Part shown: positions 1 to 64,000 of the stretch, piece by piece
Numbering within the stretch: position 1 is the first letter of the stretch
Layout of the letters: each line of letters opens with the position of its first letter
Notes under the pieces: generated by a model
Database searches by the model: none
What the model saw: only the letters and a program-made list of their open reading frames with translations
What the model was told of the DNA's origin: nothing
Made by a program: the position numbers and the translations under genes
Assembly: GCA_934098515.1 (NCBI GenBank)
Contig: CAKOOK010000003.1
Coordinates: 5,070-69,069 of the forward strand
Direction: 5' to 3'
From: an uncultured Bacilli bacterium
Lineage (GTDB): Bacteria > Bacillota_I > Bacilli_A > RF39 > UBA660
Length of the DNA: 64,000 bases

Positions 1-830
1 TCAAGTACTAAATCAGATATTGTAATTCTATCAGCATTCTTACTAGTAACAATAATATTACCATTACTCTTTACAAAGAAATCATTTAAATATCCACTAT
101 CTATAGTATATTCATTATATATTCTACCTAAATAATCAATCTCACGAATAACTGTAGGTAAACCACTAGTACTATCAGTATCAACACCAATAAGTAAATG
201 TCCATTATCTAATACTTTAATATTATGATAATAAGTACCATTAAGCATCCATCTAACATTACCATAACCATCTAATCCAAATGAATTCATACTAATTGGA
301 CTAGTAAGTAAATATAAATCACCAGCACTAGTAATATTACCACTTTGGGTAGTAACACTAGGCACACCTACCTTATCAGTCTTAATTCTAAACTCTTTAG
401 TAGTCTTATCACCTAAAGTAACAACTACAGTATTATCATAATCACCATATAACCCATAAACTGGAATATAATGATAATTACTCTTACCATAATTTATAGT
501 AAAATCATCACTATTCTTACCCTTAACTGTTACACTAACCTCAGTACTATCATCAGTATAAAACATAATCATCGCACTAAGTGGATTAGCATTATAAGGA
601 TTAACATAAACTTTAGCTCTATCTAAAGTATACTTATTCTTAACAAGTTCTTCCTTTAAATAAGCATCAACCTCTGCTTGCTCCTTACTACTTAAACTCT
701 GTCCTATAACAGTATCACCATTAAGTAAATTCTCATGAGTCTTACCACTAAAATATTTAACTAACAATGCACCTACAATAACTACAATAAGTACACCTAT
801 TAAAATATAATTCTTTTTATTCTCCATCAT
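1..830 (-). CDS. arylsulfotransferase (ASST)-like exported protein, N-terminal part; the CDS continues past the left edge
   Basis: Own minus-strand translation from ATG at 830 (RBS AGGTGAG just upstream). It reads MMENKKNYILIGVLIVVIVGALLV (TM anchor) ...LDRAKVYVNPYNANPLSAMIMFYTDDSTEVSVTVKGK...YGLYGDYDNTVVVTLGDK... and stays open to base 1. The pattern is recalled from the N-terminal domain of Gram-positive ASST-family proteins. It is absent from the supplied track because it is truncated. Confidence 0.45.
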   Translation of the reverse strand, partial: MMENKKNYILIGVLIVVIVGALLVKYFSGKTHENLLNGDTVIGQSLSSKEQAEVDAYLKEELVKNKYTLDRAKVYVNPYNANPLSAMIMFYTDDSTEVSVTVKGKNSDDFTINYGKSNYHYIPVYGLYGDYDNTVVVTLGDKTTKEFRIKTDKVGVPSVTTQSGNITSAGDLYLLTSPISMNSFGLDGYGNVRWMLNGTYYHNIKVLDNGHLLIGVDTDSTSGLPTVIREIDYLGRIYNEYTIDSGYLNDFFVKSNGNIIVTSKNADRITISDLVL

Positions 831-835
831 CTCAC

Positions 836-2557
836 CTACTTTACAATAAATGGATTTGCTTTAGTTCCATCTCCACCAATAATCTTAGCACTCTTAAGTT
901 GTAATGTTGGTCTTACTTTATTAGTATCAGTAACAACATTAGCTGTACCATCACCACCACCATATGATTTATATGATCCACCAGTAGAAACTGCATAACT
1001 ACTAGTATTAACATAATTATTATAAACATGAGCTTCTGGAGTACCATGGTTAAAGTTTGAAGTATCCATATTAAATCCAGTAATTTCAATTAACCAGAAA
1101 TTCTTACCAGTATTACTATTATTAGTTAAATAACTTCTATAACAATTATTACCATTACAATTAGCAACTTTACTATAATCATTCTTACTCATAAGAGCAA
1201 CCTTAGTATTAAGTGATCCACCACCAAATACAGTACCAGAAATATATTGATTCTCTACATATCTAGGATTAACCGCACTATAGAAACTATTAACTATATT
1301 ATCCATAGTATAACTAAATGCACCATTCAAATTATATCCACCTAATCCTTGATAATAATATCTTCCACCATTACAGCATCCACTATACTTACAAGCACCA
1401 ATCTGTCCATAAACCAAATCAGTTCTATTATTATAACTATAAGGATCATTAGCAATTATCTTAATACTATTACCCTTCTTATGATAAATTCTAAACATAT
1501 AAGAATTATTATTAAACTTCAAATAATTACTTTCTACTTCACCCTTAAAATAGCACTCATCAGTCTTACCAGCCTCTGGTGTACAATCACCATTAATAAA
1601 ATCTATTAAATTATCACTAACTACATATTCTAAAGTAAATGGACTAGGAACAGAACCATCACTATTAGTCTTATTATAACTAATAATTGCTTTCTTACTG
1701 CCTACTGGTTCAGTAACAAAACCTTTCATTGTAAAATCTGTAATATTATCTACAGGACTAGTAAATTCTTTCTTAGTACCATTCTTATAAGTAACAATTA
1801 ATGTAACCTTAGTATCCTTAGCCCCAAGAACTATCTTATTACCATTCTTATTTAAATAAGCAGTAAAACTATCAACATCATTCTCACTAGCAGCAACATA
1901 CACATTTCTAGTTTTGCTAACACTCTTACCATTATAAGTATAAGTATAAACAACACTATAACTACCAGCCTTAGTAACATCAACATTACAACTAGTAACC
2001 TTAATACTATCTCCCTTAACTAAAGGATAAGTCTTACTAGCATCATTTAAATCAGTTAAAACCAACTTACCATACTTAGAATCACTACTATTTAAACCCT
2101 TAAACTCATTTTCTTCAGTACACCAATTACTACCACTAGCATCATAAGCTAAATAAATAGAATCAGCAACTAAATAAGTATTAGTCTCATCAGCAGGATT
2201 AAGTTCAAACTCTGTAGCTCCCGTACTACCATTTAATGTAACACGAACAACTTCTTCATCTTTATACTTTTCATTAGTTTCCTTATTAGTAATATCTTCA
2301 CTAAGTAAACCATTACTTTTTAAATCCCCTATAGTAATATCTACAAAATTATATCCTTCATATAACTTCTCGATCTCACTCTTATTAGCACTAACATAAG
2401 CATCTGCTGCACTAAGTATCTGCTTAACAGTATCTTTATTATTCTCTTTAGGATCATTCTTACCAACTAAATTAACAATAAAAATACCAACAATAACTGC
2501 AATAAGTGCTATAACTGCAATTATCTCTACAAGTGTAAATCCTTTCTTATTCTTCAT
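836..2557 (-). CDS. large pilin-like protein: prepilin (class III) signal plus a non-diversified copy of the C-terminal module shared with P1/P2/P3
   Basis: The N-terminus MKNKKG|FTLVEIIAVIALIAVIV has the G-1/F+1/E+5 prepilin-peptidase motif followed by a hydrophobic helix. The C-terminal NYLKFNNNSYMFRIY...NKVRPTLQLKSAKIIGGDGTKANPFIVK aligns with NYVQFANKCWRIVRV...VRPSISLKSTTNVTGDGTSSSPFIIN of the paralogs. A GGAGGA RBS precedes the ATG. Confidence 0.75.
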   Translation of the reverse strand: MKNKKGFTLVEIIAVIALIAVIVGIFIVNLVGKNDPKENNKDTVKQILSAADAYVSANKSEIEKLYEGYNFVDITIGDLKSNGLLSEDITNKETNEKYKDEEVVRVTLNGSTGATEFELNPADETNTYLVADSIYLAYDASGSNWCTEENEFKGLNSSDSKYGKLVLTDLNDASKTYPLVKGDSIKVTSCNVDVTKAGSYSVVYTYTYNGKSVSKTRNVYVAASENDVDSFTAYLNKNGNKIVLGAKDTKVTLIVTYKNGTKKEFTSPVDNITDFTMKGFVTEPVGSKKAIISYNKTNSDGSVPSPFTLEYVVSDNLIDFINGDCTPEAGKTDECYFKGEVESNYLKFNNNSYMFRIYHKKGNSIKIIANDPYSYNNRTDLVYGQIGACKYSGCCNGGRYYYQGLGGYNLNGAFSYTMDNIVNSFYSAVNPRYVENQYISGTVFGGGSLNTKVALMSKNDYSKVANCNGNNCYRSYLTNNSNTGKNFWLIEITGFNMDTSNFNHGTPEAHVYNNYVNTSSYAVSTGGSYKSYGGGDGTANVVTDTNKVRPTLQLKSAKIIGGDGTKANPFIVK

Positions 2558-2565
2558 AAATCCTC

Positions 2566-3132
2566 CTATTTAATTTCCAATATATTATCATGCACAGCAC
2601 CTGACTTCTCATCAAAATACCCTAGCATGCTAACACTAAAATCATCTGCTAACCTTTTAAAAGAAATATAAACATTTCCCTTATCAAAGTTAACACTTAC
2701 TCCAGTGACATAACCATCACTCACACTTAAGTAACAATCATTAGCTTTGCCTTTAATAAACAAACTCTTCAAAAACTCCGGACTAGCTTCACACCTATAT
2801 CCATCACCACTTTCATCTATCTTAAACTTACTAACAATATCACCTAAATTAACATAACTAGTATCAGTATCATATCTATAATAACCACCATCTAAAGCAT
2901 AATACATTCCCTTACTATCCATATAGACAGTCTTGTCATCATAAATAACCCTACCAACACTCCCATCATAATCAAAACTCCTAGAATAACCATCACCATC
3001 ATACATAATACCTATCCTAGCACTATACTTATCATATACCTTAACACTATCACCCTTATTATAAAAAACAACAAAGATAACCGAACATATAACAACAAGC
3101 ATACCTATCAAATAAACATATTTCTTTTTCAT
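2566..3132 (-). CDS. membrane-anchored hypothetical protein (Y/D/G-rich ectodomain)
   Basis: ORF track entry 2566..3144. The more likely start is ATG at 3132 (MKKKYVYLIGMLVVICSVIF, single N-terminal TM), preceded by GGTGGTGA. It lies 8 nt upstream of the next gene, so co-transcription is likely. No family recognised. Confidence 0.55.
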   Translation of the reverse strand: MKKKYVYLIGMLVVICSVIFVVFYNKGDSVKVYDKYSARIGIMYDGDGYSRSFDYDGSVGRVIYDDKTVYMDSKGMYYALDGGYYRYDTDTSYVNLGDIVSKFKIDESGDGYRCEASPEFLKSLFIKGKANDCYLSVSDGYVTGVSVNFDKGNVYISFKRLADDFSVSMLGYFDEKSGAVHDNILEIK

Positions 3133-3271
3133 AATCACCACCAATGTTCAAAACACGTACCAAAACCTCTACTATTATTATTTATCTCTCTCGCATGTCA
3201 GTTTGTCCCTCGAAGGTTTTCTCAAAGGCATCTGCGACTGACGATTTCGACCTTTTAATTTCTCGCCTTGT

Positions 3272-4855
3272 TTACATATTTATTATGAATGGTGAACTAC
3301 TAGTTCCATCACCAGTTACGTTGGTCGTCGACTTAAGAGAAATTGAAGGACGAACGCCGTAGGCGTTGCCCACGCCGCTGTTGTCGAAGTTGCCATAGAT
3401 GGCGAAAACGAACCAAACGTAAGCGTAGCGGCCAATGAAGTAGCTAGGAGACAAAGAACACCAATTATCACTTGTAGCATTTTCTTGTAAATATGTAGTA
3501 GTATTTCCTGTTCCTATAGCATATCCTGCATACGCTAATTCATCTGCTGTTATTAATCCTACCTTTGATGTTATTTTACTTAACTCTCCATTACATATTA
3601 AACTAGGACCAGTGCCTCCAGCACTATTACTTTTACTTGATAATCTTTGTGTGGTGCCATAATATGTCTTGTTTGTGCCATATCCAAGTCCTGTTGGAGT
3701 TCCTCCGGACAACGGATTATAAGTAGTATCCGTCACATTTGTTTTATCATTACACCATACAGTATCATCTATTACTTTTTCATAATCTTTAAGATTATTC
3801 TTATCATACCAAGCCTCTAAATTAGTTAGTATCGTACTTTTATTGGTATTTGCATGTGTAGCTTCATATGTACTAGAGCCTGGTGTTCCATACTTAAATC
3901 CTACATAAGCATTGTCATTATCGTTTGAATTAAATGCACTTGTATATGTAGTACCAGAGTATCTAGCAAATGCTGCATTATCATTATTATTTGCTGGATC
4001 ACAAGGATTAGCTGCTCCGGCAGTATTATCATTATGTAAAATAAGTTTTACTGAACCATCTCCACCAACTCTTACTATTCTCCAGCACTTATTAGCAAAC
4101 TGTACATAGTTATTTGTTACAGCTCCTCTAAAATAATAGCTTGTTCCATAATCATCTTCTGCACTTGCAAGTAATGCCTCACTAGCAGTAGATATTGCTG
4201 CTCCTGGTGTAGTTATTGGAGTCTTTACTTCATTTTTTGCTAGTATTGCTTCACTTAAAGTAGGAACATATTCTGCAGCAACTACACTAACAACTATCTT
4301 ACCTTTCCAAGTTTTATTTAAACCTTGTTCATTAGTTGTTTCTGAATCTAACCAAAGTCTTAAATCAAAAGATTTTGCTTCTTTATTTTTAAGTCCTGTA
4401 GTTTTTAGTACATATCCCTCTGTATTAGTATCTACTTCCCCTAAAGAAAGTGTACTCAAGATTACTGAACTGCCATCATTAGTCCCTTTAGTTGATAAAT
4501 TAGTTTTAACATAATTATCTTTTAAATAAGCAGTGTTAGTACTAGTTCTATATTCACTAACTAGTGCTATAGTTACTTTAACATAACTATCACAATTATT
4601 AGTTAATGTAAAAGTAAATGGTGATTGTTTAAGTCCATCTTCATCACTTATTGGAAAAGCATCAGATAATACTATTTCACTTGTTTCTTCTGTTAAAGTA
4701 GTATCTAAACAAGTTCTTGTACCAATAACATTACTATTAGTTTGAGTTTTAGTAATTCTATAATAAGCATAAGTTACTCCAATAAGTACTAATACAGTTA
4801 CAAGTAATCCATATAAAATTGTTCTTTTCTTCTTTTCTTTCTCTATAATATCCAT
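3272..4855 (-). CDS. surface protein P1: TasA/camelysin-like signal and beta-sandwich plus a C-terminal lectin-like module with a hypervariable patch
   Basis: Long ORF. The likely start is ATG at 4855 (MDIIEKEKKK...) after AGGTGAGG. The N-terminus ...LIGVTYAYYRITKTQTNSNVIGTRTCLD resembles SipW-type signals (GGTFAYFSD...N.F..GTLDL). SFDLRLWLDSETTNEQG resembles the TasA/camelysin fold. The C-terminal half is near-identical to 40097-41401 and 54197-56121 (EALLASAEDDYGTSYYFRGAVTNNYV.FANKCWRIVRVGGDGSVKLILHNDNT). Confidence 0.7.
   Translation of the reverse strand: MDIIEKEKKKRTILYGLLVTVLVLIGVTYAYYRITKTQTNSNVIGTRTCLDTTLTEETSEIVLSDAFPISDEDGLKQSPFTFTLTNNCDSYVKVTIALVSEYRTSTNTAYLKDNYVKTNLSTKGTNDGSSVILSTLSLGEVDTNTEGYVLKTTGLKNKEAKSFDLRLWLDSETTNEQGLNKTWKGKIVVSVVAAEYVPTLSEAILAKNEVKTPITTPGAAISTASEALLASAEDDYGTSYYFRGAVTNNYVQFANKCWRIVRVGGDGSVKLILHNDNTAGAANPCDPANNNDNAAFARYSGTTYTSAFNSNDNDNAYVGFKYGTPGSSTYEATHANTNKSTILTNLEAWYDKNNLKDYEKVIDDTVWCNDKTNVTDTTYNPLSGGTPTGLGYGTNKTYYGTTQRLSSKSNSAGGTGPSLICNGELSKITSKVGLITADELAYAGYAIGTGNTTTYLQENATSDNWCSLSPSYFIGRYAYVWFVFAIYGNFDNSGVGNAYGVRPSISLKSTTNVTGDGTSSSPFIINM
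3311..3445 (-). other. GC-rich, A-depleted hypervariable patch inside P1 (DGR variable-region-like)
   Basis: The coding strand reads TTC ATT GGC CGC TAC GCT TAC GTT TGG TTC GTT TTC GCC ATC TAT GGC AAC TTC GAC AAC AGC GGC GTG GGC AAC GCC TAC GGC GTT CGT CCT. These NNC codons are atypical for the window. Flanks are conserved with the paralogs. Confidence 0.6.
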
Positions 4856-4876
4856 TAGCCTCACCTACTATAAACA

Positions 4877-4905
4877 ATTATAAATGATAAGTATCTTTTA
4901 ATCAA
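4877..4905 (-). promoter_or_regulatory. candidate sigma-A-type promoter of the P1 transcription unit
   Basis: On the minus strand: TTGATT (4900-4905), a 17-nt spacer, then TATAAT (4877-4882). It sits a few nt upstream of the P1 RBS. Confidence 0.35.
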
Positions 4906-5100
4906 GGCTCTTTAATTTAATTTAATGAAAATTATAAAAAAAAGATAACTTCATGATATCAATAGTTGTCTTACTTAAATCTTGCTTAAATCCTACTTAA
5001 ATTAATTTTTATAATACATCTAATTTCTTTATAATAATGATTATTAAAACAACATTATAACTTTACCAAAAACCTATAAAATTATTTGACATTTACATTT

Positions 5101-5198
5101 AAAAGCAGCAAAAAACCTGCAAAAAGCTGCAAAAAGCTGCAAAAAGCAGCAAAAAGTAGCAAAAAGTAGCAAAAAAGTGGCAAAAAAGTGGCAAAAAA
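5101..5198. repeat. tandem 10-11 bp repeat of phased A-tracts (AAAAA[A]G[CT][AT/G]GC, about 10 units)
   Basis: Read directly: aaaagcagc aaaaaacctgc aaaaagctgc aaaaagctgc aaaaagcagc aaaaagtagc aaaaagtagc aaaaaagtggc aaaaaagtggc aaaaaagtagc. The spacing equals one helical turn. Confidence 0.9.
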
Positions 5199-5215
5199 GT
5201 AGCAAACTTTGCTAC
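5193..5215 (-). terminator. rho-independent terminator of the AlbA_2-like gene (overlaps its stop codon)
   Basis: On the minus strand: GTAGCAAAGTTTGCTAC hairpin (5199-5215) followed by TTTTTT. Confidence 0.65.
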
Positions 5216-6882
5216 TTCACTTTCCAACATGAACCACCTAACTCAGCATCATTATAAATTTTGCCTTGCTTTTTTAAGATATTTAGTAAATATCTAACCC
5301 TATTAATTTTACCAATTTCATCTAATGAATTAGGTAACTTATCTTTAAGTAAAGAAATAATTTCTTTTCTACTTGCTGAACCATATTCTTTTATATATTT
5401 AATTATTAGTTCCATATAAAACTCATTTTCTAATCCAGAATTATAAACATACTCTTCTTTCTTTTCAGTTAAACTAGCAAGACTTGATGAAATATAAATA
5501 TTTGGATATCTTCCTTCAATTAAATTATCTTTTTTTAGATAATCACTTTGCTGTTTGCTTATCGGGTATCTCTTTTGTAATCTATCAAGTAATATTATTG
5601 CACTAATATCTAAGTTTGTTCTTTCAAACAACAATCTACTATAATTTTCATCAATTATTTTTCCATATAATGTTACAATAACACGATTAGGATTACTTAA
5701 ATCATAATCAGGCATTGGAAAATATTTTTTCTTTTGAATATCATATACTCGTTTAATTCCACTACCAACTGTATCTATCATATTCAAATTAACCATCGCA
5801 CTTATTAAAAATGGATTCCTATAATATGGAGAAGAATATCCATCTTTTAAAACATTCTCAATTGTTTCCGGAATAAAACTACCTTCATTTATGATCATCA
5901 ATCTATCTGAATATTCAATTATATTAATGTTTCCATGAAGTCTGTAATCTTGATGAGCAATACAATTATTAATTAACTCACGAAGAATATAATTATCATA
6001 CTTATCTACTTCATAAGGAAATAAAGTTGCATCACTAATCATGTATCTATACTTTAAATTTCTAATCTTAGATTTTATTTTATCAATATTAATAATAAAA
6101 GGTATTCCAAAATGTTCATAATCAATCACATTAAAATCATCATAAAGTTTCCACGTCATTCGTGGAATATATCCTTCCATCAAATAGTCATAATCACTAT
6201 TTCCTAAAAGCAACATACAAGCCATAGTTATCTTATTATTAATTGTTAATCTCGCTTTATTTAAAAATTGAGTATCAGTCAAATTATCAACTTCATCTAT
6301 TAAATTATCATCTTTATGTTTAACTTTAAATTGTTCTCTAGCAACTTTAATCGCATCTTTATCAAGATTATCTATTGTAGCTTCTTCAAGAACTTGTCTT
6401 GACCAATCATAATTTATAGTAGTTTTAATTTGTTCAATCTTATTTAGTGATAAAGGAGATAATGACTCGCCTATTCTTCCATAAGGAAAGCCTTTCCAAT
6501 TAATTGGTGTTCCAGAGGCGGCTGGTACTTGAAACATTATCACTCTTTTACCATTAACAACTATCGTATAAATTTCAATAAAACTTATATTATCCGTAGT
6601 ATTGTCAGAAATTTGTTTTTTCACCTTATTAAAATCATTATCTATGCAATAATTAGTACTAGTTAACTCATGTGTTTTATCATCAACACCAAATATTATC
6701 CAAGAATAAAGTTTGTTTTTTAAATTAGCTTCATTACCTAAAGCCGAGAAATATTTTCCTAAGGTATCAACATCAAAATTATTTTTAGCTCTTTTAAACT
6801 CAACACATTCATTTTCAGAAACTTTTAATAGATTACTTAATATTACAAGTAGCTCCTCAGTTGTCTTATACAAACTTATCAC
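5212..6882 (-). CDS. AlbA_2 (Schlafen-type) domain plus HATPase_c_4-like putative DNA-binding/regulatory protein ('RecG-like' annotation class)
   Basis: The N-terminus ...VSENECVEFKRAKNNF... matches the E.EFK AlbA_2 motif. LRELINNCIAHQDY matches the RE...NA..HRDY motif of the associated ATPase-like domain. The C-terminal part looks wHTH-like. The start (GTG at 6882 or TTG 9 nt downstream) is uncertain. Confidence 0.55.
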   Translation of the reverse strand: MISLYKTTEELLVILSNLLKVSENECVEFKRAKNNFDVDTLGKYFSALGNEANLKNKLYSWIIFGVDDKTHELTSTNYCIDNDFNKVKKQISDNTTDNISFIEIYTIVVNGKRVIMFQVPAASGTPINWKGFPYGRIGESLSPLSLNKIEQIKTTINYDWSRQVLEEATIDNLDKDAIKVAREQFKVKHKDDNLIDEVDNLTDTQFLNKARLTINNKITMACMLLLGNSDYDYLMEGYIPRMTWKLYDDFNVIDYEHFGIPFIINIDKIKSKIRNLKYRYMISDATLFPYEVDKYDNYILRELINNCIAHQDYRLHGNINIIEYSDRLMIINEGSFIPETIENVLKDGYSSPYYRNPFLISAMVNLNMIDTVGSGIKRVYDIQKKKYFPMPDYDLSNPNRVIVTLYGKIIDENYSRLLFERTNLDISAIILLDRLQKRYPISKQQSDYLKKDNLIEGRYPNIYISSSLASLTEKKEEYVYNSGLENEFYMELIIKYIKEYGSASRKEIISLLKDKLPNSLDEIGKINRVRYLLNILKKQGKIYNDAELGGSCWKVK

Positions 6883-6996
6883 CTCTATTAGTTATTGTTG
6901 TAAGAACATCCCGGATTTCCTTTTTATTTTTTTAATAAAATGAAAAACTAGCAGAAAATTTTTGATTTATACTCATATTAAAAGAACCCAAAGTTT

Positions 6997-9900
6997 CTAA
7001 CTCTGAGTTCCATCATTTGTTTCTACTGTTATATCATAATCTGTATCATAATAATAATTACTAAATAAGACACTTGAATTATTAATTACTTTTCTTATAC
7101 CTAACTCTCCTCTACCATATATAGCATTTCTTTCAATAGATTTAACACTATAAGTTAAAGTTACCGTCTTAAGTATAATATTATTCATTAAAGCATAACT
7201 ACTAATATTTTCTGCATCTATTACATATTCTAACTTCTCATAATAACTAGGAACACTTATTAAAGTCGTACCATCCTTATTAAACAAAACTCCATCTTTA
7301 CTACTATAATTATTATTATCAGCACTAACTATAAATTTATTTATATTTAAGTTTATTCTAGACTCTATACTAGTAACTGAGCTTGGTACGCTAATATTCA
7401 TCTTCTTATCATCAGCACTTACTAATCCATTTAATGCATCATATATAATTCTCGTAGTCCCTTCTCTAATCAGTACATCACCTTCAAGTTTATCTGGCAC
7501 TAAAATAAGAACTTCACCATTATATAATATATTATTTTCTACTTCTAAAGTACTTGCTTTTATTTCTTTAAAGTTAACACCTCTAAATGGTGCTATACCT
7601 ACATAAGCATTTCCTATATCAGCACTTTCTCCTTTAAAGTTATAAAATGCATAATCTCCAATAGTTTGAACACTTCTAGGAATAACAATATTACCTAAAT
7701 TACTATCTATAAAAGCATAGTCTTTAATATACTGTAGTCCTTCATTAAATGTTACATTACTTAAACTAGTATTTGTACTAAAAGCATACTGTTCAATAGT
7801 TCTAACTGCACTTCCTATAGTAACACTTGCTAAATCTAAATTATTAGCAAATGCTCTCTTACCAATCGTTTCACTATTAACATTAAGCATCTTTAAACTA
7901 GTACTTTCAAAAGCCGATGTTCCAATAGATTTAACACTTGATGGAATATTAATATTAGTAATACCAGTTCCATAAAATGCATTATTACCAATACTACTAA
8001 CATTATTCCCAATAACAATATTATTAATTTGGCTCGCATAATTATCCCAAGGAGCACTTGTAAAATCTTCCATCTCTCCACTACCATACACACTTAATGT
8101 ATAGCCATTACTTCCGTCTATATCTTTATTATCATACAAGAATGCTATTACATCTTCTTTATTATTCTTACCTATCTTATAATAATCTACATATTCATAT
8201 TCAGCACTAACTATCTCACTAGAAATAACTCTTTTATTAACTAAACCATAAGTATCACTTATAGCTCCTTCACTTAAAGTTAGACTAAATGGTCCATAAT
8301 AATTATTTGCTTTTAATACAATCTCAAATCTATAACCATTACTTATATCAGCTACCTTTTTAACACTATCTACAACTACTCCACTACCAGTACTAATCAT
8401 TCCCTTATTAATAGAATCACTATCTAGTCCTCCACCAATATCAGTACAATTTAAATATGCCTTACCAGTTTTATATATATCTCTTGGTACATCTGTAAAT
8501 AAACAACTAGGTACTGGATTATCTGCTATTGCATAGTAAGTTGTCCCTTTATTTCTATTATTAATAGTAATCTTACTTCCAATACTTTTAATATTATCAC
8601 CACTAGGACTTGTACTCCAACCTTTTTTCGTTATACCATCAGGAACATCAAAATCAGGTAAAGTAACTGAGCACCCAAACCCTAGTACACTCTCTGTACA
8701 AGTAAGCGTTGTCTCATTTAAACTTCCATAAGTTCCCCCATTTAAATTAATCTGAAATACATTAGTAACATAAATAGGTATTCTAAGTTCTCCGCAATCT
8801 GCACCTTTAATAACTAAATAAGTAGTTCCAGTTCTGTATGATCTTATCTTTATCTTATCAGTAAACACCTTATTAATATTATCAGGCTCATATGAGAAAT
8901 TACTTCTTGATACTACATTAACACTAGCAGTCCAGCTATTACTAACACTATAACTTAATTTACCAGTAGCAGCATAACTAATCGTAATCTCTGCACTTTC
9001 CTTATTAACGCCTAAAGTAATTGAGTTAACATTACTCTTTAAAGAATAAACATTATAATCTAATTCAGCAAGTCTATTACCATTATTTTCCCTTAAAAAG
9101 ATTATTGCTTTTCCTGTATTAGTTCTACCTAACTTATAAGGTAAATTAATATTATACTGTTCACTAGTAACATTATGTCTTATAAGTGTTACTCCACCAT
9201 ACTTACCACCATTACTAGCACAATTATTAGTTAAATTAATTGCTGGCTGATTAGGATTACTACCTAAATCTACTAAATAATAATCACTCATACTATCAAA
9301 TACTATATTATTCTTCTTGCTATCACAAACTCTTCCACTAGCATCTAACACCCCTAAATTAATACCATGAATTGTTATTGTATTATTACTAAGACCAGAT
9401 TCTACATCCTTACATATCTTAGTAACCGTCTCATTATTCTCTTTAAAATATAAACTAGTCTTATAAATAACTGGAATATATATATCTAAAGAACCATCTT
9501 TCTCACTTCTAACATTAACCTTAAAATCTTCTACATTATCATAAATATCTTCACCACTAGTAGTTTCTAAAATAACAGTATCATTTTCCATATGACAATT
9601 TAAATAATCAGTATTTTCTACATATCCACCATAAGTACTTTTCTTATAAACAGTACAAGTAAAATCATTACTAGAGCTTCCATTTATCTTAGACTTAAAC
9701 TGTGTCTTATCATTATTTTGTCTTCTTCCCCCATTAAAATATAAATACTCTGGCACCTCTGTATTATCAAGTTTAATATTAGAAACATTAACATCAAAAC
9801 TAGTCTCACCACATAAAGAACCTTTAATTGTAACTTTAACACTTCCAATACCATTACCTTTTATATAAAAGTAATTCTGATTATTTAAAGTTATTGTACT

Positions 9901-11034
9901 TCCAAAAGAACTATTATTTGCAGATATACTAGCAGCACTACTATCAACTGATACAGTTAAACTTCCAGTACCACCTGCATTAAGATTAATCTTTTTAGCA
10001 GCCTCACCAACTATAACATTTGTAATATGTGTTGTAACACTTAAATCATAAACTTGTCTAATAATAGTCTTACTAATACCTGCATGATTCTCTGTTATAT
10101 TAAAACTCTTTTCCCCAGTGCTAGTACCACTACTCATATATAGAACGTCTCCCTTTATAGTAGCATTTAAATCATCACTAATCCCACTAAGAGAAAACTC
10201 TCCATAATTCCTTCCCGTAATTCTAAAAAGATCATTAGTCAGTGTCTTCATACACATCTTAGGTGTATACCCATCAATATCATAATTAACAACATACACC
10301 CCTAAATTCATATGTCTATAAAGTTTCTTCTCCTTACTATCTTCATAATAAGTACCAATAACTCTAACTTGATAATTACCATCAGTACCACTTCCAGACT
10401 TATCATTTAAAGTAAGTATTAAATCATCACCATCAACCTTACAAGTAAAAGGACCAGTTACTTCACAAGTAATACTTTTAAAAGTACCCTTAGTATAAAT
10501 CTTAGTCTTATACTCCTCATGCGTTCCCCAATAAAAATCTTTCTTCGTCGCATTTAAATTAAGTGAATAATTACCACTCTCACTAACTGCTGGGCATGAA
10601 TAATAATCAGCATTAACATCATATAAAGTAGCACTAACTGTTATAGTATGTGGATCATAACAAAGAAGCACTTTACCATCAAGCCTTCCCCCACTAACCG
10701 GATTACCAATAAAACTAGCATCCCCCTTAGTAGTATCATACTCTAAATAACCATACCTAACTAAATCATCAACACTAACAATACAATCATCATAAGCATC
10801 CTTATTAATAGCCCCAGACTCAAGTGCATTAGTACACTTCTGATAAGTATTAATATTATCCTCACCATACTTAGAAGCACTAGTTTCAATAGTACTAATC
10901 TTAGAATTTAAAATACTCTCCTTAGTATTCTTAGATATATTAGTAACCGCTGGTATCAAAATAACCATAATAATTGAAAGAATTGTAATAACCGCAAGAA
11001 GTTCTACCATTGTAAAACCTTTATGGTCCCTCAT
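6997..11034 (-). CDS. giant (1345 aa) pilin-like adhesin: prepilin signal, repeated Ig-like regions, C-terminal BspA-type leucine-rich repeats
   Basis: MRDHKG|FTMVELLAVITILSIIMV is a canonical class III signal with E+5. The C-terminal ~380 aa hold repeated ...IGNNAFYGTGITNINIPSSVKSIGTSAFESTSLKMLNV...IGKRAFANNLDLASVTIGSAVRTIEQYAF... units, which are LRR_5/BspA-like. Confidence 0.75.
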   Translation of the reverse strand: MRDHKGFTMVELLAVITILSIIMVILIPAVTNISKNTKESILNSKISTIETSASKYGEDNINTYQKCTNALESGAINKDAYDDCIVSVDDLVRYGYLEYDTTKGDASFIGNPVSGGRLDGKVLLCYDPHTITVSATLYDVNADYYSCPAVSESGNYSLNLNATKKDFYWGTHEEYKTKIYTKGTFKSITCEVTGPFTCKVDGDDLILTLNDKSGSGTDGNYQVRVIGTYYEDSKEKKLYRHMNLGVYVVNYDIDGYTPKMCMKTLTNDLFRITGRNYGEFSLSGISDDLNATIKGDVLYMSSGTSTGEKSFNITENHAGISKTIIRQVYDLSVTTHITNVIVGEAAKKINLNAGGTGSLTVSVDSSAASISANNSSFGSTITLNNQNYFYIKGNGIGSVKVTIKGSLCGETSFDVNVSNIKLDNTEVPEYLYFNGGRRQNNDKTQFKSKINGSSSNDFTCTVYKKSTYGGYVENTDYLNCHMENDTVILETTSGEDIYDNVEDFKVNVRSEKDGSLDIYIPVIYKTSLYFKENNETVTKICKDVESGLSNNTITIHGINLGVLDASGRVCDSKKNNIVFDSMSDYYLVDLGSNPNQPAINLTNNCASNGGKYGGVTLIRHNVTSEQYNINLPYKLGRTNTGKAIIFLRENNGNRLAELDYNVYSLKSNVNSITLGVNKESAEITISYAATGKLSYSVSNSWTASVNVVSRSNFSYEPDNINKVFTDKIKIRSYRTGTTYLVIKGADCGELRIPIYVTNVFQINLNGGTYGSLNETTLTCTESVLGFGCSVTLPDFDVPDGITKKGWSTSPSGDNIKSIGSKITINNRNKGTTYYAIADNPVPSCLFTDVPRDIYKTGKAYLNCTDIGGGLDSDSINKGMISTGSGVVVDSVKKVADISNGYRFEIVLKANNYYGPFSLTLSEGAISDTYGLVNKRVISSEIVSAEYEYVDYYKIGKNNKEDVIAFLYDNKDIDGSNGYTLSVYGSGEMEDFTSAPWDNYASQINNIVIGNNVSSIGNNAFYGTGITNINIPSSVKSIGTSAFESTSLKMLNVNSETIGKRAFANNLDLASVTIGSAVRTIEQYAFSTNTSLSNVTFNEGLQYIKDYAFIDSNLGNIVIPRSVQTIGDYAFYNFKGESADIGNAYVGIAPFRGVNFKEIKASTLEVENNILYNGEVLILVPDKLEGDVLIREGTTRIIYDALNGLVSADDKKMNISVPSSVTSIESRINLNINKFIVSADNNNYSSKDGVLFNKDGTTLISVPSYYEKLEYVIDAENISSYALMNNIILKTVTLTYSVKSIERNAIYGRGELGIRKVINNSSVLFSNYYYDTDYDITVETNDGTQS

Positions 11035-11044
11035 AAACTCACCT

Positions 11045-11569
11045 CTATTCTACTATCTTAAAATAAATATTAGATGTAAAATCATTCCCATTAGATGCAA
11101 GCATTTTAACCCTTAACTCATTAAGCCCACTATTATTAAAAGAATTATACAGAACAAAATTTGCTTCATCTATAATTGCTCCCTCTGGAAGCTTTCGCAC
11201 AAAATTACGTGCCATCTCATCACTAGTTAAATTAGTATTAACATACTCATACTTAATATAACCAGCATCACTAGTTAAAGAAAGCCTCTTCATAATATGC
11301 TCACTTAAATTACTTTCTCTATAAGCATTAAAAGTAATAATTACGCTCTTATTACCATCTATCTCTATTTTATTAACCCCATATCTATTAATATCTGTAC
11401 TTACCGCATCAATCAAAAGTGTATTTAACACCTCAAAATCAACCTCTAACTTACTCTTTTTATATAAACCATTAACCGTAATTAATAACCTTGTAACAAA
11501 AATAAGAATAATAGATACCAGCACTATAGACACAATAATCTCAACAAGAGTCATTCCCTTCTTATTCAT
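11045..11569 (-). CDS. minor pilin-like protein (prepilin-type N-terminus)
   Basis: The likely start is ATG at 11569 (MNKKG|MTLVEIIVSIVLVSIILIF), which overlaps the upstream stop in an ATGAATAA arrangement. E+5 is present. Confidence 0.7.
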   Translation of the reverse strand: MNKKGMTLVEIIVSIVLVSIILIFVTRLLITVNGLYKKSKLEVDFEVLNTLLIDAVSTDINRYGVNKIEIDGNKSVIITFNAYRESNLSEHIMKRLSLTSDAGYIKYEYVNTNLTSDEMARNFVRKLPEGAIIDEANFVLYNSFNNSGLNELRVKMLASNGNDFTSNIYFKIVE

Positions 11570-12071
11570 CACTATCACCAAACCTTAATGAAGCATACTG
11601 ATAAATAGTCGGATTACTATTATAATTATTCTCATCTTCAAACATCACAATAATTCTATATCCACTATCACTAGTAGGATCTAACTTCTTTATATAATTC
11701 TGCGTAGTAGCTTCCAAACTAGATAAATCATTAACACTTAAATCACTAGTATCCCACTTAGTAATATATATAGAGTTTATATGCATATTACTAACCATTG
11801 CTTTAAAATAAGCATCACCCTTACCTAAACAATCACTAGATCCCTGACAATACATATATACATCAGCACCCTCATAACCACTAAAATTACTACTCTCTAA
11901 ATACTCTTTAACCAAATTAGTCTTATAAATATACTCTGTATTATCATAATAACTCTTTCTTTGCACTGCACTAATAACATTCATATAACCCCCATAAAGC
12001 ATAATTAACAATACACACAAAACAAGAATAACAACAATAGTCTCTACCAAAACAAAACCATTCTTCTTCAT
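11562..12071 (-). CDS. minor pilin-like protein (prepilin-type N-terminus)
   Basis: MKKNG|FVLVETIVVILVLCVLLIML has G-1, F+1 and E+5. Confidence 0.7.
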   Translation of the reverse strand: MKKNGFVLVETIVVILVLCVLLIMLYGGYMNVISAVQRKSYYDNTEYIYKTNLVKEYLESSNFSGYEGADVYMYCQGSSDCLGKGDAYFKAMVSNMHINSIYITKWDTSDLSVNDLSSLEATTQNYIKKLDPTSDSGYRIIVMFEDENNYNSNPTIYQYASLRFGDSDE

Positions 12072-12080
12072 ATTACCTCC

Positions 12081-13001
12081 TTAATTATGCTTAAAACTAA
12101 TACTACACTTACTATCATGACCATTATTTCTATATTTAAATAAATACTTAGTATTACTCTCATTACTTATTGGACTAACCTCATAATCATCATAATTACA
12201 ACTAACTTTATCAAGAACATAACCCGCATAAGGAACAACCGTAAAAGATACCTCATCATCATCCACAAAATCCTTACTAATAAAAGAAACAGTCCCATCA
12301 AAATAATCTATATTCTTATCAAGCCACTCCAAACTAACCGCATCCCTATAAGCATAAGTAACATCCATAAGAAAAATATTAGTATAATAAGTTCTACTAG
12401 AATTATAAGCACTCTCCTTACCTACAATCATATAACTTAAAGTCTCAGCACCACTTAAACTAACAAGCTTAGAAGTACTTACCCATTCACTACTATTAGA
12501 ACTACTAATAATCCTATCCCTATCTATAACATCACCACTTACCGTATTAGAAACAAACACATCACTGGTATAACCTATACTAGGCTGATAATATTCCATA
12601 CGAAGATAATACTTATGAGAAGCATCTACACTAATTGGCTGAGACAAATTACCACTAGAACCCGTCTTAATAACGCACCTCTTACCAAAATCAGCAGCCT
12701 GAAAATTACCCCCACCTTGAACACTCCAATCAGTAAGATTATTACTACCATCAACACTACTAAAATTACCATTACGTACCAAATTAGTAATCGTCTTACC
12801 TCCATCAACACTAGCATAAGAAACATACAAACTTATCTTACCAATACCACCATTAAGCTTAGACTGAGTATCACTATTATACCTATCCAAAATAGTCTTA
12901 TTCGCAATATAATTACTCAAAAGAGCCGTCAAAATAGCAATAAAAGCAAGAAAAAAAGTATAAATCAAACTAGTAGCAATAAACCCACTCTTATTCTTCA
13001 T
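12081..13001 (-). CDS. pilin-like protein lacking Glu+5, with a CBM-like jelly-roll region
   Basis: MKNKSG|FIATSLIYTFFLAFIAILTALL has G/F and a hydrophobic helix but Ser at +5. NLVRNGNFSSVDGSNNLTDWSVQGGGNFQAADFGKRCVIK resembles the N-G-.-F-...-W start of CBM4/9-type sugar-binding modules. It is the first gene after the operon promoter. Confidence 0.55.
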   Translation of the reverse strand: MKNKSGFIATSLIYTFFLAFIAILTALLSNYIANKTILDRYNSDTQSKLNGGIGKISLYVSYASVDGGKTITNLVRNGNFSSVDGSNNLTDWSVQGGGNFQAADFGKRCVIKTGSSGNLSQPISVDASHKYYLRMEYYQPSIGYTSDVFVSNTVSGDVIDRDRIISSSNSSEWVSTSKLVSLSGAETLSYMIVGKESAYNSSRTYYTNIFLMDVTYAYRDAVSLEWLDKNIDYFDGTVSFISKDFVDDDEVSFTVVPYAGYVLDKVSCNYDDYEVSPISNESNTKYLFKYRNNGHDSKCSISFKHN

Positions 13002-13024
13002 AACACCAGCCCTATTCTCACTAA

Positions 13025-13033
13025 ATTATAACA
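13025..13033 (-). promoter_or_regulatory. extended -10 (TGtTATAAT) of the pilin-like operon
   Basis: On the minus strand, TGTTATAAT lies about 25 nt upstream of ATG 13001 and directly after the terminator at 13046-13074. The -35 is weak (T-rich). Confidence 0.35.
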
Positions 13034-13045
13034 TTATCTTAAAAG

Positions 13046-13074
13046 AAAAAAAAGCCCTAACTAAAAGTTAGAGC
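13046..13074 (-). terminator. rho-independent terminator after the SLT-domain gene
   Basis: On the minus strand: GCTCTAACT-TTT-AGTTAGGGC (9 bp including one G-U pair) followed by T8. Confidence 0.65.
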
Positions 13075-13141
13075 CTATCCTAATCAACAATATAAGTAGC
13101 ACCAAATCCACTAGCAAAACCATCTGCACTACATATTTTGC

Positions 13142-14437
13142 CTACTTACTCTTAATTAAAGGACTAGTTACAGTAGTCTTAACCACAATATCGTTACCAT
13201 TTTCATCTATCTTTTCATTCTCTATTGGTTTACTAGAATCATAATAAGAAAGTACCATCTTAGGATATGCAAGTGAAGTATCCCCATTAACATTAAATAA
13301 ATTAATCCATGAAGTATCATTTGCTTCTAACACCTCATTTAAAGATAAGCCTCTATCCTGCGAAAACTCACTTAACTTATTCCTAGTACTCGTCATTCCC
13401 CAATTATATGCACAAAGTGCCGCAGGTACATTATAATCCATATTAACCAAACAATTCTGAAAATACATACAAGCAATCTTTATATTAGTATCAAGTTCTC
13501 TAATATTACTATCAGTAACATGAAAAGATTCCCAAGAATTTGTATCAAAGTTATATGCTTTAACATCCTGATTTACCCAAACCTGATATTGCATTTGCAT
13601 AAGACCTACTCCACCACCAGGATCAATCTCAGTACTATGTACTCCCTTTTCTTGCGTTCCAATCGCCATCATCAAATCTTTATCAATACCATAAGTCTTA
13701 GCATACTTACTAACTAAACTATAATAATTATTCTTCGCACTTACTGCCTTCTCAACACTAGTTCTATCACTAAAATCAATATTAAAATTTTGATAAATAG
13801 TATCTTTCTCTTCAACTAACTGAGCAAGTAACTCTCCATTTGTTAGTTCCTTCTTCTCTGCTTCCTCGATATCATTTAAACTTATCATCTGCGTATCTAA
13901 TAAAAGTTTATCATACCCTGGATCTTTTTCTTCAATATCCGGTTGCTCCTCATTTAAATACTTTTCTATACTCTCTTGACTAACATCACTCATCCATGTC
14001 GCATTTGCACTAGGTGTAAAAGGATCATCAAAGTCTTTAATCTTATGACTAACACTTAAAACAGATACCATAATAAGAAGAACCATAAGTCCCTTAGTAA
14101 TAGCTCCAGTCTTAGATACTCTCTTAGCTTTCCTACTACCATTCATATACTTACTTGCTCTACTAGCATTATACTTATCTACTTTGCTTCTAGCATCTAC
14201 TCTCTCAAATACCTGCTTATAATCCTTAATAAAAATAACTCTATCAGGATAAACAATCCTTATAACCTTTCCATCTTTACTAATTCTAGCATCAGTAGCA
14301 TTTCTTCTTTCTACTTCATCTAAAAACTTCTTCGCTTCATCACCAAAAAAGATATTACTATAAGAACTATCAGAATAATTATTATAATACTTAGTCGTTA
14401 ATCTATTTCTTTCACAACAAACAACTATTTTGTCCAT
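13142..14437 (-). CDS. membrane-anchored lytic transglycosylase (SLT domain) protein
   Basis: The C-terminal domain carries the family-1 signature: AIGTQEKG (catalytic Glu) ... GGVGLMQMQ ... ALCAYNWG. There is a central TM segment (GLMVLLIMVSVLSV). Confidence 0.7.
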   Translation of the reverse strand: MDKIVVCCERNRLTTKYYNNYSDSSYSNIFFGDEAKKFLDEVERRNATDARISKDGKVIRIVYPDRVIFIKDYKQVFERVDARSKVDKYNASRASKYMNGSRKAKRVSKTGAITKGLMVLLIMVSVLSVSHKIKDFDDPFTPSANATWMSDVSQESIEKYLNEEQPDIEEKDPGYDKLLLDTQMISLNDIEEAEKKELTNGELLAQLVEEKDTIYQNFNIDFSDRTSVEKAVSAKNNYYSLVSKYAKTYGIDKDLMMAIGTQEKGVHSTEIDPGGGVGLMQMQYQVWVNQDVKAYNFDTNSWESFHVTDSNIRELDTNIKIACMYFQNCLVNMDYNVPAALCAYNWGMTSTRNKLSEFSQDRGLSLNEVLEANDTSWINLFNVNGDTSLAYPKMVLSYYDSSKPIENEKIDENGNDIVVKTTVTSPLIKSK

Positions 14438-14661
14438 AAGTCATCCCTTTTTTCTAACTCTGCATCAACCATATCCCATTCTTCATCAGTCGTTATAGGA
14501 AGAAGTGTTACATCATCACTAAGTATAGAAGCAGAAATATCCCCATTTTCTAAAACATATACAATATACCTTTTATTATTATTCTCGAATATAAATAGAA
14601 CATGTAACTTCTCACCATTAACCTCTATCACACCATCTAATAATATCTCATCCATACTCAT
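14425..14661 (-). CDS. DUF1292-like small acidic protein
   Basis: ...EVNGEKLHVLFIFENNNKRYIVYV...DEEWDMVDAELEK matches the recalled DUF1292 pattern. Confidence 0.5.
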   Translation of the reverse strand: MSMDEILLDGVIEVNGEKLHVLFIFENNNKRYIVYVLENGDISASILSDDVTLLPITTDEEWDMVDAELEKRDDLWTK

Positions 14662-14680
14662 CTTCCTATTCTATACAAAA

Positions 14681-14709
14681 ATTATAACAACAAATTCCCC
14701 TTTTGTAAA
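14681..14709 (-). promoter_or_regulatory. candidate internal promoter upstream of the DUF1292/SLT genes
   Basis: On the minus strand: TTTACA (14704-14709), 17 nt, TATAAT (14681-14686). No hairpin terminator is visible between the tyrS stop and this site. Confidence 0.4.
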
Positions 14710-14727
14710 CATAAGAAAAGAGTAAGA

Positions 14728-15954
14728 TTACTTACCAATATAGTATTTCTTCTTACCCTTACGTACTATTAAATATTTATTATACAATAACTTATCGCTA
14801 GTAATTACTTCACCTTCATCACTAACTTTTTCACCATTAATACTAATACTTCCTGCACTTATAAACTCTCTTGCTTCTCTTTTGCTAGAACATATATTAG
14901 CATTTATTAACATATCAATAACCTTATCACCAATGTTCACATCAAATGAAGGAGCTCCCTTAAAGGCATCTTCTAATTCATCTTCACCTAAAAGTGTAAT
15001 ATCACCTTTAAATAAACAATCACTAATCTTTTTAGCTTTTAAATACTCATCCTTACCATGAATATCAGTAATAATCTCTCTAGCTAAAGCAATATGAGCT
15101 TCTCTTGCTTCTGGATGCTCATTATTCTTTCTTTCATATTCTAGAATTTCCTCTCTACTTAAGAAAGTAAATATCTTTAAATAATCAATAACCAGTGAAT
15201 CATCCACATTAACTAAGTACTGATATAACTCATAACTGGAAGTCTTACTTTTATCTAACCATAGAGCATTACCTTCACTCTTACCAAACTTCTTACCAGT
15301 CTTATCAAGAACAAGTGGCATCGTAAACCCATAAGCTTCCTTACCAGTAATCTTCCTAATTAAATCAATACCAGTTGTAATATTACCCCACTGATCAGAA
15401 CCTTCTGCTTGAAGTACACAATTCTTATCTTCAAATAATCTTAAGAAATCATAACCTTGAATTAAAGTATAAGAAAACTCTGCATAAGTAATACCTGTCT
15501 CTAATCTTCTTCTAATAATATCTTTATCTAGCATATAATTAACATTAATATACTTACCAACATCTCTTAAGAAATCTAAAAATTCATAACCTTTAAACCA
15601 ATCATAATTATTAACTAATTCTGCCTTGCCATCAAATAAAGCACTAACTTGTTTAGAAATACCTTCTAAGTTTTTATTAAGAGTCTCTTTACTAATAATT
15701 TCTCTTTCAGCAGTTGGTCTAGGATCTCCAATAAGTCCTGTAGCTCCACCAATAAGTAAAATTGGATGATGACCTGCTTTAGCAAGTCTTTTCGCAGTAA
15801 CAAGTGATGAGTAATGTCCTAAATGCAAACTATCTGCAGTTGGATCTGTTCCCCAGTAAAAACTAATTGGTTCTCCATTTAATAACTTCTCAATATCTGG
15901 ACTACTAACATCTTTAACAAGTCCTCTCCATTTTAAATCTTCAAATAAATTCAT
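14728..15954 (-). CDS. tyrS: tyrosine--tRNA ligase
   Basis: Class I aaRS with HLGH (SLHLGHY) and KFGKS motifs, a C-terminal S4-like domain, and an upstream T-box leader. Confidence 0.95.
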   Translation of the reverse strand: MNLFEDLKWRGLVKDVSSPDIEKLLNGEPISFYWGTDPTADSLHLGHYSSLVTAKRLAKAGHHPILLIGGATGLIGDPRPTAEREIISKETLNKNLEGISKQVSALFDGKAELVNNYDWFKGYEFLDFLRDVGKYINVNYMLDKDIIRRRLETGITYAEFSYTLIQGYDFLRLFEDKNCVLQAEGSDQWGNITTGIDLIRKITGKEAYGFTMPLVLDKTGKKFGKSEGNALWLDKSKTSSYELYQYLVNVDDSLVIDYLKIFTFLSREEILEYERKNNEHPEAREAHIALAREIITDIHGKDEYLKAKKISDCLFKGDITLLGEDELEDAFKGAPSFDVNIGDKVIDMLINANICSSKREAREFISAGSISINGEKVSDEGEVITSDKLLYNKYLIVRKGKKKYYIGK

Positions 15955-15965
15955 AATATCTCCTC

Positions 15966-16580
15966 CTATAATATATCTTTTAATTTCTTTATATTATTTA
16001 TTGTACTATCAGTATTTTCATTATCTTTACTTATATAAATAGTTTTCATTCCAAGTGCTTTAGCTGGACTAATATCACTAGATAAACTATCACCAACCAT
16101 TACACATTCATCATAATTATCATTTTCTCTAGCTAAATCAAAAAACTCTTTATTAGGTTTAATTCCATATTCACACCCATATATATTCTTAAAATATTTA
16201 TCTAAGCAGTGGTATCGTAATCTCCCCTTTTGAGCAGCAGTATACCAATTAGTAAGTACTACTAAAGTATACTTCTTACTTAAATAATCAAGAACATCAC
16301 TAGTATCATCATTTAATAAAGTTGAATATCCTGCATAAATATCTAAACATCTATTTAAATCATCTTTACTAAACATAATCTTTAATCTATCACTAATATA
16401 TTTAGAAAGTTCATCTTTATCAAATCCAATACCCTTTAACTCAAATTCTCCAATAACATCATAAAACATCTTAGGCTTAATATTAGGATAATCTTTTAAA
16501 AACTCTGTATAAGCACTTATACAATCTTTATATGTATCTAAAAGGGTATTATCTACATCAAATATAATTCTCTTAATCAT
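15966..16580 (-). CDS. HAD-superfamily hydrolase
   Basis: MIKRIIFDVDNTLLDT (DxDxT motif I) ... VVLTNW ... VGDSLSSDI (motif IV). The start is moved to ATG 16580 (RBS GGAGGA) because the track start at 16604 lies inside the T-box terminator. Confidence 0.75.
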   Translation of the reverse strand: MIKRIIFDVDNTLLDTYKDCISAYTEFLKDYPNIKPKMFYDVIGEFELKGIGFDKDELSKYISDRLKIMFSKDDLNRCLDIYAGYSTLLNDDTSDVLDYLSKKYTLVVLTNWYTAAQKGRLRYHCLDKYFKNIYGCEYGIKPNKEFFDLARENDNYDECVMVGDSLSSDISPAKALGMKTIYISKDNENTDSTINNIKKLKDIL

Positions 16581-16592
16581 ATATTCCTCCAC

Positions 16593-16722
16593 AAAAAAAA
16601 TCATAAACTAAAGGACGAATAAAATCCGCGGTACCACCTTAATTCATGATTACATGCTCTCTTAATCTTATCGCGATCTCACGCTTTAGCTCCAAGGTCG
16701 TAAATCTCTTCATCACTAACAA
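16593..16722 (-). promoter_or_regulatory. T-box leader (Tyr) with terminator/antiterminator; promoter TTGAAA-17-TATACT at 16727-16755
   Basis: The minus strand contains the T-box sequence AATTAAGGTGGTACCGCG (16627-16644). This is followed by a terminator helix (AUCAUGAAUUAAGG...CCUUUAGUUUAUGAU) and U8. A candidate UAC specifier lies at 16700-16702. Stem I looks unusually short. Confidence 0.75.
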
Positions 16723-16801
16723 ACATAGTATATCAAATGAAAATATTTATTTCAAGCAAAAAAACTTGTATAAATTAGCTTTAATGTAGTATAATTAATT
16801 T

Positions 16802-16895
16802 AAGGAAGAGCACTAACCCCTGAAAGTTAGGCTTCTCCAGATTGTTTTCTTTTGAAGCTACTTAACAGGTAATGTTAGTAGCTTCTTTTATTTTA
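16802..16895 (+). ncRNA. candidate antisense small RNA (type I antitoxin-like)
   Basis: Promoter TTGTAT (16766-16771), 18 nt, TATAAT (16790-16795). No ORF. Terminator hairpin GAAGCTACT...AGTAGCTTC (16854-16885) plus TTTTATTTT, which overlaps the stop codon of the convergent 29-codon ORF. Confidence 0.5.
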
Positions 16896-16982
16896 TCTAA
16901 AAATAATAACAATTACCTTTAAAATAATTAAAAGGACGATTATGATAATTAAATTATCTAAAATAGATTTTAATTTTTTCAT
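16893..16982 (-). CDS. 29-aa hydrophobic peptide (type I toxin-like)
   Basis: Own translation: MKKLKSILDNLIIIIVLLIILKVIVIIFR. SD AAGGGAG lies 8 nt before the ATG. Promoter TTGCAT (17066-17071), 17 nt, TAATAT (17043-17048). Not in the supplied track (too short). Confidence 0.5.
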   Translation of the reverse strand: MKKLKSILDNLIIIIVLLIILKVIVIIFR

Positions 16983-17152
16983 ATACATCACTCCCTTCTT
17001 TTTAAGACGGGAGAAGCCTAACATAGTACTCTTCGAGTAGGTATATTATCATAAACATCAAACACATGCAAGCCCTTTAATTATGCTGGTTTGCAGACTT
17101 TTAAAATCTGTAATTACCATATAAAAAAAGATAGCACTTTAAGCATGCCATC

Positions 17153-17440
17153 CTATAACTTTTCAATAACTGCTGCATTCTTCTCTAAGCATCTAATCAA
17201 ATCAGCATGATCATACTTTTCAAAGATTGCTCTAAATCTATCTGGATTTATAAAGAACATATGAGTATGTCCCATAAACACCTCTTTATAATTCTTAATT
17301 CCAATACCTTTCAAATAAGCATAATTTTCTTTAACTAATGATGGAAACAATTTAAGTTTCTCAATAACACTTGCTTCACTAGAACCATTAATCATTGTAA
17401 TATCATCATCAGTTAATCCTAAATCTTTTAAATAATTCAT
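17153..17440 (-). CDS. hypothetical protein (95 aa)
   Basis: ORF with start/stop overlap (ATTATC...) with the upstream gene. No family recognised. Confidence 0.5.
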   Translation of the reverse strand: MNYLKDLGLTDDDITMINGSSEASVIEKLKLFPSLVKENYAYLKGIGIKNYKEVFMGHTHMFFINPDRFRAIFEKYDHADLIRCLEKNAAVIEKL

Positions 17441-18867
17441 TATCTATTACCTCCTAAATCATTCAAATGCTTAGCTTTAACAATTAAATCAGTAATATTT
17501 GCTTCACTAACCTTAGGTCCATAACTCTTTATAACTTCATTTAAATCAAAACTATTAATAAGTGGAAGTGCTGATAATACATAACTTATATTACTAGTAG
17601 TTTGTCCAGCAAGTAAAAGTTTACTAATTACATGCTCTATCTCAGCTGGTGTACTTGTCGTAAATAAATCTGCTGAATCATAAATAGCATCTAACTTAAT
17701 ATTATTTCTCTTAAGTACATCAAATACTTTCTTATACATCTCTTTATTATAATTACTCTTTAATCTATCTTGATCAGTAGCTGTAAACTTATGATAATCA
17801 ACACCATTCTCAGTAAATAAATTAGCAAGTTCTTCAGTTTCATCATTAGAAGGAGTAACAGGTTCAAAACTTAAACTATTATCTTTAACTTCATCCTTCT
17901 TATCATCAAGAGGTGCCTCAGGCTCAGCATTTAAATCAGCTTCACTTAACCCTTCAAAACTAAAGCCTCCATCAAACACATTAGTACTAGGCTCAAAAAT
18001 ATTTACAGTTTCAGGCTTAACACCAGCATTTACTTCAGTCTTAACATTCTCTACTACAGGCTCTGTTTTCTTTTCTTCCTCTTTTACCTCTGGTTCCTTT
18101 TCACTTTCCTTAGATTCCTCTTCATCTAAACCCGTACCAAAAATACTAGCATACTCATTATCTATAGAATCATTTAAAGCTTTAAAATCAATCTTCTGAT
18201 AATCACTTGAAGGCTCCTCTAAAACTTTCTCATCGCTTACTGAATTATCACTAACAGTAGCCTCTTCTTCTGGTTCATCCATCTTACTTATCTCATCAAA
18301 CACTGGACTATCCAAATTAACATCATCATACTTCTTAACCTCAAAAGTAGGTTCAAATATTAAGTTCTCTGGGTTTTCAGACGCAAAATCAACAATACGA
18401 TTTAACTCTTTAGAATAGTACTCTAATGCCTTAGAATAATTATTTAATCTATCAGTCTTAATCTCTTTATCCTTCTTTAAATTAATTAGTAAGTCTTTAA
18501 TAGCTCTTGCTTTCTCAGTAAGTTCACCAATCTTTTCACGATACTTAGTAATCTCATTTTGTTTAGCAATCATCTTAGCATTAATCTCTTTATTACCAGC
18601 CTCAACAATCGCATTTAAATCTTTCTTACCAAATCTTTCGTTTAAATCAGTTAAATCTACTTCAAGTGCTTTAATTTCTTCTTCTAAAGACTTAATTTTC
18701 TCCTTAGCATTATCAACATCATTCTTATATCCTTTAGCTTCATCTATTTTCTTATCAATCTTAGACTTAACATCATCCAAAGCCTTCTCAGAATCACTTT
18801 TCTTAGTTTCCAACTCACTAATAATTGCTTTTAACTTACTATTTATTTCATTTATCAAGTTTATCAT
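17440..18867 (-). CDS. coiled-coil / acidic low-complexity protein (475 aa)
   Basis: The N-terminal ~170 aa are heptad-rich (K/E/L). The middle is E/P/V-rich. The C-terminal globular part resembles the downstream 95-aa protein in style. No family recognised. Confidence 0.5.
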   Translation of the reverse strand: MINLINEINSKLKAIISELETKKSDSEKALDDVKSKIDKKIDEAKGYKNDVDNAKEKIKSLEEEIKALEVDLTDLNERFGKKDLNAIVEAGNKEINAKMIAKQNEITKYREKIGELTEKARAIKDLLINLKKDKEIKTDRLNNYSKALEYYSKELNRIVDFASENPENLIFEPTFEVKKYDDVNLDSPVFDEISKMDEPEEEATVSDNSVSDEKVLEEPSSDYQKIDFKALNDSIDNEYASIFGTGLDEEESKESEKEPEVKEEEKKTEPVVENVKTEVNAGVKPETVNIFEPSTNVFDGGFSFEGLSEADLNAEPEAPLDDKKDEVKDNSLSFEPVTPSNDETEELANLFTENGVDYHKFTATDQDRLKSNYNKEMYKKVFDVLKRNNIKLDAIYDSADLFTTSTPAEIEHVISKLLLAGQTTSNISYVLSALPLINSFDLNEVIKSYGPKVSEANITDLIVKAKHLNDLGGNR

Positions 18868-18955
18868 CGTACAACCCTTCCTATTCTAAAGAAATTATAG
18901 CAGAATTTTTCTAACTTGTAAATAACATGCCTACCATTTTACAAGACTTTTATTC

Positions 18956-19861
18956 TCACTCTTCAAACGTATCTAAATCATTTTCATACTTCTTTAAATA
19001 AAAGTTTGCATTATACTCCTTACCATGATTATTCACTAAAGTATCATTAATTGGTATTATCGTATAATCTTTAAGTATTACATATTCATAAGTAAGCGTT
19101 AATACTTCATCATAATATTTACTTAATAAATTCATCTTTAAAGTAGTCGTACTAAGAACACCACCTTTATAATACTCTACAACTTCATAAAAAGCCTTAT
19201 CTGTTTTAACAATTCTCTGATTATAAATTTTTAGTATTTTCTCTCCTTCGTAATTACCATCAATCTTACTAATACTATCATCAACATTTATCTTCTTAAT
19301 AAAATCATAATAACCATAATTCTTCTTATACAAAACATTATCCTTAGCATAAAACAAATTACCCATCAAATCATAACTAATTGGTACCTTAAAATAATCA
19401 CTATAATCATGAACTACATAATCACTAGAACTATATATCGCATTATCATAATAATCATAAGTGTTTTCTACATTTCTATCGTAATTACTATCCCTAAAAG
19501 TATACTTCTTATTATTATCTGAATAAAAAGAAATATCTGCTCCATAAGGAATATCCATACTAAGCACTTTTACTTCTTCTGGAATATCAAATACCTTCTT
19601 ATATTTAAAATTACCTTCTCTTAAACTAGACGGATCAAATATATAAGCCTCATGCCCCGTAATAAATGCCATTTCTGAAAATAAAGTACCATCATTAATA
19701 ACATCACCACTTATCTTCTTATAATAACTATCATCATCTACCTTTTTATTATACATTACCTCTTCTTTTAAACTATTTAAGTTTACTTTATCTTCTTCAT
19801 TCTTACCGCAACCTATGACCATCAAAACAACAATCAATAACAAAAATACTTTCCTTTTCAT
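18956..19861 (-). CDS. putative lipoprotein
   Basis: Signal peptide with lipobox: LLIVVLMVIGC|GKNE. Confidence 0.6.
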   Translation of the reverse strand: MKRKVFLLLIVVLMVIGCGKNEEDKVNLNSLKEEVMYNKKVDDDSYYKKISGDVINDGTLFSEMAFITGHEAYIFDPSSLREGNFKYKKVFDIPEEVKVLSMDIPYGADISFYSDNNKKYTFRDSNYDRNVENTYDYYDNAIYSSSDYVVHDYSDYFKVPISYDLMGNLFYAKDNVLYKKNYGYYDFIKKINVDDSISKIDGNYEGEKILKIYNQRIVKTDKAFYEVVEYYKGGVLSTTTLKMNLLSKYYDEVLTLTYEYVILKDYTIIPINDTLVNNHGKEYNANFYLKKYENDLDTFEE

Positions 19862-19932
19862 AATCCTCCTACCTTATAAAGATTATATAAAAAATAAATA
19901 TTCTTAGCAACTTAAAAAGAGCCCTAAAGCCC

Positions 19933-20640
19933 TTAACATTTCTTCTCAAGAATATCTAACACTTCATACAAAACAAATGAAATAATCATAATAATCACAA
20001 TTCCTGCCATTACAAGTGTTAAATTAAATACCTGAGTTCCATATAAAATTAAATAACCTATACCCGCTTTACTTACCAAAAACTCTCCCATAATAACGCC
20101 AATTAAACTCATCGAAATATTAAGCTTCAAACTAGAAAAGATTGTCTTTTTATTACTAGCAATCACTAACTTAGTCATAATCTGATAAGTACTTGCTCCA
20201 AAACTTTTAAACATCTTTATCTTATAAGCATCCGTTGTAATCAGTCCATTATAAATCGTAACAAGCGTTACAATAACATTAATAAGTAAACTCATAACTA
20301 CAATAGACTTCATATTAGCACCTAACCAAATAATTAATATTGGCCCCAAAGATACTTTAGGTAAACTATTTAAAAGCGTAAGATATGGATCCATTACCCT
20401 CTTCAAAAAAGGAATTAAATAAAATATTACTGCTAAAACAAAACCTAATAAAGAACCTATCGTAAAACTAAGCATAATCTCCTTTAAAGTAGTTAGTACA
20501 TGAATATAAAGTTCTCCACTAACAAGTAGCCCTTTAATCGACATCATTACTTTATATGGACTAGAGAAAATAAAACTATTTATTACTCCCTTATCACTAA
20601 GTATCTGCCATAACCCTAAAAATAATATCAAAATAAACAC
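19933..20640 (-). CDS. ABC transporter permease (NitT/TauT/SsuC-type)
   Basis: Multi-TM protein with an EAA-like loop, adjacent to the ATPase and binding protein. The GTG start has no SD. The frame stays open upstream to 20715 (see findings). Confidence 0.7.
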   Translation of the reverse strand: MFILILFLGLWQILSDKGVINSFIFSSPYKVMMSIKGLLVSGELYIHVLTTLKEIMLSFTIGSLLGFVLAVIFYLIPFLKRVMDPYLTLLNSLPKVSLGPILIIWLGANMKSIVVMSLLINVIVTLVTIYNGLITTDAYKIKMFKSFGASTYQIMTKLVIASNKKTIFSSLKLNISMSLIGVIMGEFLVSKAGIGYLILYGTQVFNLTLVMAGIVIIMIISFVLYEVLDILEKKC

Positions 20641-20698
20641 TTGTAAGAAAATAACACTAAAAGATTCTAACTTTCTTCTTTTTAAAAATCTTTTTTGT

Positions 20699-21442
20699 CT
20701 AAGAGATATCTTTATCTAAATCACCCCATATCTTATCATAATAATCATAAAAATTATTTGCTTTTCGCTTTTCAGAAGGAGTATCACCCAAAAGATTAAT
20801 CTCATATATATTTTTTACTTTAGCAGGCCTTTTAGAAAGAACTATAACCCTATCGCAAAATGAAACACACTCTGCAATATCATGACTTATTAAAATAGTA
20901 GTAACCTTAAGTTCCTTTAATATCTTATATATATCGTCCGTAATAGTAAGCCTTGTTACATAATCAAGTGCCGAAAGTGGCTCATCAAGTAGTACCAAAT
21001 TAGGTTTTATCGCAAGAGTCCTAGCAAGAGCAACCCTTTGTCTCATACCACCAGAAAGTTCTGACGGCATCTTTTCTAAAAACTTATCTAAACCAAACTG
21101 ATTAAGCAATCCTTTTGTATAATTAACTGTTTCCTCATTTAGCATCTTTTTAAGCCTTAAACCAAGCGTTGCATTATCAAGTACATTTTTATATGGAAGA
21201 AGCGCATCACTTTGCAGCATATAACCATAATTACTATTATATCTTATAACCTTACCGCCAGTTTCCTTATCTAACCCAGCAATAATATTTAAAAGCGTAC
21301 TCTTGCCACACCCACTAGAACCAACAATTCCAATAATTTCCCCATCATGAACATCAAAAGATACATCACCTACTGCTTCCACTTCACCAGATAAAGTATT
21401 AAAACTCTTTTCTACATTAACTAGTTTTAAAACATCATTCAT
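20699..21442 (-). CDS. ABC transporter ATP-binding protein
   Basis: Walker A GSSGCGKST, signature LSGGMRQR, Walker B LVLLDEP. Confidence 0.9.
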   Translation of the reverse strand: MNDVLKLVNVEKSFNTLSGEVEAVGDVSFDVHDGEIIGIVGSSGCGKSTLLNIIAGLDKETGGKVIRYNSNYGYMLQSDALLPYKNVLDNATLGLRLKKMLNEETVNYTKGLLNQFGLDKFLEKMPSELSGGMRQRVALARTLAIKPNLVLLDEPLSALDYVTRLTITDDIYKILKELKVTTILISHDIAECVSFCDRVIVLSKRPAKVKNIYEINLLGDTPSEKRKANNFYDYYDKIWGDLDKDIS

Positions 21443-22406
21443 TTACAATCAAAGTACTATAAGGTAACCTTTCACTAATCATCTTATTCTTAATTAACAT
21501 ATCTGTTAAATTATCATAAGACTTCTCACTTATAAAAGAACTATTAAGAAAACTATCTGCTCTTTTATATCTATTAATTATACTAGTTAAATCTTCTAGT
21601 GAAGTATCTGGAAACTGACTTAAAATATCCTTAGCAATTACTTCTGCATCATTATTAAAAGTATAAACAAGCCCCTTATCAATAGCTTTTCTAAAACCAT
21701 CTATAATATCTTTATTTGCACTTACATAACTTCTCTTAGCATTAAATGCTGTGTATGGTACCTCACCAGAGTACTTACCAACACTATCATAAACATAACC
21801 ATAACCCATCTTCTCTAACTTAGTCGCATTAGGTTCAAATAAATTAACAAAGTCTCCCGTACCACCAACAAATGCACTAGTTAAATTAGCAAAATCAACT
21901 GAATCATTAACATTAACACCAGTAATATTTTCCTTTTCTAAAGCATTATAAAAGTTTACTATCGGCATTCCCCCACGTCTACCAGCAAGTATTTCCTTTC
22001 CTTTTAAACTATCTAATGTAAAATTATCTATCTTTTTTCTAGAAACAATAAACTGCCCATCTCTTTTAGTAAGCCCAGCAAAAGAAACTAAATAATCCTT
22101 CTCTCCATTATCATAAACATACATAGTCGCTTCTGGCCCGCAGAAACCTACATGAACATCCCCTGATATAACTGCAGCAGTAACATTATTTGCTCCACTA
22201 GTAAGAATTAAATCTATCTTTATACCTTCATCTTCAAAATAACCTTTTTCTATTGCTACATAAAATGGTGTATAAAAAGCACTATGAGTAACTTCCGCAA
22301 CCTTAACCACATTTAAATCATCTCTCACTTTATCATGCCTATTCATAAAAATCACTAAAAATAAAACTGTAACAAATACTGCCAAACACAATATCTTTTT
22401 TTTCAT
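21435..22406 (-). CDS. ABC transporter substrate-binding protein (NMT1/SsuA-like)
   Basis: N-terminal signal/anchor, then ...VTHSAFYTPFYVAIEKGYFEDEGIKIDL..., typical of NMT1/THI5-like binding proteins. The operon order is SBP-ATPase-permease. Confidence 0.65.
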   Translation of the reverse strand: MKKKILCLAVFVTVLFLVIFMNRHDKVRDDLNVVKVAEVTHSAFYTPFYVAIEKGYFEDEGIKIDLILTSGANNVTAAVISGDVHVGFCGPEATMYVYDNGEKDYLVSFAGLTKRDGQFIVSRKKIDNFTLDSLKGKEILAGRRGGMPIVNFYNALEKENITGVNVNDSVDFANLTSAFVGGTGDFVNLFEPNATKLEKMGYGYVYDSVGKYSGEVPYTAFNAKRSYVSANKDIIDGFRKAIDKGLVYTFNNDAEVIAKDILSQFPDTSLEDLTSIINRYKRADSFLNSSFISEKSYDNLTDMLIKNKMISERLPYSTLIVNE

Positions 22407-22443
22407 AAATCCCCCTTACTCACTTATAATTTATTCAAAATAT

Positions 22444-22466
22444 AAAAAAAAGGCACAACTAATGCC
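22444..22466 (-). terminator. weak rho-independent terminator after the TraX-like gene
   Basis: On the minus strand: GGCA-TTAGTTG-TGCC followed by T8. Confidence 0.45.
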
Positions 22467-23204
22467 CTACCCAATAACTGGAATATTCCCATGAAGTACT
22501 AATCTAATAACACCACAAATAATTAAATGTGCTGGATATATAATATAGAAAAGCCACTTCATCCATTTACAATTACCTGGTTTATTATTATATCTTTTAA
22601 GAAGTGGAATCGTAAAAATTGTGCACATCTGTAAAATACCATACGCTGGATCTAAAAATATTGCAAACACTAAAGCATAAAAGAAAGTAAAAAATGGAAT
22701 AACAAACATTCTCTTATTAAAATTATCCTTGTTAATATATCCATATAATACCATAAGTGTACCTATCATACTCCAATCCGCTGGAAATGCTAGTATGCAG
22801 ACTAAACATATAAGCAAAAACTTATATATACCCTTCATCTTAGAATCATATATCATTATTGACACAAGCCCTAAAAGTAAAGACCACATAACACTTGTCT
22901 GATTAAATATTGACCCCCTAGCAAATGGAATATAATTAATCCCAAACGCAAAACAATAAGCAAAATGTGAAACTATACTAAACAAAAACAACCTTAATGC
23001 ATACTTCTTAACATTTCTTGTATAAATATACCCCTCTGTTATAAAAAAACAAAATATAGGTGCTGCAAGCCTACCTATCGCATGTAAAAGTAAAATACCT
23101 ACACCATTATCATATCCCGGATATAGCACCCATAATGCATGATCAAACAGCATCGCAAATATAGCTATCATCTTTAATTGATTTCTATTAAGTTCAAAGT
23201 TCAT
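22467..23204 (-). CDS. TraX-family membrane protein
   Basis: LKMIAIFAMLFDHALWVL at the N-terminus and a polytopic membrane profile, as in TraX family proteins. Confidence 0.65.
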   Translation of the reverse strand: MNFELNRNQLKMIAIFAMLFDHALWVLYPGYDNGVGILLLHAIGRLAAPIFCFFITEGYIYTRNVKKYALRLFLFSIVSHFAYCFAFGINYIPFARGSIFNQTSVMWSLLLGLVSIMIYDSKMKGIYKFLLICLVCILAFPADWSMIGTLMVLYGYINKDNFNKRMFVIPFFTFFYALVFAIFLDPAYGILQMCTIFTIPLLKRYNNKPGNCKWMKWLFYIIYPAHLIICGVIRLVLHGNIPVIG

Positions 23205-23294
23205 ACAATCACCACACTAATTATACATTATTCTCAATTAAGTAGCAATTATTTATTAATCTCATGGTATAATATCAAAGGAAGGTGCAGTATC

Positions 23295-25226
23295 ATGAAT
23301 TACAAAAGAACAATATTATCAATTATCTATATTTATTATTTAGAACTAATATATCACTTATTTATATTTAAATCTTTCACAGCTAAAGAATTTTTATTTT
23401 TAACCCTATTTACCATTCTATTCGGTATATTTAATGACCTAATAACTAGTCTCTTTAATAAAAAAATAAATAAATGGTTATTTATCTCTATAAACGTTTT
23501 CCTAAGTATTTTATTTATCGCCCAAGTAATAAACTTTAAATTCTATGGAAACATTATAAGTATCTACTCAGTAATTCATGGTGGACAAGTATTTGGCTTC
23601 ATGGGTGCAATCATCTCTGTTATTATCAAAAATATTCCATGTGTTCTTTTATTACTAATCCCCGCAATCTTACTACTAGTATTTAATAAATATATTGAAA
23701 CAGATGATTCTAACTACAAAAACACTCTTATCAAAACCCTAATATTTATAGGGCTATTTACAATCTGCACTCTTACTTTAAACATTGACAAGAAAGACAT
23801 TTATTCTGCTAAAAACTTATATTATTATAAACACGCACCTAATCAATCTGCAAAAATCTTTGGCATTCTAACAACAATGCGCATTGATTTAGAAAGAATC
23901 ATTCACTTTGAAGAAAAAACAATCGACGTTTTCACTGAGGACACAACCGAAGAAGAAAAACCCGCCAGCAAAAATATTGAATACAATAAAGAAGACATTG
24001 ACTTTGCTGCTCTAGCAGAATCAGAAACAAACGAAGAAATCAAAAATATTCATCTATACATGAATAGTCAAGAAGCTACCGAAAAAAACAAATACACTAG
24101 TATGTTTGAAGGCAAAAATCTAATTGCTATAACTGCCGAAGCCTTTTCACCTCTTGCTGTAGATAAAGACTTAACACCAACTCTATACAAACTAGTTCAT
24201 GAAGGATTTAACTTTACCAATATGTACTCACCTATTTATTATGTTAGTACATCCGATGGAGAATATGTTACTTTAACAAGTCTCCTACCTAAAGAAAGTG
24301 TCTGGTCCTTCTATAAATCAAGTAAAAATTATCTGCCTTACGTCTATGGAAACGTCTTTAAAAAACTAGGATACTCAGCATACGCTTTTCATGATGGACA
24401 ATATAAATATTATGATCGTAACCTATCACATCCAAACATGGGATACACCTATATGGCATGTGGTAATGGTCTTCAAAAACTAATGAACTGTAAAAAATGG
24501 CCTCAAAGTGATATAGAAATGATTGACGCAACATTTGATATGTACAAAGATGAAGAAAAATTTGTAACCTACTACATGACAATATCAGGACACCTAGAAT
24601 ATAATTTCTATGGAAATAATATGGCTGCTAAAAACAAATCCCTAGTTGAAAATACTAACTACAGTACTGCCGTAAAAGCTTACAAAGCAACTCAAATTGA
24701 GCTTGATCGTGCTCTAGAGAAACTACTAACCAAACTAGAAGAAAATAATCTACTAGATAAAACTGTAATTGTCCTATCTGCAGACCACTATCCATATGGC
24801 CTAACAAATGATGAAATTAATGAAGTTACCCCACTTACCAATCCAAAATTTGATATTCACAAAAACAATTTAATTATTTGGTCATCAGACATTAAAGAAC
24901 CAATTAAAGTAGATAAACTAGCTGAAAGCCTAGACATCCTTCCTACAGTTTTAAACCTATTTGGAGTTAAATTTGACTCAAGACTTCTAATGGGTAGAGA
25001 CATCCTATCAAACGCTGATGGACTAGTTATCTTAAATGATCGTTCATGGATAACTGAAAAAGGCTTCTATGATGCGAGCACCAATAAATTTACCAAAACA
25101 ACTGACGAAGAATTACCAGACAACTATGTTGATAAAATAAGCACAATCGTCTATAACAAATTCGTAATATCAAAAAATATCTTAGAAACAAACTATTATA
25201 AATACGTATTTAAGGAGGAAGCATGA
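23295..25226 (+). CDS. LTA synthase-family (sulfatase-domain) membrane protein
   Basis: The start is taken at ATG 23295 (MNYKRTILS..., RBS GGAAGGTG). There are five or so N-terminal TM helices, then an extracellular alkaline-phosphatase-like domain (ITAEAFSP..., SADHYPYG). Confidence 0.6.
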   Translation: MNYKRTILSIIYIYYLELIYHLFIFKSFTAKEFLFLTLFTILFGIFNDLITSLFNKKINKWLFISINVFLSILFIAQVINFKFYGNIISIYSVIHGGQVFGFMGAIISVIIKNIPCVLLLLIPAILLLVFNKYIETDDSNYKNTLIKTLIFIGLFTICTLTLNIDKKDIYSAKNLYYYKHAPNQSAKIFGILTTMRIDLERIIHFEEKTIDVFTEDTTEEEKPASKNIEYNKEDIDFAALAESETNEEIKNIHLYMNSQEATEKNKYTSMFEGKNLIAITAEAFSPLAVDKDLTPTLYKLVHEGFNFTNMYSPIYYVSTSDGEYVTLTSLLPKESVWSFYKSSKNYLPYVYGNVFKKLGYSAYAFHDGQYKYYDRNLSHPNMGYTYMACGNGLQKLMNCKKWPQSDIEMIDATFDMYKDEEKFVTYYMTISGHLEYNFYGNNMAAKNKSLVENTNYSTAVKAYKATQIELDRALEKLLTKLEENNLLDKTVIVLSADHYPYGLTNDEINEVTPLTNPKFDIHKNNLIIWSSDIKEPIKVDKLAESLDILPTVLNLFGVKFDSRLLMGRDILSNADGLVILNDRSWITEKGFYDASTNKFTKTTDEELPDNYVDKISTIVYNKFVISKNILETNYYKYVFKEEA

Positions 25227-26335
25227 ATATAAAAGAAAGAATGCTATTAAGAGAAAAATTCTATAGTCCCTATGCTACAAAAGACAAAGAATCAATAAGA
25301 CTAATACCAATAGAAGAAGACATCAGACCAAACTTCTTTAGAGATATAGATCGTATTATCCATAGTACATCTTACACAAGATATATGGACAAAACTCAAG
25401 TCTTCTCTCTAAAAGACAATGACAACATTTCCAAAAGAATGGTTCACGTACAATTAGTCTCTAAAATAGCTCGCACCATCGGTAGAGCACTATCACTAAA
25501 CGAAGATTTAATTGAAGCAGCTGCTCTAGGTCATGACTTAGGACACGTCCCATTTGGTCACGAAGGAGAAAGAATATTAAATAAAATTAGTCTTAAACAT
25601 AATGAAGGATACTTTAACCACAACGTTCAAAGTGTAAGAGAACTAATGGATATTGAAAATGACGGCGAAGGCATCAACCTATCTATTCAAACACTAGATG
25701 CTATCCTATGCCATAATGGAGAACTTGAACTAAAAGAATACCATCCCAAAAAGAAAACAACTGATGAATTTTTACAAGACTATGAAAATTGTTATAAAAT
25801 TGAAGGATACACCAAAACACTTATCCCAAACACTTTAGAAGGATGTGTAGTTAGAATAAGCGACATCATCGCCTATCTAGGAAGAGATATTGAAGACGCT
25901 GAACGTCTTAATCTAATAAAAAAAGAAGACCTACCAAAAGAAATAACTGACATTATTGGTTCAACCAACAAAGAAATAGTAAACACATTAATAATGGATA
26001 TCATAAATAATAGTATAGACAAACCTTATCTTAAAATGAGCGATAACGTTTTCGAAGCACTAAAAAAACTAAAAAAATTCAACTACGAAAACATCTACTC
26101 AAAAGCCAACACCAAAGAAGAACTAGCTGAATATGAAAACATGTTTGAAAGCCTATTTAACCATCTACTAAAAGACATTAAAGACAACAACACAGATAGT
26201 AACATCTACAAAATATTTATAAAAAACAAAAATGAAAAATATAGACGAAACACCCCAGAAAGAATTGCTATCGACTACATCGCAGGTATGACCGATGACT
26301 TCTTCTTAAAAGAATATAAAAAATATGAGAACTAA
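25223..26335 (+). CDS. HD-domain dNTP triphosphohydrolase-like protein
   Basis: AALGHDLGHVPFGHEGE is the dGTPase-type HD motif. The C-terminal ...IAGMTDDFF is typical of the family. Confidence 0.75.
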   Translation: MNIKERMLLREKFYSPYATKDKESIRLIPIEEDIRPNFFRDIDRIIHSTSYTRYMDKTQVFSLKDNDNISKRMVHVQLVSKIARTIGRALSLNEDLIEAAALGHDLGHVPFGHEGERILNKISLKHNEGYFNHNVQSVRELMDIENDGEGINLSIQTLDAILCHNGELELKEYHPKKKTTDEFLQDYENCYKIEGYTKTLIPNTLEGCVVRISDIIAYLGRDIEDAERLNLIKKEDLPKEITDIIGSTNKEIVNTLIMDIINNSIDKPYLKMSDNVFEALKKLKKFNYENIYSKANTKEELAEYENMFESLFNHLLKDIKDNNTDSNIYKIFIKNKNEKYRRNTPERIAIDYIAGMTDDFFLKEYKKYEN

Positions 26336-26351
26336 TACTCATATTTTTTTT
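26322..26351 (+). terminator. rho-independent terminator overlapping the stop codon
   Basis: AATATGAG-AACTAATA-CTCATATT followed by a T-run. Confidence 0.6.
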
Positions 26352-26440
26352 ATAATCTCTTTGACAAATCTACTTATTTTTTACATTTATCAGTAAATTT
26401 GTAAAAATACTAAAAAATGAGAATTCATTAAATCCTCATT

Positions 26441-26974
26441 CTATTTTACTGAAACAATCAACTCTAGTTCCTTCTTAGTAACTTCTTTACCTATCACAAC
26501 AGGTAACTTTACCAAATATTCATATACAGGTTCTTCATCAGCTTTAAAAATCTCATCCTTCTTATTTTCCCAATAACACTTAGCATAATAAATAGTGCTT
26601 TCCATATTCCAGCCTCTAACTAAGTTCATAACATACTTCTGATAACAATCATCACTAACTTCAATCTCATAAATCTTATAAAATACTTCATCGAGATTTC
26701 TCTTCTCAATTGCTCGAAGAACACCATTAGCATCAGATGCATAAAAAGAAGTTAATCTAGAAAACCTATCACTATAGTGCAATCTTCTCTCATACTCAAA
26801 AATGGCTTCTAAAGTATCATCTTTACTTTTAAAATCACCTAAATAATAATGAACTCCATGGCTAGATAAACCTTCAAAATAATACTCAGGAACTAACTTT
26901 TCAAAATTCTTAACAAGATCAATCTTCATTCCCGTCGCTAAATGGCCACTTCTATCAACATGATATAAAATCAT
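26441..26974 (-). CDS. hypothetical protein (177 aa)
   Basis: Clean ORF with a 4-nt overlap with the upstream gene. No family recognised. Confidence 0.5.
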   Translation of the reverse strand: MILYHVDRSGHLATGMKIDLVKNFEKLVPEYYFEGLSSHGVHYYLGDFKSKDDTLEAIFEYERRLHYSDRFSRLTSFYASDANGVLRAIEKRNLDEVFYKIYEIEVSDDCYQKYVMNLVRGWNMESTIYYAKCYWENKKDEIFKADEEPVYEYLVKLPVVIGKEVTKKELELIVSVK

Positions 26975-27216
26975 TTCCTAACACTCTCAATTTCTTGTAA
27001 CTCTAAACGGTACTTCTGCTTAACATTAGGGTACTTCTCATGATCAACTTCACTTAAAAAATTATTAATCTCTCTTAAATAAACTTTACCTTCACCATAT
27101 AAAGCCCTATAAATAACATACTCCTCTAAAGTTTCTGAGTTAATTCCTGTTCCAAGAACAATATAATAATCTCCCTTAAAATGTTTATAAATACGATTTA
27201 CTTCTAATTTTCTCAT
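26971..27216 (-). CDS. DUF1653-like protein
   Basis: The start is at ATG 27216 (RBS GGAGGA). IYKHFKGDYYIVLGTGINSETLEEYVIYRALYG matches the recalled DUF1653 core. Confidence 0.55.
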   Translation of the reverse strand: MRKLEVNRIYKHFKGDYYIVLGTGINSETLEEYVIYRALYGEGKVYLREINNFLSEVDHEKYPNVKQKYRLELQEIESVRK

Positions 27217-27247
27217 ATATCCTCCTATCAAAAGTATAACATAATTT

Positions 27248-28135
27248 TCACTTTTTTCTAACCTTTATCACATCATCACTTTGAATACTACCAATAAGTA
27301 AAGAAGAATTATCATCATGCCTCTCAAAATTACTACTAACTGCTTTCTCATCATAATTAGCATAACAATACTTACACATATGCATGCATGAATTATATTC
27401 ACCAATATCAACCATCTGTACGCATTCACACTTCTTCTCTTTTCTTACATTACTACTTTTAAACTTCTTACCGGTTAAAATATAAGCAAGCTCATGAGAC
27501 AAACACTCACCCTTAACAAAACCATACTGAGTTAAATCATTATCCTCAAAGCACGTCTGTACACTCATCCCATTATCCATAGCACTCTTACTAAAAGTTT
27601 CACCTATTTTTTTATAATCTTCCCTAGTAAATGCTCTATATTTTAAAATATTTTTATTACTTCTAACATTCTTATATTCATCCATAAAAGAGACAATTAT
27701 CTTATTAACATAACCATTAAGATTTTTACACAACTTATCAAAAGCTCTAATATGATAATCAACATTATACTTATCACTTAAAAATATTGGATCATACCTC
27801 ACCACCACGTTATCTATACCAAGAACTAAAGATAACTTCTTTATCCCTTCAATAATCAATCTCTTATCTGGAATATTAGGCTCTACATCTTTACCATAAG
27901 GAGTTATAGTAACATGAAATAAAATAGGTACCTTTAATATATCTAACTTATCAACCATTGGTAATGGATTCTTACTACAAAACATAATCAAATCCACATC
28001 CCTAAAATTAATTCTACTGACAAGTTTTTGATTAAAAGGATTTCTCACATCAACAAAACCAGCCTTAACCCTATTTATAAACCAATTAGAATAAAAAGCC
28101 GGTATATCAGTTCTACCACTTGCAAATAAAATCAT
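27248..28135 (-). CDS. DUF1848-like protein (C-terminal Cys cluster)
   Basis: MILFASGRTDIPAFYSNWFINRVKAGF matches the DUF1848 N-terminus. The C-terminal cluster is C.C....C..MC.YCYA. Confidence 0.55.
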   Translation of the reverse strand: MILFASGRTDIPAFYSNWFINRVKAGFVDVRNPFNQKLVSRINFRDVDLIMFCSKNPLPMVDKLDILKVPILFHVTITPYGKDVEPNIPDKRLIIEGIKKLSLVLGIDNVVVRYDPIFLSDKYNVDYHIRAFDKLCKNLNGYVNKIIVSFMDEYKNVRSNKNILKYRAFTREDYKKIGETFSKSAMDNGMSVQTCFEDNDLTQYGFVKGECLSHELAYILTGKKFKSSNVRKEKKCECVQMVDIGEYNSCMHMCKYCYANYDEKAVSSNFERHDDNSSLLIGSIQSDDVIKVRKK

Positions 28136-28617
28136 AACTTAACCTCATAAACCTCATTACCATGCTCTTTAATAATATCCTTTAAATCTTTGACTTTAAG
28201 CCACAAAGTAGCTGTATTATCATTCGGATGCATTCCAATAATATCTTCATCATGAAAATCATCATCTAAATAAAACTTAACTTGCTTTTCATTATCATTA
28301 AGTATTCCCAAAGGACTTACCGCTCCTGGAAAAAGACCGAGAATTCTTTCTAAATCCTCACTAGAAGCAAAAGTTAAAGGCCTAGTATTAAACTCTTTTC
28401 TAAATAAAGACAAATTAACACGTTTTTCTTCCCTAACCATAATTAAATAATAATTTCTCTTCTTATCATCACGCACAAATAAATTCTTAGCATTACCTTC
28501 TGGATACGGAAGAACTACATCCTTTAAATCATCCATCGAATAAACTGCCTTATGATTAGTTATCTCGTGCCAGATTCCCTTACCCTTAATAAAATTATAA
28601 ACTTCATCTTTATTCAT
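28132..28617 (-). CDS. YbaK/ProX-type aminoacyl-tRNA deacylase domain protein
   Basis: The start is at ATG 28617. ...AKNLFVRDDKKRNYYLIMV...RPLTFASSEDLERILGLFPGAVSPLGILND... matches the prolyl-tRNA-synthetase-associated editing domain pattern. Confidence 0.65.
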   Translation of the reverse strand: MNKDEVYNFIKGKGIWHEITNHKAVYSMDDLKDVVLPYPEGNAKNLFVRDDKKRNYYLIMVREEKRVNLSLFRKEFNTRPLTFASSEDLERILGLFPGAVSPLGILNDNEKQVKFYLDDDFHDEDIIGMHPNDNTATLWLKVKDLKDIIKEHGNEVYEVKL

Positions 28618-28650
28618 AATACTCACCATCTAACAATAAATATTATAACA

Positions 28651-28675
28651 TAAAAAGCAGACATAAAGTCCGCTT
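28651..28675 (-). terminator. rho-independent terminator
   Basis: On the minus strand: AGCGGAC-TTTAT-GTCTGCT followed by TTTT. An extended -10 (TGTTATAAT) for the next gene lies directly downstream. Confidence 0.55.
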
Positions 28676-28680
28676 AATAT

Positions 28681-29247
28681 TTATCTTAATCCTTTAGGTG
28701 TATCACTAGATATCCCTGAATCTCCATACATATCTAGAACATCATTTGTCTTACTCGCATCACTTTTAAAAATAGATACAAGAGCAGCAATAATCTCACT
28801 ATCATTAGTTGGTACATAAGAATCATTTCCATCTCCACTCTTCATCTTATCAGTTAAAACAGATTTTAAAATTATACTAAGATCTCTACTTTCTTTATTT
28901 AACTCAGCAACACGAATCATATTTTCCCTAATTTCAGCAGTTAAATACTTTACAAAATCCTTCTGAGTTCTAATAAAGAAACTACCTACTAAAGCACTTC
29001 CGTATGTTGCTTCATAAGTTCTTCCATTTTCACCAACAATAGAATAAATATACTCACACCACATAGGTCCATCATAACCACCTACAGATAAATTTTCAGA
29101 TACCCTATGACCTACTATAGTACCTTTAATATAAGCACCATCTTCAAATCCCTCTACATGATTATTACTAGAACCATGAAAAACATATACCTCAGTTCCA
29201 TTTGATATTAAATCTTCACTTATACTAAAATAACCTTTATTTTCCAT
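28681..29247 (-). CDS. hypothetical protein (188 aa)
   Basis: Clean ORF with a GGAGG RBS. No family recognised. Confidence 0.5.
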   Translation of the reverse strand: MENKGYFSISEDLISNGTEVYVFHGSSNNHVEGFEDGAYIKGTIVGHRVSENLSVGGYDGPMWCEYIYSIVGENGRTYEATYGSALVGSFFIRTQKDFVKYLTAEIRENMIRVAELNKESRDLSIILKSVLTDKMKSGDGNDSYVPTNDSEIIAALVSIFKSDASKTNDVLDMYGDSGISSDTPKGLR

Positions 29248-29300
29248 ATAAACCTCCTATAAGTGTATTATAACATCAAAAAAGAACTCTATTCAAGTTC

Positions 29301-30332
29301 TTAATCTTTTTCAATATAACCACTAATCCCCTTAGTATACATATTATCACTTATTGATTTATATCTTTCACCATCATAATCATCTGTAAATCCATTATAA
29401 GCCTTATAAACTTCATTTGTTTCTGTATCATAAACTCTTTCATAACCAAGTGTTACATCACTTTGTTTCTGACTCATAATATCAAAACTAGCACTTCTCT
29501 TATTCCAAGAATCCATTATTCCATCACTAATCTGATTACAAATATTTCTTACACTTTGAAAATTCTTCATTACTGCATCTTGTTGTTGATTAAATCCATT
29601 TAAGAATGTATCTGTAAACTCTAATGAACCAGCAACTGTATTTAATACTTCCTCCCAGTTAACAAACTCATCTTTTGGCGCAGTTATAAATATTGTATCA
29701 TACACAGAAAGTGGATAATTATCAATTCTTTTACCAGACATAATATTCTCAGTCACATAATAAGCACCAGCATCATAAACATAAGCCGTAAATATTCCAT
29801 CTCCCTCTGTACCACTAGCATCTTTAAATGTTGCTCTAAGTATATCTCCACCAACTAAACCCTTACCTAAGTTTTCAGTAACTGTAAAATCATTAAGTTC
29901 TGGAAATGTAAAAGCAGATGTATTATTAAGTTTACCCATATCATTAAATATCTTAAAATAACCTTCTGTATCTTTACTTGTTATAACTGAAGTTTTAGCA
30001 AATGGACTATCTGGATAAAATCTTTGGTACCAAGACTTTGAATCTTCACTCTTATTAAATCCTTCAACTTTTAAATTAAAATAAAATTGATAAATAGGTT
30101 TTTCTGGATTATATGCTTTAACTATATAATGAATATAATCTCCTAGTATATCAACCTTCCAGCCTTCAGGAACTTTAAGCTTTATAAGACCATTGTCAAA
30201 ATCAGTATACTTAACACTTTTAGTTTCTGCTTCTCTAATTTTAAAATTATCTTTCTTTAACACATTACCGCACCCAGTTAATCCTAAAACAACCAAAAAA
30301 CCCATCAAAATAGTAAGTATCTTTCTTTTCAT
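29301..30332 (-). CDS. putative lipoprotein
   Basis: Lipobox: VVLGLTGC|GN. Confidence 0.6.
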   Translation of the reverse strand: MKRKILTILMGFLVVLGLTGCGNVLKKDNFKIREAETKSVKYTDFDNGLIKLKVPEGWKVDILGDYIHYIVKAYNPEKPIYQFYFNLKVEGFNKSEDSKSWYQRFYPDSPFAKTSVITSKDTEGYFKIFNDMGKLNNTSAFTFPELNDFTVTENLGKGLVGGDILRATFKDASGTEGDGIFTAYVYDAGAYYVTENIMSGKRIDNYPLSVYDTIFITAPKDEFVNWEEVLNTVAGSLEFTDTFLNGFNQQQDAVMKNFQSVRNICNQISDGIMDSWNKRSASFDIMSQKQSDVTLGYERVYDTETNEVYKAYNGFTDDYDGERYKSISDNMYTKGISGYIEKD

Positions 30333-30454
30333 AACACCTCCATATAATACTATTTTATATCTAACTATATTGTACCATATGATTTAAAAAAATTTATAAA
30401 AAAATTACAATTAAATTAACACTCTAAAAATAAATCTTAATTACTCAAAAATAT

Positions 30455-30481
30455 AACAAAAAAATCCTAATAAAAGGATTT
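30455..30481 (-). terminator. terminator downstream of tRNA-Thr
   Basis: On the minus strand: AAATCCTTTTATTAGGATTT followed by a T-run. Confidence 0.55.
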
Positions 30482-30493
30482 CATTCGTTCTTA

Positions 30494-30569
30494 TGGTGCT
30501 GAAAATAGGACTTGAACCTACAACCTACGCGTTACGAGGGCGTTGCTCTACCTATTGAGCTATTTCAGC
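30494..30569 (-). tRNA. tRNA-Thr (anticodon CGU), CCA encoded
   Basis: Hand-folded cloverleaf from GCTGAAATAGCTCAATAGGTAGAGCAACGCCCTCGTAACGCGTAGGTTGTAGGTTCAAGTCCTATTTTCAGCACCA. It has a 7-bp acceptor stem, GCTC/GAGC D-stem, anticodon loop CTCGTAA and a GTTCAAGT T-loop. There is one C-C mismatch at 31:39. Confidence 0.8.
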
Positions 30570-30625
30570 AAACAACTATATTATACCATTACTCTCAAAA
30601 AATTCAAACACAAAAAAAGAAGAAA

Positions 30626-30946
30626 TTACTCTTCTTCCTCTAAATCAGATAACTCAGTACAAAGCATATTATACTTCTCTTTAATCTTACTTTTATCTGC
30701 TTCTTCTAAAACATACCATCCATTTTCAAACATAACTTCATAAACAGCACGCTGAGCATCAATTATCTTATCAAAATCTTTCTTTAACTTCTTATACAAA
30801 ACCTCATTACTAGATTCCGTTAAAGCCACAACATAATTCTTACTCATCTCTTTCAAACTAGAAAGAATACTATTCATATAATCTTTATCATTCATACAAA
30901 TACCACATGGTACTTCAGTCTTACTATTCTTAACTTCCTTACTCAT
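30626..30946 (-). CDS. spore coat protein F (CotF)-like protein
   Basis: MNDKDYMNSILSSLKEMSKNYVVALTESSNEVLYKKLKKDFDKIIDAQRAVYEVMFENGWY matches the Coat_F pattern (LND.D...D.L...K........A..E.SN...R.........Q...F..M...GWY). Confidence 0.5.
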   Translation of the reverse strand: MSKEVKNSKTEVPCGICMNDKDYMNSILSSLKEMSKNYVVALTESSNEVLYKKLKKDFDKIIDAQRAVYEVMFENGWYVLEEADKSKIKEKYNMLCTELSDLEEEE

Positions 30947-31151
30947 TATCCTCACCACCTAAAATATCTAATACCGTATCCATATTATTCATAAATAAAT
31001 CTGATACCTTTCTCGCACACTTACTAAGTGCTTTATCAGTAAATTCGCTTTCCGTATTAATTACTGACTTAAAAGCTCCATAATTCCAATTAAAAATATC
31101 TGTTAAATAATCTAAATCTTTTGTACTTATCATACTAGGTACTTTTTCCAT
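30939..31151 (-). CDS. small hypothetical protein (CotF-operon partner)
   Basis: The start is moved to ATG 31151 (RBS GGGAG). This avoids the overlap with the upstream gene. Confidence 0.4.
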   Translation of the reverse strand: MEKVPSMISTKDLDYLTDIFNWNYGAFKSVINTESEFTDKALSKCARKVSDLFMNNMDTVLDILGGEDNE

Positions 31152-31197
31152 ATTATCAACTCCCACTATTATTATGGTCCAAAAAAAAGAAATAATA

Positions 31198-32649
31198 CTA
31201 CTTATTACTTCCTTCATTAATTCGTCGTAAAGTTTTAACAAGCTCTAGTCTCTCTTTATCATACTGAAGTTTATCTCTTGTCCCTTTAGGTATTGTTTTA
31301 AACTCCCTTAAACTAGTAACACTCCTATACTCGCCTCTATCCTTAAATAGAACATATGCAATAAAATTAGCCCTAGTTTCTCTTCTCCTTGCAACATGTA
31401 CAATATCTTCAAAATCTAGTTCATAATCTGCTCCATAAACAAACTGACTTCTTCTAACAAAATATAATAATCTCAAAAACTCATCATAACCTAAATTATT
31501 CTCAAACAACTTTAAATAAGTTAAATGTAAAAGTTCTATATCATGCTTACTAATATTATCCTTTGCTGCAATATCATGTAAAAGAACCAGCCCCTCATTA
31601 TAACCTAACTTAGTAAACTCATCTTCCAAACGTTCAAAAAGTGTACTAAACATTCTCTTACTAATCTTTGTATCCTTACTTACACCTAACTCAATAAGCT
31701 GTGTACAATTATTAAAACTTCTTAAAAGATTTCCACCACTTGCATATCTATCAATAGCACTAAGAGCACTGACTTTCTTACATTTCTCACTAAATACTGG
31801 TGAAAGACCAAACCAATAATAATTAGAGACAAAGTCGATATCTTTCTCATTCTTCCTAGAATCCCATGTTGGATCAAACTCTAAGAAACTATGAAAATTA
31901 TACTTATCATCATTTATATAACTAACCACAGTAGCATGACCATCATACTTATTAAGCATATTTATATAAGTTTTCACATCAGTTGAAATTCCAATCAAAT
32001 TAGCAATTGCACTAAATAAATTAGCATAACCTAAACAAACTATACTCTCACCAAGAGTTACCCTAGAAAGAGATGCAGAATTAGCATAATTCTTATCTTC
32101 TTTATATATTCTTGTCTTTAAATAATCATATAAAAACATCAGCTTTTCTAAAGGACTAAGTTTTCCATCATCAAGTTTCTTTGCAAAATCAAAAATTACC
32201 TCTAAAGACTTTTTCATCTCATCAACTGAAACAACCTCAGTATTATAAATATTTTTTATCATAGGCGTAACCGCATAATCTAAAGTACAAAAATGATACA
32301 CATCCATTAAATCCATATCATCAGTATCAATAATTGTCTTATAAGGAAAACTTTTAAAAAAATCACGAACCTGCTCTACTGAAACACCTTTATTTAAAGC
32401 AATCTTAATACTCTCAAATCCACTAAAATCTTCAAAATAAGGCATATTTTTAACTTGATAAACCTCATCAATAAGTGTATCATCATATCCTGCTTCTAAA
32501 AGTATTCTATTTCCATCAATAAAATCTTGTCGAAGTTCTCCATTATTAATAACATCTTTAAGCCTATTTAAATTACTAACTCTTAAACATATAGTATTAT
32601 CTCTAAAAGTAAAAAACTCATCTTCAGCAAAAGTAACTATTAATTTCAT
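31198..32649 (-). CDS. transglutaminase-like cysteine-protease-fold protein
   Basis: Cys-His-Asp arrangement: CLGYANLFSAIANLIGI ... GHATVVSY ... EFDPTWD. The start is taken at ATG 32649 (RBS AGGTGA). Confidence 0.45.
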   Translation of the reverse strand: MKLIVTFAEDEFFTFRDNTICLRVSNLNRLKDVINNGELRQDFIDGNRILLEAGYDDTLIDEVYQVKNMPYFEDFSGFESIKIALNKGVSVEQVRDFFKSFPYKTIIDTDDMDLMDVYHFCTLDYAVTPMIKNIYNTEVVSVDEMKKSLEVIFDFAKKLDDGKLSPLEKLMFLYDYLKTRIYKEDKNYANSASLSRVTLGESIVCLGYANLFSAIANLIGISTDVKTYINMLNKYDGHATVVSYINDDKYNFHSFLEFDPTWDSRKNEKDIDFVSNYYWFGLSPVFSEKCKKVSALSAIDRYASGGNLLRSFNNCTQLIELGVSKDTKISKRMFSTLFERLEDEFTKLGYNEGLVLLHDIAAKDNISKHDIELLHLTYLKLFENNLGYDEFLRLLYFVRRSQFVYGADYELDFEDIVHVARRRETRANFIAYVLFKDRGEYRSVTSLREFKTIPKGTRDKLQYDKERLELVKTLRRINEGSNK

Positions 32650-32729
32650 AAAATCACCTATTCTAACAATCATAATATTACAATAAAATGAATATAAAGT
32701 CCATAAAAAAAGACCAGCATTTTGGTCTT

Positions 32730-33161
32730 CTACTTATTCTTAGCTAGCTTTTTAGGTTCAGGTTTTTCAATAGCATCAATTGCTTTATTTAATACTTCAA
32801 CAGTTTTTTTTCTAACATCATCAGCGGCTTTTTCTAAAACTGGTGTGCCTTTTTCAACTGCCATATTATAAAGTTCTTCAGCTTTAATTTGAATCATCTT
32901 AGCTTTTTCTTTAACTACAGAAGCAACCTTCTCTTGATCTAAATCAGCAAGTTCCTTCTTTAATTCTTTAATCTTTTTTTCTAAAGATTTCTTAACATCA
33001 TCATACTCTAGTTCTTTAACCTTATCCCAAAGTTCGTTAATCTTAATAGTTAACTCCTTTCTAGTCTCAGAACCTTTCTTTGGTGCAAATAATATTCCAA
33101 GTCCAGCACCAATTGCTAAACCAGTTAATAAACTGCATCCTTTTCCACTATTTTTACTCAT
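32730..33161 (-). CDS. YtxH-like protein
   Basis: GLAIGAGLGILFAPKKGSETRKEL followed by a coiled coil. Confidence 0.6.
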   Translation of the reverse strand: MSKNSGKGCSLLTGLAIGAGLGILFAPKKGSETRKELTIKINELWDKVKELEYDDVKKSLEKKIKELKKELADLDQEKVASVVKEKAKMIQIKAEELYNMAVEKGTPVLEKAADDVRKKTVEVLNKAIDAIEKPEPKKLAKNK

Positions 33162-33447
33162 AAAAATCATCCTCATCCTTTCTTCTTTTTAAACCAGTAA
33201 TCTTATTAATCAAACTTACTACTCCCTGAGTCATTTTTCCACCTAGATAAGCCATTTTATTTGATACACCATCAATAAACCCAAATACTGTATCAAGTGT
33301 TGCTACTTTTTTAGAAACATCATCCAAAATAGCATTTGTCTTATCTATAGTAATTATAAGTTTAATTCCTAAAATAATACCTATAACTAGTAAAATAATA
33401 AGTAATAAATAAATAATTACTGGTAACGCTGTTGTTAATCCTTCCAT
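33154..33447 (-). CDS. DUF948-like membrane protein
   Basis: N-terminal TM followed by a helical region. The DUF948-YtxH gene pair is classic in Bacillota. Confidence 0.5.
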   Translation of the reverse strand: MEGLTTALPVIIYLLLIILLVIGIILGIKLIITIDKTNAILDDVSKKVATLDTVFGFIDGVSNKMAYLGGKMTQGVVSLINKITGLKRRKDEDDFYE

Positions 33448-34220
33448 TATTCTCCATCCTCACTTTCCTTATTTTTTTCTTCATACATTGAATCGATTAA
33501 ATTAAATAAATCGTTTTCAAGTGTATCTTCCTTAGTTTCATTAGCTGGTGCTTCCTCGATTACAGGTTCATCTTTCTCCTCTATAACCTCAGCTTCCACC
33601 TTTTTATCTTCATCTTTAGAAGTTAAAATCTCATCTAAACTCTTTAAAGGTTCTGTAAACTCATCTTCTTCAACCTCAATCTTAGTAGCTTCCTTACTAA
33701 CCTTCTTTTTCTTTTCTTCAACTCCATAAGCCTTTTTTCTTACTTCATCTAAATCTGGTGCCTTAACACCCATATCAGTTTTTACAATAACATCATCTTT
33801 AGTATAATTCTGATCTAATATTCCATACACAGGAGAAATAATTGGCGTAGGTTTAAAAGGTTTACTAGGTTCCTTCTTACGAGGCTCCTCCTTTAAAAAC
33901 TTACTATAATCCATCCTTCTTTCATCCTTCTTAGGTTCAACCGGAGCACTTCTCCTAGGAGTATAATCAAAATCAAAATCATCTCTAACTTCTCTTACCC
34001 TAGTTCTAGGCTTCTCCTCCTCAAAATCATCAAGTGGAAAATTAAAACTACTACTCCTAGTAGGAATCACTTCCTCCTTAGGCATCTTAACTTCCTTAAT
34101 TGGATTAGCCTCTCTCTTAGGTTCTTCCCTTATAGGTTTCTTCTCTTCTTTAGTTATTACTGGTATCTCTTCTTCTTCAACATCAAAGAGTACATCTTTT
34201 AATTTCTTAAAAACACTCAT
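33447..34220 (-). CDS. K/E/P-rich low-complexity protein
   Basis: ORF with strongly biased charged composition. No family recognised. Confidence 0.45.
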   Translation of the reverse strand: MSVFKKLKDVLFDVEEEEIPVITKEEKKPIREEPKREANPIKEVKMPKEEVIPTRSSSFNFPLDDFEEEKPRTRVREVRDDFDFDYTPRRSAPVEPKKDERRMDYSKFLKEEPRKKEPSKPFKPTPIISPVYGILDQNYTKDDVIVKTDMGVKAPDLDEVRKKAYGVEEKKKKVSKEATKIEVEEDEFTEPLKSLDEILTSKDEDKKVEAEVIEEKDEPVIEEAPANETKEDTLENDLFNLIDSMYEEKNKESEDGE

Positions 34221-34231
34221 TTTATCACTCC

Positions 34232-34861
34232 TTATTTAATCACATCTAAATCCGGAACTTTATCGTCGCCTTCATAATTACCATATTCTTTATATACTTC
34301 TAAGAAATTACTATCACTAGCATCTTCATCAAACACACTAAACTTTTCTTCAGAAGAAGTGACCTCATCAATAGATAACAAATTCTTAACAATATCATCC
34401 GTATATGTAATAGTAGATAAAACAATCATCGCATTAGTAACGCACTTATTAATATCCTCTTTCTCTACTATCACTTCTATTTTAGCATAATTATACATAA
34501 TTTCAATTAGATATTTATCATTTTTTTCATTTATTTCTAAATATCCCTTATCATCAAGTGTCATACTCAAATAAGCATTTTCATTAACTTTATAACTAAG
34601 TTCTGTCTTTTTCAAATAACTAACCAAGTCAACATACAAGTAATACTTATACTTATCATCATTAAGTATCTCATTATATTTTTTAGACGAATTAACATTA
34701 AGTCCTTGTGGTAAATAATACTTATAACCAGTCCTATACTCATTATAACTATTTATCTTAGAACTTAATACTTCTTTTGTTATATCTTGAACACTAGCAT
34801 TATTAATATTAGTGCATCCACAAAGTAATAAAAGTGTTATTACCAAAATATATTTCTTCAT
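34232..34861 (-). CDS. putative lipoprotein
   Basis: The start is at ATG 34861. Lipobox: ITLLLLCGC|TN. Confidence 0.55.
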   Translation of the reverse strand: MKKYILVITLLLLCGCTNINNASVQDITKEVLSSKINSYNEYRTGYKYYLPQGLNVNSSKKYNEILNDDKYKYYLYVDLVSYLKKTELSYKVNENAYLSMTLDDKGYLEINEKNDKYLIEIMYNYAKIEVIVEKEDINKCVTNAMIVLSTITYTDDIVKNLLSIDEVTSSEEKFSVFDEDASDSNFLEVYKEYGNYEGDDKVPDLDVIK

Positions 34862-34887
34862 ATAATCTCCTATAAACATTATACCAG

Positions 34888-35502
34888 TTATTTATCATTT
34901 GGTAAACTTTTTATAACATCAGCATAATTTATTGTCTGTCCTAAACTAATAAACTTATTCTCATATTCAGTTCTAACATTAGGAATATCACTATTAGTTA
35001 AATCTAAAGAAATCTTATTAAACTTATATCCATAATTATTGAACATCTCTAACGAATAAGCAAATAATCCCTTATTATCAGTCTTCTGAATAATATGAAC
35101 ATCATCTTTAGAAATCTTCTCATAAAGTGGCAGAAAAGTTTCACTAGTAAGCCTTCTTTTAGCATGTCTAGTCTTAGGCCAAGGATCACTAAAATTTAAA
35201 TATATTGTATCAACATTATGATCAAAATAATCACAAATATTCTTAGCATCAAAACACATAAATCTTAAATTATCTGGAATATCCTCTATCTTCTGCACTG
35301 CTCTAACTAATACTGAAGGATATTTCTCTATCCCAATAAAATTAACATCCGGATTATTCCTCGCCATCCCAATAATAAAATCACCCTTACCAGTACCAAT
35401 CTCAATACATAACTTCTTCTTACCATCAAAAGGATTAGCTTCTACAAGTAATCCACTATTTATTAAAATATTATTTGCATCTTTAACATTTCTTAATCTC
35501 AT
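34888..35502 (-). CDS. trmB: tRNA (guanine46-N7)-methyltransferase
   Basis: IEIGTGKGDF (SAM-binding) ... LNFSDPWPKTRHAKRRL is the TrmB signature. Confidence 0.85.
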   Translation of the reverse strand: MRLRNVKDANNILINSGLLVEANPFDGKKKLCIEIGTGKGDFIIGMARNNPDVNFIGIEKYPSVLVRAVQKIEDIPDNLRFMCFDAKNICDYFDHNVDTIYLNFSDPWPKTRHAKRRLTSETFLPLYEKISKDDVHIIQKTDNKGLFAYSLEMFNNYGYKFNKISLDLTNSDIPNVRTEYENKFISLGQTINYADVIKSLPNDK

Positions 35503-35557
35503 AAATCCTCCATTAAACTTTTATCCACTCTTACATATATTATTGTAGAGGTGAATT

Positions 35558-35857
35558 ATGAAAAAAGACCGAAACTCATTTTTCCAAGAATACGGCTTTA
35601 ATAGTTATAATAACAACTACCAGCAAATGCCTAATATGAATACTCCTATGAACATGCCAATGAATACTCAAATGCAAGCAAACTCTTCATTCTATGCTGG
35701 CCCAGTTGCAGGTGGCACTTCTGAAGAACTAGATGCCAGAATCTCTAAGTTAGAAAGACAAGTATCAAGACTAGAAACCAGAATCTCTAACTTAGAAAAA
35801 GGAACTACCACTACTCCAAGTGATTATAACTATTCAAGCAATATGTACATGCTTTAA
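35558..35857 (+). CDS. N/Q/M-rich small protein with a C-terminal coiled coil
   Basis: RBS GAGGTGA. LDARISKLERQVSRLETRISNLEK is a heptad segment. No family recognised. Confidence 0.45.
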   Translation: MKKDRNSFFQEYGFNSYNNNYQQMPNMNTPMNMPMNTQMQANSSFYAGPVAGGTSEELDARISKLERQVSRLETRISNLEKGTTTTPSDYNYSSNMYML

Positions 35858-37503
35858 CTTTCTTTTATTTGAAACTTACCAAACGTAAGTTTTTTTATGA
35901 TCTTATTTATTTCTTTAGTTCCAAATATATGCTGAGGTATCCTCATCCAAATACTAAGTCCAATATAAATAAATGCTCCAATAACTGCATCAACAACAAT
36001 TAACTTAACACTACTAGTACGACTATAAACATTAAATGGTAAGAAATTATTAAGAACAAGAAGCACTGCTGTCATAACTAGTGCAGGAACAAGTGTCTTA
36101 AATACTGTAATAAAAGTATCCTTATAATTAATCTTATGAACACCATTAAACGCTTTAAGACCTACATAAATAGATATAGAATAACCTATAAATGATGCAA
36201 GAACTGCTCCATAATAAGCACCTATCCCAAAATGATTACAAATAATCATAAGTGGCATATCTAAAGCCGCATTAAATAAACAACCAAAAATATTTGTTAA
36301 ATAAACAGCCTTAAACTTATTACAACTCTGAAGTGCCGTAGACACTACCAAACTAATATTACCAACAAGAGCATTAAATACCATTATCTTAAGTATATCT
36401 CCACCATAATGATTTATATTATAAAACACTGTCCATACAGGAGTAGCTAAAATAGACAAGCCAATCGTCATCGGTAAACTTACATAAATAATAATCTGCA
36501 AACTCTTATTTAACTTTTCATTTAAATCTTTCCAATTACTCGTCGCATGAGCAGACACAATTGATGGAATAAGTGTAACTGTCATTCCCATTGCTATTGA
36601 GTTAACTATCATACAAATCTTACTACCCCATGTACTAATAACACTTGTAATAAACTCTACATCATGTGCAGAATAACCCAAATGATCAAGTACACGCAAA
36701 ATAATAACCATATCCGTAAAACTATAAACACTACTAATCAAATTAAGTACTATCGCGGGAACAGCATAAATAGCTATTTTCTTAATAATCTCTTTATTGC
36801 TAATATCATCTTTCTCTAATTTTCTATCTAAATCAAGAACCTTTTTATTTTTATTAATCTGTCTCCTTAAATAATAATAAGCAACTAATCCACCAAAGAA
36901 AGCTCCACTAACCGCAATACCAATCGTAAGAGTTAAACTTCCATTTAACACCTTATAACACAAATAAGAACCAGCTAAAATAACAAATATTCTAACAACC
37001 TGCTCTATTAAATTAGCTGTTGATGAAGGTCCTACATACTCATGCCCTTGTAAATATCCTTTAGCAACACTTAAATGAGGCACAATCAAAACAGCAAAAG
37101 ATACACATCTAATAACAAAAGCAACATCTGTAATGGTATTACCACCTTGTAAATCACCTAAAATAAGTGACCCAAGTTCCTCTGCAAACACAAATAAAAG
37201 AATAAACGTTGCAAAAGAAAAATAACTAATAAACTTCCTACTTAACTTATAAGCCCTCGTCTTTGCTTCAATCTTCCCGGTCGCATTATACTCACTAATA
37301 AGTTTACTCATCGCACTAGGAATGCCTGCAGAACTAATAGATAAAAATATCAAATAAATATTATAACCATAACTATATAATGCTCCACCCTTTGATCCAA
37401 CAATAATATAAAAAGGCACAACATAAAGCATCCCTAATATCTTTACCAAAATTACGGATGCTGTCGCAATAAAAGTCCCAGTTACAAAACTATTTTTTTT
37501 CAT
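35854..37503 (-). CDS. MOP-superfamily flippase (MurJ/SpoVB/YtgP-like polysaccharide biosynthesis protein)
   Basis: About 14 TM helices. The N-terminus ...GTFIATASVILVKILGMLYVVPFY...GYNIYLIFLSISSAGIPSAMSKLISE is typical of the family. Confidence 0.65.
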   Translation of the reverse strand: MKKNSFVTGTFIATASVILVKILGMLYVVPFYIIVGSKGGALYSYGYNIYLIFLSISSAGIPSAMSKLISEYNATGKIEAKTRAYKLSRKFISYFSFATFILLFVFAEELGSLILGDLQGGNTITDVAFVIRCVSFAVLIVPHLSVAKGYLQGHEYVGPSSTANLIEQVVRIFVILAGSYLCYKVLNGSLTLTIGIAVSGAFFGGLVAYYYLRRQINKNKKVLDLDRKLEKDDISNKEIIKKIAIYAVPAIVLNLISSVYSFTDMVIILRVLDHLGYSAHDVEFITSVISTWGSKICMIVNSIAMGMTVTLIPSIVSAHATSNWKDLNEKLNKSLQIIIYVSLPMTIGLSILATPVWTVFYNINHYGGDILKIMVFNALVGNISLVVSTALQSCNKFKAVYLTNIFGCLFNAALDMPLMIICNHFGIGAYYGAVLASFIGYSISIYVGLKAFNGVHKINYKDTFITVFKTLVPALVMTAVLLVLNNFLPFNVYSRTSSVKLIVVDAVIGAFIYIGLSIWMRIPQHIFGTKEINKIIKKLTFGKFQIKES

Positions 37504-37505
37504 TA

Positions 37506-37685
37506 CTATTCACTCAAATTTCTATAAATAATCATCGCAGTAAAACAATAAATCTGCTCTTCTCCAAATGCCGCTATTGACACACTATACTTAATATCAA
37601 TTAGCTCAATATTTGTCATAAGAAAAGCATTAACTGCTTGTTCTAAATCTTTTTCATGCGATTCATCAAAAACTTTAACCAACAT
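37506..37685 (-). CDS. Cse60-like sporulation protein
   Basis: The start is at ATG 37685. MLVKVFDESHEKDLEQAVNAFL...IDIKYSVS...GEEQIYCFTAMIIYR matches the recalled Cse60 pattern. Confidence 0.5.
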   Translation of the reverse strand: MLVKVFDESHEKDLEQAVNAFLMTNIELIDIKYSVSIAAFGEEQIYCFTAMIIYRNLSE

Positions 37686-37799
37686 TTCATCCTCCAATAT
37701 ACATGGTATCAAAATGAAATGTCAACAATTGTCAGTTTTCGCCTAAATCCATACAACAATTATACCTTATATTTACATTACTTGCACGATACTTTACAA

Positions 37800-38432
37800 T
37801 TATTTGATAATATTCTTAACATATTCTAAAACTTCATCACTAATTGAATTTATATCTTTAAGCTTATCATCATTAACACAACTAACAACCCCAAAATCAT
37901 ATCTTCTACTAAGTAAATGATAAGTCATCTCAATATTATGATACTTAGGATCTGCTACTTCACCAACTAAAGGTCTATACTGATAAGGTAAAAACAAGAA
38001 AACAACTTTATCTGGTCTTGGCAAATCAAGCAAATTAAACTCCAGTTGCTCCATCCAAAATATCATATTAACCCTATCTTTAACATCCTCAAACTTACTT
38101 GCTTGATAAGCCATATTAGATTCAACATATCTATCAAGTACTACATGAACGCCCTTATCTAATAAATCATTAATCTTCCCTATATTATTAACTCTATCTG
38201 CTGCATAATATAAAGACAGTGCCTTAGGATCAACCTCTTCATCAAAATAACTATTCCCATCCTTATTTAAAATATGCTCATAAATTATCTTACCAGTTGG
38301 TGTCTCATACATTGGAAAACGCATCTTTACAGCTTTTTCACCCATTTCATTTAATCTTTTAACAAGTAAATCAGCTTGTGTCTCTTTTCCAGAACCTTCA
38401 GTTCCCTCAATAACTAATAACTTACCTCTCAT
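37800..38432 (-). CDS. tmk: thymidylate kinase
   Basis: P-loop LLVIEGTEGSGKETQ, DRY-like LDRYVESN. Overlaps tdk. Confidence 0.75.
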   Translation of the reverse strand: MRGKLLVIEGTEGSGKETQADLLVKRLNEMGEKAVKMRFPMYETPTGKIIYEHILNKDGNSYFDEEVDPKALSLYYAADRVNNIGKINDLLDKGVHVVLDRYVESNMAYQASKFEDVKDRVNMIFWMEQLEFNLLDLPRPDKVVFLFLPYQYRPLVGEVADPKYHNIEMTYHLLSRRYDFGVVSCVNDDKLKDINSISDEVLEYVKNIIK

Positions 38433-38955
38433 TTTTCTTCCTTCTTAAACACCTAGCACAAAGTGCAATATAATTATCATTACCAACTAAAATATCACCC
38501 TTCTTCTTCCCATCATAATAAGTATAAATAGCATCTCTATTACACTCATTACAAGAAGCATGAAGTATCTCTATCTCATCAGCAATTGAAAGTAACTGTG
38601 GCATAATTCCAAAAGGTGCTTGCTCACTAGTCATATTAAGTCCAGCAATATAAATATCTAAATCTTCCATAACAGATAACTCTAACAAAATCTTTATATC
38701 ACCCTTTAAAAAATTAGCCTCATCAATAAATATCGTATTGATCTTATCAGTTATATAACCAGGAATATCCTTAATATCATCAACTAATATAGCATTAATC
38801 TCTTTCCCCTTACGAGTCTTAACAACCCCATAATCCCTTGTATCCATCTTAGGTTTAAACAAAAGAATTCTACTCTTATGATATCTCTTATCATACTCAT
38901 TAAGTAAAGCATCACTCTTTCCACTAAACATAGGACCTGTAAATACCTTTATCAT
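38422..38955 (-). CDS. tdk: thymidine kinase
   Basis: GPMFSGKS P-loop, FIDEANF, and C-terminal zinc cysteines C..C......C..C. Confidence 0.9.
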   Translation of the reverse strand: MIKVFTGPMFSGKSDALLNEYDKRYHKSRILLFKPKMDTRDYGVVKTRKGKEINAILVDDIKDIPGYITDKINTIFIDEANFLKGDIKILLELSVMEDLDIYIAGLNMTSEQAPFGIMPQLLSIADEIEILHASCNECNRDAIYTYYDGKKKGDILVGNDNYIALCARCLRRKKNER

Positions 38956-39015
38956 GTTACCACCATCATAATTATATAATTTTTAAAACCTTTAGTAAAT
39001 ACATCAATAACCTGA

Positions 39016-39054
39016 GTGAAACTTTTTTATTAATTTTAGCCTAAAAAGTTTCAC
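39016..39054. repeat. perfect 12-bp inverted repeat (GTGAAACTTTTT / AAAAAGTTTCAC, 15-nt loop) upstream of the tdk promoter
   Basis: Read directly from the sequence. It lies between the terminator at 39073-39096 and tdk. Confidence 0.8.
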
Positions 39055-39072
39055 ACCAACTTTTATTTAATT

Positions 39073-39096
39073 GAAAAAACTTCCACAAAGGAAGTT
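39073..39096 (-). terminator. rho-independent terminator overlapping the stop codon of 39095-40048
   Basis: On the minus strand: AACTTCC-TTTGT-GGAAGTT followed by TTTTTT. Confidence 0.65.
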
Positions 39097-40048
39097 AATC
39101 TAACAAATGTCCACACTTTACACAAGCTTTCATAGAAACACCATTAGCATACCCACAATTAGGACAAACCTTACTATTACTACTACTCATTATCTCCTCG
39201 GCAATATCATCTGCACTTACTCTAGGCATTTCTACTTCACCACTAGGCATCTCTGGATTACTAATCTTTTCAATAGAAATAGTATTTTCAAACTGAGGAC
39301 TATTAAATATCTCCTCAGGTTTCTTTTCTTCTTCAGCATCCACCTTTAAAGAAGGCATCTCAAATATATTATCATCATAACTAGGTTCATTTACTTGAAC
39401 ACTATTACTACTTACTTCTTCAGTGCCAAATATATTATCAGTATTATCGCTAACTGGAATATCCAACACTTCAGGAGTACTTTCTATAGTCTCAACCTTA
39501 ACTGGCTCTGCACTAATCTGTTCCTCTAATCCAGGCTTTTCATCCAAATCAAAACCCTTAATCTCCTCAGGCTCACTAGGAATAGTACTAATAGGATCAG
39601 GAGCCATCAAATTAAGTTCTCCACCCTCATTAGGATCACTAGTCATTAAATCAAACTGAACATCACCTTCAGTACCATCAATAACTTTATCCTTACCAAA
39701 ACCTAAAATCATATAAAATATCGGTGTCAAAAACACCAAACCTAATCCAAATCCAGCACTCTTACCAAACTTACCAGCAAGCCTATAATTAGCAACAATA
39801 AATGCAATTCCATTAGCAACTGGAAGTATAGAAAGCCATCCAGGCAAATCAACAGCCTTCAAAAGTATCCACTGACCATATATAGGAACAATAGCTCCCC
39901 ATCCAGGTAACCCTAACTTCTTATATACCTTAATCGTAGCAACTAAACTAATAACAGCAAGTAATATACTAACAAAAAACACTACAAACATTACCCCAGA
40001 AAACACTAAAGTAACATTATTACTACCATATACTGCATAATCACTCAT
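39095..40048 (-). CDS. DUF5684-like membrane protein with an acidic linker and a C-terminal zinc ribbon
   Basis: LPGWGAIVPIYGQWILLKAVDLPGW (DUF5684-like) in the N-terminal TM region. The C-terminal motif is CPNCGY...C.KCGH. Confidence 0.45.
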   Translation of the reverse strand: MSDYAVYGSNNVTLVFSGVMFVVFFVSILLAVISLVATIKVYKKLGLPGWGAIVPIYGQWILLKAVDLPGWLSILPVANGIAFIVANYRLAGKFGKSAGFGLGLVFLTPIFYMILGFGKDKVIDGTEGDVQFDLMTSDPNEGGELNLMAPDPISTIPSEPEEIKGFDLDEKPGLEEQISAEPVKVETIESTPEVLDIPVSDNTDNIFGTEEVSSNSVQVNEPSYDDNIFEMPSLKVDAEEEKKPEEIFNSPQFENTISIEKISNPEMPSGEVEMPRVSADDIAEEIMSSSNSKVCPNCGYANGVSMKACVKCGHLLD

Positions 40049-40096
40049 ACATCCAACCTCTTTCTTATCATTAATACCATTTTACTACACAAAAAC

Positions 40097-41401
40097 CTAA
40101 TTTACAATATAAGGTTTTTCACTTGTACCATCACCGGTCACGTTGGTAGAGGGCTTAAGAGAAATCGAAGGACGGACATTACCCGCATCGCTCACGCTGT
40201 CGTGGCCGAAGTTTCCAGCCTTGCCACCAACGCGCCAAACGTGAGCACGACCAATGGGAGAAAATTCAACAGGTGACAGAGTCCACAGCCAACCGTCCGT
40301 AGCATTTTCTTGTAAATATGTTGTGCCATTATTTAATCCATAAGCATATCCTGCAAATACTACCTCATCCGCAGTTAATAAACCTATTTTTGATTTTATT
40401 TTACTTAATTTTCCATTACATTTTAAACTAGGACCCGTGCCTCCAGCACTACCACTTGAACTTACTAATCTTTGTGTAGCACCATAATATGTTTTATTTG
40501 TGCCATACCCTAATCCTGTTGGTTTTTTCCCATATGACCATGGATTATAACTTATATCAGTTATATTTGTTTTATCGGTGCACCATATATTGTCATCTAT
40601 CACGCTTTCATATACTTTTAAATTGTTATTATACCAATTTTCCAAGTTAGTTAGTATTGTACTTTTATTTGTATTTGCATGAGTTGCAGCATAATCATCT
40701 GCATCAACTGTACCGTACATAAATCCTACATAAGCATTATCATCTTTATTTTCATTAAATTTACTTGTATATGTTGCACCAGAGTATCTTGCAAATGCTG
40801 CACTAGCACTATTATTAGCTGAATTACAAGGATTAGCTACTTTTGTAGTATTATCATTATGTAAAATAAGTTTTACTGAACCATCTCCACCAACTCTTAC
40901 TATTCTCCAGCACTTATTAGCAAATTCTACATAATTATTTGTTACAGCTCCTCTAAAATAATAACTTGTTCCATAATCATCTTCTGCGGATGCAAGTAAT
41001 GCTTCCTCAGCAGTAGATACTGCTGCTCCCGGTGTAGTTATTGGAGTTTTAACTTCATTATATGCTAGTATAGTTTCTGAGAAAGCCGGAACTTTTGTTA
41101 TAAACGTTGCATTACACCTCACATTGCCAACACTTATATCATTAAAAGACACTACCCATTTTGTACCATTCCATATAGCCTTTGCATCTACATCTTGTTT
41201 TACTCCATTTCTAGTGCACTCTACAGTTGCTACATACTTATTTGTAGTTGGAAATGTAGTACTAGCTTTGCCATCAATAACAGCTGCCATAATAGGTCCA
41301 CTACTATCTTCTAGTAAATCTTTTTTATCACTCTTATTGTACATAAACATTCCAGAAATAATTATCGTGCATACAATAATTAAACTAATTATTTTCTTCA
41401 T
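40097..41401 (-). CDS. surface protein P2: N-terminal anchor plus a C-terminal lectin-like module with a hypervariable patch
   Basis: The C-terminal 330 aa are near-identical to P1 outside the patch, and long runs are identical at nucleotide level, e.g. GTTTTACTGAACCATCTCCACCAACTCTTACTATTCTCCAGCACTTATTAGCAAA. The N-terminus is a TM/signal, MKKIISLIIVCTIIISGMF. Confidence 0.75.
   Translation of the reverse strand: MKKIISLIIVCTIIISGMFMYNKSDKKDLLEDSSGPIMAAVIDGKASTTFPTTNKYVATVECTRNGVKQDVDAKAIWNGTKWVVSFNDISVGNVRCNATFITKVPAFSETILAYNEVKTPITTPGAAVSTAEEALLASAEDDYGTSYYFRGAVTNNYVEFANKCWRIVRVGGDGSVKLILHNDNTTKVANPCNSANNSASAAFARYSGATYTSKFNENKDDNAYVGFMYGTVDADDYAATHANTNKSTILTNLENWYNNNLKVYESVIDDNIWCTDKTNITDISYNPWSYGKKPTGLGYGTNKTYYGATQRLVSSSGSAGGTGPSLKCNGKLSKIKSKIGLLTADEVVFAGYAYGLNNGTTYLQENATDGWLWTLSPVEFSPIGRAHVWRVGGKAGNFGHDSVSDAGNVRPSISLKPSTNVTGDGTSEKPYIVN
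40127..40300 (-). other. GC-rich, A-depleted hypervariable patch inside P2 (DGR variable-region-like)
   Basis: The coding strand reads GAC GGT TGG CTG TGG ACT CTG TCA CCT ... GTT TGG CGC GTT GGT GGC AAG GCT GGA AAC TTC GGC CAC GAC AGC GTG AGC GAT GCG GGT AAT GTC CGT CCT TCG ATT TCT CTT AAG CCC TCT ACC AAC GTG ACC GGT GAT GGT. Confidence 0.6.
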
Positions 41402-41455
41402 ATTTACGCCTTCCTTATGATAACATTATATAATAATAATTTTGTTTAGTCCATA

Positions 41456-41483
41456 TAAAAACTTGGAATATCATCCAAGTTTT
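41456..41483 (-). terminator. rho-independent terminator of leuS (overlaps the stop codon)
   Basis: On the minus strand: AAAACTTGGA-TGATAT-TCCAAGTTTT plus T. A TATAAT for P2 follows at 41425-41430. Confidence 0.6.
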
Positions 41484-43881
41484 ATTTAACTACAACACTA
41501 ACAATTCTCTTTGGTACTACAATAACTTTAACTATATTAAGGCCGTCTGTATATTTCTTAACATTTTCATTATTAAGAGCTTTCATCTTTATTTCTTCTT
41601 CAGAATCATCTTCGCTAATTAATACGCTTCCTCTAAGCTTACCATTAACTTGTACGCCTATCTCAAACTCAGAATCAGTTGTTTTACTTTCGTCATATTT
41701 TGGCCAAGCACTTACTGCAAGTTCTTCACCTAACTTACATTCCTCATTTAATTCTTCAGTAATATGAGGTGCAATTGGATTAAGTAGTGCTAGTAATGTC
41801 CTATAGTCCTTATGCGTAATAGACTCTTCTTTTTCCATAGCATTAAGCAAAATCATTAAAGCACTTACTGCAGTATTATATTTCATACTAAGTAAATCAT
41901 TAGTAACTTTCTTAATTGTCTTATGCATTAAACTTTCTAAATTTTTAGAATACTCATCACCGCAGGTAAGTTTACCTTTAATTCTATCTACTCTTTCTAA
42001 GAACTTCTTACAGCCCTTTAAACCATTCTCACTCCAAGCAGCATCTTTAGGATAATCACCAATAAACATTTCATAAGTTCTAAGAGCATCAGCACCATAA
42101 TTAGCAACCATATCATCTGGATTTACTACATTACCTTTACTCTTACTCATCTTTTCATTGTTCTCACCCAAAATCATACCATGAGCAACTCTCTTCTTAA
42201 ATGGCTCCTTAACGCTTACCAAGCCTTGATCATACAAGAACTGATTCCAGAATCTTGCATAAAGCAAATGTCTCGTAGCATGTTCCATGCCACCATTATA
42301 ATAATCAACTTGTCCCCAGTAATCCATCGCTTCACGGCTAGCAAACTCTTTATCATTGTTTGGATCCATATATCTAATCCAGTACCAAGATGACCCAGCC
42401 CAGTTAGGCATTGTATCAGTCTCTCTCTTCGCCATCTTACCGCAGTGTGGACAAGGTACATTTACCCATTCATCAAGTGTACTTAGTGGGCTTTCTCCAT
42501 TATCAGTTGGTTCATAACTCTTAACATCAGGTAGTACTAAAGGAAGCTCTTCTTCTGGAACAGGAACCCATCCACAATCCTCACAATAAATCATTGGAAT
42601 TGGTTCACCCCAGAATCTTTGTCTAGAGAAAATCCAGTCTTGTAATCTATAATTAGTAGTTTTCTTACCAATATGATTATCTTCTAAATACTTAAGGCAT
42701 GTATTAATTGCATCTTCCTTACCAAGTCCATCTAAAACACCTGAATTAATATGAACTCCATCACCAGTATAAGCCTCCTTAGAAATATCTCCGCCTTCAA
42801 TAACTGGAATAATCTTAATACCAAACTTTTTTGCAAAAGCATAATCTCTAGTATCATGAGCAGGAACTGCCATAATAGCACCAGTACCATATCCCGCTAA
42901 AACATAATCAGAAACATATATTGGAATAACTTCACCGCTAACTGGATTAACTGCTTCAAGGCCATCTAACTTAATACCAGTCTTCTCTTTGCTTTCATCA
43001 GTTCTTTCGATCTCACTCTTTGCTTTAGCAGCATCTTGATAAGCCTTTAACTCATCTATATTCTTAATTCTATCTTGATACTTTTCTAAAAATGGATGTT
43101 CAGGGCTCATTACCATAAATGTTACACCATACAAAGTATCACATCTTGTTGTAAATACCTTAAGCACATCTTCAGTATCCTTAAGTTTAAAATCAACTTC
43201 AGCACCAACACTCTTACCAATCCAGTTAATCTGAGCTGTCTTAATCTTCTCCATAAAGTCAGTATCTTTAAGTCCTTCAATTAAACTATCTGCATAAGCA
43301 GTCATCTTTAGCATCCACTGATTCTTAAGTTTCTTTTCAACCTTAGAGCCACATCTTTCACATACTCCACCAGCAGCATCCTCATTAGATAATCCCATCT
43401 TACAATTAGGGCACCAATTAATATCCTTCTCTGCCTTATATGCTAAACCAGCCTTATAAAATTGTAAAAACTGCCACTGCGTCCACTTATAATACTCTGG
43501 ACTACTAGTATTAATCTCTCTACTCCAATCAAATGATATACCAAGTGCTTTAATTTGATGTTTAAAATTATCTATACACTCACTAACCATCTTACTTGGA
43601 TATACGTGATTTTTTATTGCATACTGCTCTGCTGGAGCCCCAAATGCATCCCAACCAATTGGATATAAAACATTATACCCCTGTGCCCTTTTAAGTCTTG
43701 CCATTGCATCAAGTGCTGTATAACTTCTAACATGTCCTACATGAAGACCAGCACCTGATGGATATGGAAACTCAACTAAAATATAATACTTTTTCTTATC
43801 ACTATTATTCTTAGCAGTAAATACCCCTTCTTCTTCCCATCTCTTTTGCCATTTCTTTTCAATAACTCTTGTATTAATCAT
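41482..43881 (-). CDS. leuS: leucine--tRNA ligase
   Basis: HVGH (LHVGHVRSY) and KMSKS motifs, a CP1 editing domain, 799 aa, and a T-box upstream. Confidence 0.95.
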   Translation of the reverse strand: MINTRVIEKKWQKRWEEEGVFTAKNNSDKKKYYILVEFPYPSGAGLHVGHVRSYTALDAMARLKRAQGYNVLYPIGWDAFGAPAEQYAIKNHVYPSKMVSECIDNFKHQIKALGISFDWSREINTSSPEYYKWTQWQFLQFYKAGLAYKAEKDINWCPNCKMGLSNEDAAGGVCERCGSKVEKKLKNQWMLKMTAYADSLIEGLKDTDFMEKIKTAQINWIGKSVGAEVDFKLKDTEDVLKVFTTRCDTLYGVTFMVMSPEHPFLEKYQDRIKNIDELKAYQDAAKAKSEIERTDESKEKTGIKLDGLEAVNPVSGEVIPIYVSDYVLAGYGTGAIMAVPAHDTRDYAFAKKFGIKIIPVIEGGDISKEAYTGDGVHINSGVLDGLGKEDAINTCLKYLEDNHIGKKTTNYRLQDWIFSRQRFWGEPIPMIYCEDCGWVPVPEEELPLVLPDVKSYEPTDNGESPLSTLDEWVNVPCPHCGKMAKRETDTMPNWAGSSWYWIRYMDPNNDKEFASREAMDYWGQVDYYNGGMEHATRHLLYARFWNQFLYDQGLVSVKEPFKKRVAHGMILGENNEKMSKSKGNVVNPDDMVANYGADALRTYEMFIGDYPKDAAWSENGLKGCKKFLERVDRIKGKLTCGDEYSKNLESLMHKTIKKVTNDLLSMKYNTAVSALMILLNAMEKEESITHKDYRTLLALLNPIAPHITEELNEECKLGEELAVSAWPKYDESKTTDSEFEIGVQVNGKLRGSVLISEDDSEEEIKMKALNNENVKKYTDGLNIVKVIVVPKRIVSVVVK

Positions 43882-44231
43882 TTTCTATCACCTTTCTCTT
43901 TCCTAATTAATATCTTACCTAGTGCTCCATACACTAAAAATATCATTATAAATAAAAGTCCAAAACCAGTAAGCACCTGCCATACATAATCAATCTTTAA
44001 ACTAGTACATACTGTCCCACTTACACTTATTATAAGTGCATTAAAAAGTGCAAACACAACCCATAACCGTTTAAAATTCATATTCTTAATTTTAACACCA
44101 TACTTATAACACAAAAACTTAACTTCCTTAGTTTCCTTAATCGTCCCCTTCTTATATTTAATTAAATAAATAATAAAATAAGTTACAAACACAACCACGA
44201 AACTAACTATAAATACAATTAAACTCTCCAT
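43878..44231 (-). CDS. small 3-TM membrane protein between the Leu T-box and leuS
   Basis: 117-aa ORF with a 4-nt overlap with the leuS start and a GGAGG RBS right after the T-box terminator. No family recognised. Confidence 0.55.
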   Translation of the reverse strand: MESLIVFIVSFVVVFVTYFIIYLIKYKKGTIKETKEVKFLCYKYGVKIKNMNFKRLWVVFALFNALIISVSGTVCTSLKIDYVWQVLTGFGLLFIMIFLVYGALGKILIRKEKGDRK

Positions 44232-44242
44232 ACGCCTCCATT

Positions 44243-44427
44243 AAAAAACGGTCCTACATCCAAAGGACGAAAGACCGTGGTACCACCTTAATTTATACTC
44301 TAAGTTTTAAAGGCCCTCACCTAACACATCCAAAAGCAAGTTCATAAATCTTTATTGTTAACTTCCACCACCCGTTAACTCTCTTTAAAATAAATAATTT
44401 ACTACTACTCTTTCTTCATCTGCTTAA
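44243..44427 (-). promoter_or_regulatory. T-box leader (Leu); promoter TTGAAT-17-TATAAT at 44433-44461, overlapping the GH31 gene 3' end
   Basis: On the minus strand: AGAGAG and GGUGGUGGAA stem I motifs, T-box AAUUAAGGUGGUACCACGG (44275-44293), and terminator ACGGUC...GACCGU plus U6. Leu codons CUU/UUG in GAACUUGCUUUUGG are candidate specifiers. Confidence 0.8.
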
Positions 44428-44438
44428 AATGTATTATA

Positions 44439-46844
44439 TTAAATTTCTGCAATATATTCAAGTAATTTTATAAACATTCTTATATATTTACCATTTAATC
44501 CTTTAACTCTTAATTTTCGAATCTCAATTCTCTTACTCTTAATATCCAAATCACTAAATAAAATTGCCGCTATATTCTCTTTCAAACTAGTCTTAATCTG
44601 TAAATCACTTAAAATACTATCAATATCATCATTAATAATTCTCTCTGCATCAATCTCAATATCTTTACCCATGCAGTTAATTGTAAGCTGCTTAGCAGTA
44701 GACACATCCTTAACAAGTACAACAAAATCATTACCATCAACATAACTATCATAATTATCATATGTTGCATCAGCAATATAAACTGTTACATCACTAGCTT
44801 TTCTTGTATTTCTAAAACGTACTAAATAATCTCTCTTTAACGGAACTATTCCACTCTTACCCTCAGTAGGTCTAATAATAACCGTAAAATTATTTGCTTG
44901 ATAATTATAATCAATATCTGTAACTAAATAAAAACCATCCTCATAAGCTGTACTAATTCCATCATCTTCATAAAGCTTATAAACATTACTAGCCCCTGGA
45001 AATACATGTACTTCTAACTTACTAGGAACATCCGTATTATTTAAATCCTCATTAGATATAAAACTCATTGGAATAATCGTTCCCTGTTTAGCAAACACTG
45101 GATAATCCTCATCTTTAAAGAATGATACGTACCTCTTACCACCAATAAACTTCTTACCAGTCTTAAAATCATACCACACACCATTAGGTAAAAATATCCT
45201 ATGAATAGTACGATTCATTAAAACATCCTTCTTAGACGTAATCGGTGCTATAAATAACTCTGTTCCAAAATAGTATTCATTTCTATATATAGGTTCATCA
45301 TAAATCTCAGGATACCTATAATAAAGGGGTTGCACTAAAGGAAGACCAGTCTTAGAATACTTATAAGCCTCCGTATAAATATATGGAATAAGTCTGTGTC
45401 TTAACTTCAAATACTCCTTAACAACACTAAATGTTTTAACATCCCAAAGCCAAGGCTCTCTCTTATAAAAATGAGAAGCATCACTACTAAAACGAAGTAT
45501 TGGACTATACGTCCCAAACTGTACATACCTCATATAAAGTTCAGGGTCCTCTATTCCTCCCTTAAATCCTCCAATATCATGACTCCACCAAGAAAGCCCA
45601 ATATTCGCAGCTCTTGAATTATACTCTGGAAGCATCTTTAAACTATCCCAAGACACAATTGTCTTACCACTATATAAAACTGGCATCAAATGAGAAGCAA
45701 TCATTCCATTTCTAGATAATATCATTCCTCTACTCTTCTTACCAGACTTATAATTATTAAAATGATAATAATTAAGTGCTCTTAAAGTATATAAATCACT
45801 AGGATTATTATAATCTATCCAATAAAAATCTACTCCCATATCATTAAGTGGCTTAATAAACTCATCAAAATATGCCGTTAACATTTGCTTATTAAACACA
45901 TTAAAAGGAATAACCCCATCACCAGTATAACCAGCTATCTGCTTAAATCTTGTATATCCTATCTCCTCAGGACTAATCCCCCCAGAAGGATCCACATTAA
46001 GTCCAAGCCTTACATTATTACTATGCAAATAATCAGTAAGTTCCTTAGGATTAGGTATCAAATTATAATCAAAAGTATACCCACTATAAGTATTCTCATA
46101 AGTCATATGCCACTCAGGTCCAAGCAAAAACACAGATAACGGAACCTCATTCTTCTTAAAAGCCCAAACCAAATCCTCAATCATCTTAGTATCATAAGTA
46201 ACATCCTTATTCCACCACACCCCTAAAGCATATCTAGGAAGCAAATTAGGTTTTAAAGTAAGTTTAAAATAATCTCTTAAACAATATCCAAAATCCTTAC
46301 GATACATAAACACATAAGTATCTATTCTCTCATCACTTCTCTTACCAAGTGAACCATCCTTATTAAATATAAGACTCTTACTATCATCTAAAGAAACAAA
46401 ACCATCAGTTGAATAAAGACCCTTACTAAAACTAGCACTACTATCATCTAAACTAGAACTTGTACCTTTAAAATTTCTCGCTTCAGCAGCGCCAAAAAAC
46501 CAAACCTTATCTGTATTATTTAAACTAATCTTAAAATTAGCACTAGGGTTCATCTTAGTTCCATAAAAAGGCTTACCTTTTTGATACTCAAGTTTAAAAT
46601 AATTAGTCGTAATAACTAAAAAGTTATCATCTTCCTTCTTCATAAACTTAGGAACATCAAATCTTCTAAACTTAACAAGTTCAGTAGGTCTATCCTCAAA
46701 CTTACCCTCAGCATTATACTCAATACGCACTAAAATATCAGATAATATAGTAATCCTATAATTAACACCTCTAATAATAGCAGCATCTAAACTAATTGCA
46801 TCATCATAATTCTTAAATTCAAAATAGTCTTTCACCTTAATCAA
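44439..46844 (-). CDS. glycoside hydrolase family 31 (alpha-glucosidase/alpha-xylosidase-like)
   Basis: GVDFYWIDYN (nucleophile region, cf. W.DMNE) and WSHDIGGF (acid/base region). 801 aa. The start codon (TTG at 46844) is uncertain. Confidence 0.75.
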   Translation of the reverse strand: MIKVKDYFEFKNYDDAISLDAAIIRGVNYRITILSDILVRIEYNAEGKFEDRPTELVKFRRFDVPKFMKKEDDNFLVITTNYFKLEYQKGKPFYGTKMNPSANFKISLNNTDKVWFFGAAEARNFKGTSSSLDDSSASFSKGLYSTDGFVSLDDSKSLIFNKDGSLGKRSDERIDTYVFMYRKDFGYCLRDYFKLTLKPNLLPRYALGVWWNKDVTYDTKMIEDLVWAFKKNEVPLSVFLLGPEWHMTYENTYSGYTFDYNLIPNPKELTDYLHSNNVRLGLNVDPSGGISPEEIGYTRFKQIAGYTGDGVIPFNVFNKQMLTAYFDEFIKPLNDMGVDFYWIDYNNPSDLYTLRALNYYHFNNYKSGKKSRGMILSRNGMIASHLMPVLYSGKTIVSWDSLKMLPEYNSRAANIGLSWWSHDIGGFKGGIEDPELYMRYVQFGTYSPILRFSSDASHFYKREPWLWDVKTFSVVKEYLKLRHRLIPYIYTEAYKYSKTGLPLVQPLYYRYPEIYDEPIYRNEYYFGTELFIAPITSKKDVLMNRTIHRIFLPNGVWYDFKTGKKFIGGKRYVSFFKDEDYPVFAKQGTIIPMSFISNEDLNNTDVPSKLEVHVFPGASNVYKLYEDDGISTAYEDGFYLVTDIDYNYQANNFTVIIRPTEGKSGIVPLKRDYLVRFRNTRKASDVTVYIADATYDNYDSYVDGNDFVVLVKDVSTAKQLTINCMGKDIEIDAERIINDDIDSILSDLQIKTSLKENIAAILFSDLDIKSKRIEIRKLRVKGLNGKYIRMFIKLLEYIAEI

Positions 46845-46892
46845 CCCTAACTATCATAAATTAATTTTAACACACTTATATAGCATTTTCAA

Positions 46893-47069
46893 TTGACATT
46901 TGCATACATTTAATATATAATACTCTTGCGTATTTAGGCAGGTTCTTATTAACTTATAACGTGTTTATTTGCAAGAACTTTAGTAGCTTAACTGCCTTAA
47001 GTGAAAAAAATAATAAACACCCTACTTAGAAGATAAGAATTCCTTTAAACGAAAGAAAGGAGAAATATT
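46893..47069 (+). promoter_or_regulatory. rpsD promoter (TTGACA-17-TATAAT, 46893-46921) and ~145-nt structured leader
   Basis: Consensus hexamers read directly. The leader has complementary segments (GGCAGGTTCTT ... AAGAACTT ... CTGCC). Bacillus rpsD is known to be autoregulated through its leader. Function here is inferred. Confidence 0.55.
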
Positions 47070-47672
47070 ATGTCAAGATATACTGGTCCAGCATATAAGA
47101 AGTCTCGTAAATTAGGTTTCTCATGCCTAGAAAATGGTAAAGAACTTGCAAGACGTCCTTATGCTCCTGGAATTCATGGAACAAGCAGAAGAAGAAAACT
47201 TAGTGAATATGGTATTCAGTTAGAAGAAAAACAAAAAGTTAGATTTATGTATGGTTTAACTGAAAAACAATTCGCTCATACTTTCGAAAAAGCTTCTAAA
47301 ATGAAAGGTATCGCTGGTGAAAACTTCCTAAAACTTTTAGAAAGTCGTCTAGATAACGTTGTATATCGTATGGGTCTAGCAAATACTAGACGTGGTGCAA
47401 GACAACTTGTTAACCATGGACACATTCTTGTTAATGGAGATTGCGTAGACATCCCATCATACAATGTTAAAGTTGGTAGTACTATTTCTGTTAAAGAAAA
47501 GTCACTTAACCATCCAGCAATGAAACAAGCTTTAGAAAACACTTTAAATCGTCCTGCATATGTTGAATTTGACGATAAGAAAATGACTGGAACTTACTTA
47601 AGACTTCCAGAAAGAAGTGAACTAAACGCTGATATCAATGAATCACTAATTGTTGAATACTACAACAGATAG
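47070..47672 (+). CDS. rpsD: 30S ribosomal protein S4
   Basis: [16 protein letters not shown]... plus an S4 RNA-binding domain ([31 protein letters not shown]). Confidence 0.95.
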
Positions 47673-47676
47673 TAAC

Positions 47677-47702
47677 AAACTCCCATCAGGGAGTTTTATT
47701 TT
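47677..47702 (+). terminator. rho-independent terminator of rpsD
   Basis: AAACTCCC-ATCA-GGGAGTTT followed by TATTTT. Confidence 0.75.
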
Positions 47703-47746
47703 GCACTAATTTATGTTATTATAAATGCCAAAAAGAAGGCATTGAT

Positions 47747-49624
47747 ATGAATAATTTTATTAAAAGAAAAATAAACACAATAATAGGTCTTGATATGCAA
47801 ATCTATGACTACTACCAAAACCTAATCACTCAAGAAGAAAACAAAGAAAAACATCCAGACTATGAAAAAAGAAAACAAAACATTTCATCACTAATACTAG
47901 AACTATTACAAGAAGAACAAGAAGAATACAGTTTCTTCAAAAGTAACCCAGAAGTAGCTCTAACTGTATATAGTGAACTAGCAAAAACATCTAAAACAAA
48001 TTATACACCACTAGAAGCATTATGTGACCCTACAAAAGAAGCACTAACCACAAGAAGAATTTTAACAACCCTAGAAAACATTATAACAAGAAACCAAACT
48101 CTATTTGGATACTTAATAAACAAAAAACTTATCAAAAAAATACAATTTCCCGTAGACCAAGAAGGCCTAATATGCACCTACTTATTTGAAGAAATACCCT
48201 TAATAGAAGAATCTTTTGCTAAAACACTATACACCATTTTAGAAGATGAAAACAATACCAAAGCAAAATATAATTTATCATTCATCACCCCACTCTTAGA
48301 ATCAATTCTAATCCCAACATCATTTGAACCAATACCAAAAAAACAAAATACAGATATCTGCTTAAATACCCTAGTATCAAGACCTCAAAAAGAAATATTT
48401 TTTGACTATCACATAGGTGAAAAAATATATGAAGCCTTAGATATAATAAACTATAACGAAACAGATATCGCATATGCCTACTTCAAAGCCGCATTAACAT
48501 ATCAATCAAAAGAAGCAATCAAATCAATAAAACAATACATCGCAGAGCAAGATCAAAAGGGCAAAGAAAAACTTTATGAAATCATTAAACAAAACAACGA
48601 AACTAAAAAAGAATTATCAAAAGATGACGACCTAGAAAAAATAAGAATGGAAGCCCATCAATTAACAGATACAGATATAAAAATATTAAAACAACTTCTT
48701 GAATTAGAATCTCAAATTCTAAACGTATATAAAGGCTTAGCAAGTTTTGAAATGCAAAACCTAAAAGACTCAGTATTCACTAAAAGCTTAATAGACCTTC
48801 TAGCACTTTATCAAGAAGAAGAAAAAGCCTTAATTGACTACTTTAGAATGTATTCTATAATTATTCCAAACGTCCTAGAATACCTAATCGAAACAATAAA
48901 TGACGAGATAAAATCTCCAGTAGAGCTTATCCTAGTTTATCAAAATAGTGAAAAAGTAGTAAGCACTTATCGTACAATCCAACTATTAAAAGACGCTCTA
49001 TTTGAAAAAGACGAATCATTCGAATTTAACTTAGATAGAATAATTAAAGAAATAGTACCTGACTACCACAAAAAAATATCATCTATCAAAGACTATGAAA
49101 AACTTTTAAGTAATGAAATAAGTAAAAGAACAATATCCTTTATAGAAGATGATGACTCAAAAGAAAGTATTGAGCAAAAATATTACATGGTATATGCTTG
49201 TCCAGATCTTGCTAATGAATTTTTTCAAAATAAAGGTTCATTTCCTAAAAATCTAACTGAATCTTTAACCATTAAAAATGACCTATCAGAAGCTGAAAAA
49301 GAAGAATTACAAGTAACACTTGGAATAGATACCGCAAACCTAGCACTAGATGCTCTTCTTGAATACTACGATAGTGACATCGAAGAATACCCTCATAAAA
49401 TATCACTACTTCTTGGAATGCTAAGAAGCGGTCTACTTCTAACCGACACCCAAGAACAAGAACTACTATTAGAAGATTTAGAAGACACTTTTGAAAATGA
49501 CGAAGAATACCTAGCTGAGCACGAAGATGACGAAGAAATAAGGAACCTTATAAGAACAACAATCAAAGAATCAAAACAAGACTTTAAAGAAATGAATAAA
49601 GCTACTCAAAAAGACATACAGTAA
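47747..49624 (+). CDS. large acidic helical hypothetical protein (625 aa)
   Basis: Long clean ORF, E/K/L-rich, with no recognisable motif. Confidence 0.5.
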   Translation: MNNFIKRKINTIIGLDMQIYDYYQNLITQEENKEKHPDYEKRKQNISSLILELLQEEQEEYSFFKSNPEVALTVYSELAKTSKTNYTPLEALCDPTKEALTTRRILTTLENIITRNQTLFGYLINKKLIKKIQFPVDQEGLICTYLFEEIPLIEESFAKTLYTILEDENNTKAKYNLSFITPLLESILIPTSFEPIPKKQNTDICLNTLVSRPQKEIFFDYHIGEKIYEALDIINYNETDIAYAYFKAALTYQSKEAIKSIKQYIAEQDQKGKEKLYEIIKQNNETKKELSKDDDLEKIRMEAHQLTDTDIKILKQLLELESQILNVYKGLASFEMQNLKDSVFTKSLIDLLALYQEEEKALIDYFRMYSIIIPNVLEYLIETINDEIKSPVELILVYQNSEKVVSTYRTIQLLKDALFEKDESFEFNLDRIIKEIVPDYHKKISSIKDYEKLLSNEISKRTISFIEDDDSKESIEQKYYMVYACPDLANEFFQNKGSFPKNLTESLTIKNDLSEAEKEELQVTLGIDTANLALDALLEYYDSDIEEYPHKISLLLGMLRSGLLLTDTQEQELLLEDLEDTFENDEEYLAEHEDDEEIRNLIRTTIKESKQDFKEMNKATQKDIQ

Positions 49625-49639
49625 ATCTGTATGTCTTTT
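49610..49639. terminator. bidirectional hairpin between convergent genes
   Basis: AAAGACATACAG-TAAAT-CTGTATGTCTTT (12-bp stem) flanked by A/T runs. It overlaps both stop codons. Confidence 0.65.
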
Positions 49640-51133
49640 CTAATCAGAACAATATCGTAAATTTTTATAATAAATAAACTGATTATTACTATTCTTCTTA
49701 TAAACTTTTAAATTTTCTTCTACCTGAACCATTAAATAATTTGACATATTATAATCAACTTTATCAAAATCAAAACAACTATTAACAAGTTCTTCATTTA
49801 TATAATAAATCAAAGGATTCTGTTCTAAATCAACATCATTATTATTAATAAAACCAACTGTTTTCTTATTATAATCTTTAATGTATATATTATTATCATC
49901 TTGCTCATACAACTTATAAATCACATGATCTTTATCCATATTATAAAAATATGAATACATATCATCAGAATCAAATAACAATTTACCATTACTATCAAAT
50001 AATGAAACCATTACCACACCATCATCACCATTATTATATTCTTTATAACACTCTAAATTATAATTCTCATTTTCCTCACAACTAGTATATTTATTAGTCA
50101 AAAGTGTATAATCTTCACCATTAAAAAGTCCAAATATATCGTAATAAAAATCCTTTAATCTAACTTTAATTAATTTACCCGTAGTTTTAACACCATCAAA
50201 ACTAACATCATTACCACTTGTAATAAAACTAGCATCTCTAGATTCATAATGCTTATTAAAACCATAATATGCCTCATTTTTATCTAAATTAATATATATC
50301 TGACCATCTCCAACTACAACTCCATAAGCATTCGCATTCTCCGCACCAGAATCAATATAAGAAATCGCATAAATTGGATTACTATTAAGATCAAATAATT
50401 TTTCTGTCTCTAAAACAAACTTTTCTTGTTTAATATCATAAAGATAATATCTACTATTTTTATAAAACAATAACTTACTATCATGCCATAAGTTATGAAC
50501 AGGAATATATGACTTATCAACATTCAAATTAACCTCTTCACACTTCATATTTTGAAATTCAGGATAATTATATCTTGAATAAATAACTGCGTTTTTCCCA
50601 TTAACAGTACTATAAAAACTAGAGTCTACACACCTATATAAAATACCATTTTCATAAAGTAAAGCTTTCTTACTATCAATTTTATATTGAGTCCCATTTT
50701 GATCTGTTAAAATAATATCATATAACTCTACATATAATTCTTTATTTTCATCTAATACCGCAAACTGAAATCCTATATCATCATTAATAATACTTTTACC
50801 ATTTATCTTTATATCATATTTACTATTTTTAACTTTATAATCAGTAATTATCTTTCCCTTATTAATATCATCTTTAATAAATTTTAAGCCATCACTATAT
50901 CTTATTTTAAATGACATTTCCTTTATTTTTGTTTTTGCGTGAGTCTCGTAACTAATATAAACATTAACTAAATCTCCATTAGAATAAGACTTTATAAAAT
51001 CATTTGAAGCAACACCAAAACTTCCATCAAATTTTTCATATTTCTTATTAAAAAATAAGAAATAAACTCCTAAACAAATGCCTAAACAGACAACAAGCAC
51101 AATACTTACAAATAGTATTATTTTCTTTTTCAT
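49640..51133 (-). CDS. membrane-anchored hypothetical protein (497 aa)
   Basis: N-terminal TM (IILFVSIVLVVCLGICLGVYFLFF) followed by a Y/N/D-rich ectodomain. No family recognised. Confidence 0.5.
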   Translation of the reverse strand: MKKKIILFVSIVLVVCLGICLGVYFLFFNKKYEKFDGSFGVASNDFIKSYSNGDLVNVYISYETHAKTKIKEMSFKIRYSDGLKFIKDDINKGKIITDYKVKNSKYDIKINGKSIINDDIGFQFAVLDENKELYVELYDIILTDQNGTQYKIDSKKALLYENGILYRCVDSSFYSTVNGKNAVIYSRYNYPEFQNMKCEEVNLNVDKSYIPVHNLWHDSKLLFYKNSRYYLYDIKQEKFVLETEKLFDLNSNPIYAISYIDSGAENANAYGVVVGDGQIYINLDKNEAYYGFNKHYESRDASFITSGNDVSFDGVKTTGKLIKVRLKDFYYDIFGLFNGEDYTLLTNKYTSCEENENYNLECYKEYNNGDDGVVMVSLFDSNGKLLFDSDDMYSYFYNMDKDHVIYKLYEQDDNNIYIKDYNKKTVGFINNNDVDLEQNPLIYYINEELVNSCFDFDKVDYNMSNYLMVQVEENLKVYKKNSNNQFIYYKNLRYCSD

Positions 51134-51190
51134 CTCACACTACCCTTCCATCTGAAGTATATCATAATATTTAAAAAAAAAGAATAACGA

Positions 51191-53911
51191 TTACTCATTA
51201 TCCTTTAATATACTAGCACATCTATGACAAATGCCGTCTTCAAGTTCATCAACATAATTCCAGCATCTATTACACTTCTCTCCAGTACTTCTTTCAATCT
51301 TAACAGATACATTATCATATTTAGTTAATTCTTCATCAGTAAATACTACTTTAGAAACAATTAATAATTGATGCATAACATCACCTAAAACATCTTTAAC
51401 ATTATTAAATGCTTCAGGTAGATTTAAATATACATTAGCTTCTAATCCAGAACCAATAACTTTTTCATTACGAGCAGTCTCTAATGCCTTATAAACATCA
51501 TCTTTAACCTTAAAGAAATTACTCCATAACTCATCGTCTACTTTTACATCCATAACTTCAGGCATATCTAGTAAATGAACGCTTTCCTTTTTCTCTCCAG
51601 GAATATAACGATAAATTTCTTCAGCAGTATAAGGTAGAATTGGTGCAAGAAGAACATCCAACTTAGTAATAATATTATATAACACAGTCTGTACACTTCT
51701 TCTTACTAAAGAATCCTTCTTCTCAATATACAAAATATCCTTAGTAAAATCTAAATAGAAATTAGATAAAGTGAAACTTATAAAATTATTAGTATACTTA
51801 TAAACCTCTTGATAAGAATATCTATCATAAGCACCTCTAACATTCTTAACATACTTGTTAAGCTCACTCATCATGTACTTATCATACTCTTTCATCTCAT
51901 CAAAACTAACCATATCTTTATTAGGATCAAAATCATTTAAATTACCCAAAATAAACTTAGCAGTATTTCTAATCTTACGATAACTCTCTTGAACTTGTTT
52001 AAGAATCTCATCACCAATTCTTACATCCTCAGTATAATCAGTAGAAGCTACCCATAAACGTAATACATCAGCACCTCTAATACTAATCTCCTTAAGTGGA
52101 TCAATACCATTACCAAGACTCTTACTCATCTTATTACCCTTAGCATCTAAAGTAAATCCATGACTTATACAAGTCTTATAAGGACTCTTACCATGAACAG
52201 CTACACCAGTAATTAATGATGAATTAAACCATCCACGATACTGATCACAACCCTCTAAATAAACATCAGCTGGATATGGTAAATTTCTACCTAATAATAC
52301 ACCAGTATGAGTAGATCCTGAATCAAACCATACATCCATGATATCCATCTCTTTAGTAAACTTACCATTTGGACTAGCGGGATTAGTATACCCTTCAGGA
52401 AGTAAATCCTTAGCATCCTTCATAAACCAATAATTAGAACCATGCTCTCTAAATAACTCTGCAACATGCATCATAACATCATAATCTAAAATAGCAGAAC
52501 CATCTTCATTATAGAAAATAGGTAGTGGTACTCCCCAAACTCTTTGACGAGAAATACACCAGTCTCCTCTTCCTTCTATCATATTATGAAGTCTTACTTT
52601 ACCCCACTCAGGAAGCCAATTAATATTATTATCAATCTCATTTAAGATATCATCTTTAATCTTATCAATACTACAGAACCACTGAGCAGTTGCTCTAAAT
52701 ATAATAGGTTTCTTAGTACGCCAATCATGTGGATAAGAGTGTGTAATAAACTTAAGCTTTAATAATACACCTAACTCATCTAAATACTTAACAACCTCTT
52801 TATTAGCATCCTCAAAGAACAATCCCTTAAATCTCTCTCCAGACTCAGCATTTAAGCAACCATTATCATCAACACCAAATACCATTTCTAGATTATACTT
52901 CTTACCAACATTAAAGTCATCTTCACCATAACTAGGTGCTGTATGAACAAGACCAGAACCAGCATCAAGTGTTACGTGATCACCTAAAACAACTGGACTA
53001 ATTCTATCCATAAACGGATGTTTATACTTAACATACTCTAAATCAGTACCATAGAAATCGTTAACAACTTCAATGTTTTCCCATCCAAACTCACCCTTAA
53101 GTGAATCTAAAAGGTCAGCCGCAACAACATACTTCTTACCATTAACAAGTACTCTAGAATACTCTAAATTAGGTCCAACACATATAGCAGTATTACCAGG
53201 AAGTGTCCAAGGAGTAGTAGTCCAAATAACTAAATAATCTCCCTTATCAACAACACTATTACCTTCCTCTACTTCAAAAGCAACAAATATAGAAGGATCC
53301 TTTCTATCATGATACTCAATCTCAGCCTCGGCTAAAGCACTCTCACTTGATGGTGACCAGTACACAGGTTTCATACCCTTAAAAATTAACCCTTTACGAG
53401 CCATCTCAGCAAACACTTCAATTTGTCTAGCCTCTAACTCATGCTGAAAAGTAGCATAATAATTATCCCAATCAGCAATAACATTTAAAGCCTTAAAACC
53501 TTCCATCTGCATAGCAATCTGCTTCTTAGCATACTCTTCACAAATAGCTCTAAATTCAGCCTTATCCATACTCTTACGATCAACACCACTATTAGTAACA
53601 GCTTGCTCTATTGGAAGACCATGAGTATCCCATCCAGGAATATAAATCATATCCCTACCACTCATCGCAGCATAACGATTAACAAAATCCTTTAAAATCT
53701 TATTCATCGCATGACCAATATGAATAGAACCATTCGCATAAGGAGGCCCATCATGTAACACAAAAGGCTCCCTTCCCTTATTCTTCTCTCTTAACTTATT
53801 ATATAAGTCCATCTCTTCCCACTTAGCACGTTGTACCTTTTCATTCTCCGGTAAATTGCCCTTCATCTGAAATTCAGTCTTAGGCATCAAAAGTGTTTCT
53901 TTATAATCCAT
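51191..53911 (-). CDS. ileS: isoleucine--tRNA ligase
   Basis: HIGH (SIHIGHA) and KMSKS motifs and C-terminal zinc cysteines. The start is moved to ATG 53911 (MDYKETLLMPKTEF, RBS GGAAGGGAG) because the track start lies in the T-box terminator. Confidence 0.95.
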   Translation of the reverse strand: MDYKETLLMPKTEFQMKGNLPENEKVQRAKWEEMDLYNKLREKNKGREPFVLHDGPPYANGSIHIGHAMNKILKDFVNRYAAMSGRDMIYIPGWDTHGLPIEQAVTNSGVDRKSMDKAEFRAICEEYAKKQIAMQMEGFKALNVIADWDNYYATFQHELEARQIEVFAEMARKGLIFKGMKPVYWSPSSESALAEAEIEYHDRKDPSIFVAFEVEEGNSVVDKGDYLVIWTTTPWTLPGNTAICVGPNLEYSRVLVNGKKYVVAADLLDSLKGEFGWENIEVVNDFYGTDLEYVKYKHPFMDRISPVVLGDHVTLDAGSGLVHTAPSYGEDDFNVGKKYNLEMVFGVDDNGCLNAESGERFKGLFFEDANKEVVKYLDELGVLLKLKFITHSYPHDWRTKKPIIFRATAQWFCSIDKIKDDILNEIDNNINWLPEWGKVRLHNMIEGRGDWCISRQRVWGVPLPIFYNEDGSAILDYDVMMHVAELFREHGSNYWFMKDAKDLLPEGYTNPASPNGKFTKEMDIMDVWFDSGSTHTGVLLGRNLPYPADVYLEGCDQYRGWFNSSLITGVAVHGKSPYKTCISHGFTLDAKGNKMSKSLGNGIDPLKEISIRGADVLRLWVASTDYTEDVRIGDEILKQVQESYRKIRNTAKFILGNLNDFDPNKDMVSFDEMKEYDKYMMSELNKYVKNVRGAYDRYSYQEVYKYTNNFISFTLSNFYLDFTKDILYIEKKDSLVRRSVQTVLYNIITKLDVLLAPILPYTAEEIYRYIPGEKKESVHLLDMPEVMDVKVDDELWSNFFKVKDDVYKALETARNEKVIGSGLEANVYLNLPEAFNNVKDVLGDVMHQLLIVSKVVFTDEELTKYDNVSVKIERSTGEKCNRCWNYVDELEDGICHRCASILKDNE

Positions 53912-53932
53912 AAAAATCTCCCTTCCTAAAAT

Positions 53933-54148
53933 AAAAAAGCCCATAATCTAAGGACGAGTCAAACCCGTGTTACCACCTTAGTTTATGAACTTATTTCATA
54001 CACTCATTATCTATAACGTAGATACCGTACTATACTTATCCTATAGTAACATCCGAAGTGATCCTTAATACTTCCAGTATACTTACTTTCACCACAACGT
54101 AAGCTCTCTAAATACCTTTCATATCAACGTCTTCATCAACTGCTTATG
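53933..54148 (-). promoter_or_regulatory. T-box leader (Ile); promoter TTGACA-17-TATAAT at 54155-54183
   Basis: On the minus strand: UGAUGAAG K-turn region, AGAGAG, GGUGAAAG distal loop, and specifier AUC-A at 54060-54062 closed by CUUC/GAAG. Also T-box AAACUAAGGUGGUAACACGGG, a terminator and U6. Confidence 0.85.
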
Positions 54149-54196
54149 CCATAAATTATATGCCAATAACACACACTTGTCAAGCACAAACTAAAG

Positions 54197-56121
54197 TCAA
54201 ACCACTTTGTAAGGATTTTCACTTGTTCCTTCACCTGTTACTTTAATGGATGAAACCAAAGATATGCAGGGCGCAACATTCTGGCACCGACCATGTTGCT
54301 GCTCTGCAATTGGCCCTTTATCACGTTCCAAACGCGAGCATCGCTACCATCAAAGTCGTAAGGAGATAATGACCACCAACGATCACCAGCATTTTCTTGT
54401 AAATATGTCGTAGTATTTTGTAATCCTCCAGCATATCCCGAATATATAATTTCGTCTGCAGTTAATAATCCTATTTTATAAGTTAAGTTACCATTACCAT
54501 TTACAGTATCACTAACAGTAAATTTAGATAATTTTCCTCCATTATTATCATTAGGGCAAATTAAACTAGGACTTGCATATATTGTGGCATCTGATATGGC
54601 AGTACCACCATTAATTCTATTTTTTGATCCATATCCTGTTTGATTTTTAGCATATCCTAAACCTGTTCCATAAGTTGAACCACTTGAGTAAGTAGTAAAT
54701 GTACTTTTATCATTACACCATATTGTATCAGCAAGTTTACTTTCAAATGGTGCCAAATTATTTTTATACCATGTTTCTAAATTAGTTAGTATCGTACTCT
54801 TATTAGTATTTGCATGTGTGCTTGCATAATCACTTACACCAGTTGCTCCATACATAAATCCTATACCAGCATTATCATTATAAAATCCATTAAATACACT
54901 CTTATATGTTTTACCAGAGTATCTTGCAAATGCTGCACTAGTACTATTATTTGCTGAATCACAAGGATTAGCTGCACCAGTTGTATTATCATTATGAAGA
55001 ACAAGTTTTACTGAACCATCACCTACTATTCTTACTATTCTCCAGCACTTATTTGCAAACTCAACATAATTATTTTTAACCGCACCTCTGAAATAATAGC
55101 TGATTCCATAGTCATCTTCTGTAGATGCAAGTAAAGCTTCTGTTATATCTTTGTTTGAAGAAATTACCTTATAAGTAAAACTATCTTGTGCAGAGCTTAC
55201 GACATAATAAACTTCTCTTAAATTAGTTGTAGTCTTCATAGCTCCAGCAGTACTTGACCCAGCACTTAACAAAGTATTATATGGTAAATATTTACCAACT
55301 AAACTAGAATATGAATTTGCATATGTATCACTTGTTACAGCAGTTCCCGTTAGATTAAACTTTGTACCATTTGCTTCCCACCCAGTACCATAAGTTATAT
55401 AATATGCCTGAGCTTCAGTTTTTACGGGTATTGTTAGACCTTCAACATCATCTAAAACATGAGCACTAGCTTCTCTTCCAGGTACTGTTAGTGGAGTCTT
55501 AACTTCATTATTAGCTAATATTGCCTCTCTTAAATTCTTTGGTGGCTCCACTTCAGCACTTGCTCCAACAATAACTTTACCAAGATACTTTTTACTTGCT
55601 CCTTGTTCTTTTGTCATACTTTCGTCAAACCATAATCTTAAATCATATGTTTTAGATGAATTTGCTGATAAACTATCTGTTAGTAATTCATAAGCAGTAC
55701 CACCATTTTGTGCTTCCATAGTTTTACCACTAGATAAAATAGATGCACTTATTGGTATCTCTCCATTATTAACAATAACTCCTTTAATTAGGTTTGATGG
55801 TATTTCACTTGTACTTAGTGTCTCTACACCTATACTAAGCGTTAAATGCTGATTACAATTATTAGTTACTTTAAACGTATAAGGACTTCTTTCTAACCCC
55901 TCACTATCAGGTATAGGATAATCATTTGCTAAATTAATAGCATTATTAACACCTGTAAATGTTACACTAAAACAATTAGTTGCTCCTAAATTATTAGTTC
56001 CACTTTGTCTTGCAAAATTTTGGAATATAGCAAAACTAACTCCCATTACCAATAAAACAATTATTAATAAAGAACTAAACACCTTAATTTTATTCTTGTC
56101 TCTTGATATTTTATCTTCCAC
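54197..56121 (-). pseudogene. surface protein P3 (TasA-like N-domain plus lectin-like module), frameshifted 17 codons before the natural C-terminus
   Basis: The track ORF 54238..56175 ends ...RMLRPAYLWFHPLK*. Shifting one base at ~54264/54265 restores RPA-ISLVSSIKVTGEGTSENPYKVV* (stop TGA at 54197-54199), which matches RPSISLKSTTNVTGDGTSSSPFIIN of P1. The likely start is GTG 56121 after AGGTGA. A sequencing error cannot be excluded. Confidence 0.6.
54262..54352 (-). other. GC-rich hypervariable patch inside P3
   Basis: The coding strand reads GAT GGT AGC GAT GCT CGC GTT TGG AAC GTG ATA AAG GGC CAA TTG CAG AGC AGC AAC ATG GTC GGT GCC AGA ATG TTG CGC CCT GCA. It is two codons shorter than in P1/P2. 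Confidence 0.5.
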
Positions 56122-56190
56122 TATAATCACCTTATATTCTATAAAAATTATAAAATATAAAGACATAAAATTCAAGAAGAAATATAATAT

Positions 56191-57147
56191 TTATCTACTT
56201 AAAAAATTCATCACTAAATCTACTAATATTTCTTTTTCTTTTGGATTAGACTGTGCTATAAGTAAAGTGATAGCAACTAATGTATTATTATCAATAACTT
56301 GTTTACCATCTTTATAAAGTAGATTATAAAATTCCAAAAAGTAAATGAATAATGCTGCAGCAATTCTCTTGTTGCCATCTATAAATACATGATTTTTTAT
56401 AATTAAATACAAAAAATTAGCTGCTTTTTCTTCGATTGAAGAGTATAAGTCCTTTCCATCAAAAGTTTGATATATATCAAAAATAATTGTTTCCACCCCG
56501 TTATCCCTTTCAAGAGCAAATAAATCACTATCACTACTAAATTTAAGTTTATTAACAATATTCATACAATCTTCATAATTAATTTTATTTTTATTAATTG
56601 TACCATTTGGTTTAATTATTCTTTTGTGATCATAATCATCAAGTAAATTTAGAGCATTAGAATAATTATTTATTACTTTAATAATTTCCTGTGCTTCAAT
56701 TCCTTTTAAATTTATATCAATTCTTCCTGTAATATCAATTAACTTAACTGTTTTTTCTAGATATTCTAATCTCTTTTGATTAACTGCATAACCTTTAATC
56801 ATATAATCTTTTAATATACTAGTAGCCCACTTTCTAAAAATAACACCATTTTTACTTTTAACACGATAACCAACGCTTATAATAACATCAAGATTATAAT
56901 ATTCTATATAATGAGTTTGTGTTTTTCCTTCAATCGCACCATGCTGAGTGGTATTCTCAAATTTTGCGACTACCACTTGATCACTTAGTTCTTCTTCTAA
57001 GGCATTATTAATATGTTTTCTAATAGTTTTATAATCTCTATCAAATAATTTTGCCATTTGTTCTGTATTTAACCAAACTGTTTCATCTTGTATATTAACT
57101 TCTAGTTTTACATCTTGATTTTCAAATAATAAGATTTCATTTTTCAT
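56191..57147 (-). CDS. RhuM-like N-terminal domain fused to a Fic/Doc domain
   Basis: The N-terminal half is ...YYNLDVIISVGYRVKSKNGVIFRKWATSILKDYMIKGYAVNQKRL (RhuM family core). The C-terminal half carries the Fic motif HVFIDGNKR. Confidence 0.65.
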   Translation of the reverse strand: MKNEILLFENQDVKLEVNIQDETVWLNTEQMAKLFDRDYKTIRKHINNALEEELSDQVVVAKFENTTQHGAIEGKTQTHYIEYYNLDVIISVGYRVKSKNGVIFRKWATSILKDYMIKGYAVNQKRLEYLEKTVKLIDITGRIDINLKGIEAQEIIKVINNYSNALNLLDDYDHKRIIKPNGTINKNKINYEDCMNIVNKLKFSSDSDLFALERDNGVETIIFDIYQTFDGKDLYSSIEEKAANFLYLIIKNHVFIDGNKRIAAALFIYFLEFYNLLYKDGKQVIDNNTLVAITLLIAQSNPKEKEILVDLVMNFLSR

Positions 57148-57672
57148 TTATAGTCCTCCTATTATTTATTGTTGTAAAGTAGTTATTCATTTCCTTTTAA
57201 ATTTATATCAATTCTTCCTGCAATATCAATTAACTTAACTGTTTTTTCTAGATATTCTAATCTCTTTTGATTAACTGCATAACCTTTAATCATATAATCT
57301 TTTAATATACTAGTAGCCCATTTCCTAAAAATTATGCCTTGTTTACTATTAACACGATAACCAACTGAAATAATCATATCTAAATAATAAAATGGAATAG
57401 TTCTCGTTACAGTTCTTTTACCTTCTTTTCGAACTTGTCGGAAATCCTGACAGGTTGAATTTTTATCAAGTTCTTCATCAGAATAAATATTGCTAATATG
57501 TTCAATTATATTTGTTCTTGATGTATTAAATAATTCAGCTATTTGTCCTTGTGTAAGCCAAACACTATCATCTTTCATATTAACTTCTGGTTTTACATCT
57601 TGATTTTCAAATAATAAGATTTCATTTTTCATTTATAGACCTCCTATTATTTATTGTTGTAAAGTAGTTATT
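56700..57672. repeat. tandem ~490-bp mosaic duplication (unit 1: 56700-57187, unit 2: 57191-57672)
   Basis: 56700-56829 vs 57191-57320 show 1 mismatch by eye. 57092-57187 vs 57577-57672 are near-identical. The central ~215 bp are diverged. Confidence 0.85.
57183..57632 (-). CDS. RhuM-family protein, truncated tandem copy (no Fic domain)
   Basis: The first 14 codons and last ~50 codons are nearly identical in nucleotide sequence to 56191-57147. The middle is a more canonical RhuM sequence (VWLTQGQIAELFNTSRTNIIEHISNIY). The ORF stops where the duplication junction runs into the 5' UTR of the downstream copy. Confidence 0.6.
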   Translation of the reverse strand: MKNEILLFENQDVKPEVNMKDDSVWLTQGQIAELFNTSRTNIIEHISNIYSDEELDKNSTCQDFRQVRKEGKRTVTRTIPFYYLDMIISVGYRVNSKQGIIFRKWATSILKDYMIKGYAVNQKRLEYLEKTVKLIDIAGRIDINLKGNE

Positions 57673-57759
57673 AATTTCCTTTTTATTTAATAAGTTTTTT
57701 GAGTTGTCGCAAATTTTAGGCAACTAAATAACATAAAAAAACGCACAATCACATGCGTT

Positions 57760-59046
57760 CTACTTTTCCTCTAAAGGTTTAATAATTGTCTCTGTGGTAA
57801 CATACTTATTTAATCTCTTTACTACTTCTCTAGCATCTTCTATATTTAAGCTTTTATAAACATCATAAATATTATACATATACTCACCAAAGTCAATTAC
57901 ATCATCTTGTATCTGCGAATTTATTCCTTCAATATCATCAAAATACATAATTAAATTACTTACTGAAGCATTAACTTTTCTAATAACATCTTCTTCCTTT
58001 ATATCTCTTTCATCAAATGTCTCTTTAACTCTTTTAATAAAATAATCAGGATACTCTGTAGATGCTGCTACTACTTCTACATAATAATCTTCAGTATCAA
58101 GTAAGTTCATACTTAGACCCCCAGTAATAACCTTACTACTTTGTAACTCATCCCTTAAATAAGAAGTTATTCCAAACTGAACTCTCATATATAAATTAAA
58201 ATATAGTCTTACTTTTCTTTCATCTATTTTAAGTCCTTTAAAAGCATTTTTAGGCACTTTAAACCCTAATGATACCTTTGGTATATTAACATTCATACAC
58301 CTCTCAAAATGCTTAGTTTTAACCTCAAAAGGTTCCTTCTTAAACTTAAGAACTGGTTTATTATACTTAGGGAACTCTTTCTTACTCATAACTTCACTAA
58401 CGATTGCTACTGCCTCATTAGGATCAAAGTTACCCGTAATAATCATAAACATATTCTCTGGATGATAAAAAGCCTCATAACAAATCTCTAAATCTTCCTT
58501 AGTAATCTTTTTAACATCATTTACCGTACCACTAACTAAATACTGTCTTTCATCTTTAATAAAAATATTATTATAAGTTCCATATATTAGCTGAGTACCA
58601 GGTTTATCCTCATACATATTAATCTCTTCCGTAATAATACCACGCTCATTATTTACTATCTCCTTAGTAAAATATGGTGTATAAACATACTCAGTTAAAT
58701 AAGATAAACACTCTTTAAAATTAGCATTAGCAAATACTTCATAACAAGTAATATCAAAAGAAGTAAATGCATTAATATTTGCCCCTAACTTACTAAAATA
58801 ATCATGTGCTGTAGTTCCATCTGGCATATTAAATAATAAATGCTCTAAATAATGTGCTATTCCCTTTGGCATATCATACTTCTTACCATTATACTCAAAA
58901 TTAGTATAAATAGACCCATACTTAGTACTTAACGTAATATAAAAATTCTTAGTTTTATTATTAGGTACCATATAAATCTTAAGACCATTATCTAAAGTGT
59001 ACGTATAAAGTTTCTCAAGCACACCAGGTAATAATATCTCATTCAT
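57760..59046 (-). CDS. M16-family zinc peptidase (insulinase-like)
   Basis: Inverted zinc motif H..EH in GIAHYLEHLLF. Confidence 0.7.
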   Translation of the reverse strand: MNEILLPGVLEKLYTYTLDNGLKIYMVPNNKTKNFYITLSTKYGSIYTNFEYNGKKYDMPKGIAHYLEHLLFNMPDGTTAHDYFSKLGANINAFTSFDITCYEVFANANFKECLSYLTEYVYTPYFTKEIVNNERGIITEEINMYEDKPGTQLIYGTYNNIFIKDERQYLVSGTVNDVKKITKEDLEICYEAFYHPENMFMIITGNFDPNEAVAIVSEVMSKKEFPKYNKPVLKFKKEPFEVKTKHFERCMNVNIPKVSLGFKVPKNAFKGLKIDERKVRLYFNLYMRVQFGITSYLRDELQSSKVITGGLSMNLLDTEDYYVEVVAASTEYPDYFIKRVKETFDERDIKEEDVIRKVNASVSNLIMYFDDIEGINSQIQDDVIDFGEYMYNIYDVYKSLNIEDAREVVKRLNKYVTTETIIKPLEEK

Positions 59047-60301
59047 TTGTACTTCCCCCTTCTAAAACATAAATTGTACTAATACTTGTCTTCTCAGCTA
59101 CTTTTTTAACATCATTAATACTAACCTTATCAAACTTATCTAATCTAACATCTAATTCATCTAAATCACTAACATTCTGATAATAAGCATTATCTACTAT
59201 TCTTCCAATATTATCATTAGTCATATTTAAACTAGTCTTAGCTAGTGCTTTAGCATTAACAAGTTCTTCATCACTAATATTAGTCTTCATTTCTTTAAGG
59301 CACTGCTTAATTAATTGAACTGCTAGTTTACTTTTATTTATATCAACACTAGTTGTTATAATAATAAGCCCATCATATTTCTGATACATAGAGCCCACAT
59401 TATAACATAATGAATTTTCTACTCTTAACTTCTGATAAAGTTTAGTCTCTAAAGAGCCTCCACCTAAAATTAAATTATACATATTAGCAGCATATTTCTT
59501 TTCATCAGTAGTTAAATTATTAAGATTAACAAGTACTACTATATTACTTTGAGCATTACTAGACTTATCACTTAATATAACTGGTTTTCTTTTAACATTA
59601 CTAACATACATACTTACTTCATGATTCTTAATAACATTAAACTTAGCATACTTATCTACTATTCTAGATACTTCATCCATATCTAAATTACCAACTACAT
59701 ATATATCAACATAATCTGTATTTATTACTTGTTTATAATATGTGTATAAGTTCTCTGGTGTAATCTTATCCAAATCTTCTAAGAAACCTAAACTCCCATA
59801 ACTAGATGGACTATCGCCTAAAGTACTAAGTGCTTTAAGTAAACTCTTCTTCTTAGGATTATCATCTAACATTTTTATATCATTAGATAGTCTCTCTTTA
59901 ACAAAATCAAATAACTTATGATCAAACTCATTATTACTTGCTTTAGGATTAAATATTAAATCAAATAATAACTTAAATACTCGGTCAGTTAGCATATCAT
60001 CTTGTGCATATCTTGGATTTAAAAAATCTAAGCAAAAATTTGTTATAACTGAGTTACCAACTTTACTTGTTGCATCATATACTGAAGCACAATATAAATT
60101 CTCAAGTTCTAATGCTAAGTCTCTTTTACCCTTATAACTATTAGAGCACTCACAAAGCATATCAAATAATAAATTTCTTTTAGTAATTTCTTCTTTAACA
60201 ACATTGTTTCTAAAAATAACTTCTACATGACACATCTTAAATTTATCAGTCTTAATAGTATGTAAAGTATAACCTTTCATCTTATAATCTTTAAAAACCA
60301 T
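59039..60301 (-). CDS. M16-family peptidase-like protein (non-catalytic partner, lacks H..EH)
   Basis: Same size and fold style as the downstream gene, with an 8-nt overlap. No H..EH motif. Confidence 0.5.
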   Translation of the reverse strand: MVFKDYKMKGYTLHTIKTDKFKMCHVEVIFRNNVVKEEITKRNLLFDMLCECSNSYKGKRDLALELENLYCASVYDATSKVGNSVITNFCLDFLNPRYAQDDMLTDRVFKLLFDLIFNPKASNNEFDHKLFDFVKERLSNDIKMLDDNPKKKSLLKALSTLGDSPSSYGSLGFLEDLDKITPENLYTYYKQVINTDYVDIYVVGNLDMDEVSRIVDKYAKFNVIKNHEVSMYVSNVKRKPVILSDKSSNAQSNIVVLVNLNNLTTDEKKYAANMYNLILGGGSLETKLYQKLRVENSLCYNVGSMYQKYDGLIIITTSVDINKSKLAVQLIKQCLKEMKTNISDEELVNAKALAKTSLNMTNDNIGRIVDNAYYQNVSDLDELDVRLDKFDKVSINDVKKVAEKTSISTIYVLEGGSTNE

Positions 60302-60439
60302 AAGTCACCTCTTTTCATATTATGCGTAAATAAACATACTTTTATTATAGCACTTTAAAAAAATATATGTAAATTTATTACATCTGCTTAACCATTACTT
60401 GATACTTATGTTATAATTTAAAAAGAAAGTAGGAATAAT

Positions 60440-61162
60440 ATGAACCCAATTCACATTGTAACGGAAAAAGAAAATATTAAAGAAAATGTATTACTGCCTG
60501 GTGACCCTCTAAGAGCACAATATATTGCTGAAAAATATCTAGAAAACCCAAAACTAATAAATAATGTACGCAATATGCTAGGATACACTGGTACTTATAA
60601 AGGTAAAGAAATTACTGTTATTGGTTCAGGTATGGGCATTCCAAGTGCATCACTTTATACTTATGAATTATATAAATTTTATAATGTTAAAAATATTATA
60701 AGAATAGGTTCAGCTGGTGCCTTATCAAAAGATTTAAATATTAAAGATATCGTACTAGCTTCATCAGCATACTCTGATTCAAACTTTAGATATGCACTAA
60801 CTAAAAGTAAAAGTAAAAAAATATCTTCATCTAACTCCTTAAATCAAACAATTATAAATACAAGCAAAGAATTAGGTATCAATATTACTAAAGGAACTAT
60901 CTATACATCTGAAATATTTGATGTATATGAAAGTATATCTCATTTGCTTAATAAAGTACCTAAAAATATAAACCTACTAGCTAGCGAAATGGAAGCTTTT
61001 GGTATCTTTACAGTAGCTAACTTCTTAAATAAAGAAGCAACCTGCTTAGTATCAATATCAGACTCTCCATATAAACGAAGTGAAGACTTATCTCCAGAAG
61101 AAAGACAAACAGCCTTAGATAATATGATAATCCTAGCTTTAGAAAGTATAATTAAAAGATAA
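60440..61162 (+). CDS. deoD: purine nucleoside phosphorylase, DeoD-type
   Basis: LLPGDPLRAQYIAEKYL...GYTGTYKGKEITVIGSGMGIPS...SEMEAFGIF. Confidence 0.85.
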   Translation: MNPIHIVTEKENIKENVLLPGDPLRAQYIAEKYLENPKLINNVRNMLGYTGTYKGKEITVIGSGMGIPSASLYTYELYKFYNVKNIIRIGSAGALSKDLNIKDIVLASSAYSDSNFRYALTKSKSKKISSSNSLNQTIINTSKELGINITKGTIYTSEIFDVYESISHLLNKVPKNINLLASEMEAFGIFTVANFLNKEATCLVSISDSPYKRSEDLSPEERQTALDNMIILALESIIKR

Positions 61163-61186
61163 AAAGCATGACTCAAAAATCATGCT

Positions 61187-62449
61187 TTAATTTTTTAAAT
61201 TTCCTATAGAAACAACATATACTCCATCATCTCTTTTATAAGAGTAATCTGCTCCAGTTAATACCATTAAAAATGAAGGCTCCCCGCATTTTTCAATATC
61301 AACACGTTCTTTAAATTTTAATAAGTTATTAGCAGCTTCATTAATATAACCAGCACCTAACTTTATTTCTATTGCTCCCCATTTTCCATTAGCATTTCTT
61401 AAAATAACATCAACTTCAAAATCATTCTTATCTCTAAAATAAGATAAACTAGCATTCATCGCATCTGCATATATTTTTAAATCTCTTATACACATATTTT
61501 CAAACAAGAAACCAGTTAAATTTAAATCATTAACTAAATCTTGTTTTTTTAAATCTAAAGCAGCAATTGCTAAAGATGGATCAACAAGTTCTAATTTAGG
61601 AGTTGTTCTTAAAGGTGTCTTAGATCTTAAATTTAAATTTGTCGCAGGTATACTTTCTAAAATATACAATCTTTCTAATGCATTTAAATAATCATCTAAA
61701 GTCGGTCTTGATAACTCATTTTCAAACTCCAATTTAACATCATCTAGTATTGTACTTTTACTAACAGAAGTAGAAATATTCCTAGATATACTTTTTAAAA
61801 GAGCATTCATTCTTTGTGGATTTCTCTCTACCCCATCAAATGTTTTAATTTCTTCATTTAATAAAGCCTTTATATAATCCTTAGCAACTTCATATTTATT
61901 ATCATCTGGAATATTTAATGTTTCTGGCCAGCCACCTCTTATCATAACATTTATAATATCATCAAAAGATAACTTAGAAACACCAGAAACATCTTTATTA
62001 TTCATTATATCTTCTAAAGATACAGAACCATCAGAATCTCCAGACTCATATAAACTCATCGGTCTCATTAAAAGTTTTGTAATTCTACCAGTACCAGTAT
62101 GCATAACGCTATCTTCACTAGGTCTTGCAGAACCAGTAAGTATATATTGTCCTTTTAATCCTGTATGATCAACATCCATTCTTATTGAATCCCAAACAAC
62201 AGGATACATCTGCCACTCATCAAATAATCTAGGCTTCTCACCCTCTAAAAATAATGATGGCTTAGTCTGATTTGTATTATCATATTGTAACTTTTTATCT
62301 GGATCTTGAAATTCAATATAACTTTTAGCAAACTGTCTTGCAGTAGTAGACTTACCACACCACTTGCATCCTTCAATAAGTACTGCTCCCATATATTTTA
62401 ATTTATTTTCTAAAACACTATCCACAATCCTTGGCATATATTTATTCAT
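61187..62449 (-). CDS. AAA (AAA_14) ATPase with a DUF4143 domain
   Basis: P-loop GCKWCGKST, with the typical length and C-terminal DUF4143-style region (...EVDVILRNANGKWGAIEIKLG). Confidence 0.65.
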   Translation of the reverse strand: MNKYMPRIVDSVLENKLKYMGAVLIEGCKWCGKSTTARQFAKSYIEFQDPDKKLQYDNTNQTKPSLFLEGEKPRLFDEWQMYPVVWDSIRMDVDHTGLKGQYILTGSARPSEDSVMHTGTGRITKLLMRPMSLYESGDSDGSVSLEDIMNNKDVSGVSKLSFDDIINVMIRGGWPETLNIPDDNKYEVAKDYIKALLNEEIKTFDGVERNPQRMNALLKSISRNISTSVSKSTILDDVKLEFENELSRPTLDDYLNALERLYILESIPATNLNLRSKTPLRTTPKLELVDPSLAIAALDLKKQDLVNDLNLTGFLFENMCIRDLKIYADAMNASLSYFRDKNDFEVDVILRNANGKWGAIEIKLGAGYINEAANNLLKFKERVDIEKCGEPSFLMVLTGADYSYKRDDGVYVVSIGNLKN

Positions 62450-62500
62450 AAGTTCATCACCTGTAATAATTATATAATAATTTTAATTATAAGTAAACAT

Positions 62501-62565
62501 TATTTTACAATTTGGACAAGTTTCACTTTACAATTTGGACAAAAATCACTTTACAATTTGGATAA
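62501..62565. repeat. three direct repeats of (C)ACTTTACAATTTGGA[CT]AA spaced 23 bp apart
   Basis: The core TTTACAATTTGGACAA occurs at 62504-62519 and 62527-62542, and TTTACAATTTGGATAA at 62550-62565. Confidence 0.9.
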
Positions 62566-62589
62566 ATAATCTAAAAAAAAGAATTAAAC

Positions 62590-62931
62590 TTAAACAAGTT
62601 CAATTCTAATTTGCATAGCGTCGTCGCCTTTTCTTTCATTTAATTTAACTAGTCTAGTATAACCACCATTACGAGTTTCATAACGTTTAGCTAGTTCATT
62701 AAATACTTTATTAACTGCTACAGTATCATTTTGTAAGAAAGCAAGTGCTTTTCTTCTAGATACTAAAGATCCATCCTTACCATAAGTAATCATCTTATCA
62801 ACAAATTTTCTTACTTCTTTAGCTCTTGCATCAGTAGTAACAACATATTCATTTTTAATTACGTCTTTAGTAAGTCCAGCTAATATACTTCTTCTTATGC
62901 GAGTTTCTCTACCTAATTTACGATATAACAT
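62590..62931 (-). CDS. rplQ: 50S ribosomal protein L17
   Basis: MLYRKLGRETRIRRSILAGL... Follows rpoA. Confidence 0.95.
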   Translation of the reverse strand: MLYRKLGRETRIRRSILAGLTKDVIKNEYVVTTDARAKEVRKFVDKMITYGKDGSLVSRRKALAFLQNDTVAVNKVFNELAKRYETRNGGYTRLVKLNERKGDDAMQIRIELV

Positions 62932-62946
62932 ATTACTTACCTCTTT

Positions 62947-63888
62947 CTAATCACGGAAGCTTAGTCCCATTTCTTTAACTTTATCTAATACTTCTTTAAG
63001 AGATTTCTTACCTAAGTTACGAATCTTAGTAACATCTACTTCTCTCTTATCAATTAAATCTTGCATTGTATGAATTCCAGCTCTCTTTAAGCAGTTATAT
63101 GCTCTAACTGAGAATTCAATCTCTTCAATTGGAGTTTCTAAAGTCTTAATAATTTGATCAACTTTCTTTTCAGCGATAATTCCAGTTGCATCAGCAATAT
63201 TATTTAAATCAGCAACAATTTTAAAATGTTCGATTAAAATCTTAGCAGCAAGTGCCATTGCTTCTTCTGGACTCATTGAACCATTAGTATAAACATCCAT
63301 AACTAATTTATCATAATTTTCATTACGTCCAACTCTTGCAGGTTGCACTTCATAACCAACTCTTTCAATTGGACTATAAAGTGAATCAATAGGAATTAAA
63401 CCTTGAATAGAATCTCCAAGTAATTTTTTATTTTCTTTAGAATCAACATATCCACGACCATTACCAACAGTCATTTCCATATCAATTTTTCCACCCTTAA
63501 CTAAAGTACAAATAACTAAGTCAGGATTCATAATTTCTAAATCTGCATCTAATTCAATATCTCCAGCCTTAACTTCGCCTTCCTTATTAGCAGATAATCT
63601 AATAGTTTTATTTTCTTTAGTATGATTTTTAATAACAACACTCTTTAAATTTAAAACTATAGTTGTTACATCTTCAATAACACCATCTATTTTTTGAAAT
63701 TCATGCATTACTCCGTCAATCTTAACACTAGTAATAGCAGAACCAGGCATTGATGAAAGCATAACTCTTCTTAATGCATTACCAATAGTTGTACCAAAAC
63801 CTCTTTCTAAAGGTTCAATTTCAAACTTTCCATAATTGTTTTTTTCAACATATTCTGTAATTTTGTATTCCGGTTTTTCAAAATTCAT
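62947..63888 (-). CDS. rpoA: DNA-directed RNA polymerase subunit alpha
   Basis: ...FEIEPLERGFGTTIGNALRRVMLSS..., with the C-terminal alpha-CTD sequence SVRAYNCLKRAGI. Confidence 0.95.
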   Translation of the reverse strand: MNFEKPEYKITEYVEKNNYGKFEIEPLERGFGTTIGNALRRVMLSSMPGSAITSVKIDGVMHEFQKIDGVIEDVTTIVLNLKSVVIKNHTKENKTIRLSANKEGEVKAGDIELDADLEIMNPDLVICTLVKGGKIDMEMTVGNGRGYVDSKENKKLLGDSIQGLIPIDSLYSPIERVGYEVQPARVGRNENYDKLVMDVYTNGSMSPEEAMALAAKILIEHFKIVADLNNIADATGIIAEKKVDQIIKTLETPIEEIEFSVRAYNCLKRAGIHTMQDLIDKREVDVTKIRNLGKKSLKEVLDKVKEMGLSFRD

Positions 63889-63903
63889 AATATTCTTCCT
63901 CCC

Positions 63904-64000
63904 CTAATTTCTTGGACGTTTTGGTGGTCTACAACCGTTATGTGGTACTGGTGTTTCATCATTAATAGCAGTAATTTCTAAACCAGCAGCTTGTAGTGAA
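63904..64000 (-). CDS. rpsK: 30S ribosomal protein S11, C-terminal end (partial at the window edge)
   Basis: Own translation: ...[30 protein letters not shown]. Confidence 0.8.

Follow-up and report, generated by a model that had tools for sequence, protein, structure and literature searches.

The locus raises the question of whether one ligand-binding domain is displayed on several kinds of surface carrier within a single genome, and which of its copies vary. The stretch of DNA analysed (64 kb; hereinafter the window) comes from a lineage of uncultured human-gut Bacilli ('Tenericutes') with a GC content of about 30% and largest contigs of about 1.2 Mb. An earlier note, made from the letters alone, had placed four copies of a C-terminal module in it, one fused to a pilin (hereinafter PIL) and three in other surface proteins (P1, P2 and P3).

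A shared C-terminal module

P1 (3272..4855), P2 (40097..41401) and P3 (54238..56175), all on the (-) strand, have one C-terminal module of ~300 aa in common, at 59-74% identity. In tblastn searches within the window with P1 as query, P2 aligns at 74% identity over 334 aa (E 1e-138) and P3 at 59% over 301 aa (E 4e-94); the N-domain of P3 also aligns to P1 (35% over 226 aa, E 7e-38). DNA identity among the three copies is 71-88%. Because plain tblastn reaches only the last 25 aa of PIL (836..2557, (-) strand; 52%, E 4e-4), while hhalign, run with 40 aligned PIL C-terminal sequences against 58 aligned module sequences, yields a probability of 98.8% (E 1.1e-15, 217 aligned columns, 27% identity), we regard the PIL head (aa 315-573; 839..1615, (-) strand), on its sequence, as a true but remote homologue of the module and no close repeat. 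All four copies thus stand where the earlier note had located them.

It could be argued that the PIL C-terminus is an unrelated domain whose likeness to the module arose by chance or convergence, through a common 'VRPxxxLK...GxGTxxxP' tail, in keeping with the short tblastn alignment and with DUF6273 matches in 0/38 PIL family members. However, the profile-profile match extends from the N-terminal 'CYFKGEVxxNYxKF...FRIY' strands through to the tail, and a joint profile, which includes PIL itself among its sequences, recovers the PIL orthologue P0130 (94% identical to PIL) at E 9e-70, which makes a chance likeness highly improbable. For P1-P3, one might instead suppose that they are receptor-binding proteins of prophages, since DUF6273, a C-lectin-like DGR target domain with its variable region at the C-terminus, has been described mainly in targets from Firmicute phages (PMC10743442, PMC11792537). 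Against this, P1-P3 lie among housekeeping genes (tRNA synthetases, rpsD, rpoA and a T-box leader) and carry N-terminal membrane segments, and the module has no tblastn match among 50,697 phage records, so that we give a prophage origin hardly any credence.

The module appears to be an expanded member of DUF6273, a C-type-lectin-like ligand-binding class, with ~300 aa against the 172 positions of the Pfam profile. P1, P2 and P3 themselves reach no Pfam threshold; DUF6273 is matched in 8/52 P1 orthologues, by the paralogue L015 (27.5 bits, cut-off 23.5; residues 466-557 on profile positions 75-171 of 172) and by P0269 (49.1 bits). Together with the hhalign link between the PIL copy and P1-P3, these matches uphold the proposal of one homologous binding-type domain. 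AlphaFold2 returned pLDDT <50 across the P1 module (residues 202-516), and fold searches that started from the PIL model mostly picked up its Ig domains. A single lectin-like domain appears to be reused, once on a type IV pilin and three times on surface proteins anchored in the membrane. Its wider family comprises 6142 representative clusters with protein lengths of 258-4905 aa, including further module-pilin fusions (P0178, P0179 and P0290), and numbers ~10-15 copies per small genome; the module would have been shuffled onto many N-terminal carriers across this lineage. A fifth family member, split, lies just beyond the window start.

Variable and static copies

The variable region of P1 (3353..3472, (-) strand; aa 465-504 in 530-aa numbering; GC 0.51) presents 10-15 residue types at alternating positions among 120 orthologues, in which the N-terminal region (4265-4855) is nearly invariant. 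P0002 differs from P1 at 23 residues, 22 of them inside the variable region. In strain L077, 37/37 nucleotide differences from the window P1 fall within a 114-nt stretch (gene nt 1384-1497), and the remaining ~1590 nt of the comparison, which spans ~1.7 kb of gene and downstream spacer, are identical. Differences so confined between otherwise identical strains therefore indicate very recent targeted mutagenesis.

The equivalent patches of P2 (40172-40285; GC 0.56) and P3 (54271-54375; GC 0.50) are static across strains. Members of the P2 cluster differ by up to 16 substitutions, 0 of them in the patch, and the P3 patch is unchanged in strains differing at up to 48 other residues. The P3 module is shortened by a -1 frameshift near 54265, its tail running on in another frame to 54197. 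These GC-rich patches are frozen relics of a variable region, which P2 and P3 would retain in a form static in the population. The equivalent stretch of PIL has a GC content of 0.32 (genome about 0.30), and among 22 orthologues the PIL head contains no hypervariable positions or variation hotspot, its variation being ordinary and allelic; this bears out its description in the earlier note as AT-rich and non-diversified. The PIL head would be an old homologue of the same domain, never recently diversified. Variable and constant versions do coexist, as had been proposed, but the proposed variable set of P1, P2 and P3 reduces to one: among the four copies, P1 alone is hypervariable in the population.

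Template repeats beside reverse-transcriptase cassettes were found in contigs of relatives (L019 and L055), the cassettes giving an RVT_1 match, a weak bAvd-like match and MutS_I matches; the 64-kb window yielded no reverse transcriptase and no template repeat. Compared with the template repeats, which come from other strains or species, the window P1 has 18-19 mismatches at adenines and 6 elsewhere (p about 3e-6), and the orthologue L079 has 18 at adenines and 1 elsewhere relative to TR56 (p 2.6e-9). A conserved element of ~120 nt just after the P1 stop codon (3153..3271, (-) strand) is common to targets adjoining DGR cassettes (megablast 82-91% to L055, L056, L059, L061, L062, L067 and L070) and, by sequence comparison, is absent after P2 and P3. 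P1 would be a remote DGR target, its cassette of template repeat, MutS-domain-I protein, Avd-like protein and reverse transcriptase lying outside the window. Error-prone cDNA of the template repeat, with errors at adenines, would overwrite ~115 nt near the P1 3' end and alter about 17 residues on the putative binding face, leaving the rest of the gene unchanged.

Four assemblies from different samples match the window at 99.99-100% identity and carry the same P1 variable region, which speaks against ongoing DGR activity in this strain. This identity would be expected if the DGR were inactive in this genome, P1 alleles were inherited or recombined between strains and all four copies were now static adhesins. 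Such an account also draws on the lack of a cassette in the window, the six non-adenine mismatches between P1 and the nearest template repeats, the demonstrably frozen P2 and P3, the latter decaying, and the shortened spacer at the P1 locus, where just about 120 nt survive of the sequence that in cassette-linked targets runs up to the template repeat. It is at odds with the 37 differences confined to the variable region of L077, and P1 alone retains the conserved downstream element. Since remote targets of DGRs are known, the simpler explanation is a cassette located at another place in the genome of roughly 1.2 Mb. We consider an inactive DGR doubtful, and the pattern suggests that the retroelement may currently be active in this genome. 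The composite interpretation, in which a DUF6273-class module occurs in P1 as a remote DGR target, in P2 and P3 as static relics and in PIL as the old undiversified head of a modular pilin, seems to us probable.

Carriers and genomic setting

P1 is predicted to be a 527-aa surface protein in which a TM/signal segment and a camelysin/TasA-like beta-sandwich (together 4265..4855, (-) strand; model pLDDT 75-88) precede the module, while P2 (434 aa) comprises a TM anchor, a small domain of ~75 aa and the module, matching its earlier description as a short-anchored copy. P3, which probably starts at 56121, has a camelysin-like N-domain, an insert domain of ~95 aa and the module. The TasA/camelysin assignment of the P1 and P3 N-domains, put forward in the earlier note, is plausible but borderline. 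Paralogues cover the whole Peptidase_M73 profile at 18-22.5 bits (cut-off 22.5), L005 equalling the cut-off at 22.5 bits, and the P1 N-domain is linked to these matching paralogues by hhalign at 98.0%; P1 and P3 themselves fall below threshold, matching neither Peptidase_M73 nor the SipW-type signal model TIGR04088 in HMM searches.

We infer that the module binds a ligand, that its carriers are displayed on the surface and that all four copies act as surface adhesins or lectins, P1-P3 being membrane-tethered by the N-terminal segment, with the beta-sandwich as a stalk where present. The fibre display imagined by the earlier note would go further: the N-domain of P1 and P3 would function as in TasA, with SipW-type cleavage and donor-strand exchange into or onto a fibre, placing the diversified head on a TasA-like filament. 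TasA fibres do assemble by donor-strand exchange (PMC9674648), the weak Foldseek matches are donor-strand pilins (PapG pilin domain, FimG and CfaB) and CanA, and, besides the profile matches, the hydrophobic segment of the paralogues is followed by a '...G(V/L)SYAFF(S/T)A...' motif. Yet TasA is not among the top 50 fold matches, all of which have E 1e-3 or weaker, the window contains neither a SipW gene nor a stand-alone TasA-like major subunit, and P2 bears the module without a camelysin-like domain. We judge a TasA-like filament unlikely and favour the membrane tether.

PIL is a 573-aa modular minor type IV pilin with a prepilin signal, a pilin domain, two Ig-like domains and the divergent lectin-like head. 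Its prepilin-type N-terminal cleavage/methylation motif (MKNKKGFTLVEII...; residues 1-25; 2483..2557, (-) strand) matches N_methyl (PF07963) at 27.1 bits (cut-off 21.2) and TIGR02532 at 23.1 bits (cut-off 16.3), confirming the signal suspected from the letters. The motif is matched in 38/38 PIL homologues, with Bact_surface_Ig-like matches in 33/38, and the AlphaFold2 model has a mean pLDDT of 81.6, mostly >90 in the head. PIL would ride on a type IV filament as a surface adhesin or lectin. Pilins as large and modular as this are usually placed at the filament tip, where PIL may also sit.

Directly upstream of PIL is a conserved small membrane-anchored ORF (2566..3144, (-) strand; 192 aa, or 188 aa as called elsewhere), which has no family match in profile searches. 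The rest of the pilin operon (6997..13001, (-) strand) encodes a pilin of 1345 aa that bears leucine-rich repeats of the BspA type, together with two small pilin-like proteins and an ORF of 306 aa; the gene order is kept in L071, L075, L076 and L079. A Schlafen AlbA_2 / HATPase_c_4 gene (5212..6882, (-) strand) sits with P1 inside the operon and is absent in strain L079. P1 and PIL are neighbours, as the supposed single transcription unit implied, but the 192-aa ORF separates them, and synteny identifies their adjacency as a lineage-specific insertion of P1 into the conserved pilin operon. No pilus assembly genes, prepilin peptidase or recognised signal peptidase were found in the window.

Relation to known systems

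The locus follows a known adhesin-diversifying strategy, here with one head on several carriers and one copy hypermutated by a retroelement. Phage DUF6273 DGR proteins (tentaclins and Faecalibacterium prophage targets) belong to the same Pfam class; in them too the variable region sits at the domain's C-terminal end, template codons are rich in AAC/AAT and one template repeat can serve >1 target. The window proteins differ in being chromosomal and membrane-anchored, in a domain of about 300 aa against the 172-position profile, in the fusion to camelysin-like or pilin carriers, and in a family of about 10-15 copies per small genome without tblastn similarity to phage records. Treponema denticola TvpA and Legionella LdtA are likewise surface-anchored targets of a chromosomal DGR, which diversifies a C-lectin variable region at their C-terminus; they are lipoproteins with FGE/DUF1566-type folds, whereas here the paralogous family is large and most copies are frozen. 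TasA and camelysin (Peptidase_M73) resemble the P1 and P3 carriers in an N-terminal hydrophobic signal followed by an aromatic-rich motif and a beta-sandwich of ~170 aa, and the borderline matches of the paralogues span the full profile. P1 and P3 depart from them in scoring below threshold, in having no SipW, TapA or major subunit nearby and in carrying a large C-terminal lectin-like module, which to our knowledge TasA and camelysin lack.

The earlier note did not recognise the arrangement as described; analogues exist among modular type IV pilins (PMC8179133, PMC9934059) and Bacteroides type V pilins (bioRxiv 10.1101/2024.11.15.621889). Streptococcus sanguinis PilB and PilC are minor pilins with a class III signal, a pilin domain and a grafted adhesin/lectin module, in an operon shared with other minor pilins (PMC8179133, PMC9934059); the graft predicted for PIL is instead DUF6273-like with two Ig-like domains. 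In Bacteroides, DGR-diversified and static C-lectin heads both occur side by side on type V pilins (bioRxiv 10.1101/2024.11.15.621889): BfrT, BthT and BunT and the static tip pilin BovFim1C carry the head on pilus subunits or a minimal N-terminal carrier, and in the cassette Avd and the reverse transcriptase are accompanied by Msl, a MutS-like accessory protein. Those pilins are lipoproteins of another phylum, in contrast to the type IV prepilin and camelysin-like domain found here, and in the window the pilin-borne copy is static and the diversified one belongs to a protein other than a pilin.

The shared C-terminal module and its carriers

Four proteins encoded on the minus strand of the window carry the C-terminal module, at the places where the earlier note had put it. 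Three are close relatives that share about 300 aa of C-terminal sequence, with identities of 74% over 334 aa between the surface proteins P1 (3272-4864; its orthologues begin at the ATG at 4855) and P2 (40097-41401), and of 59% over 301 aa between P1 and P3 (54238-56175). The fourth, PIL (836-2557), is a 573-aa modular minor type IV pilin. In a plain search, only the last 25 PIL residues align with the module, whereas profile-profile comparison of PIL-family C-termini (40 aligned sequences) with the module (58 aligned sequences) gives a probability of 98.8% (E 1.1e-15) over 217 columns at 27% identity. The match spans the 'CYFKGEVxxNYxKF..FRIY' strands through to the 'VRPTLQLK..GGDGTxxNPF' tail and settles the PIL head as a remote homologue of the module. 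The contrast in composition described earlier is also borne out, with a GC content of 0.50-0.56 in the patches of P1 (3353-3472), P2 (40172-40285) and P3 (54271-54375) versus 0.32 in the equivalent stretch of PIL.

None of the four proteins matches DUF6273 (PF19789) in Pfam at E up to 0.1, and P1, P2 and P3 themselves receive no family assignment from Pfam or NCBIfam. Among their relatives, P1 orthologues pass the DUF6273 cut-off (23.5) in 8 of 52 cases and paralogues in 5 of 35; residues 466-557 of L015, a related locus, reach 27.5 bits over profile positions 75-171 of 172, and the related protein P0269 reaches 49.1 bits. No match occurs among 38 PIL family members. By homology to these matching relatives, the window proteins are putative DUF6273 members; detection of a given copy depends on that copy's variable residues. 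The literature presents DUF6273 as a C-type-lectin-like domain found in Firmicute-phage targets of diversity-generating retroelements (DGRs), whose C-terminal end contains the variable region (PMC10743442, PMC11792537), and the putative C-type-lectin fold of the module is an assignment taken from that literature. AlphaFold2 modeling of the P1 module (residues 202-516, 40-sequence alignment) gave a pLDDT below 50; the PIL model has a pLDDT of 81.6, mostly above 90 in the head. Foldseek searches of PDB and BFVD with the PIL model place Ig-repeat proteins on top, a ranking driven by the two Ig-like domains of PIL, and a sequence-profile search of PDB returned nothing with E <1. Phage relatives of the module were also sought by tblastn against a phage collection, which gave no match.

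At 50% clustering, the module profile retrieves 6142 representative proteins of 258-4905 aa, and related genomes hold about 10-15 copies each. The relatives come from metagenome-assembled genomes of uncultured human-gut 'Tenericutes' or Bacilli, and the largest contigs carrying them measure 1.15-1.2 Mb. The family takes up a noticeable share of a small (~1.2 Mb) genome, suggesting that attachment matters greatly to these organisms. Other architectures found elsewhere include a prepilin signal followed by two tandem canonical modules (P0178 and P0179), a 1454-aa pilin fusion (P0290), and modules joined to Flg_new repeats or to an ALK/LTK glycine-rich domain. On the related contig L071, a further family member (15666-17558, about 4-6 kb past the window's first base) is split into a 176-aa ORF with the camelysin-like N-domain and a 434-aa ORF with the insert domain and the module, placed after an arylsulfotransferase gene and an AAA_21/RloB pair.

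The carriers differ. P1 and P3 share an N-terminal domain (35% identity) that starts with a basic and hydrophobic segment and continues into a beta-sandwich (model pLDDT 75-88), described in the earlier note as a TasA/camelysin-like signal and domain. Neither protein matches Peptidase_M73, the camelysin/TasA family, in Pfam, but 9 of 35 paralogues do so, covering profile positions 6-190 of 196 with scores of 18-22.5 bits (cut-off 22.5), and the P1-type N-domain is homologous to these paralogues (hhalign 98.0%, E 1.7e-13). In many paralogues the hydrophobic stretch is also followed by the motif '...SYAFF(S/T)A'. TIGR04088, the SipW-cognate signal peptide, has no NCBIfam match in P1 or P3 at E up to 1, and no signal peptidase or SipW was recognized among the 47 window ORFs scanned. 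The best PDB matches of the P1 N-domain model in Foldseek are chaperone-usher pilins, Pgp3 and CanA, all at E 1e-3 or weaker, and no TasA structure appears among the top 50. Homology to the paralogues thus speaks for the label; given that P1 and P3 have no profile match of their own and that the fold matches are weak, with none to TasA, we regard 'camelysin/TasA-like' as plausible but borderline, and display of P1 on a fibre by a TasA-like mechanism as a minority possibility. In P2, the short N-terminal anchor proposed earlier was found as a transmembrane segment followed by a domain of about 75 aa, which longer family members contain as an insert.

The prepilin-type signal assigned to PIL is well supported. 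The motif MKNKKG|FTLVEII has the features of a class III signal, from the short basic leader through the residues G (-1), F (+1) and E (+5) to the hydrophobic N-terminal segment of alpha-1; it scores above the cut-offs of PF07963 (27.1 versus 21.2) and TIGR02532 (23.1 versus 16.3) and is present in all 38 PIL homologues. It is followed by a pilin domain and two Ig-like domains. Three further pilin-like genes are encoded with PIL at 6997-12071, and a Pfam scan of 47 window ORFs found no prepilin peptidase and no assembly ATPase or platform protein. One of the neighboring genes (6997-11034) encodes a second giant modular pilin of the operon, a 1345-aa protein that is conserved in distant relatives and has both a prepilin N-terminal motif and leucine-rich repeats of the BspA type (LRR_5, E 1e-57).

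Hypervariability of P1 and the patches of P2, P3 and PIL

Across 120 orthologues the N-domain of P1 is nearly unchanged, and an entropy profile of the same set shows 10-15 residue types at alternating positions of residues 474-502, interspersed with fixed residues such as F476, G478, V483, W484 and G491. P0002, the closest P1 allele, has 23 residue differences, of which 22 lie inside residues 465-502; between strain L077 and the window, all 37 nucleotide differences in the P1 gene and its downstream spacer fall inside nt 1384-1497 of the gene. Four assemblies 99.99-100% identical to the window share the P1 variable region unchanged, and at this level of identity the assemblies L072-L074 are uninformative on variation within the strain. 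Secondary hotspots with 8-13 residue types among orthologues occur at residues 313-315, 385-388 and 450-453 (window ~3920-3928, 3701-3712 and 3506-3517); they lie outside the variable region and may form loops beside the binding face.

A pattern search for the predicted template recovered two families of AAC-rich template repeats on gut metagenome contigs. At two related loci (L019 and L055), the repeat has a family member on one side and, on the other, genes encoding a MutS-domain-I protein, an Avd-like protein and a reverse transcriptase. Compared with the nearest template repeats, which come from related contigs, the P1 variable region has 18-19 mismatches at adenines and 6 elsewhere (p ~3e-6); for an orthologue (L079) set against one such repeat, TR56, the counts are 18 at adenines versus 1 other (p 2.6e-9). 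Within the 64-kb window, no template repeat emerged when the three patches were searched by short-word blastn or when AAC-rich frames were scanned for, and Pfam scans of 47 ORFs found no reverse transcriptase or Avd. Given the confined hypervariability, the adenine bias and a window free of any cassette, P1 is, as judged from sequence, probably a DGR target whose cassette would lie elsewhere, such cassettes being known from related contigs.

P2 and P3 behave differently from P1. Members of the P2 cluster carry up to 16 substitutions, none in the patch, and members of the P3 cluster carry 35-48, with one real residue change in the patch. Both patches show many non-adenine mismatches to every template repeat found. 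These population data rule out P2 and P3 as live DGR targets, and their patches are frozen relics. P3 has in addition a -1 frameshift directly after 'LRPA', near 54265 at the 3' end of the relic variable region, where one A is missing in ...GCA[A]TATCT...; the canonical tail ISLVSSIKVTGEGTSENPYKVV can be read in another frame down to 54197 (54197-54270). At least 21 contigs encode the truncated 627-aa product, indicating that the frameshift is not an assembly error, and other strains have intact 641-aa forms. In a strain whose ileS region is 96-97% identical to that of the window (L065 3280-3830, also L052), the P3 locus is a complete gene with a different variable region, followed by a spacer of about 230 nt and an almost unmutated AAC-rich template-like copy. 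This copy has a 5' flank of the kind seen at template repeats, yet is joined to the gene's 3' end, with no reverse transcriptase after it, and could be a product of template-target recombination or a mis-assembly.

PIL orthologues have no hypervariable positions. PIL differs from P0121, the relative nearest to it (98% identical), at 10 residues, all of which lie at 483-542, within the stretch equivalent to the variable patch (483-545, window 923-1111), where they form one allelic block common to many other orthologues. The proposed coexistence of variable and constant heads thus stands, in that P1 varies and PIL is static; the variability ascribed to P2 and P3 does not.

P1 within the pilin operon

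The window is ordinary chromosome of about 30% GC with most genes on the minus strand, and encodes tyrosyl-, leucyl- and isoleucyl-tRNA synthetases, rpsD, rpoA, a T-box leader and a tRNA. In distant relatives the pilin operon runs from small pilins through a giant leucine-rich-repeat pilin and a small ORF to the PIL homologue and an arylsulfotransferase, and P1 is absent; in the window's species cluster, P1 separates the giant pilin from the small ORF, in some cases together with a Schlafen-type gene. The adjacency of P1 and PIL is therefore a stable, lineage-specific insertion, and an ancestral partnership is rejected. The Schlafen-type gene of the window (5212-6882, AlbA_2 / HATPase_c_4) lies inside the pilin operon and adjoins P1; it is present in L071 and L077, not in L079.

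Between P1 and the 192-aa ORF that separates it from PIL (2566-3144) we found no terminator-like site and one promoter-like site. The promoter scan gives 45 sites versus 40.8 in shuffled sequence, about equal counts, and so decides nothing. The single transcription unit proposed earlier for P1 and PIL is a possibility.

A conserved non-coding element of about 120 nt (3153-3271) directly follows the P1 stop codon. It also follows cassette-proximal targets (L019, L055, L056, L061 and L065), where it connects to the template repeat, and it is absent after the static P2 and P3. A search by eye revealed no convincing conserved stem of a hairpin. The element may serve target recognition in cis, or may be left over from a cassette.

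Readings of the family and known parallels

On the most economical reading, domain shuffling around a DUF6273-type head gave rise to surface adhesins of one family, in which a single copy is still open to DGR mutagenesis, two have become fossils and an old, static one sits on a modular minor type IV pilin. A more elaborate alternative would have a single trans-acting DGR feed at least ten paralogous lectin-like heads in reduced-genome gut Bacilli; the camelysin/TasA-like N-domain would let the P1 head join a TasA-type fibre by donor-strand exchange, and the genes for the fibre would lie inside a type IV pilin operon through which a fixed form of the head is displayed as well. Each cell would then own two filament systems, one of adaptable and one of constant specificity, and the element of about 120 nt after P1 would mark the copy as 'live' for mutagenic homing. 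This alternative is improbable.

The arrangement, which the earlier note did not recognize as described, has known parallels. In Bacteroides, the C-lectin heads of type V pilins are diversified by DGRs and related tip pilins are static, and a MutS-like accessory protein lies beside Avd and the reverse transcriptase (bioRxiv 10.1101/2024.11.15.621889); the present family resembles these pili both in the coexistence of diversified and static heads and in the MutS-type accessory of the cassettes on related contigs. PIL has a parallel in PilB and PilC, modular type IV pilins of Streptococcus sanguinis (PMC8179133, PMC9934059). What may be undescribed is the fusion of a camelysin/TasA-like domain to a lectin-like head as a DGR target, since a full-text literature search found no paper naming both DGRs and TasA; a search for DGRs and RF39, the putative lineage, likewise found none. 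That modular surface carriers may bear C-lectin heads, either fixed or hypermutated by DGRs, is a principle known earlier from Bacteroides type V pili and phage tails, and the window extends it to another phylum and other display machinery. With P1 as presumed live target, P2 and P3 as relics and PIL as an ancient static head, one genome provides a natural comparison set, which could show the cis elements that keep a remote DGR target active, the candidate being 3153-3271.

Other features lie near the module genes. At 56191-57632, two adjacent, partly duplicated genes have RhuM-family N-terminal regions, one of them also with a Fic/DOC domain, and contain direct repeats 82-90% identical at a spacing of 485-491 nt. 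The T-box leader (53947-54148, 98.1 bits) lies upstream of ileS, and two copies of the T-box 3' motif, both below the Rfam threshold, lie at 16584-16649, upstream of HAD-hydrolase and tyrS genes, and at 44233-44298, upstream of a 117-aa ORF and leuS.

Follow-up and report, generated by a model that had tools for sequence, protein, structure and literature searches.

P1, a gene of an uncultured Bacilli bacterium, is very probably a remote target of a chromosomal diversity-generating retroelement (DGR) that acts on it in trans. Its variable region (VR) lies at positions 3333-3463 of the stretch of DNA that we analysed (64,000 nucleotides; hereafter, the window). An earlier, sequence-only reading of the window had suggested that the 3' end of P1 is a DGR VR, with the retroelement located outside the window and acting in trans. 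This suggestion is supported, partly by data on close relatives instead of the window strain. The system is an MSL-type DGR with a remote target, i.e., a known type. Since the patch is a standard remote target, no new diversification mechanism is needed to account for an apparent orphan hypervariable cassette.

The proposed mechanism follows established DGR biology. The template repeat (TR) would be transcribed and then copied to cDNA by a reverse transcriptase (RT) with Avd, with random bases placed opposite template adenines. The cDNA would then replace the VR, anchoring at the 3' boundary of the latter. Since random bases fall opposite TR adenines, codon positions 1-2 of approximately 18 AAC, AAT, GAC or AGC codons would be randomised, and non-adenine bases, including third-position C, would be reset from the template.

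A GC-rich patch at the 3' end of P1

The following features of the window are used below (the basis of each is given in parentheses).

3272..4855, minus strand: P1, very probably the gene targeted by the DGR; its product has 527 aa if translation starts at the ATG at 4855 (list of open reading frames)
3333..3463, minus strand: TR-homologous stretch of P1, the VR in the broad sense (alignment to the TRs of relatives)
3359..3445, minus strand: hypervariable core, about 18 codons, aa 471-499 (ortholog entropy, VR/TR comparison, strain L049)
3332..3358, minus strand: IMH-like segment bounding the VR on its 3' side (VR and TR sequences compared directly)
3153..3271, minus strand: conserved 3'-UTR element directly after the P1 stop (blastn)
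40169..40303, minus strand: VR-like GC-rich patch of P2, gene 40097-41401 (highest GC peak in the window)
54256..54390, minus strand: VR-like patch of P3, gene 54238-56175, decayed (GC peak)

The ORF of P1 has an alternative opening, a GTG at 4864. The 527-aa product of the ATG start is on record on nine contigs, and a database look-up with the 530-aa product of the GTG start gave no match. More than 7,000 homologs of P1 were found. A membrane anchor is located at the N-terminus of the protein, and a DUF6273-like domain at its C-terminus.

The patch had been described as GC-rich and depleted of adenine, with T near 29%, and our measurements agree. On the coding (minus) strand, G+C is 51.9% and A is 19.3% at 3311-3445; the 93-nt core at 3347-3439 has 55.9% G+C, 15.1% A and 29.0% T. 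Elsewhere in P1, G+C is 31.6% and A is 38.9%; the window overall has 29.9% G+C. The codon usage claimed earlier was found too: all three Asn codons of the patch are AAC, with no AAT, as compared to 5 AAC and 38 AAT in the remainder of P1, and C occupies the third position in 23 of 39 patch codons versus 21 of 489 elsewhere in the gene. The three highest 135-nt GC peaks of the window are the 3' ends of P2 (40169-40303, 57.8%), P1 (3319-3453, 52.6%) and P3 (54256-54390, 51.1%); the next peak reaches 46.7%. Flanks conserved with the paralogs at the nucleotide level had been reported for the patch. This is correct for both flanks with respect to P2, and P3 shares the upstream flank only. Between the flanks no paralog VR matches that of the window, as had been said of the patch codons.

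The TR-homologous stretch starts with TGGTGTTCTTTGTCTCCT and ends with CTCTTAA; window positions 3463-3333 are 78.6% identical to positions 360-489 of a locus from a relative (L011). Codons of the hypervariable core are templated by the TR codons AAC, AAT, GAC, AGC or ACY. The IMH-like segment reads GGCGTTCGTCCTTCAATTTCTCTTAAG in P1, and its TR counterpart reads GGCGTCCGTCCTTATTTTCTCTTAAAT. Past the last variable codon the homology of VR and TR goes on and then splits, with CGTCCTTCAATTTCTCTTAAG in the VR and CGTCCTTATTTTCTCTTAAAT in the TR. Judging from this comparison, the 3' boundary segment may serve as the initiation site of mutagenic homing.

The domain had been expected to be DUF1566-like, which was not borne out: when the last 150 aa of P1, P2, P4 and the cis targets were searched, DUF1566 (PF07603) gave no match at E up to 10, and only DUF6273 (PF19789) was found. 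The match of P1 itself is weak (14.2 bits, E = 0.039, gathering score 23.5). The cis-target paralog scores 25.8 bits, and the unmutated, TR-encoded version scores 34.1 bits over profile positions 108-172 of 172. Several P1 orthologs have a precomputed PF19789 match. In the literature, DUF6273 is described as C-type-lectin-like and as a domain targeted by DGRs, in which the VR occupies the C-terminus (PMC11792537, PMC10743442). By analogy with this literature (PMC10743442), the C-terminal domain of P1 would have a C-type-lectin fold. An AlphaFold2 model built from 120 close orthologs was unusable (mean pLDDT 33.7), and a PDB sequence search with P1 gave nothing meaningful. P1 is likely a surface protein that binds ligands. 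The gene lies within a prepilin-type (N_methyl) gene cluster, and among its type IV-like neighbours is a 1345-aa BspA-LRR protein; this neighbourhood suggests a possible link of P1 to a pilus.

Template repeats and DGR cassettes in relatives

We predicted a TR pattern, GCTAAYGTTTGGAAYGTTAAY, from the VR signature of the orthologs and then used it as a search query. It matched real TRs in relatives, adjoined by RT, Avd-like and MutS_I-like ORFs. Thus a DGR-type RT and a TR of approximately 117 nt, i.e., within the 100-140 nt foreseen by the sequence-only reading, are present in the lineage. The sequence landmarks of the TR for searching are TGGTGGTCYTTGTCKCCTAACAAC...GCTAACGTTTGGAACGTTAAC. Matches discarded as due to chance were those at L012 (SAR116), L018, L019, L022, L023, L032, L042, L043, L045 and L047. 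The pattern had no matches among the viral contigs of IMG/VR; therefore there is no sign of a phage-borne DGR.

The TR has 49% G+C, which explains the GC richness of the patch, and its A content is 29% as compared to 14% in the VR. This halving of adenine, as well as the NNC codons, the nucleotide-identical flanks and the unrelated codons of the paralogs, is explained by DGR rewriting.

A single contig of 1,145,030 bp (ERZ28759208 contig_13135) bears both a P1 ortholog (1,057,602-1,059,179), with the same synteny as in the window, and a TR (approximately 41,287-41,399). The two are 1.02 Mb apart; were the contig circular, the distance would be 127 kb. Ortholog and TR mismatch at 25 positions, each a TR adenine, and at none of the 79-83 non-A sites (Fisher p = 7e-18 to 3e-18). 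Cis targets compared with the TR give adenine to non-adenine mismatch ratios of 23:0 to 24:1 (L014), 23:3 (L013) and 27:4 (L028). The restriction of mismatches to adenines, a check proposed earlier, therefore holds fully on one contig and less strictly for the window: its VR has 18-19 adenine mismatches and 6-8 others to the TRs of other strains (p ~1e-7), a comparison that is not clean because the window strain's own TR was not recovered. Three non-A mismatches of the window (TGG>TGT, GGC>GCC and AGC>ATC) are unexplained by known TR polymorphism.

Cassettes in relatives have the order cis target, TR, MutS-like ORF, Avd-like ORF, RT and are located between the genes of seryl-tRNA synthetase (SerRS) and PolC. 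This location was found in all ten places listed for one RT (P0241), nine of which are separate samples. The RT is a 356-aa ORF about 1 kb downstream of the TR, with an RVT_1 match at E = 6e-12 and the motifs IGNMTSQ and YMDD; [LIV]GxxxSQ is a mark of DGR RTs. Its best match among solved structures is the 328-residue chain 8ub7_A (E = 1e-25), presumably the Bordetella RT. The MutS-like (MSL) ORF of 120 aa matches MutS_I at 29.4 bits (cut-off 20.6). The Avd-like ORF of 117 aa matches bAvd (E = 0.003) and DivGenRetAVD (E = 6e-6), both under the curated cut-offs; the Avd assignment is therefore made from weak similarity together with position. The clade has two distinct DGRs, with RTs 58% identical and TRs of types 1 and 2. 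No Rfam family matched the TR-containing region that separates the cis target from the MSL-like ORF. A search of a paper library for DGR together with RF39 found no paper.

As had been noted from the sequence, the window itself contains no RT, Avd-like gene or TR. Over the 64 kb, tblastn with proteins of the cognate families detected no RT, Avd or MSL, the best score of a DGR-RT HMM in all six reading frames was 5.6 bits, and neither blastn nor an adenine-tolerant scan detected a TR. All four are also absent within approximately 5 kb past the low-coordinate end of the window. RT proteins translated from the loci had no exact match among database representatives, and the cassette was not traced to the samples of the window (ERZ27287019, ERZ27287144 and ERZ27287061). 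DGR cassettes and their targets are found on separate contigs because the TR/VR repeat breaks or chimerises assemblies.

Variation among strains and alternative explanations

As anticipated, variation among strains occurs only within the patch, and there only at positions 1-2 of codons templated by AAY. Among 120 P1 orthologs, hypervariability is confined to about 18 codons (aa 471-499), where column entropy is 2.4-3.4 bits and residues follow the NNC repertoire. In six orthologous VRs all 34 TR-adenine sites are polymorphic versus 20 of 83 non-A sites (p = 9e-16). In the comparison of ortholog VRs, no variation was seen at third positions or in non-AAY codons. In one strain (L049), 19.9 kb are nearly identical to the window and the P1 VR is rewritten: 33 of 81 differences fall inside the VR. 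There are 23 residue differences between P1 and the corresponding protein, P0002, and each of them lies within aa 460-501. Compared with the known TRs, L049 has three third-position changes, C>A or C>G.

The strongest alternative, which we regard as quite unlikely, is that a past DGR wrote the patch and that the cassette was later lost or silenced in the window strain, leaving the sequence frozen and drifting. The exact VR of the window is unchanged in five alleles (P0281-P0285) that differ at 9-13 residues elsewhere, and the P1 region is 99.98-100% identical at the DNA level in contigs from three samples, all with the same P1 protein. It may be, therefore, that the lineage diversifies the VR rarely or no longer does so, and current activity is unproven since the same VR persists in diverged alleles. 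The three unexplained non-A mismatches and the 64 kb without an RT also fit a relic. So do P2 and P3, which look like such relics within the window itself. The P2 patch has 21-24 non-A mismatches to each TR recovered, and the exact P2 protein is found on at least 23 contigs; this patch is probably a VR that has either decayed or depends on another template. The P3 patch has 18-32 non-A mismatches to the TRs, and the codon listing shows an apparent 1-nt frameshift near 54262-54265. Against a frozen VR in P1 stand the complete rewrite in L049 on an otherwise near-identical background, the intact IMH-like boundary and 3'-UTR element, which match those of targets with adenine-only mismatches, and the conserved core-genome site of the cassette in relatives. 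We infer that the window strain carries the cassette and that its VR is still being diversified.

An exchange of the patch with silent or paralogous copies (P2, P3, P4), as in antigenic variation, is highly improbable. It had been offered earlier, along with an undescribed targeted diversifier, in case a DGR failed to account for the patch, and neither is needed. Nucleotide-identical flanks are common to several paralogs, as conversion would have it, and the allele P0286 is a hybrid with its 5' part from the window type and its 3' part from the P0002 type. However, the VRs of the window and of L049 match no paralog VR, the third positions and non-AAY codons do not vary, and the differences from the template on one contig are at adenines only, a pattern that conversion from donor cassettes is unable to give and that therefore contradicts it.

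The adenine-only pattern likewise leads us to reject one more reading, the least probable and a negligible one: that no dedicated mutator was at work, but only ordinary diversifying selection or the horizontal acquisition of a GC-rich segment. Positive selection is common in surface-exposed proteins, of which P1 is probably one, and the GC content of the patch is foreign to the genome. Yet the 33 substitutions of L049 lie within approximately 100 nt, and almost none of the remaining 500-nt bins in the 19.9 kb contains any; variable codons have no synonymous third-position variation, and a template copy rich in Asn codons adjoins the RT in relatives.

Known DGRs and the 3'-UTR element

Remote DGR targets, including some at distances above 100 kb, have been catalogued since 2017, and MSL accessory genes are documented too (PMC5758913). 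The examples of Wu et al. include a Legionella DGR with an MSL gene and a Treponema DGR with seven non-adjacent targets (PMC5758913). The DGR considered here resembles the Architecture D and remote-target DGRs of that study. In both, the TR, MutS-like ORF, avd and RT lie on one strand beside a cis target, the system is chromosomal rather than phage-borne, several paralogs are targeted, including one at a distance of over 100 kb from the RT, and mismatches are at adenines only. It differs in its host, an uncultured human-gut lineage with low GC (30%) and a genome of approximately 1.15-1.2 Mb, and in the target domain, which is DUF6273 here and DUF1566 or FGE-sulfatase there. Two distinct DGRs in one clade and a conserved 3'-UTR element after every apparently active target are further differences. 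The host lineage is labelled Bacilli, Tenericutes or Clostridia, depending on the record.

The DUF6273 targets of gut phages (Faecalibacterium prophages, PMC11792537; tentaclins, PMC10743442) have the same domain family with the VR at its C-terminal end. Those targets are receptor-binding or decoration proteins of phages with the DGR in cis, whereas P1 is chromosomal and membrane-anchored and its DGR is remote. A DGR acting on pilus-linked proteins of a gut commensal is similar in its habitat and in the genetic linkage of targets to pilus genes, but the phylum and the pilus type differ, the neighbours of P1 being type IV-like prepilin proteins. The prototype DGR of Bordetella phage BPP-1 (mtd, avd, TR, brt) shares adenine-specific mutagenesis, a VR at the 3' end of the target, AAC-rich template codons that avoid stops, and a 3' boundary that differs between VR and TR. 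In contrast to the system described here, it is phage-borne, has a cis-only target of the Mtd family and lacks an MSL gene.

DGR-driven diversification is documented here for a membrane-anchored DUF6273 protein in a type IV-like prepilin cluster of an uncultured gut bacterium with a reduced genome. The clade has two DGRs and at least five target paralogs at differing stages of activity and decay.

The 3'-UTR element, 120 nt long, has a single copy in the window by blastn. Its copies follow all apparently active targets, among them the orthologs of P1 and the cis targets belonging to either DGR type; none follows P2, P3, P4 or P5. One of the loci with a cis target (L013) aligns with the window through position 3153. 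The element has no Rfam family match, and its consensus fold is weak (-4.6 kcal/mol, two pairs with a compensatory change). In the Bordetella phage a hairpin is located immediately after the IMH; here the element lies approximately 60-90 nt beyond the VR/TR homology. On the basis of this distribution the element might be a licensing signal that marks which of the paralogous VR genes can receive cDNA in trans, an idea that we consider doubtful. If true, such a signal could account for the way in which a target 127 kb to 1 Mb from the RT is addressed in a 1.15-Mb genome.

The variable patch of P1

The 3' end of the putative surface-protein gene P1 had been read from the sequence alone as a GC-rich, adenine-depleted, NNC/AAC-biased patch resembling the variable region (VR) of a diversity-generating retroelement (DGR). 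Composition and codon counts bear this out and place it far from chance. On the coding strand, the 93-nt core (3347-3439) has 55.9% G+C, 15.1% A, and 29.0% T; P1 outside the patch has 31.6% G+C and 38.9% A, and the entire window 29.9% G+C. When the 64 kb is ranked by G+C in 135-nt stretches, the top three peaks coincide exactly with the 3' ends of P1 and its paralogs P2 and P3.

3272-4855 (3272-4864 from an upstream GTG), minus strand: P1 ORF
3319-3453, 135 nt: GC peak in P1
40169-40303, 135 nt: GC peak in P2
54256-54390, 135 nt: GC peak in P3

The AAC:AAT ratio of Asn codons is 3:0 in the patch vs. 5:38 in the remainder of P1, and the third position is C in 23 of 39 patch codons vs. 21 of 489 codons elsewhere. 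The conserved flanks described earlier were found around the patch.

A protein search with P1 returned more than 7,000 homologs, the best 120 of which are orthologs (83-96% identical). In the alignment of these 120, variation is gathered in ~18 columns within residues 471-499, with an entropy of 2.4-3.4 bits vs. a gene mean of 0.36. The residues in these columns (N, S, Y, D, G, F, I, R, H, L, V, C) make up the set that NNC codons encode, and the intervening columns (F, G, A, VW, V, G, F, V, GVRP) are almost unchanging. Such a pattern would be expected from randomising template AAC codons at positions 1 and 2.

Near-identical alleles also differ (SDN..C / GTI..W / DTY..W) at codons 462-464 (3464-3472) and 466 (3458-3460), just upstream of the known homology to template repeats (TRs). 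At all three variable codons there the third base is T (NNT), and P0286 combines two of the variants in one hybrid allele. The strain may have a longer TR, or alleles may have recombined with each other.

Templates and retroelements in relatives

The sequence-only reading had found no reverse transcriptase (RT), Avd-like accessory gene, or TR within the 64 kb, and the searches agree. The RT, Avd, MutS-like (MSL), and Mbeg1-like proteins of the cassette found in relatives have no tblastn match in the window; an HMM of 120 DGR RTs reaches no more than 5.6 bits on any six-frame window segment; and neither blastn nor an adenine-tolerant scan finds a TR there.

A predicted template was written from four orthologous DNA sequences and scanned as the pattern GCTAAYGTTTGGAAYGTTAAY. 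It gave two relevant matches in the genome collection, L011 (an uncultured Tenericutes MAG) and L013 (a Hadza gut MAG labelled Clostridia), and no match in the viral collection. At both loci there is a copy of the VR rich in Asn codons (...CCTAACAACTTCAATGG...GCTAACGTTTGGAACGTTAACGGCAGC...AACTTCGACAACAACAACGTGAACAAC...GGCGTCCGTCCTTAT), followed by ~250 nt of non-coding DNA, a 120-aa ORF matching MutS domain I (29.4 bits, over the cut-off), a 117-aa ORF with weak similarity to Avd, and a 356-aa RT (RVT_1, motifs IGNMTSQ and YMDD, top PDB match 8ub7_A at 1e-25). In L013, L028, L035, and other loci, a P1-like gene, the cis target, lies immediately upstream of the TR; its DNA is ~82% identical to that of P1, and the similarity extends through the 3' UTR.

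A broadened pattern found 32 loci of two template types in the metagenome collection. TR1 is the type that fits P1. The TR2-type DGR (L014 8471-11098, on the 1.2-Mb ERZ28637579 scaffold_1; also L017, L020, L021, and L046) has its own MSL-like and Avd-like genes, a separate cis target, an RT 58% identical to the TR1-linked one, and a different context, adjoining RhuM-like and SpoIVA-like genes. The clade, as these sequences indicate, holds two DGR types.

RT P0241 and the P1 ortholog P0119 are encoded on one contig of 1,145,030 bp, ERZ28759208 contig_13135.

~41,287-41,399: TR
42,470-43,444: RT P0241
1,057,602-1,059,179: P1 ortholog P0119

The TR and RT have the seryl-tRNA synthetase gene on one side and the PolC gene on the other, and the other places shown for this RT share these neighbours where the contig reaches far enough. 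The gene order at P0119 is as in the window: prepilin-type genes, a gene for a 1343-aa LRR protein, an AlbA_2 gene, P1, a 188-aa ORF, and a gene for a 573-aa prepilin-type protein. The VR of P0119 has 25 mismatches to the TR of the same contig, all at TR adenines, and none at 79-83 non-adenine sites (p ~1e-17 to 1e-18). Measured linearly, 1.02 Mb lies between the TR and the ortholog; were the contig a circular genome, the distance would be 127 kb. Comparing the P1 ortholog of a second near-complete scaffold (1.2 Mb) with a TR1 taken from another genome gives 18 mismatches at adenines and 1 elsewhere; this scaffold bears a TR2-type DGR whose cis target (627 aa, L014) shows 23 adenine mismatches and 0 others.

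These data support a DGR that would act on P1 in trans, which was the first alternative of the sequence-only reading. The DGR catalogue of Wu et al. 2017 (PMC5758913) lists remote targets (>100 kb away), DGRs with several targets, and, as Architecture D, those with MSL accessory genes. The P1 system is similar in its remote target, its multiple targets, and the MSL gene in the cassette of relatives, and its host is an uncultured gut lineage of low GC whose genome measures ~1.15-1.2 Mb. The P1 VR belongs to this catalogued remote-target kind.

In metagenome contigs L025, L039, and L033, the TR 5' flank and the first TR half are fused to the 3' VR half and to sequence that lies downstream of a target gene; one alignment pairs L039 2719-6068 with window 54379-51017 (94%). 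Either assembly has made chimeras across the TR/VR repeat, or true TR/VR recombination deletes the cassette.

The P1 allele of the window and its paralogs

Contigs L001 and L002 match the window at 100% over the 5 kb compared, and L003 matches it at 99.98%. Between L049, which comes from a Hadza sample, and L001 there are just 81 differences in 19.9 kb, 38 of them in P1 and 33 in the VR; protein P0002 differs from P1 in 23 residues, all inside aa 460-501. Since these differences crowd in the VR on a near-constant background, the VR of the P1 allele has been rewritten. However, five alleles (P0281-P0285) have exactly the VR of the window and 9-13 residue differences elsewhere, and such an unchanged VR is counter-evidence to ongoing diversification.

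Neither a cognate TR nor a cognate RT was recovered for the window strain; the TRs recovered come from other strains. Against these, the window VR shows 18-19 adenine-site and 6-8 other mismatches (p ~1e-7). About half of the latter coincide with known TR polymorphisms; for the three without a matching polymorphism (TGG>TGT, GGC>GCC, AGC>ATC) a strain-specific TR could be the source.

P2, P3, and two further VR-bearing paralogs, P4 and P5, have 7-33 non-adenine mismatches to the TRs, and among the several paralogous targets apparent activity is limited to P1 and the cis targets. A conserved non-coding element in the 3' UTR is confined to these active-looking targets.

3153-3271, minus strand: element of ~120 nt directly 3' of the P1 stop codon
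L054 8355-8475, L013 1233-1354, L014 8653-8726: copies of the element

P1 orthologs carry it at the same place, as do the TR1 and TR2 cis targets; it is missing behind P2, P3, P4, and P5, the paralogs with decayed-looking VRs. No Rfam family matches it, and its covariation is weak. The functions of this element and of the initiation-of-mutagenic-homing (IMH) site are putative.

The VR-like patch of P2 (40097-41401, minus strand), at 40169-40303, is the most GC-rich of the window. It has 21-24 non-adenine mismatches to every recovered TR, the 3'-UTR element is missing from P2, and at least 23 contigs encode the exact P2 protein. Probably the patch is either a fossilised VR or served by a template outside those recovered.

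P3 (54238-56175, minus strand) has an apparent 1-nt frameshift at ~54262-54265, on the 3' border of the VR-like patch, and shifting the frame brings back the conserved tail of the family (..SLVSSIKVTGEGTSENPYKVV). P3 is either a pseudogene or an assembly error at a repeat-prone spot.

The P1 protein and its neighbourhood

P1 has a hydrophobic anchor at the N-terminus. The C-terminal domain had been compared with DUF1566; no such match was seen, and the Pfam match is to DUF6273, with 14.2 bits (weak) for P1, 25.8 for the cis-target paralog, and 34.1 for the unmutated version encoded by the TR. The latter two exceed the threshold, and the VR is at the C-terminal end of the profile. In the literature (PMC10743442, PMC11792537), DUF6273 is reported to be C-type-lectin-like and a target domain of DGRs, with the VR located at its C-terminus. 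The AlphaFold model of P1 (pLDDT 33.7) failed as fold evidence. We infer that P1 is a surface, ligand-binding protein.

836-2557, 6997-11034, 11045-12071: prepilin-type (N_methyl) cluster around P1
5212-6882: AlbA_2 / HATPase_c_4 gene (556 aa), between the prepilin cluster and P1

Its products include one of 1345 aa, bearing leucine-rich repeats of BspA type, and another of 573 aa with Ig-like domains; the cluster suggests a type IV-like pilus or pseudopilus with large adhesin-like subunits. The orthologous locus on the 1.2-Mb scaffold (L004) lacks the AlbA_2 gene, which is therefore polymorphic, by presence or absence, at a site directly upstream of the DGR target.

Follow-up and report, generated by a model that had tools for sequence, protein, structure and literature searches.

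A G+C-rich, adenine-poor 3′ patch in a surface protein gene of an uncultured gut bacterium: a probable DGR variable region, apparently no longer rewritten

The P2 gene, its patch and its paralogs

The P2 gene lies in a stretch of DNA of 64,000 nucleotides (the window, meaning the whole of the stretch analysed) that has a G+C content of 29.9% and carries its genes almost all on the minus strand. The window includes LeuRS, a T-box leader and a tRNA, and a ribosomal-protein operon follows just past its end; it is therefore part of a bacterial chromosome. The window genes are found on contigs from metagenomes of the human gut (the Hadza and further ENA cohorts), and their host is a human-gut bacterium whose genome is AT-rich and of the Firmicutes type. 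At least 50% G+C per 100 nt is reached in only three places, 3281-3470, 40101-40330 and 54221-54400, and these are the 3′ ends of three paralogous genes, P1, P2 and P3. Two further, mildly G+C-rich places were rejected as ordinary coding sequence, that at 25471-25570 belonging to an HD-domain/dGTPase-like gene and that at 42361-42490 to LeuRS.

The P2 protein begins with a hydrophobic N-terminal segment, which is followed by a C-terminal module of about 300 aa of the DUF6273 type. Its homologs number 7024 in our search, and some of them carry PF19789. An earlier reading made from the sequence alone (the sequence-only reading) had described P2 as the second copy of a cassette first seen in P1; the copy is real, but two further paralogs had been overlooked, P3 in the window and P4 outside it (Table 1). 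The host of P2 encodes at least four dispersed paralogous surface proteins with C-terminal patches of this kind.

Table 1. Coordinates of the P2 gene, its parts and its paralogs (VR, variable region; TR, template repeat)
Feature	Position	Strand	Description
P2 gene	40097..41401	-	434 aa; from the ORF and its translation; DGR target-family protein
P2 VR	40178..40291	-	Homologous to the family TR; runs from TGGCTGTGG to the AAT codon; from the TR alignment
P2 IMH-like element	40154..40177	-	GTCCGTCCTTCGATTTCTCTTAAG; contains the AT-rich 21-mer
P2 G+C-rich tail	40127..40153	-	CCCTCTACCAACGTGACCGGTGATGGT; encodes PSTNVTGDG; beyond TR homology
P1 paralog	3272..4864	-	530 aa
P1 VR	3359-3463	-	
P1 IMH	3332-3355	-	
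P1 G+C-rich tail	3305-3331	-	
P3 paralog	54197..56175	-	VR at about 54274-54378
P4, fourth paralog	L001:16254-17558		Just beyond the window start; 434 aa; own G+C-rich VR

Over the 171 nt of the patch (40127-40297, coding strand) the composition is A 15.8%, C 25.7%, G 29.8% and T 28.7%, giving 55.6% G+C and confirming earlier counts of about 55% G+C, about one-sixth A and nearly 30% T; the remaining 1101 nt of the P2 gene have 38.9% A and 32% G+C. Compared in windows of 60 nt, P1 and P2 have a nucleotide identity of 67-97% between about 41090 and 40300, of 51-57% across 40293-40174 and of 68-77% in the 3′-terminal part, which bears out the sharp border that had been claimed between a similar body and a divergent patch. 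Of the statement that the two genes are near-identical over about 1 kb, the similarity stands, but it extends over only about 0.8 kb at a mean identity of about 80%, and the N-terminal thirds of P1 and P2 are unrelated. The patch does start earlier in P2 than in P1 (TGGCTGTGGACTCTGTCACCT versus TGGTGTTCTTTGTCTCCT), and the AT-rich 21-mer said to be common to both is found in each (CGTCCTTCAATTTCTCTTAAG in P1, CGTCCTTCGATTTCTCTTAAG in P2), as is the G+C-rich stretch beyond it.

Other features of the window were recorded alongside. Neighbours of P1 (836-2557, 6997-11034 and 11045-12071) have weak N_methyl (prepilin N-terminal methylation) matches in related contigs, and one neighbour gene encodes a 1345-aa LRR_5 protein; the genes beside P1 may form a pilus or pseudopilus-like surface cluster adjoining a DGR target. 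At 56191-57692 a RhuM/Fic-family gene shows a tandem partial duplication, with direct repeats that are 90% identical (56695-56902/57186-57393) and 82% identical (57004-57207/57489-57692), in an arrangement that differs among strains (L005-L008). A T-box leader matched in Rfam lies 5′ of a 917-aa tRNA synthetase gene (53947-54148), and the T-box core GGTGGTACCGCG (minus strand) is also present at 16584-16649 and 44233-44298, upstream of other genes including the LeuRS operon.

Template repeats and an RT cassette in related contigs

In an alignment of 46 P2 orthologs, variation is limited to discrete positions of the scaffold SLSPxxFxxxxAxVWxVxGSxGxFxxxxVxxxxGVRPSISLK, and at the DNA level the variable codons are mostly NNC, a pattern that we read as the signature of adenine mutagenesis of AAC codons. 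The NNC pattern yielded a guess at the template core (GCTAAYGTTTGGAAYGT), with which one genome per species was scanned. The scan found true TRs among many chance matches, the best of them in L031 ('uncultured Tenericutes bacterium UMGS1021' in GenBank). The L031 TR is non-coding and 118 nt long, would encode WWSLSPNNFNGSNANVWNVNGSNGNFNNNNVNNTNGVRP, and holds 32 of its 35 adenines in 16 AAY codons.

Three ORFs of 120, 117 and 356 aa follow this TR. The 120-aa product, as found in related contigs, matches MutS_I above the cutoff (E 1e-6, 29.4 bits). The only NCBIfam match of the 117-aa product is DivGenRetAVD (E 6e-6, 26.5 bits, with the cutoff at 80), and it matches the Pfam family bAvd at E 0.003. 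The 356-aa product is an RT, with an RVT_1 match at E 6e-12 and the motifs YMDD and GIGNMTSQ (I/LGxxxSQ-type). The same cassette, preceded by an adjacent DUF6273 target gene, is carried by L131-L136, L180 and L217-L219, with RT homologs that are 90-99% identical. These contigs and those of the window come from common cohorts; among the few samples displayed, none was common to RT-bearing and window-strain contigs. The phage homologs of the RT include those of Bordetella phage and other DGR phages, with an identity of at most 35% to any phage RT.

Between strains, about 8% of TR positions differ. Another class of TR (NSxGNL...GLRPAISL) was observed in L054, L014, L010 and L097, and P3 and P4 look closer to this class; in L054, a contig of 4 kb, two TRs are separated by 578 nt. 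The DGR loci have a G+C-rich region upstream of the TR (L031:1-240) with no Rfam match, and an Rfam search of the TR-flanking spacer likewise returned nothing. The roughly 120 nt 3′ of the P1 stop codon (3153-3271) are homologous to the spacer that separates the TR from the DGR-adjacent target (L135:8272-8389). One version of the cassette is preceded by holin-like and NlpC/P60 genes (L132:5139-6322), surroundings that are possibly a prophage remnant, and other versions lie between a Band_7 gene and Mbeg1-like/ToxN/PolC genes.

In the window itself, a blastn search of the three patches against the whole sequence (word size 7) returned only the paralogs, so the window contains no TR, and tblastn found no RT, MSL or Avd gene in its 64 kb (best RT match E 1.2). 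A search for the TR core in 2.9 million viral contigs gave chance matches only, in line with a chromosomal DGR serving remote targets.

Adenine-biased variation and the P2 variable region

Across 49 ungapped and distinct VRs, mismatches occur at 57% of TR-adenine sites versus 4.9% elsewhere, and the replacement is mostly G. In L135, the local VR and its TR disagree at 16 of 31 adenine sites and at none of the 72 others; the corresponding counts for the syntenic P2 ortholog in L137, whose flanks are 94-99% identical to the window, are 19 of 31 and 0 of 72. In the window, the P1 VR is changed at 16/31 adenine and 3/72 non-adenine sites, and the P3 VR differs at 15/29 and 14/68. In sister lineages, orthologs that are about 80% identical overall differ mainly at AAY-derived positions. 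The P1 VR is identical in four samples.

The P2 VR differs from the TR at 21 of 31 adenine sites versus 16 of 70 non-adenine sites (Fisher p = 3.4e-5), with one codon-length indel and a changed WWSLSP segment in addition, and its diversified codons fall within 40178-40270. Eleven of the 16 non-adenine mismatches are in the GC-to-AT direction. The third-position C/T differences between P1 and P2, to which the sequence-only reading had drawn attention, are mostly non-adenine changes and not of DGR making.

A non-identical IMH/IMH* pair has been defined for DGRs (PMC5758913), and such a pair is formed here by the VR end CGTCCTTCGATTTCTCTTAAGT and the TR end CGTCCTTATTTTCTCTTAAAT. The IMH element is conserved in 57 distinct paralog tails; an AAT codon in place of GGN directly before it occurs in P2 alone among 63 distinct VRs. 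The description of the cassette as bipartite, with two variable parts, does not hold: the AT-rich 21-mer is the IMH, and the next 27 nt are conserved at the nucleotide level across the paralogs (tails of 57 loci; consensus TCGACGACCAACGTAACCGGAAATGGT) and have no counterpart in the TR. This tail is written in very rare codons, with ACC, CCC and TCG each making up about 1% of their synonymous family and AAC 5% in the window genes; GC3 of the genome is 18%. In 34% of DGRs the IMH is followed by a G+C-rich inverted repeat (PMC5758913); in P2, P1, L135 and L137 the sequence past the IMH forms no significant hairpin (z-scores -1.4 to +0.9). A small G+C-rich hairpin lies 45 nt past the stop codon in L135 (TGTCCCGAG...CGAGGGACA); it is disrupted in P1 and was seen in L135 only.

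Against DUF6273 (PF19789), the C-terminal 200 aa of P2 score 17.6 bits, below the 23.5-bit cutoff; the DGR-adjacent paralog of L135 scores 25.0 bits, and several orthologs carry a precomputed PF19789. Given 46 close orthologs, AlphaFold returned a pLDDT of 33, which was remedied by a diverse alignment (pLDDT 96.2 for a model of residues 130-434). In BFVD the model has 12 matches at E ≤1e-3, most of them annotated as DUF6273, with TM up to 0.63 and with E down to 1e-6 for the best phage DUF6273 folds. Solved structures gave only non-significant matches to the Legionella Lcl C-terminal domain and to C-type lectins (E ≥0.7), and searching the PDB by sequence gave no match. The C-type lectin assignment therefore comes from published work, which describes the DUF6273 domain of phage DGR targets as C-type-lectin-like and as bearing the VR on a surface beta-hairpin (PMC10743442, PMC11792537). 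The surface proteins of the P2 family are likely ligand- or host-binding.

In the family, the TR/VR relationship, the gene set, the IMH/IMH* pair and the DUF6273 fold are matters of observation, and the patch at 40127-40297 is very likely a DGR variable region at the C-terminus of a DUF6273-type surface protein. Adenine-only TR/VR differences are seen in L135 and L137, and P2, compared against foreign TRs, is adenine-biased with 16 non-adenine mismatches and an indel. The accessory genes Avd and MSL are found in the related contigs, an IMH and a non-identical IMH* are both present, and the DUF6273 fold similarity is there; a G+C-rich inverted repeat downstream of the IMH, an optional feature, was not found. 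The DGR is an already known system, to which P2 adds a member.

As is established for DGRs, reverse transcription of the TR transcript is accompanied by misincorporation opposite adenines. The family TR, which lies beside the MutS_I-like, Avd-like and RT genes, would give rise to mutagenized cDNA, and this cDNA would replace the VR under the direction of the IMH at the VR 3′ end (GTCCGTCCTTCGATTTCTCTTAAG), an element not identical to the IMH* at the TR end. Such a history would account for three properties of the patch, one of them being its sharp borders. Its high G+C content would come from a TR scaffold that contains no A, in a genome of 30% G+C, and its depletion in A from the replacement of 57% of TR adenines, for the most part by G.

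History of the P2 copy and its place among known DGRs

The VR of P2 is 100% identical in the eight protein variants of its 90% cluster, which differ elsewhere, and the exact P2 protein is present on all 23 contigs read, from several cohorts; the VR variation among near-identical genomes that is expected of a DGR was not seen in these eight variants and 23 contigs of the P2 lineage. The exact protein also has an NCBI record, contigs that carry it reach 234 kb, and samples with this strain include ERZ28615247, ERZ27286924 and ERZ27287019. The earlier description of P2 as a template-written hypervariable cassette is thus upheld as regards a DGR VR with a TR and an RT in related genomes, but the P2 VR is invariant. 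The separate template proposed for P2 did not materialise. Neither the window nor the nine TR variants contained one, the best fit among the nine leaving 24 non-adenine mismatches in three alignment blocks, and among about 100 related loci blastn detected nothing close to the P2 VR (best match 76% over 119 nt). We lean towards the view that the P2 copy is no longer rewritten and is a frozen DGR product.

Comparison with sister strains bears on how this state arose. The P2 flanks are 95-99% identical to those of sister strains (a difference of 1-5%), the gene body is 66-90% identical and the VR 58-59%, and the non-adenine divergence of the VR is 23%. In-place mutational decay of P2 is ruled out by these near-identical flanks set against the 23% non-adenine VR divergence, so that one has to invoke either the import of a divergent allele or a TR not yet seen; divergence of the gene body together with the VR between such flanks means that the P2 allele is imported or old. 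In the sequence of events that we propose, P2 would have been written by an element of this type, rewriting would then have stopped, and the VR would now be a fixed allele. Recombination probably brought this allele in along with the 3′-terminal 1.1 kb of the gene, which is divergent, and non-adenine changes, including loss of the GGN codon at the IMH start, would have piled up in it.

The P2 body is also a mosaic: within 40600-41090 (aligned with 3780-4260 of P1) it is up to 97% identical to P1, at 40870-40960, and 85-87% identical to its syntenic orthologs, which suggests gene conversion between the P1 and P2 paralogs. In P3, the IMH region has lost 1 nt near 54264. The resulting frameshift ends the ORF at 54238 and leaves the conserved C-terminal end ISLVSSIKVTGEGTSENPYKVV in a different frame (54197-54331); the frameshift is also present in an independent sample (L006).

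Considered as a whole, the best explanation of the patch is a DGR-written VR, to which we assign a probability of about 0.85; that rewriting of P2 has stopped is somewhat more likely than not. P2 might instead be an active remote DGR target, with a more divergent TR of its own elsewhere in the genome explaining its non-adenine differences. TRs do differ by about 8% between strains, a second TR class exists and L054 has two TRs; the IMH core of P2 is intact, and its non-adenine differences include many NNT codons, which could be obtained from an AAT-rich TR. We nevertheless regard an active P2 as unlikely: its VR stays invariant (8 variants, 23 contigs) while other parts of the protein vary, 0 of 9 TRs fit it, 11 of its 16 non-adenine changes run from GC to AT as they would from ordinary mutation in P2's genome, and the GGN before the IMH has been lost uniquely in P2. 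It is highly improbable that paralog recombination, gene conversion or horizontal acquisition produced the patch with no retroelement at all: such exchange would fit a gene body at 66-90% identity to the syntenic orthologs between flanks at 95-99%, the greater closeness of P2 to P1 than to its own orthologs (97% at 40870-40960) and a patch unchanged within the P2 lineage, but it leaves the adenine-specific pattern unexplained (p = 3.4e-5 in P2, 0/72 non-adenine changes in the ortholog), does not account for the NNC codon structure or the IMH/IMH* pair, and has to contend with matching non-coding TRs that adjoin RT genes. Recombination probably moved the P2 allele but did not create the patch.

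Beyond the DGR-written and no longer rewritten VR, two linked and decidedly tentative readings, which we hold to be doubtful, are that locked VRs are passed on, by inheritance or through recombination, as stable alleles and that the 27-nt tail acts as a recognition element. The lock in P2 could be the GGN-to-AAT change at the IMH start, and P3 could have been disabled by its 1-nt deletion. The tail may be a hairpin-less recipient-site recognition element of an MSL/Avd-type DGR, taking the place of the Bordetella phage cruciform.

Multi-target chromosomal DGRs have been described in Treponema and in Legionella, there with an MSL accessory gene (Wu et al. 2018, PMC5758913), and MSL co-occurs with avd in DGRs (PMC5758913). 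The P2 family resembles these systems in that its TR lies beside RT, Avd and MSL genes, IMH and IMH* are non-identical, the VRs are at the C-termini of dispersed paralogous surface proteins and TR/VR differences, as in L135 and L137, are adenine-only. It differs from them in its host, an uncultured AT-rich gut bacterium, and in its DUF6273-type targets; P2 and P1 have no G+C-rich inverted repeat after the IMH, the window holds targets only, and P2 has many non-adenine changes and P3 a frameshift.

Phage DUF6273 targets ('tentaclins', Faecalibacterium prophage; PMC10743442, PMC11792537) have the same VR-bearing domain family, which the P2 model matches at E 1e-6 to 1e-3. In P2, unlike in these phage proteins, the domain sits within a larger module of about 300 aa of cellular membrane-anchored proteins, and the TR core of the P2 family was not found in the 2.9 million viral contigs. 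The P2 family also works on the same principle as the DGR of Bordetella phage BPP-1, in which adenines are the mutagenized positions of a C-terminal VR and an IMH marks its 3′ boundary, and BPP-1-type RTs are among the phage homologs of the RT. The BPP-1 DGR (mtd-TR-avd-brt) is the reference system. The element of the P2 family differs from it in being chromosomal and multi-target and in having an extra MutS_I-like gene; it has no cruciform, its target fold is DUF6273 and not Mtd, and its RT is at most 35% identical to phage RTs.

A patch of 55% G+C in a genome of 30% G+C is a striking anomaly, and it is very probably explained by a known mechanism, in which one retroelement would be devoted to several dispersed surface proteins in an uncultured gut bacterium. 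The targets stand side by side in different states, P1 nearly clean, P2 apparently fixed, with non-adenine changes and an altered IMH start, and P3 frameshifted, and so offer a view of how DGR targets retire. The rare-codon tail after the IMH is a candidate recipient-site signal in DGRs that have no inverted repeat and, if the reading is true, locked VRs would be a natural example of switching off DGR targets.
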